From assembly GCA_964409085.1 (NCBI GenBank), contig CAYPCE010000008.1, positions 1 through 47,561 on the forward strand: DNA of 47,561 nt. The letters run 5' to 3'. Below are positions 1 to 47,561 of the stretch, one piece after another. The stretch comes from an uncultured Desulfobacteraceae bacterium (GTDB lineage Bacteria > Desulfobacterota > Desulfobacteria > Desulfobacterales > JAABSP01). A program made the position numbers and the translations under genes. Position 1 is the stretch's first letter; every line of letters begins with the position of its first letter. A model generated the notes under the pieces. It searched no databases, was not told the DNA's origin, and saw only the letters and a program-made list of their open reading frames with translations.

Positions 1-411
1 AGCGACGGCATTCCGGACGCGATCCGGGTCGAGACCGCCTGGCCGGACGGCGACATCCCCGCGGAGGTGGACGCCCAGCAAATCCGGATGGCCTTGAAAA
101 ACATCGTCCAAAACGCTATTCAGGCCATGGACGGCGCCGGAACCCTGACCGTGGCGGTCCGGGAGGCGGAACCCGGCCGGGCGGCCATCGTGGTGTCGGA
201 CTCCGGGCCCGGCATTCCGCCTGAAAAAATGGAAAAGATTTTCCAGCCGCTGTTCAGCACCAAGGTCCACGGCATCGGCTTTGGTCTGTCCATCGCGAAA
301 ATGATCATCGAAAAACACGGCGGCGACCTGACCGCCGAAACGGCCCCCGGCGGCGGCGCGGCATTCACCCTCGCCCTGCCGCGGGCCCCGGAGGAGGTGG
401 AAGGCAAATGA
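1..411 (+). CDS. Sensor histidine kinase, C-terminal HATPase_c fragment; 5' end lies outside the window
   Basis: Frame 1 is open from base 1. It carries HATPase_c motifs (NIVQNAIQAM, SDSGPGIP, GIGFGLSIAK). Its stop overlaps the next start as ATGA at 408-411. Confidence 0.8.
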   Translation, partial: SDGIPDAIRVETAWPDGDIPAEVDAQQIRMALKNIVQNAIQAMDGAGTLTVAVREAEPGRAAIVVSDSGPGIPPEKMEKIFQPLFSTKVHGIGFGLSIAKMIIEKHGGDLTAETAPGGGAAFTLALPRAPEEVEGK

Positions 412-2378
412 GCGCTGACCTGAACATTCTGGTGGTGGACGACAACGAGGACCTGGCGGTCAACATCAAGGACATCCTCCACGAAAAAGGGTACAGAGCG
501 ACGGTGGCGCTCAGCGGCGCCGATGCCGTCGAACGGTGCGGCGCGGCATCCTTCGACCTGGTGCTGCTGGATTACAACCTGCCGGACATGGACGGGCTCC
601 AGGTCCAGGAACGGCTGTCGTCCCTCATCCAGGCCGATTACGTCATTATCACCGGCTACGCGTCGGTGGAAAGCGCCGCCTCGTCCGTCTTCCGGAAGGA
701 GATCGTCGGGTATGAAACCAAGCCGTTAAACATGGAGCGCCTGCTGGCCTTTATCCGCCAGATCGACGACCGGCGGCGGGCGGAAAGGGAACTTCAGCGG
801 AGCCGGGAACGGCGCCGGACCCTTTACGAGGCGATCACCGACGCCCTGTTCGTTCATGGTCTGGAGGCGGACGGCGCCATGGGCCATTTCAGGGAGGTCA
901 ACGACATCGCCTGCGACCGGTACGGGTATTCCCGGGAAGAACTGTTGACCCTGTCGCCGCCGGATATCGACGCACCCGAATCGGAGACCGATGTGCCGGC
1001 CATCCTGGAAAAGCTGAACCGCGGCGAGAGCGTGACCTTCGAGCAGCTTCATGTGGCGAAGGACGGCCGTCGAATCCCGGTCGAAATCCACGCCAAGTCC
1101 TTCCATCTGGACGGACAGCCCGCCGTCATCTCCCTGGTCCGGGACATCGCCGACCGGAAAAAGGCCGAGGAAGATCGCCGCCGGATGGAACGCCGCCTCC
1201 AGGACTTGCAGCGCCAGGAGAGCCTGGGCGTCATGGCCGGCGGCATCGCCCACGATTTCAACAACATCCTGATGGTCGTCATCGGCAACCTCGAAATGGC
1301 CCTGGAGGACGACGCCCTGTCCGCCGAAACCCAGGACAATCTGGCGGAGTCGATAAAAGCGTCCCAGCGGGCGGCGAAACTGGTCAAGCAGATGCTGGCC
1401 TATTCCGGCAAGGGCCATTTCGTGGTGACGCCCCTCGATTTGAACGAGACCGTGGAAGAAGGGGTGGACTTCGTCAAAAGCGCCGTTCCGTCGGAAGTGA
1501 CCCTGGAAACCCGGTTGAGCCCGGACGATCCCGTGATCGACGCCGACGCGGGCCAGTTGAACCAGATCCTATCGAATCTGGTCGTCAACGCCTGCGAATC
1601 CCTCCAGGGGCGGAAAGAGGGGCGGGTCGTCATCGCCACCGGCGTCGAAACGTGCAACGCCGAACGGCTGGAAGGGACCGCGCCCGAGGCGTGGCTGGGA
1701 TACGACGGCCCCCTGGAAGGGGTCTGCTGCGGGTATCTGGAAGTGAGGGATAACGGGTGCGGCATGGACGCCGAAACCCGCAAACGGATATTCGAACCCT
1801 TTTTCAGCACCAAGTTTCAGGGCCGGGGCCTGGGGCTGGCCGCCGTCATCGGCATCGTCCGGGGCCATAAAGGATTTGTCCACGTCGATTCAACGCCCGG
1901 GGAAGGGACCGTCGTCCGGGTCCTGTTCCCGTTGCGCGAATCGCCCCCGAAGCCGACCGTACCCGGGCCGCCGGCCGAGACGGAGCGGAGGCCCCAAGGT
2001 TCGGGCCGGGTGCTGGTTGTGGACGACGAGAAACCCGTCCGGGACATGATCGGGACCATGCTGGAAAAGGCGGGATACAGCGTCATCTCCGCAGCCAACG
2101 GCCTGGAGGCGGTCAGCCATTACCACCAGCGCCCCGACGACATCGACCTGATCCTCATGGACCTGAGCATGCCCCTGATGGACGGCGTGGAAGCCTTCAT
2201 GGAACTCCGGCGAACCGGGTGCGACGCACCGGTGATCCTCTCCAGCGGCTACAGCGAATCCCAGATCCGGCGGGAATACGCTGGAAAGGGCTTTGCCGGC
2301 TTCATTCAGAAGCCTTGCCTGAAAAAGACGCTGTTCCAGGCGGTGGGGGCGGCGATGGGGGGAACGGCGCCGGACTGA
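408..2378 (+). CDS. Hybrid sensor histidine kinase/response regulator (REC-PAS-HisKA-HATPase_c-REC)
   Basis: N-terminal receiver (LVVDDNEDL...DLVLLDYNLPDMDG), a PAS region, an H-box (IAHDFNNIL), an ATPase G-boxes, and a C-terminal receiver (VLVVDDEKPVRD...LILMDLSMPLMDG). The start is coupled to the upstream stop as ATGA. Confidence 0.9.
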   Translation: MSADLNILVVDDNEDLAVNIKDILHEKGYRATVALSGADAVERCGAASFDLVLLDYNLPDMDGLQVQERLSSLIQADYVIITGYASVESAASSVFRKEIVGYETKPLNMERLLAFIRQIDDRRRAERELQRSRERRRTLYEAITDALFVHGLEADGAMGHFREVNDIACDRYGYSREELLTLSPPDIDAPESETDVPAILEKLNRGESVTFEQLHVAKDGRRIPVEIHAKSFHLDGQPAVISLVRDIADRKKAEEDRRRMERRLQDLQRQESLGVMAGGIAHDFNNILMVVIGNLEMALEDDALSAETQDNLAESIKASQRAAKLVKQMLAYSGKGHFVVTPLDLNETVEEGVDFVKSAVPSEVTLETRLSPDDPVIDADAGQLNQILSNLVVNACESLQGRKEGRVVIATGVETCNAERLEGTAPEAWLGYDGPLEGVCCGYLEVRDNGCGMDAETRKRIFEPFFSTKFQGRGLGLAAVIGIVRGHKGFVHVDSTPGEGTVVRVLFPLRESPPKPTVPGPPAETERRPQGSGRVLVVDDEKPVRDMIGTMLEKAGYSVISAANGLEAVSHYHQRPDDIDLILMDLSMPLMDGVEAFMELRRTGCDAPVILSSGYSESQIRREYAGKGFAGFIQKPCLKKTLFQAVGAAMGGTAPD

Positions 2379-2535
2379 AACGGCCCGGCGGCCTTGATGA
2401 CCGGCCATCGATTGGGGCTCAACCGGTTTTCCGTGTCCCTGTTTTTTGGAATCGTTACCTCGTCACCCATGGATTTGTCATGCATTTCCCCCGTTGCCAT
2501 GATCCTCCCACCATCGGTCGGCGTCTTCCAGGTCT

Positions 2536-2838
2536 TTAAAAACAAAATTCGAACTGGATTTTCTGGTCGTCTATGGCGCCGAGATATTCCGCCGCCTGGA
2601 TAAACCGCTCGCCGTAGTCCGCATCGTAGATGTGCTTCATCAAATACAGCATCACGCCCAAGGCCATATAATCGCCGAGCAGCAGCCGCTCATCCGGGTA
2701 GTCGCGGAGGTTGTAGAGATCATACGTGAACTGCGGGGTGTAAGGGTCGAATCCTTCTTCCGCGTCGCTGATCCCGGAAAAGGATCTCGGCGCGTTCCAA
2801 GGTCTCTGGCCATGGTATAAAGCCGTAGGCAGAATCAC
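2536..2838 (-). CDS. Hypothetical protein (100 aa) immediately downstream of the Rpn-like gene, inside a low-GC islet
   Basis: Intact ORF with a 17-nt gap to the upstream gene. No recognisable motif. GC content is lower than the surroundings. Confidence 0.35.
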   Translation of the reverse strand: MILPTALYHGQRPWNAPRSFSGISDAEEGFDPYTPQFTYDLYNLRDYPDERLLLGDYMALGVMLYLMKHIYDADYGERFIQAAEYLGAIDDQKIQFEFCF

Positions 2839-2854
2839 GGGGCGGTTAAGGAAT

Positions 2855-3769
2855 TTATTGTTCTTTGAGCTTCTTTTCCAGCTTCTCTATCTCCGCTATA
2901 TTCATCCCGGTAATATGTGCAATCTGTTCTTTGCTTAAAACTTGGGCGCGGAGAAATTGCATCACGGTTTTTTCAACACCGATGTCTATGCCTTTTTCCA
3001 TGCCTTTTTCCATGCCGACTTCTTCGATGGATTGCAGCATTTTCGCCTCCTGAAACATTGGGTTTTCTTGAATGATGTTCCGGTACGTCTTTTCCTCGTC
3101 CGGGTCCAGCGGCAGGCTGTGATCGATCAACGAATACAGCACCGAGCGCTTGGGACCGTTTTCCACGCCGGCGATGCCGTTGACGGCCTTGGCTTTGATC
3201 AGCGGCCGATCTTTTTTCGGATAATCCGTCAGCGGGAGGTAAGCTGCGGCCAGGGGATTCTCGGCGGCTTTTTTCTCGAATTCTTCCGCCGGGATGTGTT
3301 TCAACTTGATCTGCCGGTAGGTGAATTCGTTGACCGGATAGCCGAACAGTTCGATCCGGTGGGTGTCTTTTACGGGTTTCCGCCATTTCGCCGGGTCGGT
3401 GAACATGGCGATGGGGAAAATCGGTTTTCGGAATTTGAAGAAGATCCCGCAGAAGCAATGGAACATCCGGTTTTGGAATTTTTTGGGTTTTTCGCCCTGG
3501 TGCTCCCAGTGGATGAGAATCTGTTCTTCTTCCATGGCCGCGAGGACGTCGATGAGGATCAGGGCGTCGGTGATGCGCTGTCGGTCCTTCTTCGACTGTT
3601 TTCCTGCGGCTTCCTCGAACAGGGCGTTGAGTTCCTTGTCCAGAAAGCGGGCGGTCTCGAAGTCGATTTTATCCACCAGATGGGGGAAAAACAACTGGAA
3701 ATATTCCCGCAGGAAGAGCATCAGGGTTTCTTTGTGGCGGATGTCGAAGCGGTTGCCGGTCTGTATCAT
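2855..3769 (-). CDS. Rpn-family recombination-promoting nuclease / PD-(D/E)XK putative transposase (YhgA-like) with a DUF4351-like C-terminus
   Basis: 304 aa. The core motif ILIHWEHQGEK...FQNRMFHCFCGIF resembles the Rpn 'LIEHQS...MxxRxxxY' PD-(D/E)XK core. The C-terminus is EKG-repeat rich (MEKGMEKGIDIG), as in DUF4351. Local GC is clearly lower than the flanks. Confidence 0.6.
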   Translation of the reverse strand: MIQTGNRFDIRHKETLMLFLREYFQLFFPHLVDKIDFETARFLDKELNALFEEAAGKQSKKDRQRITDALILIDVLAAMEEEQILIHWEHQGEKPKKFQNRMFHCFCGIFFKFRKPIFPIAMFTDPAKWRKPVKDTHRIELFGYPVNEFTYRQIKLKHIPAEEFEKKAAENPLAAAYLPLTDYPKKDRPLIKAKAVNGIAGVENGPKRSVLYSLIDHSLPLDPDEEKTYRNIIQENPMFQEAKMLQSIEEVGMEKGMEKGIDIGVEKTVMQFLRAQVLSKEQIAHITGMNIAEIEKLEKKLKEQ

Positions 3770-3883
3770 GATGGTGCGGCGCCTCCTTTGTTCTCATTGT
3801 AAAATCGGGAGAGTATCGTGTCAACAACTTGTTGTGGCCGGTGGCGGTTACGAGAGTATGTCACCCTTCAGCCTGCAATCCGA

Positions 3884-3912
3884 TTGACAATTGGCATTGG
3901 ATAACCTACAAA
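3884..3912 (+). promoter_or_regulatory. Candidate sigma70 promoter (TTGACA-17-TACAAA) for the O-methyltransferase gene
   Basis: TTGACA at 3884-3889, a 17-nt spacer, then TACAAA at 3907-3912. The -10 element overlaps the ORF-track ATG at 3914, which argues for the downstream TTG start at 3974. Confidence 0.35.
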
Positions 3913-3973
3913 TTTGCCTTACGTTAAACTGTATAAACGGTGGACTTCCCATGCCGAACGGAAGGAGAAAGCA

Positions 3974-4972
3974 TTGACGGAACAAAAATGGCATCCCGGC
4001 ACGCTCCTGGAAACCTCCGGATATTACTGGCGCACCTGCACGCTCCATGCGGGGGTCAAGCTGGACGTGTTTACGAAGATCGGAAACGAGACGCTGACGG
4101 CGGAAGAAGCGGCTGAAAAGATCGGCGGAGAGGTCCGGGCCACGGCCATGCTGTTAGACGCCCTGGCGGCCATGGAATTGTTGAAAAAGGAGGGCGGCCG
4201 GTACGCCAGCACCGAGGCGTCCGCCGCCTATCTCTCAAAGGATTCGCCCAAATATATCGGCTACATGATCCAGCATCACCACCACCTCCTTCCCTCCTGG
4301 GGACAGCTTCACGAAGCGGTCAAAACCGGCAGGCCGGTGCGGGGGCGGGCCTCCTTCAGCGACCCGGAGGTCCGGGAGAGCTTTCTCATGGGCATGTTCA
4401 ACAACGCCATGCTCCAGGCGCCCATGGTGGCGGATGTGGTGGAGCTGCCGGATCGCGGTCACCTCCTCGATATGGGCGGCGGGCCCGGCACCTACGCCAT
4501 CCATTTTTGCCTTAAATACAAGAGTCTTACGGCCACCGTCTACGATCTGCCCACCACCCGGCCCTTTGCCGAGAAAACCATTGCGCAGTTCGACCTGTCG
4601 GACCGGATCACGTTTAAAGAAGGGGATTTCACCGAAGACGCGGACCTGGGCGGCCCATACGACGCGGCGTGGCTCTCCCATATCCTCCACGGAGAGGACC
4701 CGGAAGAGTGCCGCAGAATCGTCAAAAAGGCGGCGGCCGCCCTCACCCCCGGCGGGCGGTTGCTGATCCATGAGTTCATCCTGGACAATACACGGGACAC
4801 CCCCCTCTTCCCGGCCCTCTTCTCCCTCAACATGCTCCTGGGCACCGACGGGGGGCAGGCCTATTCCGAGGCGGAACTCACCGACATGATGGCCGGGGCC
4901 GGGCTCCGGGACATCAGGCGCCTCCCCTTCAGGGGACCCACGGATTCCGCCATCCTCGAAGGGCGCCGGTAG
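3974..4972 (+). CDS. Class I SAM-dependent O-methyltransferase (Methyltransf_2 family with dimerisation domain)
   Basis: Motif I (LLDMGGGPGTYAI), an acidic post-I residue (VYDLP) and a HEFILDN region. TTG at 3974 sits 6 nt after an AAGGAGAAAG Shine-Dalgarno (SD) sequence. The ORF track extends in frame to ATG 3914, but the promoter geometry favours 3974. Confidence 0.75.
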   Translation: MTEQKWHPGTLLETSGYYWRTCTLHAGVKLDVFTKIGNETLTAEEAAEKIGGEVRATAMLLDALAAMELLKKEGGRYASTEASAAYLSKDSPKYIGYMIQHHHHLLPSWGQLHEAVKTGRPVRGRASFSDPEVRESFLMGMFNNAMLQAPMVADVVELPDRGHLLDMGGGPGTYAIHFCLKYKSLTATVYDLPTTRPFAEKTIAQFDLSDRITFKEGDFTEDADLGGPYDAAWLSHILHGEDPEECRRIVKKAAAALTPGGRLLIHEFILDNTRDTPLFPALFSLNMLLGTDGGQAYSEAELTDMMAGAGLRDIRRLPFRGPTDSAILEGRR

Positions 4973-4991
4973 GAACCCCGGACGTCGGGGC

Positions 4992-5900
4992 CTATTGGGT
5001 GATCGGCTCGTTCTTTTTCAAGGTCTCGACGATATCGGCAATGGCCGGTTCCGCCCCTTCCCGCTTGAGGGTGCAGGAGCCGGCCCCGGCATGGCCGCCG
5101 CCGCCGTACCGGGAAAGGAGCACACCCACATTGACGTTGCAGTTCCGGTTGAAAATGCTGTGGCCCACGTTGACGATGATCTTGTTGGCGGCTTCGCCGG
5201 CGTACCGGATCCGGACGTGGACCACGGCGTCGGGGAAGAGGGAATAAACCAGGAACCGGTTTCCGGTGGGGGCCTCGTCGAAGGACCGGAAATCGGTGAC
5301 CGCCACCACGCCCTCCATCCGGGTGTAATCCTCTAAATACCCCGTGTAGGCCTGGTTCCGCCGGACCACCGCCTCGCACCGCTCCCGGACCTCGGGGTCG
5401 GCCATGACCCCGTCGATCTCTTCCGTGCGCAGGAGGTCGATGAGCCGCTTCCAATAGGGTTCATCCTGGGAAGAATGGCTGGAGATCGTCATGGAGAGGA
5501 GAATGTAGGGATGGGACTCCGGATGGCGCACCTCCTCCTGGGTGAGATCGGCGGCGTCGATCTTGTCGGCCTGCCGGACCAGCTCGGTGTAGTCCCGGTT
5601 GAATACCGATCCGCCGTTGCCTCCGTAATAGTCGAAGATCACGCCGGCGGCCGAGGGCGCCATCTTGAAAGCCCCCTTGAAATCGTTGATCCGCTGGTTG
5701 GTGTAATGGTGATCGAACCAGAGGGCGCAGTCGGGGTGATAGGGAAGGTTGGCCACGATATCCCCTTTTTTAATGGCCACCGCTCCCTTCTGCATGTCGT
5801 TGGGTTCCACCCATTTCACCGGTTCAACGACCTCCTCCGCATCATAGAGCAGGACGGCGCAGACCACGCCGTCGAAATCAGCTCGTGTAACGATTCTCAT
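4992..5900 (-). CDS. DHH/DHHA1-family phosphoesterase (exopolyphosphatase-related / NrnA-like)
   Basis: Motif I (ADFDGVVCAVLL), a DHH motif (WFDHHYT) and a DHHA1 GGGH motif (RYGGGGHAGAG). Confidence 0.75.
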   Translation of the reverse strand: MRIVTRADFDGVVCAVLLYDAEEVVEPVKWVEPNDMQKGAVAIKKGDIVANLPYHPDCALWFDHHYTNQRINDFKGAFKMAPSAAGVIFDYYGGNGGSVFNRDYTELVRQADKIDAADLTQEEVRHPESHPYILLSMTISSHSSQDEPYWKRLIDLLRTEEIDGVMADPEVRERCEAVVRRNQAYTGYLEDYTRMEGVVAVTDFRSFDEAPTGNRFLVYSLFPDAVVHVRIRYAGEAANKIIVNVGHSIFNRNCNVNVGVLLSRYGGGGHAGAGSCTLKREGAEPAIADIVETLKKNEPITQ

Positions 5901-5922
5901 GGACTCTCCTCCGGAAAAAAAT

Positions 5923-5952
5923 TTGCGTGTGGCAACTGAATACCGTTATAAT
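5923..5952 (+). promoter_or_regulatory. Candidate sigma70 promoter (TTGCGT-17-TATAAT) upstream of the sixA-like gene
   Basis: TTGCGT at 5923-5928, a 17-nt spacer, then a perfect TATAAT at 5947-5952. An AAGGAGG SD lies 7 nt before ATG 6030. The promoter sits in a divergent intergenic region. Confidence 0.45.
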
Positions 5953-6029
5953 ATTTGGCAAAAAGGGCCTACTATAGCGGTTACGAAATCAAATTACAAG
6001 CAACCAAATGACCCGCAAGGAGGCATTGC

Positions 6030-6491
6030 ATGGCACTGTACCTCGTCCAGCACGGCAAAAATCTTTCCAAGGATGTGGATCCGGACAAAGGGCTGTCCGA
6101 CGACGGCGCCGCCGATGTCCGCCGGATCGCCGACGTGGCCAAAGGCTACAACGTAAAGGTGAACGCCATCGCCCACAGCGGCAAAAAACGGGCGCGTCAG
6201 ACCGCGGACATCTTCGCCGACGCCCTCTCCCCCGCCCGGGGCGTGGGTGAGCGGGAGGGACTGGGCCCCCTGGACGACGTGGCCGCCGCCGCCACCCATC
6301 TGAATTCCGAAGAAAACCTGATGTTGGTGGGGCACCTCCCCTTCATGGAGAAGATGACCGGCTACCTGACCGCCGGTGACGCGGAAAAGCGGGTCTTCAA
6401 GTTCCAGAACGGCGGCATCGTCTGCCTCGACACCGACCCGGACGGCGACGGCTGGGTCATCGCATGGGCCCTCATGCCCCGCATCGGATGA
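6030..6491 (+). CDS. sixA: Phosphohistidine phosphatase SixA-like (histidine phosphatase superfamily)
   Basis: 153 aa. N-terminal LYLVQHG (a variant of the RHG motif) and AHSGKKRARQTA, which matches SixA 'SPxxRAxQT'. The size is typical of SixA. Confidence 0.7.
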   Translation: MALYLVQHGKNLSKDVDPDKGLSDDGAADVRRIADVAKGYNVKVNAIAHSGKKRARQTADIFADALSPARGVGEREGLGPLDDVAAAATHLNSEENLMLVGHLPFMEKMTGYLTAGDAEKRVFKFQNGGIVCLDTDPDGDGWVIAWALMPRIG

Positions 6492-6673
6492 CCCGGTGGC
6501 CGCAGGCCGCAACCGTCCTTGGGCTCGCGACAACGGACTCCGTTATCGCGTCAAACGGATCAGCCGCGGAAAATTCTGCGCTCCCCAGTTGAGAGACCCG
6601 CCGGTTTGTGATACACATCACTTATTTTGACCGATGGTTTTTTGGAGCAATGTTCTGGTAAAAGGACGAGACG

Positions 6674-7810
6674 ATGCAAAAACTGATCAGGAAGCTGAGT
6701 GCCGCCATCCTCCTGTGCCTGCTTATCCCGGTTCCGGCGGGAGCGCAACCCCCGCCCACGGCCGGTACGCCGCCGGACATCCAGCTCATGCTGACCGCCA
6801 CCCGGATGGAAGGCCCCCTGGATTTTTGCGGTGAACCGGTCCCGTTGACCGACCCCGACATCAAAGAACGGTTTGAAAAAGAGATCCTCCTGCTCCTGGA
6901 CAAACCGGCGCAGGTCATCCTGTGGCTCAAACGGATGGGCCGCTATATGCCCTACATTGAGACCGCCCTCCGGCAAAACCGGGCGCCCGACGATCTCAAA
7001 TACACGGCCATCATCGAAAGCTCCCTGCTGCCCCATATCGGCTCCCACGCCGGGGCCGTCGGGTATTGGCAGTTTATCCGCTCCACCGGCATCAAATACG
7101 GCCTGACCATCGGACGGGATTTCGACGACCGCCGCAACCTGGTCGATTCCACCCTCGCCGCCATCCATTACTACAAGGACCTCTACGCCGAATTCGGGTC
7201 GTGGACCCTGGCGGTCGCCGCCTACAACATGGGAGAAGCCGGTCTCCGGCGACGCATCCGGGAACAGGGGGTCCGGGACTTCTACAAGCTCTATCTCCCC
7301 CTGGAAACCCAGCGCCATCTCCTCAAGATCGCCGCCGTCAAACGGATCCTGGAAAATCCCGAAACATTCGGTTACCACCTCAATCCCGAAGATTATTACA
7401 CCCCCATCCCCTCTGATCAGGTTCAGATCACCTGCCCGGACGAGACCCCCATCCGCCTCATCGCCGAGGCGGCCGGTACGTATTTCAAGAAGATCAAAGA
7501 TTTGAACCCCGAAATCCGGGGAAACAACATGCCCCGGGGGACCCATTCCCTGCAGGTGCCCCGGAGCGGGAGCGCTGGCTTCGGCAGCCGCTATGCCCAA
7601 CTGCTGGCGCAGTGGGAAGCGAATCAGCCCGGGCGGAAAACCCGGCAGGCCGCCACCCAGAAAAAATTGACCTATACGGTCCGGAGCGGCGACAGTCTGG
7701 GCCGGATCGCCGTCCAGTTCGGCGTCTCCGTCGCCGACCTCGCCCGCTGGAATGGTCTCGATCATCGGAAACCCATCTATCCGGGGCAGCGGCTGGTCAT
7801 TTTCCGGTAG
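6674..7810 (+). CDS. Membrane-bound lytic murein transglycosylase (MltD-like) with a C-terminal LysM domain
   Basis: Signal peptide, an SLT catalytic motif (AIIESSLLPHIGSHAGAVGYWQF) and a C-terminal LysM (YTVRSGDSLGRIAVQFGVSVADLARWNGL). Confidence 0.85.
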   Translation: MQKLIRKLSAAILLCLLIPVPAGAQPPPTAGTPPDIQLMLTATRMEGPLDFCGEPVPLTDPDIKERFEKEILLLLDKPAQVILWLKRMGRYMPYIETALRQNRAPDDLKYTAIIESSLLPHIGSHAGAVGYWQFIRSTGIKYGLTIGRDFDDRRNLVDSTLAAIHYYKDLYAEFGSWTLAVAAYNMGEAGLRRRIREQGVRDFYKLYLPLETQRHLLKIAAVKRILENPETFGYHLNPEDYYTPIPSDQVQITCPDETPIRLIAEAAGTYFKKIKDLNPEIRGNNMPRGTHSLQVPRSGSAGFGSRYAQLLAQWEANQPGRKTRQAATQKKLTYTVRSGDSLGRIAVQFGVSVADLARWNGLDHRKPIYPGQRLVIFR

Positions 7811-7905
7811 GCGTCCCATGCAAAGAACGACAGAGAGGCCCGGCAACATCTCCGGGCCTTTTTGCGTTATTCACCCATACCCCCTATCGAGGACACGATA
7901 CCGCC

Positions 7906-8670
7906 ATGGACTTCCAATGCATCATCTATGAAAAATCGGAGGGGATCGCCGTCATCAAGCTCAACCGACCCCAAGTGCTCAATGCCATGAACAAGCCGCT
8001 CTGGATCGATTTCCAGGCCGCCCTGGCCGACGCCCGGGCCGATGAGACGGTCAAAGCGCTGATCATCACCGGCGAGGGCCGGGCTTTTTCCACCGGCGCC
8101 GACCTGAAAGAATCCCGGACCCGGTCCGCAGAGGACTACCGGGACTACCTGGAAGCGCTCCAGGAGGCCTCCAAAAAGATCATCCGGTTCGACAAACCCA
8201 CCATCGCCGCCATCAACGGGTACGCCTTGGGCTCGGGCTATGAATTGGCCCTGGCCTGCGACATTCGCATTGCGGCGGAAGATGCCCAGATCGGCTCCCC
8301 CGAGGCCCGGGTCACCTCATCGGTCACCGGCGGCGCCATGCGGCTGATCCAGGACCTCGTGGGACCGGGCAAGGCCAAGGAACTCCTTTTCACCGCCGAG
8401 AACATCGACGGCAGGGAAGCCGAACGCATCGGTCTCGTGAACAAGGCCGTGCCGCCCGAGGCCCTCATGGCGACGGCCCGGGACATGGCCGCCAAAATCG
8501 CCGCCAACGCCGCGTTTTCCATCAAGATGATCAAAAAAGGCCTCCACATGGCCCACGAGGTGAGCCTCGACGCCCTCATGGACTTTGAAGTGGAAGCCTG
8601 CCTGGCCTGCGTTTCCACCAAAGAACGCCAGGCCTCCCTCCAGACCTTCGAAGACCGAAAGAAACAATAA
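7906..8670 (+). CDS. Enoyl-CoA hydratase/isomerase (crotonase family)
   Basis: Crotonase signature (ITGEGRAFSTGADL; IAAINGYALGSGYELALACDIR). An internal start at ATG 7906 is chosen; the 5' extension from 7612 is Arg/Pro-rich with no homology signal. Confidence 0.85.
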   Translation: MDFQCIIYEKSEGIAVIKLNRPQVLNAMNKPLWIDFQAALADARADETVKALIITGEGRAFSTGADLKESRTRSAEDYRDYLEALQEASKKIIRFDKPTIAAINGYALGSGYELALACDIRIAAEDAQIGSPEARVTSSVTGGAMRLIQDLVGPGKAKELLFTAENIDGREAERIGLVNKAVPPEALMATARDMAAKIAANAAFSIKMIKKGLHMAHEVSLDALMDFEVEACLACVSTKERQASLQTFEDRKKQ

Positions 8671-8675
8671 ACCTT

Positions 8676-8707
8676 TGTCCCTCTGTCCCTCTGTCCCTCT
8701 GTCCCTC
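8676..8707. repeat. Perfect tandem repeat (TGTCCCTC)x4
   Basis: Four exact head-to-tail 8-bp units in the 61-bp spacer between the enoyl-CoA hydratase stop and the acetyl-CoA synthetase start. Confidence 0.9.
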
Positions 8708-8731
8708 ACTTAACACAGGAGACCCAACCCC

Positions 8732-10930
8732 ATGTCCCTCCATAAAATCTTAAACGCCGAATCGGTGGCCATCGTCGGCGCGTCCAAAACCGAAACCAAG
8801 CGGGGCTACCAGGCCATCCGGACCCTGCTTGATGAACAGTACGAAGGCGAGATTTATCCCGTAAACCCCAAGGAAAAGAGCGTTCTGGGGTTCAAATGCT
8901 ACAGCCAGGTGTCGGACATCGTCGGGCCGGTGGACATGGCCCTGATCACCACCCCGGCCAGGACCATTCCAGCGGTCCTCAAGGACTGCGGCAAAAAAGG
9001 CGTGGCCGGTGCAGTCATCATCGCCGGCGGCTTCGGGGAATCGGGCACGGAAGGGCTCGGTCTGGAAAACGAGGTGGTTGCCGCCGCCCGTGAAAACGGC
9101 ATCCGCCTCATCGGCCCCAACACTTCCGGCATGATGAATTTAAAAGACCACCTCAATCTGGTGGGCCTCCGGGAGGCGCCCGAAGGGGAAATCGCCCTCC
9201 TCTCCCAAAGCGGCAACATGGCACTGACCCTCATTACCGAAGCCAAGCTCAAAAGCCAGAAGGGGTTTTCCTACTATGTGGGGGTGGGCAACGAGGCCGA
9301 TATCCGGTTCCACGAGTACCTGGAATTCTTTCGGAAAGACAAGAACACCAAAGCCATCCTCATGTACGTGGAGGGGATGCGCGAAGGCCGGAAATTTCTC
9401 CAGCAGGCCTACAAGACCACCCTTCAGAAACCGGTCGTCCTGCTCAAGAGCGGCCGGTCCGCCACGGGTGCCAAGTCGGCCGGGTCCCACACCGGGGCCC
9501 TGGCCGGCATCTCCGAGGTGGCCCGTACCGCCTTCGAACGGGCCGGCATCATGGTGATTGATCGCTCCGACCAGCTCTTTCCCGCGGCCGAGACCCTCTC
9601 CAGCCTGCCGCCCATCAAAAACAACCATGTGGCCATCCTGGCCGACGGCGGGGGACATGCCACCATCGCGGCGGACCTGCTGACGGACCTGGGCGTCGTC
9701 ATTCCGCCGCTGGGAGAAAAGACCCAGGCCCAACTCCGGAAAATCCTGCCGGCCTCAGCATCGGTCCGAAACCCCGTGGACGTGGCCGGGGGCACCGACG
9801 CCGACCCGACCATTTTTGCCGACTGCGCCGAAATCCTTCTCAAGGACCCGCAAATCGGCGGAATGCTGCTGGTGGGACTGTTCGGCGGCTACGGGATCCG
9901 GTTCGCCGAGAGCCTGGCGCTCAAAGAAGAGGATGCGGCCCACCGCATGGGCAAAAAGGTCCGGACCCGGAAAAAACCCATCGTGGTCCACAGCCTCTAT
10001 TCCTCGAAACATCCCCACCCGCTCCATCTGCTCCGCTACTACAACATCCCGGTCTACGACTCCCTGGATGTGGCCTGCAAATCCATCGGCGTGCTGGCGG
10101 AATACGGCCGGTTCCTCGATTCCTACCACGCCAAGGCCAATTTCGTCTTTAACTGGCGGGCCAAGGCCAAACCCGAAGGGGAAAAGATCATCCGGGCGGC
10201 CCGGGAAGCGGGCCGGGACGTGCTCCTGGAACACGAGGCCAAAAAGCTCCTCCAGCTCCACGGTACCCAGAAGTTTAGAGACGTGCTGGCCAAGGACGCC
10301 GACGCCGCGGTGGCGGCGGCCAAGAAAATCGGAAGGCCGGTGGCCCTCAAGATCGTCTCCCCCGACATCCTCCACAAGAGCGACGCCGGCGGGGTCCGCC
10401 TCAATCTCGTGAACGAAGCCGACATCCGGGCCGCCTACGAGGAGATCCTCCAGAACGCCGCCGCCTACAAAGCCGGGGCCGACGTCCGGGGCGTGCTGGT
10501 GTCGCCCATGGCCCAGCGCGGGCTGGAGGTGATCATCGGCACCAAGATCGACGACCAGTTCGGCCCCATCATCATGTTCGGGCTGGGGGGCGTCATGGTG
10601 GAGATCCTCAAGGACGTGGCCTTCCGGGTGCTGCCCATTTCAGAGCGCTCGGCCCGGAAGATGATGGAGGACATCAAGTCGGCGCCCATCCTGGACGGCA
10701 TCCGGGGGGAACCGGGCTACGACAAAAAGGCCCTGAAGGGGACGTTGCTCATGTGCTCGGAACTGATCGAATCCTATCCGGAAATCAAAGAGATGGACCT
10801 GAACCCCATCATCGTCTACGAAAAAGGGATCAACATCGTGGACGCCCGGATCATCCTGAAAAACGGCGACGAACCGCCCATCGTGGAGGCCGAACCCGAA
10901 AAAAAGCGGAAAGGCGGGACAAAGAAATGA
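8732..10930 (+). CDS. Acetate--CoA ligase (ADP-forming), fused alpha/beta type (CoA-binding + SCS-like + ATP-grasp)
   Basis: 732 aa. N-terminal CoA-binding region (VAIVGASKTETKRGYQ...IYPVNPK), a succinyl-CoA-synthetase-like middle region and a C-terminal ATP-grasp region (ALKIVSPDILHKSDAGGV). Confidence 0.85.
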   Translation: MSLHKILNAESVAIVGASKTETKRGYQAIRTLLDEQYEGEIYPVNPKEKSVLGFKCYSQVSDIVGPVDMALITTPARTIPAVLKDCGKKGVAGAVIIAGGFGESGTEGLGLENEVVAAARENGIRLIGPNTSGMMNLKDHLNLVGLREAPEGEIALLSQSGNMALTLITEAKLKSQKGFSYYVGVGNEADIRFHEYLEFFRKDKNTKAILMYVEGMREGRKFLQQAYKTTLQKPVVLLKSGRSATGAKSAGSHTGALAGISEVARTAFERAGIMVIDRSDQLFPAAETLSSLPPIKNNHVAILADGGGHATIAADLLTDLGVVIPPLGEKTQAQLRKILPASASVRNPVDVAGGTDADPTIFADCAEILLKDPQIGGMLLVGLFGGYGIRFAESLALKEEDAAHRMGKKVRTRKKPIVVHSLYSSKHPHPLHLLRYYNIPVYDSLDVACKSIGVLAEYGRFLDSYHAKANFVFNWRAKAKPEGEKIIRAAREAGRDVLLEHEAKKLLQLHGTQKFRDVLAKDADAAVAAAKKIGRPVALKIVSPDILHKSDAGGVRLNLVNEADIRAAYEEILQNAAAYKAGADVRGVLVSPMAQRGLEVIIGTKIDDQFGPIIMFGLGGVMVEILKDVAFRVLPISERSARKMMEDIKSAPILDGIRGEPGYDKKALKGTLLMCSELIESYPEIKEMDLNPIIVYEKGINIVDARIILKNGDEPPIVEAEPEKKRKGGTKK

Positions 10931-12168
10931 TCGCGGAAATTCTGGCGACCGGGGATGAGATCCGCTCCGGGGCCCTGGTGGACAGCAATTCAGCCCACAT
11001 CGCCTCGGAGCTGGAAGCGGCCGGGGTGGCGGTGGCCCGCCACCTCTGCGTGGGGGACGACTTAGGCGCGTTGACGGCGGCCATTGAGGAGATCGCGGCA
11101 CGGGCCGCCGTGGCGGTGGTCACCGGCGGTTTGGGACCGACGGAGGACGACCTCACGGCCGGGGCCGCAGCCCGGGCCGCGGGCGTCTCCCTGGTGTTGA
11201 ACCGGACGGCGCTGTCGGATGTGGAAGCCTTTTTCACTTCCAGGGGCCGGGAGATGGGTCCGTCCAACCGGAAGCAGGCCATGCTCCCCGACGGGGCGAC
11301 GATGATCGCCAACCCGGTGGGGACGGCCCCCGGCTTTTCCCTGACGGTGGGAAACTGCCTGTTCTTTTTCGTGCCCGGGGTCCCCTTCGAGATGAAGCGG
11401 ATGATGGCCGACGCGGTGCTCCCGGCCATCAAGTCCCGGTTCGGAAAGGACCGGGAAACGGTGCGGGTCAAGACGCTGTCCACCTTCGGACTGCCGGAGT
11501 CGGTGACCGGCGAAAAACTTTCGGGCTTCGAATCGGCCTTCTCGGGGCTCAAGCTGGGGTTGCGGGCCAAGTTTCCCGAGATCCAGGTGAAGCTCTATGG
11601 AATCGGCCGGGAGGAGGCCGCCGTCGAGATCCTCCTCGAATCGGCCACTGGATGGGTTCGGGAACGACTGGGGAATAAAATCTTCTCCGAAACGGGCCAG
11701 TCCATGGAAGAGGCGGTGGGCGAGCGGCTGCGCCGGTCCGGCGCTACGCTGGCCATGGCCGAAAGCTGCACCGGCGGCCTCATCGCCCACAAAATGACCA
11801 ACGTGTCGGGGAGTTCGGACTATTTCCTCTTCTCCGGCGTCACCTACTCCAACGAGGCGAAGATGCGCGTTCTGGGGGTCTCCGAAAAGACCTTGAAACA
11901 ATACGGCGCGGTGAGCGAGGAAACGGCCCGGGAAATGGCCGAAGGAGCCCGGCAGGCGGCCGACGCCACCTGGGGCATCGCCACCACCGGCATCGCCGGC
12001 CCCGACGGCGGCACGCCGGACAAACCCGTGGGCACCGTCTGCATCGGCATCGCCGGCCCCGACGGCGTCAACGCCAAACGGTTCGTGCTGTCGTATCCCA
12101 GCCGGCGGATGAACAAGACGGTGTTTGCGGTGACGGCGCTGGATGGGTTGCGGCGGGCGTTGGGGTGA
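10927..12168 (+). CDS. cinA: Competence/damage-inducible protein CinA (MoCF-binding + CinA C-terminal domain)
   Basis: N-terminal molybdopterin-binding-like region (IAEILATGDEI) and a C-terminal CinA motif (LAMAESCTGGLIA). The start is coupled as ATGA to the upstream stop; the track ORF from 10753 is trimmed. Confidence 0.85.
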   Translation: MIAEILATGDEIRSGALVDSNSAHIASELEAAGVAVARHLCVGDDLGALTAAIEEIAARAAVAVVTGGLGPTEDDLTAGAAARAAGVSLVLNRTALSDVEAFFTSRGREMGPSNRKQAMLPDGATMIANPVGTAPGFSLTVGNCLFFFVPGVPFEMKRMMADAVLPAIKSRFGKDRETVRVKTLSTFGLPESVTGEKLSGFESAFSGLKLGLRAKFPEIQVKLYGIGREEAAVEILLESATGWVRERLGNKIFSETGQSMEEAVGERLRRSGATLAMAESCTGGLIAHKMTNVSGSSDYFLFSGVTYSNEAKMRVLGVSEKTLKQYGAVSEETAREMAEGARQAADATWGIATTGIAGPDGGTPDKPVGTVCIGIAGPDGVNAKRFVLSYPSRRMNKTVFAVTALDGLRRALG

Positions 12169-12175
12169 ATAAGAA

Positions 12176-12445
12176 ATGAACGCACCCTATCTGGAGGTAA
12201 CATTCAGACATGGCCGCCCCATCGCCGCGTACCTTTATCTGCAAAGAAAAGCGGGGGACAAAAGTCATCGCACGGTGAAAGCAGAGTCTGAAATGGTGAT
12301 TGATTATGAACAAAGCGGACAGGCGATTGGAATCGAAATTACGGCACCGGGAAAGGTAACAGTGACAGAATTGAATCGCGTGCTTTCCGCCATTGGTGCG
12401 CCGACTATAAACGGCGATGACATCGCCCCCTTGCAGGCTGCATAG
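12176..12445 (+). CDS. DUF2283-family small protein (89 aa)
   Basis: The pattern 'YLEVTFRHGRPIAAYLYL...IGIEI' matches the DUF2283 signature (YDxEADALYIxL...IGIEI). It sits in a short lower-GC patch. No DUF4258 partner is nearby. Confidence 0.55.
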   Translation: MNAPYLEVTFRHGRPIAAYLYLQRKAGDKSHRTVKAESEMVIDYEQSGQAIGIEITAPGKVTVTELNRVLSAIGAPTINGDDIAPLQAA

Positions 12446-12503
12446 CGAGAAAAGAATCGAAAGATAGACACCAATCCAAAAATCGACCCAAAGGAGCCGC
12501 CCC

Positions 12504-13340
12504 ATGACCACCCGCCTCACCATCCTATGTGAAAACTCCGTCGCCATCCCCTTCGGCGTCGTCGGCGAGCACGGATTCGCCTGTTTTATCGAAACGCCGG
12601 ACGGCAATTACCTGTTCGACACCGGACAGGGCTTCGGCATTCTCCAGAACGCGGTGGCCCTCAAAACGGACCTGGCGTCCATCAAGGGGATCATGATCAG
12701 CCACGGCCATTACGACCACACCGGCGGGCTGCCGCTGGTGCTGGGGGTCCGGGGCGCCGTGGACGTGTTCGGCCATCCGGACATGTTTTCGGAACGGTAC
12801 TGGACAAACGGCGACGAGCGCCGGTTCATCGGCATCCCCTTCCGGCGGGAATTTCTGGAGGCCCGGGGCGCCCGGTTCCGCCTCAGCCGGGAGTTCGTCG
12901 AAGTCGGCCCCGGCGTCTGGCTCACCGGCGAGATTCCCCGCCGCACCGCCTTCGAAAAAGGGGACGCCAACATGGTCGCCCTCACGCCCCAGGGCGAAAC
13001 CCAACACCCCGATCCCCTCACCGACGACCTTTCCCTGGCCGTGGACACCCCCAAGGGACTGGTCCTGGTGCTGGGGTGCGCCCATGCCGGCATGGTCAAC
13101 ATCATCGACCACATCATGGAAACCCTCAACCGGGACCGGATCTACGCCGTCATCGGCGGCACCCATCTGGGGTTTTCAGGGGAGGAGCAGTTCGAAGAGA
13201 CGTTAAAAACCCTGGACAGATTCCGTATCGAGAAGATCGGCGTCTCCCACTGCACCGGCCTGATCAAAGCGGCCCAGCTCTACAACCGGCTGGGCGAACG
13301 GTTTTTCTTCGGCAGCGTAGGGACCGCGCTGGAGATTTAA
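12504..13340 (+). CDS. MBL-fold metallo-hydrolase
   Basis: HxHxDH motif (ISHGHYDHTGG) and downstream His/Asp ligands (VLGCAHAG; GGTHLG). Confidence 0.8.
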   Translation: MTTRLTILCENSVAIPFGVVGEHGFACFIETPDGNYLFDTGQGFGILQNAVALKTDLASIKGIMISHGHYDHTGGLPLVLGVRGAVDVFGHPDMFSERYWTNGDERRFIGIPFRREFLEARGARFRLSREFVEVGPGVWLTGEIPRRTAFEKGDANMVALTPQGETQHPDPLTDDLSLAVDTPKGLVLVLGCAHAGMVNIIDHIMETLNRDRIYAVIGGTHLGFSGEEQFEETLKTLDRFRIEKIGVSHCTGLIKAAQLYNRLGERFFFGSVGTALEI

Positions 13341-13640
13341 ACCGCGTCACACCGTAAAAAAACGCGGGACAGCACCCAAAGCCATTCCTTTCACGACCCG
13401 TGATCCGCCGCCAATGGGCATCGAGAAGGTCCAGGCTTTTTCCCGCCTTCCCGATGGCATCGAGCCGGCCATCGGCCACATCGGCCGGCTGGGTCCGCTG
13501 GCCATGAAGACCAGGGCCCGTTTCCGCTGGTTGCCGTCTATTCATCGTAAAGGAGAACCCGCGGAAAAAGTGTACCGACCCACGACCAACCGCCATAGAC
13601 GAAGAAAATCGACCGTTGGATGGATGAAAGGAGCCCCGCC

Positions 13641-14768
13641 ATGGTGCATAGCGAATCGAATCAAAAATGGAACCGACGCCCCGGCGCGGTGTTGGAAGAA
13701 GCGCTTCGGCTGGCGTTGGCGCTGGCGGTAATGCTGGGGGGAATTGTCCTGTCACTGGCCGGGGGTTCGAAAGGGATGTACTGGGTGCCGCTCTGGGCCA
13801 TTGCAGCCATCGGGGGCTGGCTCGCGGCACCACGGCTGCTGCGGGCCATGTCGACTGCGGGGGTGTTCGGTCGCGTCCGGCTGAAAGACGGGCGACTTTA
13901 TGCGTCCGGCCGGCATTTCATCGAACTTGATAGCCCCATGACGGTGGAGGCGCGGTTTCAGCGGGCGACCCTGCAACATCGGTTTCTTCTTTCCCAGGTG
14001 TCGCCCAATTTCGGCCGCGTGGAACGAACCGCCACCAAACGCATCCTGATGATGACCGTGGTGATCCACCAGGGAGCGAGCGTCGTTGCGCTGGCCGCCG
14101 ACGCAATCGCCCGGCAACTCGAACAGCCGTTGGAATTGGAGGGGCTCAACCTGCGCCGCGTCGCCATTTCACCGCCGCCTGCACCGGTAGCAGCGCGTCT
14201 GTGGCCGCAGGACCTGGTCGACATCCTTCGAGTGCTGCAAACATCCGCCGGATATCAGACCGCCTTGAGCCCGGTTCCCGGCCGCGCACTGCCGGATCCG
14301 CGCCGGTCGATCTGGCCCCTCTGGAAAATGACCGCCGGAATCTTCGCGGTTCTGTTGTTGTGGATGGGCGCCGTGGCGGGCACATTCGTTTATTTCCGGC
14401 ATGTCCGTTTGGAGGAAATCGCCCGGGCGAAGGCGGAGGCCAGTATGGCGGCGTCTCGCGCGGAGGAAACGGCCCGATCCACCTATCTGGGACAACGGGT
14501 GACGGCCCCGATGCGGAAATGGCGCATCGAAGGTCGTGTGGACGATGTGGTTATGGTGAAAAAAGTCCGCTTCGAGCCGGAGAGGGTCGAATTCATGGGG
14601 CCGATGCTGGTGGTGACCGTCGAGGCGATATTTGACCAAAACAATGAACCGATGCCGCCGGACACGGAAATTTATCATCGCCATGTGGACGACCGGATTT
14701 GGGTGGGCAGCCGGGTGGAACTGGAGCCTGGAGAGGCGCGGGTGGTGACGGACGAAGACACCCGATGA
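13641..14768 (+). CDS. Hypothetical membrane protein (3 predicted TM helices)
   Basis: An AAAGGAG SD lies 8 nt before ATG 13641. Hydrophobic helices (ALALAVMLGGIVLSLAGG; WVPLWAIAAIGGWLAAP; GIFAVLLLWMGAVAGTFVYF). No recognisable domain. Confidence 0.5.
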   Translation: MVHSESNQKWNRRPGAVLEEALRLALALAVMLGGIVLSLAGGSKGMYWVPLWAIAAIGGWLAAPRLLRAMSTAGVFGRVRLKDGRLYASGRHFIELDSPMTVEARFQRATLQHRFLLSQVSPNFGRVERTATKRILMMTVVIHQGASVVALAADAIARQLEQPLELEGLNLRRVAISPPPAPVAARLWPQDLVDILRVLQTSAGYQTALSPVPGRALPDPRRSIWPLWKMTAGIFAVLLLWMGAVAGTFVYFRHVRLEEIARAKAEASMAASRAEETARSTYLGQRVTAPMRKWRIEGRVDDVVMVKKVRFEPERVEFMGPMLVVTVEAIFDQNNEPMPPDTEIYHRHVDDRIWVGSRVELEPGEARVVTDEDTR

Positions 14769-15367
14769 CCATGGATGGTGCTGTACCCGGCATGAATGCC
14801 TTCCACGAACCGGAATCCCGACGATTTTTGCATCCTCACCTCAAGGCGGAAAGCGCCGACAAGCTGGGCGCCCATTCCATCAGCGCGATCATCGCCGACC
14901 CGGAAGGCGGTATCTGGATCGGCACGATCGACAGCGGCTTGATTCATTTCGACAAAAGGACCGGCGGATTCGTCCATTACCGGCATGATCCGGAAGGCCC
15001 AAACAGCCTGAGTTCCGATGCCGTATCGGCACCAGCGGCGGCGGGCTCAACGCGTTCCATCCGTCCACCGGACGCTTCGCCAGCTACCGAAAAGCTGGGG
15101 CTCGATGCGGACTACCCGTACGCCGCAAACCGGACCACCGGTTTTTCCAAAAACGGGATCCTCGTCCTGGCCAGCGACGGCATTCCGGAAGCCCGAAACA
15201 CGGATGGGGAAATGTTCGGAAAAGAACGGCTGCGCGAACTCATCCGGTCATCGGCCCACGAGAGCGCCAAAAACATTGCCGGCCGGATTTTCGACGCCGT
15301 CGGCGCTTTTTCCAAGGGGACGATGCCCGAAGACGACCGGGCGTTGGTGGTGATCAAACATTCATGA
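14765..15367 (+). pseudogene. Degraded remnant of a sensor protein: two-component-regulator propeller (Reg_prop) repeats plus a SpoIIE/PP2C phosphatase C-terminus, with a frameshift
   Basis: One frame carries a propeller repeat (GGIWIGTIDSGLIHFDKRTGGFVHYRHDPEGPNSL). The next repeat (RIGTSGGGLNAFHPSTGRFASYRK) is in a different frame at about 15023-15093. The original frame then ends with a PP2C/SpoIIE tail (GILVLASDGIPEARNTDGEMFGKERL...DDRALVVIKH). There is no room for the intervening domains. Confidence 0.45.
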
Positions 15368-15650
15368 AAACAAGACGCCATGATTAAATGATGAATTCAT
15401 TTTGGTGTACACTCGATGCTGCCGGGGAATCGGCGGAGAATTTTTGTCGGCATCACCGGGCGGGCCGATGCCACCCGGCGCCTGTTCACCGATGTTTCCG
15501 GACGTGGCGGGCAGACGCCAACGTGCTCCCCCGGGGCGCCAGCGGCGCAGCAAGGATCTGCCGGCTGACGCCGTCCGGCCCGCCGGGAATTTGCCGGAGG
15601 CGGTTGTGGAAAATCTGGACAAAGCGCCAAAAGTATTTTAAGTAGGGGCC

Positions 15651-16166
15651 ATGAAAACACGATATGCAATCCCATGGCTGATGGTGGCCGCCGCCCTGCT
15701 CTTCCTGGCTGTTTCCGGGGCTGCGGCGGCCCAGGATCTCTGGGTGGTTTCCGACGGGACCCGGCTCCAGGCGGAGCCGACCGCCGCGTCGGCTTCCGTG
15801 GTCCGGCTGCCCTTGGACGCGAAGCTGACCCGCCTTTCCACCGCCGATAAATGGTACGAGGTGCGGACGGAAAACGGCGAAACCGGCTGGGTCTACCGGG
15901 GCAAGGTCTCCGAGACCAAACCGGGGGACGAAGGGGGCGAACTGGACGAATTGCTGGGGGATCTGGGGGAAAGCGACATCCTCCTGGCGGCCGCCGACAC
16001 CTCCCGGAGCGTCCGCGGATTTATGGACGAGCCCGAATCCGAAGGAGCGCCGCCCATACCGGAGCCCTACCGCAGCGCCCTCGACCGGGTCCTGACGTTT
16101 TATGTCGGAGAGGCGGAAGTCGATGCGTTTTTACAGGAAGGAGGCATTGGTGAATATGCGCCCTAA
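15651..16166 (+). CDS. Secreted bacterial SH3 (SH3b)-domain protein with an acidic C-terminal tail
   Basis: Signal peptide (MKTRYAIPWLMVAAALLFLAVSGAAAAQ) and an SH3b-like core (ASVVRLPLDAKLTRLSTADKWYEVRTENGETGWVYRGKV). Confidence 0.65.
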   Translation: MKTRYAIPWLMVAAALLFLAVSGAAAAQDLWVVSDGTRLQAEPTAASASVVRLPLDAKLTRLSTADKWYEVRTENGETGWVYRGKVSETKPGDEGGELDELLGDLGESDILLAAADTSRSVRGFMDEPESEGAPPIPEPYRSALDRVLTFYVGEAEVDAFLQEGGIGEYAP

Positions 16167-16959
16167 CCGCCGGAAAACCGGGTTCGGATGCCGTCCGGCG
16201 ATGCCCCGCCGCCGGTACGGTGGTGGATGGTGGCTGGTCATGGCGCTGGGATTCCTGGCAATGGCCGTTCCCGCGGGGGCCGATTCGTTTCAGGCCGAGG
16301 TCGTCATCGGTGACCGGCTGGCGGCGGCGGGGTTCCAGCGATACGGAATGCCCATCGAAAACGACGAGATCCAGTCTTACGTCAACAAAGTCGGGGCCGC
16401 GGTCACCCGAAACGCCGCCGAACCGGACACGCCTTTTTATTTCGTGGTGCTGGACAACGATCGGATCATCGCCTCCTGGTCCTGCCCCGGCGGCATCGTG
16501 GCCCTCACCACGGGGTTTCTCCGGGTCATGGAAAACGAGGCCGAACTGGCCGGGGTCCTGGCCCACGAAGCGGCCCACGTGACCGGCCGGCATCCGCTCC
16601 GGTCCTATGGAAGGGCCGACTTCGAAGGTTCGGCCGACACCCTTGCCGAACTGATCAAACGGCTGGCCACGGTCGTCTTCCGGCAGGGCATCTCCCCCTC
16701 CCTGGAGTACGCCGCCGATGACCGGTCACTGGAGACCGTTTACCGGACCGGATACGACCCCGGTGCCTTTGTCCATCTGCTGAAGCGGCTCCAGGAGGTG
16801 TCCGACGCGGCCCGCCTCTCCGGCTCCTGGTTCCGGACCCATCCGGATACGGCATTACGGATCGAACGATGCCGGACGCGCCTCGCCGACTTCAGGGACC
16901 GGGCCGAACTGGCGACCGTGCCCCGTCGATTCGCCGAGATCATGGGCCGACTGGATTGA
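16156..16959 (+). CDS. M48-family zinc metallopeptidase (HtpX/BepA-like)
   Basis: HEXXH motif (VLAHEAAHVTGRH) and a signal/TM segment (WWLVMALGFLAMAVPAGA). GGAAGGAGG SD lies 10 nt before ATG 16156. The gene overlaps the SH3 gene end by 11 nt. Confidence 0.8.
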   Translation: MRPNRRKTGFGCRPAMPRRRYGGGWWLVMALGFLAMAVPAGADSFQAEVVIGDRLAAAGFQRYGMPIENDEIQSYVNKVGAAVTRNAAEPDTPFYFVVLDNDRIIASWSCPGGIVALTTGFLRVMENEAELAGVLAHEAAHVTGRHPLRSYGRADFEGSADTLAELIKRLATVVFRQGISPSLEYAADDRSLETVYRTGYDPGAFVHLLKRLQEVSDAARLSGSWFRTHPDTALRIERCRTRLADFRDRAELATVPRRFAEIMGRLD

Positions 16960-17107
16960 TCCCCGTTGCGCACCCAAGGCCATGACCTCCCGGAACCAGA
17001 CCGACCGCCCCGCCACCGTTTCCCCCGGGAGCCGGCCCGTCCATCCTCTGGCATCCCGGAGATCCGGAAGACCCCGCGACACCTTCTGGATCTTTACCGT
17101 ACCGCCC

Positions 17108-19333
17108 ATGGTTTCCCTGTCCCTCGCCCTGGCCCTGGTCTTCGGTCTCTTCCTCCTCACCGCCATCTTCGATCCCGGGGGCCATGACTATCTGATCCTG
17201 ACCCTCCTCGCCGTGGCGCCCCTGCTCCTTTTTATCTGGGCGGCGGCCTACTCAATGGAACAGCGCCGGACCGACAAAACCGAAAAGGACCGGAAGCGGG
17301 CCGAGGACGAAATCCGGATTCTGGCAAAATTCCCGGATGAAAACCCCAACCCGATCCTCCGGTTCAACGCCGATGCCATCCTGCTCTATGCCAATGCGGC
17401 GGCGGAATCGTTGCTGACGGTCTGGGAGTGCCGGGTCGGGGACCGGCTGCCGGAACCCTTCAGCCGCCTGTTTTCCGATGATGACGCCGATGTTCACGAC
17501 CGGAGCACCGAAATCGAGGCGGGGGACCGGATCTTCCGCTTCACCGCCAGCACCGCCTCCGATACCGGTTCGGTCTATGTCTACGGCCAGGAAATCACCC
17601 GGCAAAAGGAATACGAGGCCCAACTCCTTCTCTCGGATGGTGTCTTCAACCACACCATCGAGGGCATCGCCATCACCAATGCGGACGGCACCATCGAACG
17701 GGTCAACCCCGCGTTCACCCGCATCACCGGGTACACCGCCGCGGAGGCGGTCGGCGAAAATCCCCGGATCCTCAAATCGGATCGCCACGACGCCGGTTTC
17801 TATCGAGAAATGTGGGAAACGCTCCGGGAAACCGGCCAGTGGCATGGCGAAATCTGGAACCGCCGGAAGAGCGGCGAGGCCTACCCCGAATGGCTCGCCA
17901 TTACGGCCGTCAAGAACCGTCACGGTGAGACGGAAAACTACGTTTCGGTTTTCCATGACATTTCCGAGATCAAGCAAAGCCGGGAAATGCTCCATTTCCA
18001 GGCATACCACGATGCCCTGACATCCCTGCCCAACCGGCATCTGTTCAACGACCGCCTGGAGAGGGCCATCGCCTATGCCAGGCGGAAAAACGGCCGGATC
18101 GCCGTGCTGCTGGTGGATCTGGACAATTTCAAGCACATCAACGATTCCCTGGGCCACCCGGTGGGCGACGAATTCCTGAAGCAAGCGGCGGAGCGGCTGA
18201 AGCGCCACTGCCGGGAGGAGGACACCGTGGCCCGCCTGGGGGGCGACGAGTTCATCATCTTCAATTCGGACCTCACGTCCGACCGGGACGCCGTGGAGGT
18301 GGCCAAGCGGATCCAGCGGACCTTCAACGATCCCATCGTCGCCGACGGCCACGAGCTGTTTTCCACCACCAGCATCGGCATCACCCTCTTTCCCGAGGAC
18401 GGCAAGGACGCCCACACCCTGGTGAAAAACGCCGACATGGCCATGTACCGGGCCAAGTTCCAGGGGAAAAATTCCCACGCCCTCTTCACCCCCGCCCTCC
18501 ATGCGGCCGCCGCCGAACGGATGGAGCTGGAGAGCAGCCTCCGCAAAGCCATCCGGAATGAGGAGTTCACCCTTTTTTACCAGCCCAAAGTCGATCTGGG
18601 GGCGGACCGGATCGTCGGCATCGAGGCCCTGGTCCGGTGGTTCCGGCCGGACGGCGGCATGGCGCCGCCGGATCAGTTCATCCCCCTGGCCGAGGAAACC
18701 GGACTGATCCATCCGCTGGGGGAATGGGTCCTCGAAACCGCCTGCCGCCAAAACCGCATCTGGAACGATACCGTCCATCCCGATCTGACGGTGGCCGTCA
18801 ACCTTTCCGCCCGCCAGTTCGGAGACAGGGATCTCATCCCCCTGGTCCGGAACATCCTGGACCGGACCGGCCTCGATCCGGCCCATCTGGATCTGGAAAT
18901 CACCGAGAACATGGTGATGCATCACCTGACCGAAGCGGTCGGGGCCATGGAGCGTCTCAAGGCCATGGGCATCCACATCTCCATGGATGACTTCGGCACC
19001 GGTTATTCATCCCTGAGTTATTTAAAACGATTTCCCCTCACCCTTCTGAAAATCGACAAATCGTTTATCGGCGATCTGCCCCATAATACCGAAGACGCGG
19101 CCATCGTTCGGGCGATCCTCTCCATGGCCCATAATCTGGGGTTGCGGGTGGTGGCCGAAGGCGTTGAAACGGTCCCGCAACTCGATTTTCTGCATCGCTT
19201 TGGCTGTGAAGAGATCCAGGGATACCTGTTCAGCAAGCCCCTGCCGGCCCGTGAGATGACCCGACTCCTGGGCCAGAAAGGCGCCACCGCGGGGCTCACG
19301 GACGCCGGAAGACGGGATGGGGCGCCGCTTTGA
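17108..19333 (+). CDS. Membrane-anchored PAS-GGDEF-EAL protein (bifunctional diguanylate cyclase/phosphodiesterase)
   Basis: Two N-terminal TM helices, PAS regions, GGDEF (VARLGGDEFII) and EAL (EALVRW...DDFGTGYSSLSYL). An internal start at ATG 17108 is chosen because the track's 42-codon extension is Arg/Pro-rich. Confidence 0.85.
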   Translation: MVSLSLALALVFGLFLLTAIFDPGGHDYLILTLLAVAPLLLFIWAAAYSMEQRRTDKTEKDRKRAEDEIRILAKFPDENPNPILRFNADAILLYANAAAESLLTVWECRVGDRLPEPFSRLFSDDDADVHDRSTEIEAGDRIFRFTASTASDTGSVYVYGQEITRQKEYEAQLLLSDGVFNHTIEGIAITNADGTIERVNPAFTRITGYTAAEAVGENPRILKSDRHDAGFYREMWETLRETGQWHGEIWNRRKSGEAYPEWLAITAVKNRHGETENYVSVFHDISEIKQSREMLHFQAYHDALTSLPNRHLFNDRLERAIAYARRKNGRIAVLLVDLDNFKHINDSLGHPVGDEFLKQAAERLKRHCREEDTVARLGGDEFIIFNSDLTSDRDAVEVAKRIQRTFNDPIVADGHELFSTTSIGITLFPEDGKDAHTLVKNADMAMYRAKFQGKNSHALFTPALHAAAAERMELESSLRKAIRNEEFTLFYQPKVDLGADRIVGIEALVRWFRPDGGMAPPDQFIPLAEETGLIHPLGEWVLETACRQNRIWNDTVHPDLTVAVNLSARQFGDRDLIPLVRNILDRTGLDPAHLDLEITENMVMHHLTEAVGAMERLKAMGIHISMDDFGTGYSSLSYLKRFPLTLLKIDKSFIGDLPHNTEDAAIVRAILSMAHNLGLRVVAEGVETVPQLDFLHRFGCEEIQGYLFSKPLPAREMTRLLGQKGATAGLTDAGRRDGAPL

Positions 19334-19641
19334 GGGGGGGCGGACTGTCATGGCGTTTCGGATGAGGCGACTCAGGGGGAGCTTTCCTGGGTAAATGCCG
19401 CCCTATCCCGACCAGAATCCTGATCCTTCACAGGGGCTCGTCTCTCCGGCGCTGGGGGTTTCCGTTGCCATCAGCCATTGGTTTATATCGCGATCCATCA
19501 TGAGCCCGCAGGACGCAACGTCAAATCCTGAATTCCAGTCACTCTCGCATTGACACATCGGTGTCGATGGTCTAATCAAGAGAATACGATCACTATTGCT
19601 GCAAGAACCGTAAGCGGGACGACACAGGAAAGGATCTCATC

Positions 19642-20385
19642 ATGTTCGATTTTATCTACGAAACCCTCTCCAGTCTCGGTTACACCCATCCCCTCCATCC
19701 CCTCTTCACCCACGTAACCATCGGCCTCACCGTCGGCGCATTCGTCTTCGCTTTGGGCGGCAAAGTCTCCAGGGGAGACGGCATGCTGATGTGCGCCCGG
19801 TACTGTGTATCCTTGGCCCTCGTCGTCCTGATCCCCACCGTGCTGCTGGGGTACATGGACTGGCAACACTTTTTCGGCGGGGCCTGGCGCCTGCCCTTCA
19901 AGGCCAAGCTCGGCCTGGCGGGGGCCCTGCTGATCCTTTTGATCGTCACCGGGCTTCTGGCCGAAAAGGCGCAGCGGCGCAAGACCTCGCCGCTGTTCGC
20001 GTATTTTCTCTGCTTTCTCTGCGTGGCCGGGCTGGGGTATTTCGGCGGCGAACTGGTCTACGGAAAACCATTCGCCGCCAGCGAGCCCGCCTCCCCCGAG
20101 CCCCAGGCCGAAGAAACCACGGCCCCGCCCCAACTGGCTCTGGAGGGTGCCGAAATCTTTTCTCAGAACTGCGCCATGTGCCATGCGGTGGACACCACCG
20201 AGGAGGGAATCGGCCCGGGGCTCAAAGGCCTCTTCAACCGGGATTCCCTGCCGGTCAGCGGCCGTGCCGTGTCGGAAGAAGCGGTTCGGACCCAAGTGCG
20301 CGATCCCTTCGAGAATATGCCGCCGTTTCAGAACTTGACCGATCCGCAAATCGACGCCATCATCGCTTACCTGAAAACGGTCTAA
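19642..20385 (+). CDS. Membrane protein with a C-terminal monoheme c-type cytochrome domain
   Basis: Four or five predicted TM helices at the N-terminus. CxxCH haem-binding motif (CAMCH) and a Met ligand region (FENMPPF). Start 6 nt after stop 20385. Confidence 0.7.
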   Translation: MFDFIYETLSSLGYTHPLHPLFTHVTIGLTVGAFVFALGGKVSRGDGMLMCARYCVSLALVVLIPTVLLGYMDWQHFFGGAWRLPFKAKLGLAGALLILLIVTGLLAEKAQRRKTSPLFAYFLCFLCVAGLGYFGGELVYGKPFAASEPASPEPQAEETTAPPQLALEGAEIFSQNCAMCHAVDTTEEGIGPGLKGLFNRDSLPVSGRAVSEEAVRTQVRDPFENMPPFQNLTDPQIDAIIAYLKTV

Positions 20386-20387
20386 CC

Positions 20388-20756
20388 ATGATCCCCCCCC
20401 ATGCGCCCCTGGAAAGAAGACGCCATCCCCGAATTCAGCGGCACCTGCCGCTGAAGATCCAGCAGGACCGGACCTTTGACGTCACCGAAACCATCAACCT
20501 GAGTCGCAGTGGGGTCTACTGCCGCCTCCACCGCTCCCTCCCGGAGATGACCCGGCTGCGGATCGTCCTCTCCCTGCCCGCCGGGGACGGCGGGACCCCA
20601 CCGGAGTATGTTTCCTGCGACGGGGTGGTGGTCCGATCGGAAACTCATGGCCCCGGGGACCACCGCATCGCCATCTTCTTTGAAACCATTCCGGAAGCCG
20701 ACAAGGAGAAGCTGTCCCGTTTCATCGACCGCCGCCGGACCGAAGCAGCCGGATAG
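20388..20756 (+). CDS. PilZ-domain protein (c-di-GMP receptor)
   Basis: RxxxR motif ([10 protein letters not shown]) and D/NxSxxG motif ([14 protein letters not shown]). The start follows the cytochrome stop after 2 nt, indicating translational coupling. Confidence 0.75.
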
Positions 20757-20887
20757 AGGGTTTTTCCTTCCCAAAACCGCGGCGCTCTGGTAAACATCGA
20801 TCCCTGAATGGACGGGAGGCATCCCGGGACCGCCTCAACCGGATCGCCACCCGGTGTGGAACCGCGGTCTGCCGGGAGAAAGGAACG

Positions 20888-22153
20888 ATGCCGATGACAA
20901 TGATAGACCGCATCGACTGGTTTATCCCCGAGGCTGTGAAGGGGCAATTGGATCAACGCCGCCGGGCCCGTCAACTCGTTATTTTCGCCTTTATCTCGCC
21001 GTTGTTTTTCATCCCCAACATCCTCAAATGGGCCGCCATGGGCCACAATGGGCTGAGCATCAGCACCACGGCCGCGGCCATCGTGTCCCTGGCCATCCCG
21101 CCCATCATGCGATGGAGCGGTCGCCTGGCCCTGGCCGGAAACATCGCCTTTGCCGGCCTGGCGTGGCATTTCCTTTACCTTCCTTATTGGACCGGCGGCA
21201 TCTATTCCAGCGCCCTCGGCTGGAACATGGTGGTACCGGTGCTGGCGGCCACGTTCGTGGGCATCCGCAGCGCCCTTTTCTGGTCCGTCTTCATGGTGGT
21301 CGAGGTGCTGGGGTTCTATCTCTACCAGGCCGCCGGGCATGGGCTGCCGGCCATCGCCTTTGCGGAGGACGAAATCCTGAAGGTCCACCTCGCCAACAAC
21401 CTCGGCCCCCTTCTGGCTTTGGCCGTGACCATGTATTTTTCCGAAAAGGGCATTCAAACCGCCTTCGGCTTCCAGCGGACCACCCTGGCCGACCAGGAGA
21501 CGGCGCTGACATCCCACCGGCAGTCCAGGGAAAAACTGGCCGGGATGGCCCGGCGGCTCCGCCGCATGGTACGGAAGATTCGGGAGATCACCGGCGAACT
21601 GACGGAGATCATTCTTCCGGAAATGGCCGATCTGACCCATGGCAACGATCGGGCCGCCAGCCAGGCGGACACCCGGGTGCAGCGGGCCAATGACCGGATG
21701 AGGCGCGCCCGTGACGTCATGACGTCCCTGTCCGACGCCATGGCGGCCATCGCCACCGCCAGCCAGGAAACCGGCCGGATCATCCAGTCGATCCACGACA
21801 TCGCCTTCCAGACCCGGCTGCTGGCCCTCAACGCGGCGGTGGAAGCGGCCCGGGCCGGCGAGAGCGGGCTGGGGTTCGCCGTGGTGGCCGACGAGGTGGG
21901 CCGCCTGGCCAGATCGGCGGCCGATGCCGCCGACAGCACCGAACATCTCATTCACGAAACGACGGAAGGCATCCGGTCGGCGGTGGATTTGACAGCGGAA
22001 ACCGACACTGCGTTCGGTGAGGCCGCCGCCCGGATGGAAGAAGCCGTGACGCTGATCCAGACCATCGCGGCGGCCTCCACCCGGCAGGCCGGCGGGATTG
22101 AGCGGATCACCGCTGCCATCGCCAAGATGGAACGGACGGTGGCCGCCGAATGA
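20888..22153 (+). CDS. Methyl-accepting chemotaxis protein (multi-TM sensor, no HAMP, short MCP signalling domain)
   Basis: Highly conserved MCP signalling core ([37 protein letters not shown]). About 6 TM helices at the N-terminus. GGAGAAAGGA SD before the ATG. Confidence 0.85.
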
Positions 22154-23841
22154 CCGCCCTTCGACGCCAGGCCCCGGCAGTCGCTCCATCAGGCCGGAGT
22201 TCGGAATGGATCCGGCAGCAGCGGGACCGGTCTGAAGAACTCATTTCTGCGCCGGCCAGTGATTTTACCGCGGTTTACTATGCGGTTTATCATCTGCGGT
22301 CTCTTTTAGACGATTACCCCGAGGCCGCGGGCCGGCGGACGGTCGCGGTTCTCGAAGACCTCCTGAAGCGCGAGGATTTCGCCAGCCAGCGCCAGGGGCT
22401 CTTTCTTTTCCGGCAGGCCGCCCTGACCCTGGTGTCGGTCATGGTTCGGGCCGGGGGCCCTTCGACGGACGACGGCGATCTGGTCTGCGAGGCGCAGAAC
22501 AGCATCGGGCGGGTTTTGGCCGAGACGTGGGGCCACGCGCACCGGGCGATGGCCGAATCTTTGGGGTCGCTGCCCGTGGCGGTGGTTGGGCCGCGGGTTG
22601 AAGGCGGCTGGTTCCATGATAAACAAGATCGATGCCTTGATCTGGGTCGCCTTCTGGACTGGCACGGACTAACACGGATCGGCACGGACCGTACGTTTGG
22701 CCGGAGCCGGGTATTCCGTCTGACCGGCGATGACCGGATTCTGGTTCTCAAAGCGACCCGGCCCGGCGAAAACCCGCGGGGTCTGATAGACGAAGTGCTT
22801 TGGATGTGTCGTTTGGCGGAAATGGCGGGAAGCTTTCCGGGGCGGTTCGACATTCCCGTTCCGCTGGGTCTGGATGGCCATTATCTTTTCCGAATGACCG
22901 GCGTTGACGTTCCGGGCGGCGCTCCGGATTCTGTGAAAGGTCATGCCATCGCGTTTCTCGCCCACCCCGATTATTTCGCCTATCCGGTCGGGCCTGGAAA
23001 CAGCGGCCTTGACGGGGCCGCGTTTACAGAACTGATGGTGCGAAATGCATGGTTGATGGGAAAGTTGATGGCCGAGGGCGTCGTCCATACGGCGCCGATC
23101 CCGCTGTTCCACAACCGGGTTCAAACGGACCGACGCCGGGACGGCGGCCATTATGAATGGTTCCGGGCCGGGCGCCTCGACCGGTGGCTCGCCTCCTGCG
23201 ACTATCCCAATCTAGGCGTAACGGGCCTCCGGGATTTCGAGCATTTCGTTGCCCTGTCCGACCGGAATGCGAACCTCTACCGACATATCGGAACCCATTT
23301 CCTGAGCCTGCTGCTGATCATGGGCGCCTACTTCCGCGGCAAGGCCCCGGACCGGAGGGGGCTCGACCCGGAGGGCCACCCCGTGGATGTCCGGGACCTG
23401 TTCGATCCGGATCTTCTAGCAGAGCTTATCGAAGGCGTCTTCAGGGCATATTATGAAGGATTTACAGGGACGCCGTTTACCGGCCCTTTGCCGCTGGACA
23501 TTCCCGGACTGGTGCTGGCGATGATCGAGGAGATGGGCGTGGACCGGCACATGGAAGAGGTGCTGCGGGTGGCGGACCAGGAAGGGATGACCGATGTCGA
23601 CTATCGGGTGTTCCTTGAGGAGCGGGGGTTTTCAGGCGCCCGGATAAAGAGGCTGCCCAGAGGCGCCGCCGATATCATTTTTCACAGCGGGCCCCATTTG
23701 GGCGGGTTCAATCGGCCCATTTCGCTGCCGGAGATGATCCGGGCCGTGGAAACTTTTTCGGCCCTCTGCATGGCGGGGCGCTATCGACAGTGCCGCGCCG
23801 CCGGACATGTGCATCCTGAAGAATGGGACCCCGGCGTATGA
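22150..23841 (+). CDS. Conserved hypothetical protein (563 aa), no recognisable domain; possible atypical kinase-like fold
   Basis: ATGA overlaps with the MCP stop (22150-22153) and with the next start (23838-23841). A weak kinase-like pattern is present ([18 protein letters not shown], then [13 protein letters not shown], then [13 protein letters not shown]). Confidence 0.6.
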
Positions 23842-24419
23842 CCGGCTGGCTCTTAGCGTTTTTCGTGTTCGCCGGCGGGCTTTTCTCTTTAAAGATGGCC
23901 TATGTCCTCTGCACCGCCCTGGCGCTGCCCGCCACTCAAGGGGCGCTGTACGTCTCTACGTCCCGGCCGCGGATCGCCGCCGCCCTGGACGCCGTGCCGT
24001 TGCGGCCCGGCGACCTGCTGGTGGACCTGGGATGCGGCGACGGCCGCGTGCTCCGGCTGGCCCGGCGGCGGTGTCCAATCCGGGGGATCGGATATGAACT
24101 CAACCCCCTGGCCTATGCCAAGGCCCGGCTGCTTTGCTTCGGATCGCCGGGGATCGAGGTCCGGATGCGCAATTTCTGGTCCGCCGATCTGTCCGGGGCC
24201 CGGGTGGTGTTCTGCTATCTTTTCCCCGACGTCATGGCCCGCATGGCCCGGAAGCTGACGGCGGAACTCCGTCCCGGCGCCATGGTGGTCTCCTGCAATT
24301 TCCCCCTGCCGGGGTGTCGGCCGGAACGGGTGCTGCGGCCCGGCGGGTCTCTTCACAATGATCCCATTTATATCTACAGCGCCGACGCGATGCGCGATGA
24401 ACCGAAAGCGACGACATGA
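23838..24419 (+). CDS. Small membrane-anchored class I SAM-dependent methyltransferase
   Basis: N-terminal TM helix (WLLAFFVFAGGLFSL), motif I (LVDLGCGDGRVL), post-I (GIGYELNP) and motif II (ARVVFCYLFPD). ATGA coupling on both sides. Confidence 0.7.
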   Translation: MTGWLLAFFVFAGGLFSLKMAYVLCTALALPATQGALYVSTSRPRIAAALDAVPLRPGDLLVDLGCGDGRVLRLARRRCPIRGIGYELNPLAYAKARLLCFGSPGIEVRMRNFWSADLSGARVVFCYLFPDVMARMARKLTAELRPGAMVVSCNFPLPGCRPERVLRPGGSLHNDPIYIYSADAMRDEPKATT

Positions 24420-24871
24420 AGATGGACGATCTGCTGAAGCTGCTGGGGGAGACCTACGAAAACAAACTTCCCTTCAACCGGGTATTGGGCCTGCGGATCG
24501 GCGCCCTTTCGGAGACGGCGGTCACCGTCCACTTCGACATGCGGCCCGATCTGGTGGGCAATTTCGTCCACGGCATCCTCCATGGCGGGGTCATTTCCGC
24601 GGCCCTGGACGCGACGGGCGGCATGGTGGCCACGGCCGGGATCCTACGCCAGGCGGCGGCCGAGGGGACTGAAGCCGCCGTTGCCCGCATCGCCCGCGTC
24701 GGCACCATCGACCTTCGCGTCGATTACCTCCGCCCCGGCAGGGGCGAACGGTTCACCGTAACCGGCAACCCCATGCGGACCGGCCGTAAAGTGGCCGTGG
24801 TCCGGACCGAACTCAAAAACGAATCGGATGTGCTGATCGCCGTGGGGACGGGGACGTATATCGTGGGGTGA
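24416..24871 (+). CDS. PaaI-family hot-dog-fold thioesterase
   Basis: Hot-dog thioesterase signature (NFVHGILHGGVISAALDATGG), 151 aa. The start is coupled to the upstream stop as ATGA. Confidence 0.8.
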   Translation: MKMDDLLKLLGETYENKLPFNRVLGLRIGALSETAVTVHFDMRPDLVGNFVHGILHGGVISAALDATGGMVATAGILRQAAAEGTEAAVARIARVGTIDLRVDYLRPGRGERFTVTGNPMRTGRKVAVVRTELKNESDVLIAVGTGTYIVG

Positions 24872-24906
24872 GAAGGGCCGCCCGTTTTTGCGAAAAAAAG
24901 AGACGA

Positions 24907-26898
24907 TCAGCCCGGTCGCGTCATTCCGGAGATCGCGTCCGGGAAGGACGCCATCCATTTTTCCATGCCGTCCGTGTCCATCGCATCGGCGCAGAGATGG
25001 AGGTTTTCGCCGTAGGTCCCCAGGGCCGGGTGGCCGTATCGGTCGGCGATGGCTTTTAACTCTTCGGCGAAGTCGATGATGTCGTCGATGAAATAGATGT
25101 CTTTGATGTCTTCCCACTTGTCGCGCATGGCGGCGAGTTCATCCATCATTTCAGGCGAACAGGGGGGAGGGGCGGCCTCCGGATGCGGGGCCGGCGTTTC
25201 GCGGGACGCCCCTTGCCGGGGTAGAAACGGCGCCAATTCACGGAACAGGCGACGTTTGGTGATGGGCTTCCGCAAATAGCCGTCGAAAATTTGTTTCCGT
25301 TCGTCTTCCGCGCCTTTCAGCCCGGATGCGGTCATGGCGATGACGGGAATCCGGCTGAGATCGTCGTCTTTTTTCATCCGGACGGCGATTTCCACGCCGT
25401 CGGCGCCGGGCATGATCAAGTCCATCAGCACCACGTCGGGGCGATCCGTCGGCAGGCGTCGGAAAGCATCCTCGCCGTCTTCGGATTCGATCACCGTCAG
25501 CGCGGTCTCATCGAGATAGGCGGCCACCAGCCGACGGTTGTCGGCGATGTCGTCCACCACCAGGACGGTGGCCGGGTCGAACTGGAGGGTTTCAGAACGG
25601 TCGGCTTCATCGGGGTCGTCGACGCATCCCTCCGCGACGACCTGGAGGTTCGGAAACGATACCGAAAACACGCTCCCTTTCCCCTTTTCGCTTTCCACTC
25701 CGATGGTCCCGCCCATCATCTGGACGAGCTTCCGGGTGATGGCGAGTCCCAGTCCGGTGCCGCCGTAATGGCCGACTTTCTGCCCTTTCTGCTGGCGGAA
25801 CGGGGCGAAAATGGATTCCTGTTGGTCGCGGGGGATGCCGATGCCCGTGTCCTCGACGGTGAGCGCCAACCGGAACCGGTCTTCCGTCCCATCCTCGAAC
25901 CGTCCGGCGGCGGCGAACCGGACGCGCCCCTTGTCGGTGAATTTCACGGCGTTGCCCACCAGGTTGATGAGGACCTGCCGGAGGCGGACTTCATCGAGGG
26001 CGAGAAACCGGGGGACCTCCGGGCCCGTCTCGGCCGTCAATTCGAGCCCTTGCCCGGTTGCGTCCTTTTCGAAGAGCCGTCGGGTCTCGCCGATGATTTC
26101 CTCGATTTTCACCGGCCCATATTCGAGGTCCAGCGCGCCGGACTCGATTTTCGAAAGGTCGAGGATATCGTTGATGATGGCCAGCAGGGTCCGGCCGGCG
26201 GAGATGATGGCGTTCAAATGGGCTTTCTGGCGCGGTTCCTGGATGAGCGGGATCAGGATTTCGCTGAAACCGAGAATGGCGTTCATGGGGGTCCGGATCT
26301 CATGGCTCATGTTGGCCAGGAATTCGCTTTTGGCCCGGTTGGCGATTTCCGCCGCCTCCTTGGCGTCGGCGAGTTCGGCGGTCCGTTCGCGCACCCGGAG
26401 TTCAAGGGTTTCGTTGGCCCGGCGCAGCGCCTCCCGGGCGGCTTTTTCCTTCTCCAGGGCGGCGATCAGGAGCCGCTGTTTTTCGTTCAGCTCCTTGCAT
26501 TGGGTGTAGGCCCGGAGCGCCTCGGTGATGGTGAGCTGAAAATCGGCTTCGTCCCAGGGTTTGGAAATGTACCGGTAGAGATCGGCCTGGTTGACCGCGT
26601 TGCCCACCGCCTCGGCGTCGGCCTGGCCGGTGAGAAAGATTTTGAGCGCCTGGGGGTATCGGCTGTGGATCGTGCTCAACAGCTCGTCGCCCTTCATGCC
26701 CGGCATGATCTGGTCGGAAATGATCACAGGCACTTCGACCCCATCGGCCAGGAGGTCTTCCATGACCTCCAGGGCCTCTTCGCCGCTTTCGGCCAGTTCG
26801 ATGGCGTAAGCGTCCCCCACGTAGCGCCGCAGTTGGTCCGTGAGACTGGTCAGAACGACGCTTTCATCGTCCACGCACAGGATGGCCGGTTTTTTCAT
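24907..26898 (-). CDS. Hybrid histidine kinase (REC-coiled coil-HisKA-HATPase_c-REC-C-terminal helical domain)
   Basis: N-terminal receiver ([11 protein letters not shown]...[13 protein letters not shown]), H-box ([12 protein letters not shown]), ATPase motifs and a second receiver ([13 protein letters not shown]...[13 protein letters not shown]). It is the last gene of a coupled five-gene cluster. Confidence 0.85.
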
Positions 26899-27247
26899 GT
26901 TTTTTCCAGTCCGGAGACGAGGGTTTCAATAAGATCTTTCTCGCTCCAGGGTTTGTAGAGACAGCGATGAAGATTGGCGCGTCGTCGCGTCCTGTCGACG
27001 GCCGTCTCGTCGGCCTGCCCGGTGAGCAGGACGGTGACGATGTTCGGAAACCGCTCGTGAACCTTCGTGAGGAACTCGTCGCCTTTCATGCCCGGCATCA
27101 ACCAGTCCGAGACGATGATCAGTACCTCCATGCCGTCCTCGTGGAGTTCCTCGACCACCTCCATGGCCTCGTCGGCGCTATCGGCGAATTCGTACTGGTA
27201 GCTGTCCTTGAAATGGTTCCGGAGCTGATCCCTGAGGCTCGTCAGTA

Positions 27248-28743
<1,496 letters not shown>

Positions 28744-28747
<4 letters not shown>

Positions 28748-31677
28748 TGAGCGTCTCCAGCGGAGCGGATCAGCTCCATAATCGTCGCATATTCAAAATC
28801 GTCCACCAGGCGGCCGAGGGCGTCGGCGAGTCTTGGATCATGGGCCCGGACGGCGTCGAGGGCCCCGGCGATGCGGTCCATGTTGACCCGGGCCACGGCG
28901 TCCGACAGATCCTGGCGGAGGTCGGGGGGCAGGGCCGCCATGGCTTCCGGCGTAGGGGCGGCGGCGTCGGGTTCCGGCCCGTCCGGGGTCGTTTCCTCGT
29001 CCAGCAGATACCGGAGCCCCAGGTGCTTTTCCATGGCGTCGAAGATTTCCGACTCGCGGAACGGCTTCCGCACGAAATCGTCGCAACCGGCCGACAGGAC
29101 GACGGCCCGCTGTTCGTCGAAGGCGCTGGCCGTCAGGGCGATGACGGCCGTGGCCTGCCCCTTGGCCGTGGCCTTGATCCGCTTCGTGGCCTCGTACCCG
29201 TCCATGACCGGCATCCGCATGTCCATCCAGATGAGGTGGGGATCCCAGGATTCCCAGATCTCCAACGCCTCCGCGCCGTTTTCCGCTGTTTTGACGGCAA
29301 AGCCGATGGGGGACAGCAGCTTTTCCATCAAATGGCGGTTGGTCATCCGGTCGTCGACCACCAGGATCCGGCATTCGGCCTGATCCGGCGCCAGTCCGAC
29401 CACCCGGCGGGCGGGGCCGGTCTCCGGCGCATCGGCGGCGTCGGCGACCACCGCCGCGATCGAAAATGAGAAGACCGCGCCCCGGCCCACTTCGCTCCTG
29501 ACCGTCATGTCGCCGCCCATCATCCGGGCGAATTTCCGGCTGATGGCCAGTCCGAGCCCCGTCCCTTGCTGGGATTTCCGGCCGGTTTCCGTCTGGACAA
29601 AGGCGTCGAAAAGGGTTTCGGTTTCCTCGGCGGTGATGCCGGGCCCCGTGTCCTCGATTTCAAAGAGCAGGACGACGCGTTCGTCCGGCGCCGGCGGCGC
29701 GTCCACCGGCGGTTGAACGCCGACCCGCACCGCGACGCCGCCTTCCTCCGTGAATTTGAGCGCGTTGCTCAGCAGGTTGACGAGGATCTGGCGGAGCCGG
29801 CCCTCGTCGGTCCGGACGAACCGGGGCGCGTCGTCGGCCGTCTCCACCAGAAACCGCAGCCCCTTCTCCTTCGACCGCATTCGGAACATCTCCTGGATGT
29901 CGGCCATGAGGCGCGGCAGCTCGAAGTTCGTTTCGTGGAGGGTGATACGGCCGGCTTCGATCTTGGACAGGTCGAGCACGTCGTTGATGAGCATCAGCAG
30001 ATGCTCGCCGCTTCGCAGGATGACGTCGATGGTCTCCCGGTGCTCGGCGGGGAGATCGGTCCGCTTGGCCAGCAACTGGGAAAAGCCCATGATGGCGTTC
30101 AGCGGCGTGCGCAGTTCATGGCTCATGTTGGCCAGAAAGACGCTTTTGGCCTGGTTGGCGATTTCAGCGGCCCGTTTGGCGTCGGTCAGCTCGGCGGTCC
30201 GTTCCTCGACTTTTCGCTTGAGGGTTTCCGCATGGCCTTCCAGCTCCGCGTTGGCGGCCTGGAGGGCCTCTTCCGCCGCTTTCCGGACCGACACCTCCTC
30301 CCGGAGCTGGTCCGTGCGGCGCTGGATTTTGCCGGCGGCCTCCCGCAGATTCCGGATCATGCCGTCGATGGCGTTGCCCAGGGCGTCGTGGGCCGAACGG
30401 GGTTGGACGTCGATCGTCAGGTCGCCCTGGGAGACGCTCGTCGCGGCGTCGGCCATCTCCATGAGATACCGGGTCATCCGCCCGTAGGCCTCCCGGGTCT
30501 CCAGGAGCCTTTCGACGATCTCGTTGAAGGCGGCGGCGGTCTGGCCCACCTCGTCCTGGAGGTCCACCGACAGCGGGACGGCCGTCACCGTAAAATCGGA
30601 CCGGATGTCTCCCTCGGACAGGCGCGACATCCGGCGGCTCAGGGTCTTCAGGTCCGTGTGGGCCACATCCTGGGATGCGCGCATGACCCGTTGCAGGGGC
30701 CGGGTCATCTTCCGGGACAGCAACAGGCCGATGACAAGGCCCATCGTGATGGCGACCAGGGTGGCCCCCAGCAGCTCGATCCGCGTGTCGTCGGCCAGCT
30801 TCCGGGAAAACCGGTTGTACCGGCCGTAGGCCGCTTCGATGTCGGCCGCGATGGCCGCCGCCGCGCGGCTGATGTCGGATTCGATGACGTCGAGTTCCTC
30901 GGCGAACAGTTTCTGGAGGCGCTTGTAATCGTTCCGCACCGTCCCAAATTCCTTGAAATACGTGTCCACGGCCGCGGCGGCCGCGGCGGCGTTGTCTTTC
31001 ATGGACGGTTCTTCGAGGGCCTTGGCCAGAAAGCCGAGAAACCGCTTGACGACCCAGTATCCTTTGCTGAAAGAGGCCATATGGCGCGGGTCGCCCTCTT
31101 CGAGAAAGCGGGTCGCGTTGAGCCGCATCATGTGGAACCCGTCCCGGGCGTTGCCGTAGGCCAGGAAGACATCCGACGCATTCTGGGAGTTGACGCCCAC
31201 CCGGATGGCCGACAGCTTCTGTTCGATGAGCAGTTCCTGTTCGTTGAGGATGGTGGAAAGCAGCCGCTGCCGCCGCCCGATAAGACCGGTGATTTCCGAG
31301 AACGTCTCCTCGTAGTCGGCGACCGAGGACGCGATGCGGCGGACTTTTTCCTCCCAGGCGGGGTCGTCCGCCCGGCTTTCGGCCCTGGACAACAGGTCTT
31401 CAAGGGCGTCGATTTGGGTGTTGAACGCGTCGATGTCGGACTGAAGGTGGGACCGGACGTACCGGTAGGCGTGAAACCGGGCCGACAGCACGCCGGTGAT
31501 GATTTCCTGGGCGATCTGGCGGCTGACGGCAAGGCGATTCGTCAGTTCATCCATCGTCCGGCCCAGCCGGTCGAGCCGGCTTAACGCCAAAATGCAGACG
31601 GCGGTCATGATCACCAGGGGGACCATGAACCCCAGGATCAGCCGGGCGCTCAGCCGTCGCCGGAAAAATTGGATCAT
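28744..31677 (-). CDS. Periplasmic-sensor hybrid histidine kinase (TM-sensor-HAMP-HisKA-HATPase_c-REC-C-terminal helical domain)
   Basis: TM segment, then a ~280-aa periplasmic region, a second TM segment and HAMP. H-box ([12 protein letters not shown]), ATPase (DTGPGI; GTGLGLAIS) and a receiver ([13 protein letters not shown]). A start at ATG 31677 (MIQFF...) would overlap the solute-binding protein stop as ATGA. Confidence 0.8.
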
Positions 31678-32954
31678 CGCGTCCGGCCGCAGGTTTGGGC
31701 TGGCGGGTACCATTGGGCCAGGCCCGCCTGAAGGCTGTCCGCCGCCCGCCGGGGCGTCTCTTCCCCGTTGAGGACGGCCAGGGCGGCGCGCTGCATGAGG
31801 GAATAGGCGTCCGGCGACCCGTCGCGGATCGCCTCCCAGGCGAACCGGACGTCGGCGCCGCGGTCGGCGTTGAGGCCCAGAAACGCGTTGGCGTGGGCGT
31901 TATCGAGGCGCGGAACGTCGGTGTGCATGGGAAAAAAGCCCGGCAGCTCGTTGCCCATGAGGGCCGCGAATTCGGGCGTCGTCATCCATTCCAGAAATTG
32001 TCTGGCTTCGGCCTTGTGGGTCGAATGGGCGTTGAGCCCCATGCCCGCGTCCAGGTGAAACGTGATGTAGGCGCCGCTTCCCTTGGGCGGCGGCACGGCG
32101 AAAACCGACCATTGGAAGGGCGGATTCTCGGATTCGAAAAAGGGAATGTCCCACGACCCGCCCATCCACATGGCCGCCTTTCCCTGGACGAACAATTGCA
32201 GGCTGTCGGCGTACATGAAAAACGGATGGTTTTTGGGGAAATAGGGCGCCAGATCCTCTAATGCGGCGAAGGCCGCCGTCATCCGGTCGTCGTTGAAGCA
32301 CCGCTCGCCGGACAGATAGGCCTTGCGGCCCTCGCGGCCGCCGATAAAATTGGGGATCAGGTTCATGAGGACGATTTCATTGATCGTCCAGGGATCCCCG
32401 GAGGCATTGGCGAACGGCGTGACGCCGGCCTTTTTGATGCTTTGCGCGGTTTCCAAAAAGGCGCTCCATGACGCGGGCACGTTCAGGCCCAGGCGCTCGA
32501 ATATATCGATGTTATAGTAAACGCCGTGGGACGTGGCGATGAACGGCACCCCGTAGGGGACGCCGTCTTCCGTCGACCAGGGCTCCCGCATGGCGGGGCG
32601 GAACCGTTCTTTCAGCGACGCCATGTCGTTCAAGGGGGCGACATGACCGGCGTCGAAGAGCCGCCGGCCCACGGAATAGGACCGGAGGTAGAAGAGGTCC
32701 GGCCCGCCGCCGTCTTCCAGTTGGGACCGCAGGGCGGCGTCGTATTCCGACGGCGTGGTGGGGTCGAAGGTGATGTCGATGGCCGGGTGCAGGGCGTGGA
32801 ACCGGTCCAGTATCCGGTTCATGCGGGGGGCGTCTTCCGACCGCCAGGAGCCCATGGTGAGGACGACGGTCTCCCGGGCGGCGGCGACGTCAATGTCGCG
32901 AGCCGCGCAGAAGGTCAGATAAACGGCGAAGATCAAGAATGGAAACCGTTTCAT
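31674..32954 (-). CDS. Periplasmic solute-binding protein (ABC-type family 1, sugar-type) with no cognate permease/ATPase genes
   Basis: Signal peptide ([18 protein letters not shown]). Family-1 solute-binding fold indicators throughout (GGGPDLFYL; WMGGSWD). An internal start at ATG 32954 is chosen; the 53-codon upstream extension is Arg/Pro-rich. Confidence 0.75.
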
Positions 32955-33159
32955 TGGCATATTCTCCAGTGGTTTTCGATTGTGCCTGCCCGCGGGGCGT
33001 CCTCGTCGGAAACGCGCCGCCAATGGCGTACGATTTTGCGGCAGTGGCGGACTGCGGGTGGCCCCGGCAAAGGGCATAGTGGGAACTATACCAACTGCCA
33101 CTCTCTTTTTCAATCGCCGAAATTGGATCGATGTTGGGAAAGGGGTTGACGGTTTTGGG

Positions 33160-34284
33160 TCAACCGCGCCAGAACGGCCTCGCCAACTCCGCCGTCTCCT
33201 CCGGCGCGTTGAAGGTGGCCATGTCCCCCAGCATCACCTCGAAGCCCGTATGATCGCTTCGAACCCAGGCAGCGTAATTGGACCGGACCACCATCACCGT
33301 CCGGAGTTCCAGGCCGCTGTCGGGCTTCTCCACCGTCAGCAGTCCCAAATTGTAGCCGTTTCGGAACAGATGCCGGTAGAACCGCTGGGCGTTGAGCACC
33401 CCTTCCGCCAGATCGGCCCAGCGGGTTTCGCCCACGTCCTGGATTGAGAACACGCCGGGCAAAATGCCCCAGATTTCATAGAACCCTTCGGGCGCATAGG
33501 CCGCCATCCATTCCCAGTCGCCCGTCCGCCCGATGTAGCGGGCCCCGTCCCGCCGCTCATGATCCAGGTAGTCGGAGAAGATCCCCCTTCCGACGGCGTT
33601 TCGGTAATCCGCCGAGCGTTTCCGGAGGAATCGGTGGTGGTTCGAGGCGTACCGGTCGGCCTGGACCTGGAGGTGGGGATGGACAAGCGACCCGCCCGCC
33701 GACGGCAGATGATTCTGGGTGATGGCCTGGAAGACGGCTTCCGGGTCGTGGGTCAGCACCTTTTTCAGGTATGCGGCGCAGTTGGTGAAGCAGTCGGCGT
33801 AGCTTTGGGACGACGCCGAGCCGATCTCCACGAAATGGCGATCGTCGAAAAGACTCACCGCCGAATAGGCGCCGTAGGGGAAAAGGTTGGGGAACAGCAG
33901 CGACGCCGACCGCCGCACTCGGTCGCCCCCGGCCAGTTCCGGAATCAGTCTGGGCGTCTGCTGTTCCACCTGGGGCCGGCAGAAGGGGCAGTCGGCGGTG
34001 TTCCCGGCGTCCGGCGGTGGCGCCGGGAGTTCACGGGTCCCCGGCTCCCGTTCGCCGGATCGGCTGTAGGTGATCCGGCAGGTCCGGCCAGTGATGGGGT
34101 GGGTCCGGATTTCGATCCGCCGGTCGGTTCGCTCTCCCGACGGATCGACGAAGGCGGCGGTGATCTCCCGGCAATCGAACCGGAGGACGTCGCTTTTGAT
34201 GGTCGCGTCCAAGAGGTGGGGCCCTTTCCTGGGGTTGGGATGATCGGAAACTCGGGTTTCGCGCATGCTGTTGGTACTGTTCAT
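33160..34284 (-). CDS. Galactose-1-phosphate uridylyltransferase-like HIT-superfamily nucleotidyltransferase
   Basis: Zinc-knuckle motif (CPFC) and a HIT-type HxHxQ motif (HPHLQVQ). Size ~370 aa. Confidence 0.6.
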   Translation of the reverse strand: MNSTNSMRETRVSDHPNPRKGPHLLDATIKSDVLRFDCREITAAFVDPSGERTDRRIEIRTHPITGRTCRITYSRSGEREPGTRELPAPPPDAGNTADCPFCRPQVEQQTPRLIPELAGGDRVRRSASLLFPNLFPYGAYSAVSLFDDRHFVEIGSASSQSYADCFTNCAAYLKKVLTHDPEAVFQAITQNHLPSAGGSLVHPHLQVQADRYASNHHRFLRKRSADYRNAVGRGIFSDYLDHERRDGARYIGRTGDWEWMAAYAPEGFYEIWGILPGVFSIQDVGETRWADLAEGVLNAQRFYRHLFRNGYNLGLLTVEKPDSGLELRTVMVVRSNYAAWVRSDHTGFEVMLGDMATFNAPEETAELARPFWRG

Positions 34285-34327
34285 GACTCATGGTCGGGAC
34301 GATTATGGTTCATATACAAAATGAACG

Positions 34328-35233
34328 CTACACCATCACCCGGTCCCGGCCCGTCAGCTTGGCCTTATAGAGCATCTGATCCGCCAGATCGATGAAGGCT
34401 TTGGGGGATTCTCCCTCCTGGGGCACGACGCAGGCGGCGCCGATGCTGACGGTGACGGTGTCCGCCGCTTCGGAGTATTCGTGTTTGATCCCCAGCCGTT
34501 TCACCGCGGTTCGGATTTCCCTGGCGGTGATCGTCGCGCCGCCGCAGTCCGTCTCCGGCAGCAGGACGGCGAACTCCTCCCCACCGTAGCGGGCGACGAA
34601 ATCCCCCGGCCGTCTCAGGGAATCCTTGAGGGTATTGGCGATTTGCTTCAGGCACTCATCCCCGGCCCCATGGCCGTAGTGGTCGTTGTAGGGTTTAAAG
34701 TAATCGATATCGACCATCAAACAGGAAAACTCTTTGCGGGACCGCATGCAACGTCGCCATTCCTTTGCGAGCAGGGTTTCGAAGGAGTGACGATTGGGGA
34801 TTTCCGTCAGCCCGTCCAGCAACGCGAGTTTTTCCAACAGGTCATATTTCCGTTTGAGGTCCATATGGGTACGCACCCGGGCCGCTACGATGGGGAACTG
34901 AAACGGCTTTGTGATATAGTCGACCGCCCCCAGGGAAAGGCCATGGAGTTCATCCGCCATGTGATCTTTGGCCGTGATGAAGATGACCGGAATGTCTTTC
35001 GTTCGGCTGTCCATCTTCAATTGTCGGCAAACCGCGTACCCATCCATTTCCGGCATCATCACATCCAGGAGAATCAAGTCGGGAAGCGGATTGGAGGCAA
35101 CGATTTCAAGGGCTTTTTCCCCCCGCGTGGCAATCTTGACGACGTACTCATTGCTCAGGCCTTCGGCCAGCACCTGGATATTCAATGGATTGTCATCGAC
35201 AATGAGCACCTGCTGTCTCCGATCTTCAGTCAT
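34328..35233 (-). CDS. Response regulator with a GGDEF output domain (PleD/WspR-like diguanylate cyclase)
   Basis: Receiver (VLIVDDNPLNIQVL...LILLDVMMPEMDG) and GGDEF (YGGEEFAVLL; the RxxD I-site region is present). The start is coupled as ATGA to the upstream kinase stop. Confidence 0.85.
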   Translation of the reverse strand: MTEDRRQQVLIVDDNPLNIQVLAEGLSNEYVVKIATRGEKALEIVASNPLPDLILLDVMMPEMDGYAVCRQLKMDSRTKDIPVIFITAKDHMADELHGLSLGAVDYITKPFQFPIVAARVRTHMDLKRKYDLLEKLALLDGLTEIPNRHSFETLLAKEWRRCMRSRKEFSCLMVDIDYFKPYNDHYGHGAGDECLKQIANTLKDSLRRPGDFVARYGGEEFAVLLPETDCGGATITAREIRTAVKRLGIKHEYSEAADTVTVSIGAACVVPQEGESPKAFIDLADQMLYKAKLTGRDRVMV

Positions 35234-37811
35234 GATCCTTTCCTTCCGGTGTTTCTCCGAGCGCTGCTGTCAGGACCTGCATCATGTCTTTGACAACCGC
35301 CAGGGCCTCGTCGTAGTTGAAACTCGATAGGGACCGCCAAAGCCGGTCCAAGCTCGCCCGTCGATCCGGTGCGAACCGTCCCCACGGTTCAACCAGTCCA
35401 TCGAGGATCGCGACGTCGATGTATTCGTTTTCCCGGATGCGGGACTGAAGGACGCTCAGATCTTGGTGAATCGACCGGGGATCCACGGATTCTCTTTTTT
35501 CCCCGGAAGGCGATGCATCCAACAGGAACGAGCACCGATTCGCCGGCCGGCCGACGGGGCCTTCCCGGGGATCCGCATCATCAGCGGACTCCGAAACCGG
35601 GGGGTGCGCCCATTTGCGAACGACCGAAAAAAGCTGCTCAGGCTCAATGGGCTTGGGGATATAATCATTCATGCCGACCGCCAGGCATTTTTCCCGATCC
35701 CCTGTTACGGCATGGGCTGTGAGGGCAATGATGGGAAGCGACCGGTGGCGGGGGTCGGAACGGATGATGCGCGTGGCTTCCAACCCATCCATTTTGGGCA
35801 TCTGAATGTCCATCAACACCACATCATACCGTTTTTCCCGGATGGCAGCCACCGCTTCTTCCCCGTTGACGGCAAGCGTTACCTGACACCCGGCTTTCCG
35901 CAGATTCTCCCGGATCACCTGCTGATTGATATAATTGTCCTCGGCAACCAATACGTGCCCTTGAAGCGGCGCCACCGCCGGCGGTTCCTCATTATCGGTT
36001 TGGGACGTTTCTTCCAGCTCGCGGCTATGGGTGCTCATGGCCGCGACAACGGACTCATACAGAAGGCTCCGGCCGATGGGTTTGACCAGGAGCCCGTCAA
36101 CGGCCGTCCGTTCAACGTTCTCCAGCACCTCATCCCGGTTGAACGCCGTCATCATGATGATGGCGGGAGATTGGGGAATGCCCGGATGATGCCGCATCCG
36201 CTCGACGGCGTTGAACCCGTTCATGCCGGACACCTTGGCGTCCATCAACACCAGATCGAACGCCGACTCCTGGTCAGCAAGCCGCTCCAGCGCCTTTTCA
36301 CCGGTAGACACGGCCTCCACACTGAACCCGGCAGCGGATAGATGGGCGCACAGAATGTTTCGGGGATCGATGTTGTCGTCCACCACCAGAATCTTTTTTC
36401 CCTGGATTTCCCCGGGAATCGGGTAAGAATCGGTATCACAATCCCCATGGCACTGGAACCGGGCCGTAAAGGAGAAGGTGCTCCCCTGCCCGACCTCGCT
36501 GTCAACCCCGATGTCGCCCCCCATGAGCGCGATCAACTGCTTGGATATGGCCAGCCCCAGCCCCGTGCCGCCGTACCGGCGGGTGATGGAGGAATCGGCC
36601 TGGCTGAAGGAACGGAACAGCTTGTCGATCTGGGCCCGGGTGAGGCCGATGCCGGTGTCCCTCACCGTGAACCGGAGGGTGACGGCATTCCCTTCTGCAG
36701 TGCATTCCCGGTGGACGGTCTCGACCCCGACGACGATTTCGCCGGTTTCAGTGAATTTGACCGCATTGTTGGCCAGATTGGTCAGCACCTGGATCAGGCG
36801 GAGGGCATCGCCGTTGAGGTTGACGGGCACGTCGGCCTCCACAGCAAAAATCAGATCGATCCCCTTCCGGACCGCTTCCTCGCCGATGAGGTTGGACAGA
36901 TGGGCCAGGACGTCCTCCAGGTTGAAGGGGGCCTCCTCCAGGGTGAGGTTGCCCGATTCGATTTTGGAGAAGTCGAGGATATCGTTGATGATCCCCAGCA
37001 GGTTCCGGCTGGCGGACTGGATTTTCCGGACGTAATTGTGTTGCTTCGGCGACATCTCCGTCTGGAGCAGCAGATGCCCCAGGCCGGTGATGGCGTTCAT
37101 GGGGGTGCGGATCTCATGGCTCATGTTGGCCAGGAAATCGCTTTTGGCCTGGCTGGCGGCCTCGGCCTCCCGCTTGGCCACGGTGAGGGCTTTTTCGGTC
37201 TCGACCCAGCCACGGAGTTCCTCGTTGAGCGCCTCCATGTACCGGGCGTTTTGGAGGAGGATCCCCAGAAGCCCACCGGCCGTTTCCAGCAACTGGATCT
37301 CATCCTCCACCAAATCCCTTGTTGCCTCGGAAAAAAGGCACAGGATCCCCAGGGTCGTCTGTCCGGCCATGACCGGGATGGCGACTCCCATGGCGTATCC
37401 CGGATGCCGGGCCAGGGTCTCCAGGGGGGAGTCGGGCATGGCCGGCAGGTCCATCCGGATCACCCGGTGTTCCGGCACGGCGCACCCGGTCCACACCTCC
37501 CCGATCGCCAGCGTCCGCCCCTTTTCCAGGTATTCCAGCGGAAGGTTTCGCCAGGTCTGGAGAGACAACCCGTCGCCCTCCGGCTTCATCAAATAGACGG
37601 CCGCGGCCGGCATGGCCATGCGGTCCAGCAGCAGGGTCTGGGCCCGGGCCAGAATCCCGTCCACATCCGCGGACCGGGCCGTCTTCCGGAACAGGTCGTA
37701 GAGGGTGCGCACATTCTCCCGGCTCCGCTTCAGTGCGGCGTAAAGGTCCTCCGTTTCTTGCCGCGCCCCGCCGCTCTCCGGAAATTTCTCTGGTACGCTC
37801 AGTACCGTCAT
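35226..37811 (-). CDS. GAF-domain hybrid histidine kinase with two receiver domains
   Basis: N-terminal GAF, H-box ([12 protein letters not shown]), ATPase (DTGIGL; GTGLGLAIS), and two receivers ([12 protein letters not shown]; [13 protein letters not shown]). The start is taken at M28 (ATG 37811); the track ORF extends to 37892. Confidence 0.8.
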
Positions 37812-37907
37812 GTTTTTTTCCGCATGCACCTGTCCGTCCCATGGGCCGTCCCGGCCATCCCGATGACAATGGATCGTCGAAAAATTTAACAACCGCGGTG
37901 CTGAAAA

Positions 37908-40900
37908 TCAATCTTTTTTAAGAAGGGATGGATACGAAGAGGGGCGCCCGGAGGACCGGAGCCGGTCCGCCAGCCCCTGGATGTCGGTCAGCGCCATATA
38001 GAGGCAGGGGACCAGAATCAGGATGATGAGCGTGGCGAAGAGCACGCCGAACCCCAGGGAGAGGGCCATGGGGATGAGGAACCGGGCCTGTCGGGAGGTC
38101 TCGAAAATCATGGGGGTGAGGCCGCCGAAAGTGGTCAGGGTGGTGAGCAGGATGGGCCGGAACCGGTGTTTCCCCGCGCCATGGACCGCGTCGTGGGCCG
38201 TCATGCCGGCCCGGCGTTTGCGGTTGGTGAAATCGATGAGGACCAGGGAATCGTTGACCACCACGCCGGACAGGGCCACGATGCCGAACATGGACAGGAT
38301 GCTCAGGCTGTATCCCATGATCAGGTGGCCGATGACCGCCCCCACGATGCCGAAGGGGACGGCGGTCATGATGATGGCCGGCTGGATGTAGCTGTTGAGG
38401 GGAATGGCCAGCATGGCGAAGATCACCGCCAGGGCCGTCAGCAGCCCCCGGAATAAGGCCGAGAGGCTCTCCCGGAGGTCCGCCTGCCGGCCTTCGAAGC
38501 TGAAGGAGAGCCCCGAGTATTTGGCCTCGAGGGCGGGGAGGGTCTCGGCCCGGATGGCCCGCAGGATTTCGCCGGCCCGGGACCGGGGCCGCACGTCGGC
38601 CTCCACCGTCACCACCCGGCGGCCGTCCCGGCGGACGATGTCGGTGTAGGCCCGGCCCCGCTTCAGGTCCACCGCCTCCCGGAGGGGGATCTCCCGGCCG
38701 CCGGGGGTCCGGAGGATCATCTCTTCCAGGCTCTGCTCCGACGCCCGTTCGGACCGGGGCAGACGGACCCGGACCGTCACCTCGTTGCGGCCCCGCTGCT
38801 GCCGCAGGACGTCCACCCCGTAGTAGGCATGGCGCACCTGCCGGGCCACGTCCCGGGACCGCAGCCCCAGGCTCCGGGCCTCGGGCCGGATCTGAAAATC
38901 GATCTGCTGCTTGCCCGGCGAGAACCCGTCGTCGATGTCGGTCACGTTGGGGTAATAGGCCAGGGCCGCGGCCACTTCGGCGCTGGCCTTTTCCAGGACG
39001 TCCATGGACCGGTGGCTCAGCTCCACCGACAGGGCCCCGCCCCGGCCCGGACCGCCGGCGTCCGACTCGAACCGGAGGGATTCCAGGCCGGGCATGTCCC
39101 CCACCCGCTGCCGCCACAGGGCCGTCAGCGCCGACGTGGACATGGGCCGCACATCCGGGGGCGTCAGGTAGATGCGGACCCGGGCTTCGTTGGCGTCGAT
39201 CTGGGCGAAGATCCCCTCCGCCAGGCCCTCTCCGCCATTTTCCGACACCACGGACCGGGCGGCCGCCACCAACCGCTGTTCCACCGCCTCGGTCCGCCCG
39301 AAGGCCGTGCCAAAGGGCAGCCGGGCCGTGACCTGGGCGTAATCGGATTCGATTTTGGGGAACAATTCAAACCCCAGCCGGCCGCTCCGGACATAACCGA
39401 CGGTGAGGATCAGCACCGCCAGGGCCGTTGCGATGGTCGCATACCGCCACCGGAGGCACCGGTCGAGAAAGGGGCCGTAGACCCTGTCCACGAACCGGAG
39501 AAACCCCCGGCTGAACCGCTGCTGCCACCGGGAGAGCCATCCCAGGGGGCCCCGGTCAAAGGAAAACCGCTGATGGGCGATGTGGCCCGGCAGGATGAGG
39601 AGGCTTTCCACGAGGGAAACGGCGAAGACGCTGATCACCACCACCGGGATCTGCTGGAAGATCTTGCCCATGAATCCCGGCACGAAAAACATCGGCATGA
39701 AGGCGACCATGTTGGTCAGCACGCTGAAGGTCACCGGCATGGTGATCTCCCGGGCCCCGACCACCGCGGCCCGGGGCCACGGGGCCCCCTCCTGATGATG
39801 GTGGTAGATGTTTTCGCCCACCACGATGGCGTCGTCCACCACGATGCCCAGGGAGACAATGAAGGCGAACATCGAGACCATGTTGATGGACAGGCCCACC
39901 GGCGACAGGATGAAAAACCCGCCCAGGAAAGAGATGGGAATGCCCAGGCTGACCCAGAAGGCCAGCCGGATCTCCAGAAACAAGGCCAGGAGGATGAAGA
40001 CCAGCCCCAGCCCGAAATACCCGTTTTTCACCAGCAGCCCCAGCCGTTGGCGATAGATGTCGGACCGGTCGCTGCGCAAATCCACCGACAGGCCCGGGGG
40101 CAGGGCCGCGTTGAATTCCGCCGCCACCTCCTTGACGGCGTCGGAGACCGAAATGGGTGTCTGGTCCCCGACCCGGAAGACCTCCAGGAGGACCGCCCGC
40201 AGGCCGTTGTAGGTCGCGATCCGGTCGGTCTCCTCGAACCCGTCATCAATGACGGCGATCTCCTCCAGGAGCACCTGGGCCCCGTCGGGGGCCGTGATGA
40301 TGGGGATCTGCCCGAACTCCCGCCCGTAGTCCCGCCGCTCCCGCATGCGGACGAGCACGTCGCCGCCGGGGGTCTTGATGGCGCCGGCCGGCAGTTCCAC
40401 CGAGGCCCGGCGGATCCGGTCGGCCACCTCCGCCAGGGTGAGACCGTAGGTCCGGAGGGCGTCCTGGGAGATCTCGATGCCGATCTCGTAGTCCCGCACG
40501 CCCTCCAGCCCCACCTGGGTGATCTCCGGGTGCTGGATGAGCCGGTCCCGCAGGCGTTCCGCATATTCCCGGAGCACCCGCTCGCTCTGGTCGCCGTAGA
40601 GGGCCAGGGAGACCACGTACCGCCGCCGGGCCGCCACCGTCACCTGGGGCTCTTCGGCATCGTCGGGAAAGGAGGTGATCCGGTCCACCTCGTTCTGGAT
40701 GTCCGAGGCCAGCTTTTGGATGTTTTCGCCTTCGACCATCTCCACGGTCACCGACGCCCGCCCCTCGCCGGCCACCGAGGTCACCTCCGCCACCCCCTCC
40801 AGCCCCTGGACCGCCTCTTCCACGGCCAGCACCACGCCCCGCTCCACCTCCTGGGGACTGGCGCCCGGATAGGCCACGGATATGGTGACGATGTCCAGAT

Positions 40901-41045
40901 CGAAATCGGGGAAGACCTCCTTCTTGATCCGGGTGGCCAGCATGAACCCGCCGATGAGCAGCACCAGCATCAGCAGGTTGGCGGTCACCGAATGGCCCGC
41001 CATCCAGGCGATGGGGCCGCGGCGGTGGGTTTTGGAGGAACTCAT
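37908..41045 (-). CDS. RND efflux pump inner-membrane permease (CzcA/CusA/AcrB-like, 1045 aa)
   Basis: Twelve-TM RND architecture with two large periplasmic loops and a typical N-terminus (ANLLMLVLLIGGF). The OMF-MFP-RND gene order matches the czcCBA-type layout. Confidence 0.9.
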   Translation of the reverse strand: MSSSKTHRRGPIAWMAGHSVTANLLMLVLLIGGFMLATRIKKEVFPDFDLDIVTISVAYPGASPQEVERGVVLAVEEAVQGLEGVAEVTSVAGEGRASVTVEMVEGENIQKLASDIQNEVDRITSFPDDAEEPQVTVAARRRYVVSLALYGDQSERVLREYAERLRDRLIQHPEITQVGLEGVRDYEIGIEISQDALRTYGLTLAEVADRIRRASVELPAGAIKTPGGDVLVRMRERRDYGREFGQIPIITAPDGAQVLLEEIAVIDDGFEETDRIATYNGLRAVLLEVFRVGDQTPISVSDAVKEVAAEFNAALPPGLSVDLRSDRSDIYRQRLGLLVKNGYFGLGLVFILLALFLEIRLAFWVSLGIPISFLGGFFILSPVGLSINMVSMFAFIVSLGIVVDDAIVVGENIYHHHQEGAPWPRAAVVGAREITMPVTFSVLTNMVAFMPMFFVPGFMGKIFQQIPVVVISVFAVSLVESLLILPGHIAHQRFSFDRGPLGWLSRWQQRFSRGFLRFVDRVYGPFLDRCLRWRYATIATALAVLILTVGYVRSGRLGFELFPKIESDYAQVTARLPFGTAFGRTEAVEQRLVAAARSVVSENGGEGLAEGIFAQIDANEARVRIYLTPPDVRPMSTSALTALWRQRVGDMPGLESLRFESDAGGPGRGGALSVELSHRSMDVLEKASAEVAAALAYYPNVTDIDDGFSPGKQQIDFQIRPEARSLGLRSRDVARQVRHAYYGVDVLRQQRGRNEVTVRVRLPRSERASEQSLEEMILRTPGGREIPLREAVDLKRGRAYTDIVRRDGRRVVTVEADVRPRSRAGEILRAIRAETLPALEAKYSGLSFSFEGRQADLRESLSALFRGLLTALAVIFAMLAIPLNSYIQPAIIMTAVPFGIVGAVIGHLIMGYSLSILSMFGIVALSGVVVNDSLVLIDFTNRKRRAGMTAHDAVHGAGKHRFRPILLTTLTTFGGLTPMIFETSRQARFLIPMALSLGFGVLFATLIILILVPCLYMALTDIQGLADRLRSSGRPSSYPSLLKKD

Positions 41046-41052
41046 GGCCGGA

Positions 41053-42306
41053 TCATCCTTCGGCGCCCGTCAGCGGCACATCCGCCAGCGGCCCCGCCGC
41101 ATCGGACACCCGCAGGGGCATCCCCTCAACCGGCGCCGCGATGTCGGAGAGGATCAGCCGGTCGCCGGTTTGCAGGCCGTCCCGCAGCAGGACCGTGTCG
41201 GTGTCCCGCCAGAGGGTCTCCACCTTCCGGATCGAGAGGGTGTCGTCGGGGGCGGCGATCCAGACCCGCGCGCCATCCCGGAGGGCGGACCGGGGAATGC
41301 GGAAGACGTCGGTCAGCTCCCGGCCCTCGATCCCCACCTGGACGTATTCGCCGATGAGCAGGGGCGGCCGGTCGGATGCCGGGTCCGACAGGTCCAGGGG
41401 ATCGTCCACCGACACCAGCAGGCGGGCCATGCGACCTTCCGCTTCCAGATCGCTCAGGAGCTTGATGACGGTCCCGGTCCGCACCTGGGCGTCGGTCCCG
41501 TAGCGGATGGCGACCCCGGATCCTTCCTCCTCTGCGGTTCTCGGAATCCGGAGCCATCGGAGTCGGTCCACCGGCACCGAGACCTGGACCCAGTATTCAT
41601 CGGTTCCCACCAGCTCGGCCAGCCTTTCCTGGACCGCCACCTGGGAGCCCGTTTCCACATGCCGTTCCCGCACCACGGCGTTGAACGGGGCCGTGATCCG
41701 GGTCCGTTCCAGGTTGAGTTCCGCCCCTTTCAGCTCGGCTCTGGCCGCCGCCAGATCGGCCCGGGCCTTTTGCAAATGAGGCTTGCGCAGGGCCAGGTCG
41801 GCGTCGCCGGCGGATTTGTTCCCCTTCAGGAGTTCCCATTCCCGTTTGGCCACTGCTTGATGGCCCAGTTCCAGCTCTAACCGATAGGCCGCATCCGCCA
41901 CTTGGCTCTTTTTGCGGGCCAGGTCGAGTTCGTAATCGGTGGGGTCGATGCGGAGCACCTCCTCGCCGGCTTTGAGGAAGCCGCCGGGGGCGAATTCCGG
42001 GTGCATCCAGATGATTTCGCCCGACACCCGGGACTCCAGGGTCACCTCCCGGGCCGGCACCACCGTCCCCATGGCCCGGATCGAGACCGTCTCGTCCCCC
42101 TTCTGGAGCGGCATGACCTGAACCAGGGAGATCATTTTCCGGGGCGGTTTCCGCTGGGGTTTGGGGCCGCTGCTCTTTAGATAGGCGGAGCCCAGGAGGT
42201 CGATGCAGAGAATGGCGATGGGCAGCGCGATTTTGAGAATAAGGGTCTTTTTATTGGATGTCTTATTGGACCTCTGAGGATCTTCAGAGCGTTTTTCGTC
42301 GTTCAT
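41053..42306 (-). CDS. RND efflux periplasmic adaptor (membrane fusion protein, HlyD family)
   Basis: N-terminal TM anchor, then lipoyl/beta-barrel region motifs (VTLESRVSGEI; coiled-coil region ELDLARKKSQVADAAYRLE). Ends 7 nt before the RND start. Confidence 0.85.
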   Translation of the reverse strand: MNDEKRSEDPQRSNKTSNKKTLILKIALPIAILCIDLLGSAYLKSSGPKPQRKPPRKMISLVQVMPLQKGDETVSIRAMGTVVPAREVTLESRVSGEIIWMHPEFAPGGFLKAGEEVLRIDPTDYELDLARKKSQVADAAYRLELELGHQAVAKREWELLKGNKSAGDADLALRKPHLQKARADLAAARAELKGAELNLERTRITAPFNAVVRERHVETGSQVAVQERLAELVGTDEYWVQVSVPVDRLRWLRIPRTAEEEGSGVAIRYGTDAQVRTGTVIKLLSDLEAEGRMARLLVSVDDPLDLSDPASDRPPLLIGEYVQVGIEGRELTDVFRIPRSALRDGARVWIAAPDDTLSIRKVETLWRDTDTVLLRDGLQTGDRLILSDIAAPVEGMPLRVSDAAGPLADVPLTGAEG

Positions 42307-42357
42307 TGTGGCGCCTTGTTCATTGTACGATATGGGTCGATCTATGATTCAGTATGG

Positions 42358-42447
42358 GTGGACGGTGTGGACGAAGTGGACTGAGTGGACCGCCCGCATC
42401 ACCCCGTCCACCTCGTCCATTGTGTCCACACAGTCCACTTCGTCCAC
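42358..42447. repeat. GTGGAC 9-bp-periodic hexamer array in an inverted arrangement
   Basis: Four GTGGAC units at 42358, 42367, 42376 and 42385, then a 15-nt spacer, then five GTCCAC/GTCCAT units at 42406, 42415, 42424, 42433 and 42442. Arms 42367-42390 and 42424-42447 are reverse-complementary at 23 of 24 positions. The array fills the OMF-MFP intergenic region. Confidence 0.9.
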
Positions 42448-42453
42448 CCGATT

Positions 42454-43854
42454 TTACAAAGAAAAGCGGTCATTCACCCACGCCCCGCCCAGGGCCCGGT
42501 ACAGCCGGATGCGGTCCAAAAGCAGCTCGGTCCGCTGCACCACCAGATCCCGCTCCAGGCCCTGGAGCGTCAGCAACTGGGTCAGCACCGGCAGGTAATC
42601 GGACACCCCGTTCCGGTAGCGCTGGTTGGCCCGCTCCAGGCCATTGCTGGCCGCATCCCGCTGGGCCTCCAGGGCATGGATGTGGGCCCGGCGCTTCGTT
42701 TCGCTGACCAGGGCGTCCTCCACTTCCTTGACGGCGGTGTAGACCGTGCGGCGATAATCCCAGAACCGCTCGTCCGCCCTTGCCGCGGCTTCGTCCACCG
42801 CCGCGGCCCGGCGGCCGCCGTCCAGGACCGGCGCCGTGAGCCCCGCCGCCAGATTGAGGAGCCAGTTGTCGAAGATCCGGTCCAGGTCCGCGGCACTGTA
42901 CCGGGCGGTTCCCGTCAGGCGAACCGCCGGCAGCCGGTCGGCTTTGGCCGCCGACACGGCCCAGTCGGCCGATTCCAGCCGCAGGGCCGCGGCCCGGACG
43001 TCCGGCCGCCGCATCAGCAGGTCCGCCGGCAGCCCGGTGGCCGGAATCCCTTTGGGCACGGGCAGGGACCGCCGGGTGATGGTCGCACGCCAAGTGGGCG
43101 GTTTTCCCAGCAGCAGGGCCAGTTCGTGGAGCAGCAGTCTCTCCCGGGCCTCGGCCATGGGAATCCGGGACCGGATCCCCTCGACGGTCTGTCGCTGCTG
43201 GTAGACGTCCAGGGCGGAGACCATCCCCTTTTCAAAGCGGAGTTCCACCAGTTCCAGAAAGGTGCGGTTGGTCTCGAGCTGGGCCTCCAGCAGCCGTTTC
43301 TGGACCCGCTCGGAGATGATCCGGACCCACCGCTCCGACACCGAGGCGGCGAGGGTCATGCCCGCGATCCGCAAGTCCGCCAGGGAGGCCGAGGCGCTGA
43401 GCCGGGCCGCGGTCCGTTCCGACCGGACCCGCCCCCAGAGATCCACTTCGTAGGCGCTGACCAGGCCCATGGCGTAGTCTTCCACCGGTCCGGTGGTCGC
43501 GCCGGCGGCCGTCTCCGTCCGGCGGCGGCCCTGGTTCGTGGACCCTTCCACCGTCAAATCCGGGTAGAGGGCGGCGCCCACCTGGACCGCCAGGGCCCGG
43601 GCCTGCCGGAGCCGGGCCCAGGCCATCTTCAGATCGAAATTCTCGGCCAGGGCTTTGGCCACCAGCAGGTTGAGTTCGGGGTCGTCGAAGGTTCGCCACC
43701 ATTTGTCCGGCCGTTCCTCGCCGGTCGGCGGCATCGAAAACGCAGACGGCACTTCTCCTTCAGGAGCCGGTCTCGGATCCGGAGAAAAGGGCGTGCAGGA
43801 GGAAAACGCCAGCAGGCCGAGGGCGACAATGATGTGGAATCGATTCGGCTTCAT
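42454..43854 (-). CDS. Efflux outer-membrane factor lipoprotein (TolC/NodT/CzcC family)
   Basis: Lipobox (LLAFSSC), then OEP repeats. An internal start at ATG 43854 (MKPNRF...) is chosen; the upstream 43 codons lack signal character. Confidence 0.85.
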   Translation of the reverse strand: MKPNRFHIIVALGLLAFSSCTPFSPDPRPAPEGEVPSAFSMPPTGEERPDKWWRTFDDPELNLLVAKALAENFDLKMAWARLRQARALAVQVGAALYPDLTVEGSTNQGRRRTETAAGATTGPVEDYAMGLVSAYEVDLWGRVRSERTAARLSASASLADLRIAGMTLAASVSERWVRIISERVQKRLLEAQLETNRTFLELVELRFEKGMVSALDVYQQRQTVEGIRSRIPMAEARERLLLHELALLLGKPPTWRATITRRSLPVPKGIPATGLPADLLMRRPDVRAAALRLESADWAVSAAKADRLPAVRLTGTARYSAADLDRIFDNWLLNLAAGLTAPVLDGGRRAAAVDEAAARADERFWDYRRTVYTAVKEVEDALVSETKRRAHIHALEAQRDAASNGLERANQRYRNGVSDYLPVLTQLLTLQGLERDLVVQRTELLLDRIRLYRALGGAWVNDRFSL

Positions 43855-44089
43855 GCTTGTTTTTTTAATGCGTTTTCCCCTACAAAAGCAAGGAGAAAGA
43901 TAATACACGAAACCGGTCGCGCAATCCGCAGAAGGCACTGCGTCGGAACCAAAGCCGGCTGTTATGGCGACTCCGTTTTTCACACCGGGTTTCCCGCCGC
44001 GCGCGGCGACTTGATGTCGGCCGCTTCATACGGCGCCCTACAGGGCAGGCTTTGGGGAAGGATCGGTCATATCGACTTACCCGGTATGC

Positions 44090-44126
44090 AAAAAAGGGGC
44101 TTCCCGTGAAGGAAGGCCCCTTTTTT
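44090..44126 (-). terminator. Rho-independent (bidirectional) terminator hairpin
   Basis: AAAAAA, then GGGGCTTCC-cgtgaa-GGAAGGCCCC, then TTTTTT: a GC-rich 9-10-bp stem flanked by A6 and T6 runs, downstream of the SPFH gene. Confidence 0.65.
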
Positions 44127-44142
44127 AGACCGCTGAAGGCGT

Positions 44143-44176
44143 AAAAAAAGGGGCTGCCGGTCGGGCAGCCCCTTTG
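44143..44176 (-). terminator. Second rho-independent terminator hairpin (minus-strand orientation)
   Basis: AAAAAAA, then GGGGCTGCC-ggtcg-GGCAGCCCC. On the minus strand the hairpin is followed by a U7 run. Confidence 0.6.
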
Positions 44177-44374
44177 TCGCTCTTTATTTCAACCGACCAT
44201 GGCTATCCGCCCGCTCCGGTCCCTTGGGGGCCGAAATCGTTTTTGAGAGAATAATATTGTCTTGAGCGGGTGCTTCTTGGCATCATGGTGATTCCTCCTG
44301 TTTGACTGTGGGCTGCCTATCATTCTGGAATCGAAAAATCAAGCCCTCGGTTTCAGTTTTTTGTTTTACGAAAT

Positions 44375-44416
44375 GTGGACGAAGTGGACGGGGTGGACCC
44401 TGTGGACGGCGTGGAC
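44375..44416. repeat. Second GTGGAC 9-bp-periodic array (five direct units)
   Basis: GTGGAC at 44375, 44384, 44393, 44402 and 44411 with 3-nt spacers. The first two units (GTGGACGAAGTGGAC) are identical to the first array. Confidence 0.9.
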
Positions 44417-44515
44417 GGACGGCCGCGATCGCCGTTCGTTTTGCATCTCCACATGGATAAGCCCGCGGAGCGCTTTTGGGCGTCCCCGCGGGCGGTTCAG
44501 GTTGACGTTCATGGC

Positions 44516-45622
44516 CTACAGCAGATGGACGATCCGATCCGCCAGGCCCTTTTCCCCCAGGACCACCTGGAGCTGGCTCTTTTCGGCGATCTTCTCCAGG
44601 ACGTCCAGCTCCCGCAGCCGCATCAGGGTCGGGTTGTTCTCCAGGATCTTGGCCGTGTTGGCCTGGCTCCGCATGGACGCGGTCTCCTCCCGTCGGGTGA
44701 TCAGATCCGCGTCGGCCTTCTTCTTGGCCTCGATCACGCGGTTCATCAGGGTCTTCATCTCCCCCGGCAGAATCACGTCCCGGATGCCCAGGGCGATCAC
44801 GTCCAGGCCGAAGGCCGCAGCCCGCTTCCGGACGATGGCCTCCAGCTCGCCGGCCACCTTGTCCTTGTCGGACAGCAGGGCGTCCAGCTCGTGGCCGCCC
44901 ACCACCGCCCGGATGGCCAACTGGGCTTCCCGGTAGACCGCCTGCCGGCTGTCGTCCACGGTTTCGATGGACTTCCGGGGATCGGTCACCCGGCAGGTCG
45001 CCACGGCGTTCATCCGCAGGGTCACCTTGTCGGCGGTCATGATCTCCTGGCCGGAAACGTCCAGGACGGTCTCCCGCATATCGACCGGGTACAGCTTCAC
45101 CTTGCCGACGTTCTTCCAGAACAGGTACTGGCCCGGCCCCAGGGTGTCGACGTAAGCGCCGTCCTTGTAGAGCACGCCCACGAAGCCTTCCGCCACGAAT
45201 GCGGGGGTCAGATGGACGAACGCCCCCTCGGCGGCCTGTATGGCGTTGAAATCCTTGTGATCGAACCGGATCTCCCGGGCGTCCACGATCTCGTGCCGGA
45301 TGTCCCGGACCGTTTTCCAGATCGCGTGCTGCCCCGGACCCAGCACCCGGGCGAACCGGCCGTCCACCCAGACCAGGGCCCGCTCGTGGTCCTTCAGGTC
45401 CAGAACGATCGCCTCGCCCTTCAGAGCGCCGGCCCGGACGATGACGTCCAGATCCTCGTGGACCAGCCAGGGGGACCGCATGGAGACGGTATCCACCCGG
45501 ATCTTGTTGAAGGGATCGAAGAACCAGTACTTTCCGGCATTCAGAATCGTCTTGAATTCCCGATCCCGAAACAACAGGCCCTTTTCGTAGGACCGCACAT
45601 TCACTCTTCCGATGACAAACAT
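44516..45622 (-). CDS. SPFH/band-7 (stomatin/flotillin-like) domain protein with an N-terminal beta-rich extension
   Basis: SPFH core (VDMRETVLDVSGQEIMTADKVTLRMNAVATCRVTD...) followed by a coiled-coil region. The start is taken at M24 (ATG 45622, MFVIGRVNV...). Confidence 0.7.
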   Translation of the reverse strand: MFVIGRVNVRSYEKGLLFRDREFKTILNAGKYWFFDPFNKIRVDTVSMRSPWLVHEDLDVIVRAGALKGEAIVLDLKDHERALVWVDGRFARVLGPGQHAIWKTVRDIRHEIVDAREIRFDHKDFNAIQAAEGAFVHLTPAFVAEGFVGVLYKDGAYVDTLGPGQYLFWKNVGKVKLYPVDMRETVLDVSGQEIMTADKVTLRMNAVATCRVTDPRKSIETVDDSRQAVYREAQLAIRAVVGGHELDALLSDKDKVAGELEAIVRKRAAAFGLDVIALGIRDVILPGEMKTLMNRVIEAKKKADADLITRREETASMRSQANTAKILENNPTLMRLRELDVLEKIAEKSQLQVVLGEKGLADRIVHLL

Positions 45623-46009
45623 GATGCAGGTCTCCTTTCTTCCTGTTTCGGGATGGTGGAAGCCTTTGGGAAGCGGACGCGCCGGAACCATCCGCCCGGA
45701 CGCGGGGCATCGCTTGAGCCGTCGCCGCGCCGCCGGGCGTCTCCAGCCCGGCGGTTCGCCCGCCCGATCCGGTCGGAGCCGGAGTCAGGAAAGCGTTCCA
45801 CCGGGGCAAATCCGCTCCGGCGGCGGGGCAACGTCGGTATCCGCATGCCGCAGGGCGTCCGGCCGCGATGTGTTTCTCCGGGGTCGCCGACCGGCGCCGA
45901 TTCCTCGGCCTCCAATCAGGTCGCCCATCGAAACGCGCCCGGAGCGCCCGCCTCCCGCCGGCTAAGTCAAAAGAACCGTGTCAAACGGTCGAGGGGTTAA
46001 CAGCCCCTT

Positions 46010-46081
46010 GTTTTGGTGCGGGAGTCGAACCCGCTACACCTGTGTCCCTGCACAGTGCTCTACCCATTGAGCTAACCAAAC
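46010..46081 (-). tRNA. tRNA-like gene with a 6-nt anticodon loop and an A/U-rich acceptor stem; possible pseudo-tRNA or sequence error
   Basis: Minus-strand read: GTTTGGT-TA-GCTC-AATGGGTA-GAGC-A-CTGTG-CAGGGA-CACAG-GTGTA-GCGGG-TTCGACT-CCCGC-ACCAAAA-C. Canonical D-arm and T-arm (GGTTCGACTCC). Acceptor stem has 6 pairs with a G1·A72 mismatch. The anticodon loop is one nucleotide short and CCA is not encoded. An AGGGG-ctgttaa-CCCCT hairpin follows. Confidence 0.4.
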
Positions 46082-46404
46082 GGCTGCCGCCGATGTCTTC
46101 GTCAGAATCCATGTACGGTACACACCCGCCGGATTGCCGGATCCGAAATGATGTCCGGTTCCCGGTCAACGGCGAGGGCGCCGCTGGGTCCGACATCGTT
46201 GGCTGGCTTAGGTCTTACAAAGAGCGTGCCAGGGGTGGGGCGAATGAGAAGAAATTTCCTTATAATGTTGGTTTTTATTGCTTTTTGGCCGAAATAGGCG
46301 CAGCAGAGGAAAGATGAAGAAGTTGGGAAAGTTATAATTATTTATAAAGTTTTAGATAAATGGATGCGTTGTCTGAACCGCACAATGGCCATACCCATAA
46401 AAAT

Positions 46405-46995
46405 TCAAATTGTTATACCCTCAAACACCGTCTTGAGGTCTACGGTCAGCCCCGGTAAAGTGACGGATTCAATCTTATCCTTTTCCGCATAGGTTTTCGG
46501 CCGGCCATATCGATTGTCCTGACCCATCATGTGAACCGCAGCGATGCGATATTCAGGGTAGACTATCCAATACTCCTTAACCCCATTCCGCTCATATAGC
46601 GCCAATTTCTCGATGTGATCTTTGGGCGCCGTGGCAGGCGAAACGATTTCGATGATCCAGTCGGGCGCGCCTCGGCAACCGCGTTTGTCGAGCTTATCCG
46701 GATCGCATACGACCACAATGTCCGGCTGGACGACATCCTGAATTAATTCATCAGCTTCATCGGTTTGGGGCAGCCGTACATCAAACGGCGCGATAAATGC
46801 TTCACAGGGGTTTTCCTTCAGAAAACTGTAGACCTGAATGAACAGGTCGCCCAATATCCGTTGGTGATCGATGCCCGGTGCAGCACTCATGTCGTAAACA
46901 ACCCCGTCAATCAATTCCCATCGACCGTCATCCGTCCAGCTCAGGTAATCGCCGTAAGTTGCGCCCTCTTCCCTGGGCAGGGGCAGCGACGCCAT
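46405..46995 (-). CDS. Uma2-family (DUF820) PD-(D/E)XK putative endonuclease
   Basis: The pattern 'YLSWTDDGRWELIDGVVYDMSAAPGIDHQRILGDL' followed by EIVSP and a KDHIEK region matches the Uma2/DUF820 signature (ELIDG...; D..E..S). Both flanks are AT-rich. Confidence 0.65.
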   Translation of the reverse strand: MASLPLPREEGATYGDYLSWTDDGRWELIDGVVYDMSAAPGIDHQRILGDLFIQVYSFLKENPCEAFIAPFDVRLPQTDEADELIQDVVQPDIVVVCDPDKLDKRGCRGAPDWIIEIVSPATAPKDHIEKLALYERNGVKEYWIVYPEYRIAAVHMMGQDNRYGRPKTYAEKDKIESVTLPGLTVDLKTVFEGITI

Positions 46996-47127
46996 AATGG
47001 TCCCTCCTTTGCATCCGATGAAAGATATGCTATTACGGATACTAAAAAATTTTTACGGACGGCGTCAAGCGATTCCCGCCCGGCATTTGTCAATCCAAAC
47101 ATATTAAAAAAGTGGATCGTTGCTTCA

Positions 47128-47561
47128 ATGGCCCATACACCGCAATCCATCCTAAAAACCGTCTTCGGCTACGACGATTTCCGGCCCCTCCAGGCCGAGA
47201 TCATCGACAGCGTGCTCAACAAAAACGACGCCCTGGTCATCATGCCCACGGGCGGCGGGAAATCCATCTGTTACCAGATTCCGGCCCTGTTCTTCGACGG
47301 GCTGACGGTGGTGGTGTCACCGCTGATTTCGCTCATGAAGGATCAGGTGGATCAACTGCGCGAACTGGGCGCCCCGGCGATCTTCCTCAACAGCAGCCTG
47401 TCGCCGGAGGCCTACCGGGAGAATATGGCCCTGGTCCGGGAGAACAAGGCCCGTTTGCTCTACATCGCCCCGGAAACCCTGTTGAAGCCCACCGTACTGG
47501 GCCTGCTGGCCTCGGTCCGGCTCGACTGCCTCACCATCGACGAGGCCCACTGCATCTCGGA
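47128..47561 (+). CDS. recQ: ATP-dependent DNA helicase RecQ, N-terminal fragment; 3' end lies outside the window
   Basis: N-terminus (FGYDDFRPLQAEII), Walker A (MPTGGGKSICYQIPA) and a DEAH-box region (DEAHCIS) at the window edge. Confidence 0.85.
   Translation, partial: MAHTPQSILKTVFGYDDFRPLQAEIIDSVLNKNDALVIMPTGGGKSICYQIPALFFDGLTVVVSPLISLMKDQVDQLRELGAPAIFLNSSLSPEAYRENMALVRENKARLLYIAPETLLKPTVLGLLASVRLDCLTIDEAHCIS

Follow-up and report, generated by a model that had tools for sequence, protein, structure and literature searches.

Results

Four consecutive genes in the window (the whole 47.5-kb stretch of DNA that was analysed) encode an MCP-like transducer, a SidJ-related protein with a predicted kinase-like fold, a membrane-anchored class I SAM methyltransferase (MTase) and a hotdog-fold thioesterase (Table 1). 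ATGA is found at each junction (22150, 23838 and 24416), with all three gaps at -4, and the four genes are a real, translationally coupled unit. Overlaps of 4 nt are frequent in this genome, two further ones lying in the adjacent HK/RR operon, and they therefore show an operon but do not by themselves show functional partnership.

Upstream, the fusion gene that opens the co-directional cluster matches Pfam Cytochrom_C (E 5.6e-13) and DUF2231 (E 8.6e-8) and encodes four hydrophobic segments; the PilZ gene starts 2 nt past its stop. PilZ is a c-di-GMP receptor type of domain. A PAS-GGDEF-EAL gene lies just upstream of the PilZ and MCP genes. The gap between PilZ and MCP yielded neither an Rfam family nor a convincing sigma-70-like promoter. 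Among the large ORFs of the window, none matched a CheA, CheW, CheR or CheB domain. An earlier note, made from the sequence alone, had described four consecutive genes overlapping by ATGA at every junction, placed after a membrane cytochrome c and a PilZ gene with no che genes nearby, and the ORFs and junction sequences agree with that description.

Table 1 Features of the four-gene unit and its flanks, with positions counted from the first letter of the window.
Feature	Position	Strand	Size	Remark
Membrane DUF2231 (4 TM) and c-type cytochrome domain fusion	19642..20385	+		First gene of co-directional cluster
Stand-alone PilZ domain protein	20388..20756	+	122 aa	Pfam PilZ E 3.6e-9
Intergenic gap PilZ/MCP	20757..20887	+	131 nt	Only sizeable gap of the cluster
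MCP-like transducer	20888..22153	+	421 aa	
SidJ-related kinase-fold enzyme (predicted)	22150..23841	+	563 aa	
Membrane-anchored class I SAM methyltransferase (MTase)	23838..24419	+	193 aa	
PRK11688-type hotdog-fold thioesterase	24416..24871	+	151 aa	Last operon gene
Terminator-like hairpin with T-run	24866-24883			Weak; 3' of thioesterase gene

The 563-aa protein, which the earlier note had called an unknown orphan, falls in the curated NCBIfam family NF033874, 'SidJ-related pseudokinase' (597.5 bits versus a cut-off of 300), and matches it over the full length, with residues 38-545 on profile positions 2-506 of 507. NF033874 is a hypothetical equivalog after which homologues in NCBI are already named, and it has no assigned function. 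The MCP-MTase-thioesterase operon context is limited to one small subfamily, carried by sulfate-reducer genomes. SidJ structures were the sole matches in a phmmer search of the PDB. In a Foldseek search with the AF2 model (pLDDT 82, pTM 0.86), SidJ accounted for 15 of the 15 top matches (E 1e-10 to 5e-8, TMq about 0.5) and ordinary kinases came next at E above 1e-2, over 5 orders of magnitude weaker.

The protein has an N-terminal helical domain (about residues 18-139) and a kinase-like core with K201 (beta3), E215 (alphaC), N354 and D362, together with a catalytic-loop insertion (321-342) that carries H321, R329, Y335 and R342. In alignment, SidJ residues H492, R500, Y506, R522, N534 and D542 correspond to H321, R329, Y335, R342, N354 and D362. 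In the model, K201 falls at the end of strand 194-202 and helix 210-224 contains E215; the two are the probable equivalents of SidJ K367 and E381, an assignment made from position in the model rather than by residue-level superposition. All eight residues are invariant across 30 homologues (alignment A1); confidence in the model is lowest (pLDDT below 50) for the insertion loop 321-340, where the key ones lie. In SidJ, the kinase-like site binds ATP and Mg, the 'migrated' pocket (H492, R500, Y506) stabilises the glutamyl-AMP (acyl-adenylate) on the target protein, and R522 is the donor-Glu arginine, with free glutamate positioned for isopeptide formation (10.1101/2021.04.13.439722; PMC6858067).

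Fold, kinase-like site and catalytic-loop insertion are common to the 563-aa protein and Legionella pneumophila SidJ/SdjA, which are calmodulin-dependent kinase-fold glutamylases. Identity to SidJ is however only about 14% over the structure, the protein is shorter (563 versus 873 aa) and has a different N-terminal domain, and it lacks the IQ/calmodulin helix; it is the product of a chromosomal gene of free-living sulfate reducers rather than a secreted effector. IQxxxRGxxxR anywhere, or a C-terminal IQxxxR, was found in none of the 30 SidJ-like sequences, so no calmodulin dependence is expected, and no SidE-family substrate is encoded in the window. The IQ motif is missing from non-Legionella SidJ homologues, and SidE is not reported outside Legionella (10.1101/2021.04.13.439722). 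Domain and structure searches detected no CheW- or CheA-like domain in the protein. Judging from its conserved residues, it is most likely an active, calmodulin-independent, ATP-dependent protein glutamylase or a closely related carboxylate-adenylating ligase.

The SidJ-related family is large, chromosomal and centred on the Desulfobacterota (more than 1190 matches, 397 GTDB species, 583 clusters at 50% identity), with no match on plasmids, on phages or in PADLOC. In other members SidJ-like domains are fused to HEAT, ARM and TPR repeats, which suggests protein substrates. One giant protein, P0497, joins a SidJ-like domain to a class I MTase domain that is not of the aKMT type. In a neighbour-joining (NJ) tree all operon-bearing SidJ-like copies form a separate subfamily together with P0058, which has no MCP upstream.

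The transducer has MCPsignal (PF00015) as its sole Pfam domain (residues 265-416, E 9e-33, 114 bits versus 34.6). It consists of a multi-pass membrane N-terminal domain (about residues 30-190) without a periplasmic domain and a short signalling bundle; hydropathy shows several hydrophobic segments across residues 30-190, with five windows above threshold, compatible with about six TM helices. No HAMP linker was matched in Pfam at E below 0.01, and a divergent linker could be hidden in the roughly 40 extra N-arm residues. The hairpin tip is canonical (EAARAGE-G-GFAVVA-EV) and conserved among orthologues (alignment A2), so ordinary coupling to CheA/CheW encoded elsewhere is the default expectation. 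The methylation consensus [ASTG][ASTG]xx[EQ][EQ]xx[ASTG][ASTG] is absent from five MCP orthologues, and the sole EE pair (ARMEEAV) is not conserved in them. Proteins of this MCP family are about 420-445 aa long and occur in Deltaproteobacteria (about 70 full-length homologue clusters); those of Desulfarculus baarsii and other contigs stand alone, and none of the four sampled has a SidJ-like neighbour.

The MTase has one N-terminal TM helix (residues 5-23 by hydropathy, helix 2-33 in the model) that is conserved in 30 homologues, a YVST pre-motif and motif I LLVDLGCGDG. An alternative ATG lies at 23823; homologue N-termini (MTGWL...) favour the start at 23838. Its profile aligns end to end with the catalytic domain of Sulfolobus aKMT (PDB 5fa8, E 1.2e-26, positions 38-184 on 9-159), and Foldseek returned aKMT and 5bxy (TMt 0.86, rmsd 1.5-1.9 A, 1.5 A for aKMT; 30% identity), the latter being the closest bacterial structure and labelled an RNA methyltransferase. 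Against NF041081, the archaeal aKMT equivalog, it scores 53.4 bits (E 2.9e-14), below the cut-off of 200; it is thus related to aKMT by sequence but not an equivalog, and its family is bacterial, of the Desulfobacterota. FAM173B, which with FAM173A makes up the pair ANT-KMT (FAM173A) and ATPSc-KMT (FAM173B), shares the N-terminal TM helix followed by an MTase domain (PMC9006661). Neither Pfam nor NCBIfam matched a CheR domain. Sequence and model together assign the protein an aKMT/FAM173-type fold and a predicted protein-lysine methyltransferase activity. Homologues number more than 1100 at 61-70% identity and usually stand alone; many have weak Pfam matches to CMAS, a lipid-modifying MTase. 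The earlier descriptions of a 6-TM MCP without HAMP and of a TM-anchored, non-CheR class I MTase both hold. The assignment of the last gene as a PaaI thioesterase changes. PaaI (TIGR02286) scores 34.5 bits where 118.9 are needed, and the protein is instead of the PRK11688 type (NF008675, 198 bits versus a cut-off of 107; 4HBT E 1e-13), with 3hdu (E 2e-38) and 3e8p as its best PDB relatives.

Across relatives the operon is kept in part. At 76% identity, L081 has the whole order cytochrome c-PilZ-MCP-SidJ-like-MTase-thioesterase with the same overlaps. L087/L088, with proteins 48-51% identical (MTase 68%), retain MCP-SidJ-like-MTase with an ATGA overlap, and a SulP transporter takes the place of the thioesterase with which the operon ends in most close relatives. 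The ATGA coupling of MCP to the SidJ-like gene is kept in the window, L081, L001/L083 and L087/L088. In three sister lineages (L002, L003 and L084-86), that is, three of the seven with an intact SidJ-like gene, the MCP is deleted; these keep the thioesterase and retain all SidJ-like catalytic residues (P0003 and P0005 in alignment A1), and the MTase persists in L003 and L084-86 but only as a remnant in L002. SidJ-like and MTase genes lie side by side, overlapping by 4 nt or separated by 1 nt, in the window, L001/L083, L081, L003, L084-86 and L087/L088, L002 being the exception; L016/L021 have a SidJ-like-SulP pair without the MTase. The DUF2231-cytochrome c gene is upstream in all close relatives (L001-L003, L081 and L083-L088), and PilZ is present in L081 and L084-88 and absent from L001, L083, L002 and L003.

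Of 80 other genomes with a SidJ-related gene, 77 have neither an MCP of whatever kind nor an MTase or thioesterase of these types within 8 kb of it, and the neighbours there are heterogeneous housekeeping genes. Adjacency of SidJ-like and MTase genes was likewise absent from the 77 SidJ-like and three MTase loci sampled outside the subfamily. The neighbourhood comparison that the earlier note had proposed thus finds synteny in relatives down to about 50% identity, but also an MCP lost from three lineages and a great majority of loci without partners. The SidJ-like gene's link to a chemoreceptor is a local feature that can be dispensed with and does not hold generally. Even so, MCP-SidJ-like-MTase has been kept over about 50% divergence, more than random juxtaposition usually survives, and since L087/L088 retain the overlap and the subfamily is separate in the NJ tree, a real functional tie within it is possible.

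Discussion

With roughly even confidence, we favour a lineage-specific operon of a Desulfobacteraceae-type genome, built round a probably active glutamylase, in which the MCP would signal through CheA/CheW encoded elsewhere and be a candidate, not an obligatory, partner of the enzyme. Such an operon would have been put together in one sublineage from three normally solitary families, the 6-TM MCP, the SidJ-related enzyme and the aKMT-like MTase. Its stable core would consist of the SidJ-like gene, almost always joined by the MTase; the MCP and PilZ would be variable, as would the gene at the end, a thioesterase or a SulP transporter. The SidJ-like enzyme would modify an endogenous bacterial protein, its principal target being a conserved protein encoded elsewhere; MCP signalling through CheA/CheW may also involve the upstream PilZ and cytochrome genes. 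Co-translation with the MCP would then be a matter of shared regulation or, at the very most, of a lineage-specific accessory tie. The non-canonical MCP-based module that the earlier note had envisaged survives in part: the coupled unit is real, recurs in L081 and, without the thioesterase, in L087/L088, and includes two predicted protein-modifying enzymes, but the MCP is dispensable in three lineages, is missing from 77 of 80 loci and has a canonical tip.

A two-enzyme pair is an unlikely alternative, in which the SidJ-like glutamylase and the MTase would act on one membrane or membrane-proximal protein, with thioesterase or SulP as accessories; that protein might be the upstream DUF2231-cytochrome c or, in lineages that have it, the MCP. 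Both enzymes are predicted to modify proteins, and throughout the subfamily, L002 apart, their genes are neighbours, single-copy-like orthologues united from two normally separate families. The MTase's eukaryotic relatives FAM173A/B carry TM anchors and have membrane proteins as their methylation substrates (PMC9006661), and P0497 offers a fusion of the two kinds of domain. Against such a pair, the families are never adjacent in the loci sampled outside the subfamily, L002 has lost most of its MTase, L016/L021 do without one, and the MTase domain of P0497 is of another type.

More improbable, if possible, is a dedicated MCP-modification module, in which the SidJ-like enzyme would adenylate or glutamylate MCP glutamates and the MTase add a second mark, replacing CheR/CheB-type adaptation or silencing the receptor; glutamates of the adaptation region or the hairpin tip are the candidate sites. 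SidJ chemistry acts on the gamma-carboxyl of protein glutamate, the atom that CheR methylates, and this shared target speaks for the module, as do the conserved ATGA coupling, the MCP orthologues without a canonical methylation consensus and the lack of CheR/CheB in the window. As in canonical CheR/CheB adaptation, an MCP-domain receptor adjoins an MTase and an enzyme whose relatives modify protein glutamates. Unlike in that system, the MTase is not CheR-like, the window has no CheB, CheA or CheW, the receptor has no methylation consensus, and the linkage is conserved in a single subfamily only. Deletion of the MCP beside an intact enzyme, SidJ-related loci without an MCP, same-family MCPs without a SidJ-like neighbour, the absence of a CheW- or CheA-like domain from the SidJ-like protein and a tip canonical for CheA/CheW binding all weigh against the module.

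Least probable is a small-molecule or lipid pathway, in which the kinase-fold protein would adenylate a non-protein carboxylate, such as a lipid or metabolite, at the membrane, alongside the MTase and acyl-thioesterase as further enzymes of the pathway, or else a non-catalytic scaffold: the hotdog acyl-CoA/ACP-type thioesterase that ends most of these operons, the weak CMAS matches and the lack of a reported substrate for non-Legionella SidJ members (10.1101/2021.04.13.439722; PMC6858067) are in keeping with it, but the MTase is far nearer aKMT, at E 1e-26 and TMt 0.86, than lipid MTases, at E 1e-6 or weaker, SulP replaces the thioesterase in L087/L088, invariant SidJ catalytic and donor-glutamate residues argue against a dead scaffold, and the fusions to HEAT and TPR repeats suggest that the partners are proteins.

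The window encodes a PilZ protein together with its MCP, a combination recalling the PilZ-containing chemoreceptors Azospirillum Tlp1 and Azorhizobium Cbp1, and L095 has an MCP-PilZ fusion close to another protein of the MCP family described here. Chemoreceptors are known to take c-di-GMP as an input (PMC3604760). In contrast to Tlp1 and Cbp1, PilZ is here a separate 122-aa protein encoded 131 nt upstream, and it is absent from L001/L083, which keep the MCP.

It would be a long shot that, in this sublineage, the SidJ-like enzyme glutamylates specific MCP glutamates, or leaves them adenylated, and that the aKMT-like enzyme adds a lysine methyl mark. If true, this would amount to covalent receptor control by glutamylation of the carboxyls that CheR normally methylates, with the MCP as the first endogenous substrate assigned to a bacterial SidJ-family glutamylase.

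Operon layout and surroundings

The MCP, SidJ-like, methyltransferase and thioesterase genes overlap by ATGA at all three junctions (a gap of -4 each), and the coordinates and overlaps given in the earlier note were reproduced. Together the four genes make up an operon-like unit with translational coupling. Such 4-nt overlaps show co-transcription and translational coupling and are alone no proof of functional partnership; they are also not peculiar to this cluster, because the adjoining HK/RR operon, which is convergent with it, has them at two of its junctions. A Pfam scan of all large ORFs in the 47.5-kb window confirmed a DUF2231-cytochrome c gene and a PilZ gene directly upstream, revealed abundant signalling genes around the cluster, including an RR-GGDEF gene and a GAF-HK gene beyond the HK/RR chain, and returned no CheA, CheW, CheR or CheB, bearing out the lack of nearby che genes noted at first reading. 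In the 131-nt gap between PilZ and MCP we found no Rfam family and, in a scan poorly suited to this phylum, no credible sigma-70 site.

Only 308 nt separate the GGDEF-EAL gene from the cytochrome gene in the window. In every relative examined, the DUF2231-cytochrome c gene is preceded by a cytochrome P460 gene on the other strand, which the window lacks. Elsewhere in the window, G+C falls to 0.52-0.56 in two stretches against a mean of about 0.63, and one of these adjoins a Uma2-family endonuclease gene.

Coordinates of the operon, its surroundings and features of related loci (L-numbers, contigs compared with the window)
Feature	Location	Strand	Remarks
Low G+C	window 2001-4000; 46001-47000		second stretch adjoins Uma2 gene
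PAS-GGDEF-EAL	window 16982-19333		Pfam scan of large ORFs
DUF2231-cytochrome c	window 19642-20385		upstream of MCP; Pfam
PilZ	window 20388-20756		upstream of MCP, then 131-nt gap; Pfam
MCP	window 20888-22153	+	421 aa
SidJ-like (former "orphan")	window 22150-23841	+	563 aa
Methyltransferase	window 23838-24419	+	193 aa
Thioesterase	window 24416-24871	+	151 aa
Four HK/RR genes	window 24907-31713	-	hybrid HK-RR, single RR, RR-HK, HAMP-HK-RR; then SBP
Uma2-family endonuclease	window 46405-46995		
Cytochrome P460	L081:2863-3351; L083:3182-3670; L084:2696-3184; L087:2305-2796	opposite to DUF2231-cytochrome c	
MCP/SidJ-like fusion	L002:7938-8040		P0003, 576 aa
7-aa ORF (MTPLIAQ*)	L003:7981-8004		overlaps SidJ-like ATG
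40-aa ORF	L084:4488-4610; L085:4267-4389; L086:780-902		overlaps PilZ and SidJ-like gene
DUF123	L087:4244-4633		between PilZ and MCP
SulP/STAS transporter	L087:8230-10038		in place of thioesterase
Chemoreceptor, 710 aa	L095:10478-12610		4HB_MCP, MCPsignal, C-terminal PilZ

The central gene encodes a predicted SidJ-type enzyme

SidJ works inside eukaryotic host cells; to our knowledge, no substrate is known for any other protein glutamylase with a kinase fold. The 563-aa protein, for which Pfam has no family, had been taken for an orphan. That label does not hold: the protein is a full-length match to NF033874, the SidJ-related pseudokinases of NCBIfam (597 bits against a cut-off of 300), and the family to which the central gene belongs has a name but is uncharacterised. 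Legionella SidJ was the sole match in a sequence search of the PDB, a weak one (E 1.5e-3) lying exactly over the catalytic-loop insertion. SidJ residues H492, R500, Y506, R522, N534 and D542 align to H321, R329, Y335, R342, N354 and D362, all invariant across 30 aligned homologues, as are K201 at the end of a beta-strand and E215 in the following helix. In SidJ these residues bind ATP/Mg, stabilize the substrate glutamyl-adenylate and position the donor glutamate (10.1101/2021.04.13.439722; PMC6858067). The AlphaFold2 model (pLDDT 82, pTM 0.86), a check proposed in the earlier note, had SidJ chains in all of the first 15 places among its PDB structure matches (E 1e-10 to 5e-8), with ordinary kinases ranking after them (E > 1e-2).

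By every sequence and structure criterion tested, the protein thus resembles SidJ, with a predicted SidJ fold and a fully conserved catalytic apparatus. It differs on the calmodulin/IQ criterion, a C-terminal IQ motif being present in 0 of the 30 sequences, and in its substrate, which would not be the SidE family on which SidJ acts. The central enzyme would be catalytically active as a calmodulin-independent, ATP-dependent protein glutamylase or closely related ligase, adenylating a carboxylate on an endogenous protein before transfer to free glutamate.

The methyltransferase and thioesterase

The methyltransferase was expected to be membrane-anchored and distinct from CheR, and both expectations stood. 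A single N-terminal TM helix precedes a catalytic domain that aligns end to end with crenarchaeal aKMT (family profile against 5fa8, E 1.2e-26), and a Foldseek search, a fold comparison of the kind proposed for this protein, gave TMt 0.86 and rmsd 1.5 A; a CheR identity was rejected. By sequence and model, the fold is that of aKMT, preceded by a membrane anchor; the score of the protein lies under the threshold that NCBIfam sets for equivalogs of archaeal aKMT. The order of TM helix and aKMT-like domain is that of the mitochondrial lysine methyltransferases FAM173A/B (PMC9006661). The family numbers more than 1100 proteins, 61-70% identical across the phylum, and all three loci sampled by reverse synteny stand alone among unrelated neighbours. 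The thioesterase, first assigned to PaaI, is instead of the PRK11688 type (198 bits against a cut-off of 107); its best PDB relatives are uncharacterised proteins.

The MCP-like receptor

MCPsignal is the sole Pfam domain of the MCP (residues 265-416, E 9e-33); there is no Pfam match to HAMP and the N-terminal half is hydrophobic, in keeping with the HAMP-less membrane receptor first described. The hairpin tip is canonical. No methylation consensus occurs in the window MCP or its four orthologues, and its single EE pair is not conserved among them. The family comprises about 70 clusters of deltaproteobacterial proteins of 420-445 aa, including one from Desulfarculus baarsii DSM 2075. Reverse synteny from the MCP by metagenome scan gave only four loci, one at full length (L090), and no SidJ-like gene lies near the family members in L090, L094, L095 and L096, the four sampled, where neighbours are unrelated. 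Methyltransferases upstream in L094 and L096 were rejected as kin of the window enzyme.

PilZ-bearing chemoreceptors are known (PMC3604760). In L095, a chemoreceptor fused to PilZ lies about 3 kb from a 6-TM MCP-family member, whereas PilZ is a separate gene in the window; the separate PilZ and MCP may be a split version of c-di-GMP-binding receptors such as that of L095. Most likely the MCP would use CheA/CheW from elsewhere in the genome for signalling, and the upstream PilZ may take part.

The operon is confined to a small subfamily

We searched 80 genome loci (flanks up to 8 kb) with the six cluster proteins by tblastn, followed by ORF clustering. Matches to the methyltransferase and thioesterase were limited to the three relatives nearest the window (65-75% identity), L002 retaining only a methyltransferase remnant; L001 alone gave a match to the MCP. 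From the remaining 77 loci (43-49% identity), MCPs of every kind were absent, as were methyltransferases and thioesterases like those of the window. The SidJ-related gene has no common neighbour; the largest ORF cluster covered 11 of the 80 loci, and recurrent neighbours are housekeeping genes (transketolase, HAD phosphatase, PriA, PilT, ABC transporter components, aminotransferase and similar). Conservation of the four-gene neighbourhood, a check proposed in the earlier note, is partial: the set is complete in L081 and absent from these 77 loci. In a neighbour-joining tree, operon-bearing copies and the SidJ-related protein P0058 were set apart from the main family; the operon context is confined to a small subfamily.

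Gene order in lineages with the cytochrome-SidJ-like arrangement (C, cytochrome c; P, PilZ; M, MCP; S, SidJ-like; T, methyltransferase; E, thioesterase; identity is that of the SidJ-like protein to the window's)
Locus	Identity	Order	Remarks
Window	100%	C-P-M-S-T-E	
L081	76%	C-P-M-S-T-E	same overlaps as window
L001 / L083	75%	C-M-S-T(-E)	no PilZ
L002	74%	C-[first 24 MCP residues in frame with S]-[T remnant]-E	
L003	65%	C-[7-aa ORF]-S-T-E	
L084-86	65%	C-P-[40-aa ORF]-S-T-E	
L087 / L088	51%	C-P-DUF123-M-S-T-SulP	M/S ATGA overlap kept

Proteins of L087/L088 are 48-51% identical to those of the window (methyltransferase, 68%), and the L087 transporter gene overlaps the methyltransferase gene by 4 nt. 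L016 and L021 have only the SidJ-like gene directly coupled (-4) to SulP, without the methyltransferase; L089 and L097 have neither MCP nor recognisable methyltransferase.

In L002, the first 24 MCP codons (MAMMDRIDGFIPEAVKVRVDQRRRA) run in frame into about residue 8 of the SidJ-like protein; the whole MCP is lost by this fusion, and most of the methyltransferase is also missing from the contig. The two reading frames join at the similar codons RRRA/RRQA, which suggests either a deletion by microhomology or an artefact of MAG assembly. This is the only clear MCP remnant. In L003 and L084-86, tiny ORFs span the gap left by the MCP with 4-nt overlaps kept, and coupled translation of the SidJ-like gene seems to have survived the loss of the MCP. 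The 40-aa ORF was rejected as an MCP remnant, bearing by eye no likeness to the MCP termini.

Across the seven lineages with the cytochrome-SidJ-like arrangement, the SidJ-like-methyltransferase pair is present in six and the MCP in four, and lineages without the MCP keep all SidJ-like catalytic residues (P0003 and P0005 in the homologue alignment). The operon appears to have been put together from three single-copy-like genes that are normally separate. This speaks, mildly, for shared regulation or for an accessory relationship, most of all for the SidJ-like-methyltransferase pair. That the two enzymes modify a shared membrane target is unlikely. We consider a dedicated module for MCP glutamylation and methylation improbable: the operon proposed as an MCP-based module is real and kept in some relatives, but the data do not require an MCP-centred module and several lineages contradict one. 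Since members of the family usually occur on their own and even the operon-bearing subfamily can do without the MCP, the principal target of the SidJ-like enzyme would be a conserved protein encoded elsewhere.

The SidJ-related family at large

The family is large, chromosomal and centred on Desulfobacterota: more than 1190 database matches, nearly all from that phylum, 397 GTDB species genomes, and 583 clusters at 50% identity (226 at E 1e-30 or better). Plasmid and phage collections gave no matches, and carriage on mobile elements was rejected; so was membership of a defence system, as PADLOC gave nothing meaningful. Three MAGs each hold two different SidJ-related loci (L004 and L047, L005 and L014, L011 and L073), so some genomes have two paralogues.

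SidJ-like domains also occur within giant multidomain proteins, P0493 (2502 aa, with Peptidase_M23), P0497 (1890 aa, with HEAT, TPR and a class I methyltransferase), P0504 (2425 aa) and P0507 (1637 aa), and in P0447 (633 aa, N-terminal HEAT), P0433 and P0486 (both about 840 aa). The methyltransferase domain of P0497 is not of the aKMT type, and as a Rosetta-stone fusion the protein is only a weak hint. The HEAT, ARM and TPR repeats that other members carry next to the SidJ-like domain in one protein favour protein substrates. A small-molecule pathway or a dead scaffold is very unlikely.

Homologues have been noted in bacteria, including free-living ones, archaea and viruses, with conserved catalytic motifs and with substrates and activators undescribed (10.1101/2021.04.13.439722; PMC6858067). 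Our full-text literature search turned up no paper in which a non-Legionella member is characterised, and an operon of an MCP-like receptor, an aKMT/FAM173-like membrane methyltransferase and a hotdog thioesterase is, as far as we found, undescribed. Here, one non-Legionella homologue keeps the SidJ catalytic apparatus intact without the calmodulin switch and, in one subfamily, its gene shares an operon with those for a membrane receptor and for an enzyme that resembles lysine methyltransferases and is anchored in the membrane. The tie to the MCP is a local one that lineages can lose, and the main target of the family is therefore probably something else. The value lies not in evidence of a new chemotaxis mechanism but in tractable candidate partners for a bacterial SidJ-family enzyme, with the MCP cytoplasmic domain, the methyltransferase and the DUF2231-cytochrome c as candidates for a first endogenous substrate.

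Follow-up and report, generated by a model that had tools for sequence, protein, structure and literature searches.

Two GTGGAC arrays in 9-bp register beside an efflux operon as members of a dispersed family of intergenic repeats

The arrays and the genes around them

The window analysed here is a stretch of 47,561 nt from an uncultured Desulfobacteraceae bacterium. On its minus strand it carries an operon for an RND efflux system: the gene for a NodT-type outer-membrane factor (OMF, 42454-43854) comes first and is followed by those for a membrane-fusion or periplasmic adaptor protein (MFP, 41053-42306) and an RND permease (37908-41045). Further upstream on the same strand lie a conserved small gene of 27 codons (44203-44286), which has an AGGAGG ribosome-binding site, its own promoter and two terminators, and a slipin gene (SPFH/Band 7; 44516-45691), whose true start is probably internal to the listed open reading frame because homologues are 368 aa long. 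An earlier note on this DNA had labelled the operon czcCBA-like, which holds for the gene order only: the pump's score as a multidrug-type RND protein is slightly above that as CusA/CzcA, and all these matches are sub-threshold, below the family cut-offs. Exact-protein look-ups returned no record of the OMF or the RND protein, and the search with the MFP showed the window to be a complete NCBI contig.

Two sets of GTGGAC hexamers, repeated at exactly 9 bp, lie on either side of the OMF gene. Locus 1 is a convergent pair. Its arm A (42358-42390, plus strand) holds four GTGGAC units separated by the spacers GGT, GAA and TGA, and its arm B (42406-42447) holds five units that read GTGGAC on the minus strand; on the plus strand these are GTCCAC units separated by CTC, TGT, ACA and TTC, of which the second is degenerate (GTCCAT, or ATGGAC on the minus strand). 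Between the arms is a loop of 15 nt (42391-42405; cgcccgcatcacccc, or GGGGTGATGCGGGCG in the sense of the mRNA). Locus 2 is a solo array (44375-44416, plus strand) of five GTGGAC units with the spacers GAA, GGG, CCT and GGC. This make-up is as the earlier note had described it, and so are the inverted repeat of ~24 bp at locus 1 (24 nt, 96% complementary, with 33 nt between the arms) and the lead GTGGACGAAGTGGAC common to the two loci. Arm B and the solo array are, moreover, inverted copies of each other, 84% alike over 44 nt. Tandem Repeats Finder gave a period of 9 at both loci. With at most one mismatch allowed, the window contains the two-unit pattern 12 times where 0.30 would be expected, a count that none of the shuffles reached, and 11 of the 12 matches fall within the two loci; by this measure nothing comparable is found elsewhere in the window, again as had been claimed.

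From the OMF stop codon (TAA, 42454-42456) it is 6 nt to the beginning of locus 1, and from the end of locus 1 another 51 nt to the MFP start (42306). In the operon mRNA, which is read from the minus strand, arm A is the 3' arm and reads GUCCAC, and the convergent pair is also an mRNA hairpin. Locus 2 lies downstream of the slipin hairpin, 99 nt past the slipin stop (44516) and 521 nt upstream of the OMF start (43854). Relative to the small-gene promoter (TTGATT, 44337-44342, with TG-n-TAGGCA at 44314-44322), the array is 32 nt upstream of the -35 element. The arrays do flank the OMF gene by position; locus 2 nevertheless falls outside the RND operon, since the small gene and its two strong terminators (44148-44176 and 44095-44126) separate it from the OMF gene.

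Of the three proposals that had come with these observations, one was that a regulator of the efflux operon binds such an array of tandem sites. Read in this way, the arrays would be operators of a dedicated transcription factor for the OMF-MFP-RND genes, possibly looping out the OMF gene, and it counts in favour that the two loci bracket that gene, that arm B and the solo array are such similar inverted copies, and that close relatives keep both arrays. Yet the arrays were absent from 30 of 30 homologous RND operon loci (MFP 41-62% identical) and from relatives at 71-75%, being found only in those at 87-88%, and identical arrays flank unrelated genes elsewhere. Neither locus overlaps or adjoins a promoter of the operon, locus 1 being intercistronic and locus 2 cut off from it, and in one relative that keeps the small-gene unit (L276) no RND operon follows at all. 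The regulator genes adjoining the efflux operon are generic two-component genes only, and Pfam and NCBIfam annotation of the flanking genes gave no candidate binder near the arrays, and no ribbon-helix-helix (RHH) or ParA protein. We regard a dedicated operator as very unlikely and already largely refuted; a binding array as such is still what our analysis favours as the best explanation, and it is the link to the operon that finds no support. Promoter elements fared no better: in two relatives that have the array (L270 and L271) the sequence between locus 1 and the MFP gene does not conserve an internal promoter, and an ECF or sigma-54 promoter would not fit the spacing.

Occurrence across phyla and phages

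The same architecture recurs at about 50 intergenic loci, unrelated to one another and spread over about ten phyla and some phages. The carriers include PVC phyla, Hydrogenedentota, Sumerlaeota, Chlorobi, Desulfobacterota, Acidobacteriota, Nitrospirota and Zixibacteria, and the phage copies lie in late operons. Arms have three to six units, with a peak at four, and end sharply, the next in-phase unit being unrelated; the element takes the form of either a single arm or a convergent pair, (GTGGACNNN)n - short loop - (NNNGTCCAC)n. Several genomes have more than one copy, with four arrays in a Lentisphaeria MAG (JBMNFR01) and pairs of loci in Brocadiaceae, Acidobacteriota and Sumerlaeota MAGs, and the copies at L051 and L076 have flanks and spacers in common. 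The earlier note had held that finding the array at many unrelated loci would speak against a locus-specific site, and on that ground its locus-specific reading fails. Its suggestion of a genome-specific miniature repeat is half right: the repeat is dispersed, but it is common to about ten phyla and to phages.

No gene family accompanies the arrays. Genes around the sites were called with a GC3-based caller, and all-against-all BLASTP of 1,647 ORFs within 3.5 kb on either side of about 55 sites revealed no common neighbour, the sole cluster being a generic NtrC-like one at five loci. The zinc-ADH genes beside two arrays (L096 and L110) are only 31% identical, and we take their presence to be a coincidence. 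Arrays point either way relative to the flanking genes, and their sites lie in convergent, tandem and divergent intergenic regions, which favours recognition of duplex DNA. Rfam gave no match over the arrays in the window or at 18 other loci, and literature searches for GTGGAC or GTCCAC repeats returned nothing relevant.

In lambda-like phages the array is invariant though the portal proteins are only 42% identical, which shows that purifying selection acts on the arrays in phages too. Because the spacers are kept as well, the phage alignment alone does not separate duplex DNA from RNA. A search for cultured relatives of the array-bearing phages gave no DNA match, with portal identity at most 31%. 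Furthermore, the viral contigs had no paired arrays, convergent or divergent, and so provide no independent test of polarity.

We also considered whether such arrays could be ordinary 9-bp minisatellites made by slippage, or products of chance. Tandem repeats of 9 bp are common, mostly in coding sequence (Gly/Pro-rich, collagen-like GGT-CCA-CNN), and unit number does change by whole units between orthologues. Slippage, however, copies whole 9-mers, whereas the spacers differ within each array: three composition-matched control hexamers never gave arrays with three different spacers (0/140, against 7/31 for GTGGAC). Chance would give 0.3 matches per window, and the arrays are non-coding, with stop codons not avoided in the spacers. 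We give slippage or chance hardly any credence, and as a sufficient explanation it is refuted. A coding role, as a (V-H-x)n, (V-D-x)n or collagen-like peptide, was likewise rejected for the non-coding class on the stop codons and the mixed orientation; the G-P-x frame needs C at the first spacer position, where it makes up only 10%.

The hexamer also recalls the initiator protein DnaA, GTCCAC being positions 3-8 of the high-GC DnaA box, TTGTCCACA. Perfect tandem copies of this 9-mer at exactly 9-bp period are present in four phage contigs (L121, L162, L198 and L234), so contiguous 9-mer DnaA boxes do exist, and tandem DnaA boxes, like MraZ boxes, resemble the arrays in being direct repeats of three to five units with GTGG or GTCCAC cores and one protein per unit. 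MraZ repeats, found upstream of mraZ, have a period of 10 bp. DnaA boxes, 9-mers of the form TT(A/G)TCCACA, differ in requiring flanking TT and A, which the arrays lack: the necessary spacer AAT was found in 0 of 213 spacers, T1, T2 and A9 are not preferred, and the spacer base that would specify A9 is T in just 21% of units. The context includes neither dnaA nor oriC, and genomes have multiple sites. That these are DnaA-box clusters which titrate or recruit DnaA is therefore highly improbable, and DnaA boxes were ruled out on spacer composition.

Gain, selection and pairing at the array sites

Two relatives (L270 and L271; MFP 87% identical) have the paired array 5-6 nt past the OMF stop, the same position as in the window. 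Their pairs contain 6+5 and 5+5 units, where the window has 5+4, differences in steps of whole 9 bp, and their spacers differ from those of the window, while the loop is mostly kept (GGGGTGATATGGCG and GGGGGTTGATATGGCG). Two other relatives (L274 and L275; slipin 94% and 90% identical) have a solo array of five units, and the distance from solo array to the -35 element of the small-gene promoter is fixed at 31-32 nt. Among these orthologous solo arrays and that of the window, pairwise changes affect 0/90 hexamer positions, against 13/36 (36%) in the spacers, 29/60 (48%) in the upstream flank and 58/93 (62%) in the downstream flank; for a single pair, the Fisher P is 0.004. More distant relatives lack the arrays. 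Site 1 is without one in L272 (75%) and L273 (71%), where the OMF and MFP genes overlap or are 49 nt apart, and so is site 2 in L276 (77%), though the small gene and its promoter are conserved there. These comparisons show that the arrays are insertions into intergenic DNA, made in the recent past of this Desulfobacterales lineage, and that purifying selection has since acted on the hexamers and the 9-bp register and not on the spacers or flanks.

Recent insertion is also what a selfish mobile element would produce. The pair would then be a miniature transposon, each of its ends carrying several transposase-binding hexamers, and the solo arms one-ended remnants, so that the arrays would owe their presence to insertion and not to a function in the host. 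Inverted arms and empty sites in relatives at 71-77% were both found, and both sites were gained in the same lineage; the multiple copies in several genomes (including those with common flanks and spacers), the fixed inward polarity of the hexamers, as at transposon ends, and the likeness between arm B and the solo array point the same way. In eukaryotic Ac elements, transposase is known to bind sub-terminal hexamer arrays. Uniform decay would, however, be expected of a dead or parasitic copy, and the inserted copies did not decay in this way, as the unchanged hexamers amid diverged spacers and flanks make plain. No recurrent transposase or RAYT-like gene was found within 3.5 kb on either side of about 55 sites, and no target-site duplication was recognisable at the array sites, where the flanks are too diverged. 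Spacers and loops vary between copies, unlike those of near-identical REPs or MITEs, and a single hexamer extends over about ten phyla, unlike species-specific REP or MITE families. Altogether, we consider a selfish mobile element distinctly unlikely.

The spacers and the pairing raise the question of RNA. On the GTGGAC strand, C makes up 10%, 15% and 7% at the three spacer positions (213 spacers), with 69 G against 31 C at the middle position. This strand asymmetry is not obviously needed by a pure duplex-DNA binder and hints at a single-stranded role, as RNA or ssDNA. All 13 independent complete pairs are convergent, against none of the opposite polarity, and partial pairs divide 7 to 2. Complementarity between the spacers of paired arms was 56% versus 45% after shuffling in a wider-register test (P = 0.009); a first test had been non-significant (P = 0.06). 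Convergent pairing and spacer complementarity together suggest that a hairpin role, or an origin by inverted duplication, contributes. Locus 1 folds with -56.1 kcal/mol (z = -5.1), and the orthologous hairpins with -64 kcal/mol (z = -5.0, L270) and -78 kcal/mol (z = -9.3, L271), while locus 2 has no predicted structure on either strand (z = +0.4 and +0.6), with hexamers equally conserved. The locus 1 hairpin is followed by CCAUACUGAAUCAU, in which neither inspection nor a terminator scan found a U-tract or an intrinsic terminator. Of the attenuator hairpin that had been suggested, the strong fold thus stands, with a stable G+C-rich hairpin at locus 1 only; the U-tract is missing and locus 2 is unstructured.

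The arrays might act at the level of RNA or single strands: the convergent pair would be selected as a long imperfect transcript hairpin, which could stabilise the mRNA between the cistrons, mark a place for processing or terminate transcription in part, and, as part of the same reading, the solo arms would be unstructured G- or C-rich tracts to which an RNA-binding factor attaches, such as C-rich tracts for the loading of Rho or standby sites for ribosomes. The strong hairpins in the window and both relatives fit this, as does the C-poverty of the spacers on one strand, through which a lone arm cannot fold. So do the universal convergent polarity, with its weak but significant spacer complementarity, and the position of many arrays 1-30 nt past stop codons, within operons and phage late operons. 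About three quarters of the sites, however, are solo arms for which no hairpin is possible, yet their hexamers are just as conserved, and a hairpin would tolerate compensatory changes, of which none are seen in a hexamer fixed across phyla. The orientation relative to the upstream gene is mixed, the mRNA having GUGGAC at some sites and GUCCAC at others; some arrays precede a promoter or separate divergent genes; and the missing U-tract and Rfam family also count against such a role. We judge it unlikely, if still to be reckoned with.

Candidate docking arrays among known repeats

Both loci are copies of an apparently undescribed, dispersed and non-coding element, the GTGGAC nonamer array, and we tentatively favour the reading that it has been selected as a protein-binding array. 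Its unit is the invariant hexamer plus a free, C-poor spacer of 3 nt, and the selected property, we infer, is cooperative binding of a sequence-specific protein, with one protomer or dimer per 9-bp unit and the quasi-palindromic GT..AC hexamer as the contact site. Four to five units would give a short protein filament on DNA, and paired arms two filaments face to face. Because it is not encoded beside the arrays, the putative binder would work in trans at many sites, as an architectural factor or a global regulator. The locus 1 pair, which forms a stable hairpin in the OMF-MFP mRNA, could in addition uncouple the expression or stability of the OMF and MFP-RND cistrons.

Known systems offer partial parallels to such docking. 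The pCXC100 centromere has nine contiguous 9-bp repeats, each bound cooperatively by one ribbon-helix-helix ParB dimer, and like the GTGGAC arrays it consists of short contiguous repeats at exactly 9 bp with non-palindromic units (PMC3074162). The related omega heptad and ParG tetramer-box arrays have periods of 7 and 8 bp. Both include direct and inverted units. Contiguous 7-9-bp repeats, direct and/or inverted, as in RHH operators and type Ib centromeres, are thus what we find, but an adjacent binder gene (and parA) is not: the arrays of pCXC100, omega and ParG are single-copy, adjoin the genes for their binder and its ATPase partner and consist of units with weak conservation (AGNTGGAAA), whereas GTGGAC arrays combine an invariant hexamer with a free spacer, are dispersed in chromosomes and phages and have no adjacent partner gene. 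RptR is a small dimeric repressor that binds a 6-bp core in three 9-bp direct repeats, where dimers on adjacent repeats stabilise one another; its core, TAGCTA, is a true palindrome and its operator lies at its own promoter upstream of restriction-modification or defence genes (PMC12255303). Unlike the GTGGAC arrays, the RptR operator has no inverted arms and is not dispersed.

Direct repeats of the heptamer TAACTGA are intergenic in Beggiatoaceae, Cyanobacteria and Bacteroidetes, with no evident transfer mechanism and no pattern in the function of their neighbours, and in the BOGUAY (Beggiatoaceae) genome most of them lie just upstream of start codons (PMC4679880). GTGGAC arrays resemble these TAACTGA arrays and the cyanobacterial STRR heptamer arrays in being short direct repeats in intergenic DNA, with one unit in unrelated phyla and functionally unrelated neighbours. 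Heptamer arrays, however, are perfect head-to-tail copies without variable spacers and nearly all direct, whereas spacers vary within every GTGGAC array, which also has a 9-bp register, can be paired convergently and often lies just past a stop codon. In Lentisphaeria and Sumerlaeota, GTGGAC arrays directly abut heptamer arrays.

With REP/BIME elements and MITEs the arrays have in common that they are dispersed and intergenic, often within operons past stop codons, that inverted pairs give mRNA hairpins, and that they are gained or lost between relatives. REPs, however, are imperfect palindromes of 20-40 nt, near-identical within a species, species-specific and RAYT-linked, and none of this was found here: array copies have only the hexamers in common, and no RAYT or IS200-like transposase family recurred among the neighbours within 3.5 kb on either side of the ~55 sites. 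The pattern is not that of a classical REP or MITE, the generic outcome that the earlier note had held out as the alternative.

REP, STRR and TAACTGA arrays are common and their function is mostly unexplained. Against this background the GTGGAC family is an unusually clean handle, with a six-base code, a fixed 9-bp register, defined block sizes, a fixed pairing polarity and selection on the code alone, and with a range that takes in phage late operons and many little-studied phyla, among them the PVC group, Hydrogenedentota, Sumerlaeota, Chlorobi, Desulfobacterota and Acidobacteriota. What reads these repeats is directly testable with a simple synthetic bait, for example (GTGGACGAA)5. The arrays are also a marker for recent intergenic insertions, and they hold a warning for annotation, as such arrays are not to be read as regulators of whichever operon adjoins. 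More broadly, and with less confidence than for the two loci themselves, it is possible that the arrays are the cis-sites of an uncharacterised trans-acting system found across about ten phyla and phages, probably by horizontal spread, in which a protein or ribonucleoprotein would read the hexamer in 9-nt register, in blocks of four to five units, with paired blocks facing each other. If so, they would represent a new class of dispersed architectural or regulatory element, similar in scope to REP/BIME and defined by a protein-binding code and not by a palindrome.

The arrays and their neighbourhood

Locus 1 consists of two arms facing each other across a 15-nt loop (42391-42405): arm A (42358-42390) reads GTGGAC-ggt-GTGGAC-gaa-GTGGAC-tga-GTGGAC and arm B (42406-42447) reads GTCCAC-ctc-GTCCAT-tgt-GTCCAC-aca-GTCCAC-ttc-GTCCAC. 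Locus 2 (44375-44416) is a solo array of five GTGGAC units. The strict 9-bp period claimed in the earlier note was confirmed: every unit of both loci keeps exactly this register, and Tandem Repeats Finder reports period 9 at each locus. The near-perfect inverted repeat of ~24 bp with a 33-nt loop was likewise recovered at locus 1 (24 nt, 96%, arms 33 nt apart). The two-unit pattern (at most one mismatch) occurs 12 times in the window against 0.30 expected from dinucleotide shuffles, which rules out a chance origin; 11 of the 12 fall within the two loci, in agreement with the claim that the window holds no comparable array elsewhere. A second, distinct type of short intergenic tandem array on this contig is a perfect octamer array (CCCTCTGT x 4.5, 8672-8707) between a TAA stop (~8667) and the ATG (8732) of an acetyl-CoA-synthetase-like (ATP-grasp/CoA-ligase) gene.

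Locus 1 lies 6 nt past the stop codon of a NodT-type outer-membrane factor (OMF) gene (42454-43854, minus strand) and 51 nt short of the start of the adaptor (MFP) gene (41053-42306, minus), and is therefore intercistronic; the RND permease gene follows (37908-41045, minus). The term "czcCBA-like" holds only for gene order, as multidrug RND models scored slightly above CusA/CzcA, with every score below the family cut-off. Locus 2 was correctly placed ~520 nt upstream of the OMF start (521 nt), but it is outside the operon's control region: a separate small-gene unit with its own promoter and two terminators intervenes. The small gene (44203-44286, minus; 27 codons, MMPRSTRSRQYYSLKNDFGPQGTGAGG) is preceded by the ribosome-binding site AGGAGG and by a promoter of the extended -10 type (44314-44342), is followed by two strong terminators (44095-44176), and is an unannotated gene for a small protein or RNA, adjoining the slipin gene (44516-45691, minus).

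Among the relatives, L275 and L276 keep the small-gene ORF with its C-terminal G-x-G-G, promoter and terminators, while L274 keeps the promoter, ribosome-binding site and first codons up to the contig end; in L276 no RND operon follows the unit. A tRNA-like gene upstream of slipin (46010-46081, minus; Rfam tRNA, 41.9 bits; irregular anticodon loop, 'gg', by ARAGORN) has the same sequence upstream of slipin in L274. A second ARAGORN call, tRNA-Pro at 11093-11184, falls in a region called coding and lacks Rfam support. Around the efflux operon, 24907-37892 and 408-2378 are unusually dense in hybrid histidine kinases, response regulators and GGDEF/EAL proteins, with one MCP; none of these signalling proteins showed a DNA-binding output domain. 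The window is one whole NCBI contig of 47,561 nt, and its nearest named relatives are Desulfobacterales (Desulfobacteraceae, Desulfonema, Desulfococcaceae).

Gain and selection at orthologous sites

None of 30 metagenomic loci with adaptor homologues (41-62% identical) carries such an array. Closer relatives were obtained by exact-protein look-ups. At locus 1, a paired array is present at the same site, 5-6 nt past the OMF stop, in L270 and L271 (adaptor 87% identical), with 6+5 and 5+5 units where the window has 5+4; no array is present in L272 (75%), where the OMF and adaptor genes overlap (ATGA), or in L273 (71%), where the gap between them is 49 nt. At locus 2, a 5-unit array is present in L274 and L275 (slipin 94% and 90% identical), where it lies 31-32 nt upstream of the small-gene promoter's -35 element; L276 (77%) has none, though the slipin hairpin, promoter, small ORF and terminators are all kept. 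Presence in relatives at 87-94% and absence at 71-77% shows that both arrays were inserted recently, within the ancestry of the present lineage. An operon-specific regulatory site, one of the options originally proposed, is rejected as very unlikely in view of the 30 homologous loci, L272 and L273.

Pairwise comparison of the three locus 2 orthologues (window, L274, L275) gave no change at 90 hexamer positions and 13 changes at 36 spacer positions, with 29/60 positions changed in the upstream and 58/93 in the downstream flank; for the window and L275 alone, the hexamer-spacer contrast has a Fisher P of 0.004. At locus 1, 29 of the 30 units are intact in the three orthologues (the sole exception is ATGGAC in the window), while the spacers differ (gaa/tgt/aca/gag, gag/tgg/aca/aca/aca, gaa/ggc/aga/agg) and arm lengths vary by whole 9-bp units. 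These substitution patterns show purifying selection on the 6-bp word and the 9-bp register only, in blocks of ~4-5 units. A neutral relic would have decayed uniformly and concerted evolution by slippage would have homogenised whole 9-mers; neither was observed.

Distribution in other genomes and in viruses

An exact scan for three units, with one genome per species, returned at least 119 loci. Among the matches listed there are two classes, coding arrays with identical spacers and non-coding arrays with a different spacer per unit. The coding class encodes Gly/Pro-rich, Val-Asp or collagen-like GGT-CCA-CNN tandem repeats in actinomycetes and giant viruses. The non-coding class comprises at least ~50 loci beside unrelated genes. 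Its carriers are Lentisphaeria, Kiritimatiellia, Verrucomicrobiota, Brocadiaceae and other Planctomycetota, and Parachlamydiaceae on the PVC side, and further Hydrogenedentota, Sumerlaeota, Zixibacteria, Chlorobi, Desulfobacterota, Acidobacteriota, Nitrospirota and one Caulobacteraceae MAG. With this spread over many phyla, the idea of a genome-specific repeat falls.

Non-coding arms among the matches listed have 3 (20 arms), 4 (31), 5 (12), 6 (3), 7 (1) or 12 (1) units, and their ends are sharp, with an unrelated sequence in place of a further in-phase unit. On the GTGGAC strand the spacers contain little C (10%, 15% and 7% by position, in genomes of ~60% G+C), the most frequent being GGG, GAA, TTT, TTG, GGA and TGA. 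Simple pairs are always convergent, (GTGGAC)n - 5 to 77 nt - (GTCCAC)n (13 independent sites versus 0 among the matches listed), and partial partners are convergent at 7 sites versus 2 divergent (13 versus 2 hexamers). No protein family recurs near the non-coding arrays listed; verified neighbours are unrelated housekeeping genes (NtrC-like activator, DegP, HypF, LMW phosphatase, MsrAB, ADH, TPR protein). The intergenic setting of the matches listed is convergent in 9, tandem in 16 and divergent in 5 cases; arrays frequently lie 1-30 nt past a stop codon, in mixed orientation to transcription.

Several loci depart from the simple form. In a Sumerlaeia MAG (L009, 4794-5419) a ~90-bp block is tandemly repeated at least 5 times, with GTCCAC units at 9 bp and then GTGGAC at irregular 11-14-bp spacing, an arrangement that is divergent, unlike all simple pairs. 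In one Acidobacteriota MAG (L102, 4722-4860; L083, 2730-2830) the spacing of the outermost units in both arms is 7-8 bp rather than 9 (GTGGAC-gc-GTGGAC-t-GTGGAC..., with the mirror image on the opposite arm), a symmetry suggesting an origin of the two arms by inverted duplication. Long arrays of other short units (CTCGCCC/CTCGCCG ~40 times, GGGTGCG, GAATTAT, CATTCAG, a 13-mer) adjoin GTGGAC arrays of Lentisphaeria and Sumerlaeota MAGs at L007 7505-7700, L051 ~1800-2000 and 4000-4180, L032, L036 and L105 4860-4990; such intergenic regions are built almost wholly of several short-tandem-repeat families.

Since GTCCAC is the core of the DnaA box TTGTCCACA, the arrays might be DnaA-box clusters. 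Four phage contigs (L121, L162, L198, L234) do carry tandem GTGGACAAT, that is, perfect TTGTCCACA boxes head to tail at 9 bp, in runs of 4-6 copies with inverted partners in L162 and L198; these are probably replication-origin or DnaA-recruiting clusters. For the non-coding class this identity is excluded, because the required spacer AAT was never seen (0/213).

The majority of viral matches are coding repeats. Non-coding viral arrays lie within late structural operons: in the tail tube/tape-measure gap, after a baseplate gene, and upstream of gpW-like adaptor and portal genes. In a lambda-like family (L146, L201, L168, L216, L154, L277) four hexamers are invariant, with portal proteins 42% identical, G+C of 51-67% and unalignable flanks. 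In the viral collection, the composition-matched control hexamers GAGGTC, GGTGCA and TGCGAG form 23, 99 and 18 arrays of four units; three different spacers occur in 0 of the 140, versus 7 of 31 for GTGGAC. The combination of a fixed hexamer and free spacers is thus specific to GTGGAC and does not arise generally from tandem duplication of 9 bp, so that slippage is rejected as a sufficient explanation.

Candidate functions and relation to known repeats

The sites under selection share no gene function and occur in both orientations to transcription. We tentatively read them as protein-docking arrays, in which one protomer or dimer of a sequence-specific protein would occupy each 9-bp unit and bind cooperatively; this would be the simplest mechanism for a selected word and register. 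Such a register is not exotic: the ribbon-helix-helix (RHH) protein ParB of pCXC100 occupies nine 9-bp repeats in a row, and its measured protection period is 9.0 bp (PMC3074162), and RptR dimers bind a 6-bp core in 9-bp direct repeats, neighbours stabilising each other (PMC12255303). RHH tandem operators and centromeres are mechanistically the closest systems; GTGGAC arrays differ in being dispersed and unlinked to a binder gene.

Strand-asymmetric spacers and universal convergent polarity would not be natural consequences of a pure duplex-DNA model. Together with a weak but significant complementarity between spacers of paired arms (56% versus 45% shuffled, P = 0.009; P = 0.06 in a narrower test), they keep an RNA- or single-strand-level role, or an inverted-duplication origin, in play. 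In the operon mRNA, locus 1 is predicted to fold into a strong hairpin of -56 kcal/mol (z = -5.1; the orthologues give -64 and -78 kcal/mol). As it lacks a downstream U-tract, the hairpin may serve to stabilise the mRNA between the cistrons or as a site of processing. However, the solo array of locus 2 has no predicted structure and its hexamers are equally conserved; the hairpin thus cannot be the primary selected feature. An RNA or single-strand element is rated less likely than a docking array. A selfish miniature transposon would account for the gains, for genomes with several copies, for the flanks that two loci (L051, L076) share and for the fixed polarity, but it leaves the in-situ conservation of hexamers alone unexplained and no transposase recurs near the arrays; we regard it as improbable. 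Support for the earlier interpretation is partial: a binding array or a hairpin stays plausible; neither operon-specific regulation nor genome-specificity does.

Neither the arrays in the window nor those in 18 other loci are matched by an Rfam family, and full-text literature searches for hexamer repeats returned nothing relevant. The closest described phenomena are the TAACTGA heptamer repeats, which are intergenic and cross-phylum (PMC4679880), and cyanobacterial STRR arrays; in contrast to both, the spacers of GTGGAC arrays are free, the register is 9 bp and pairing is convergent. Heptamer arrays of this type sit immediately beside GTGGAC arrays in Lentisphaeria and Sumerlaeota. The GTGGAC arrays belong to the class of dispersed short intergenic repeat arrays and are apparently undescribed. 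They are well defined and under clear selection, and their function is testable with a simple bait.
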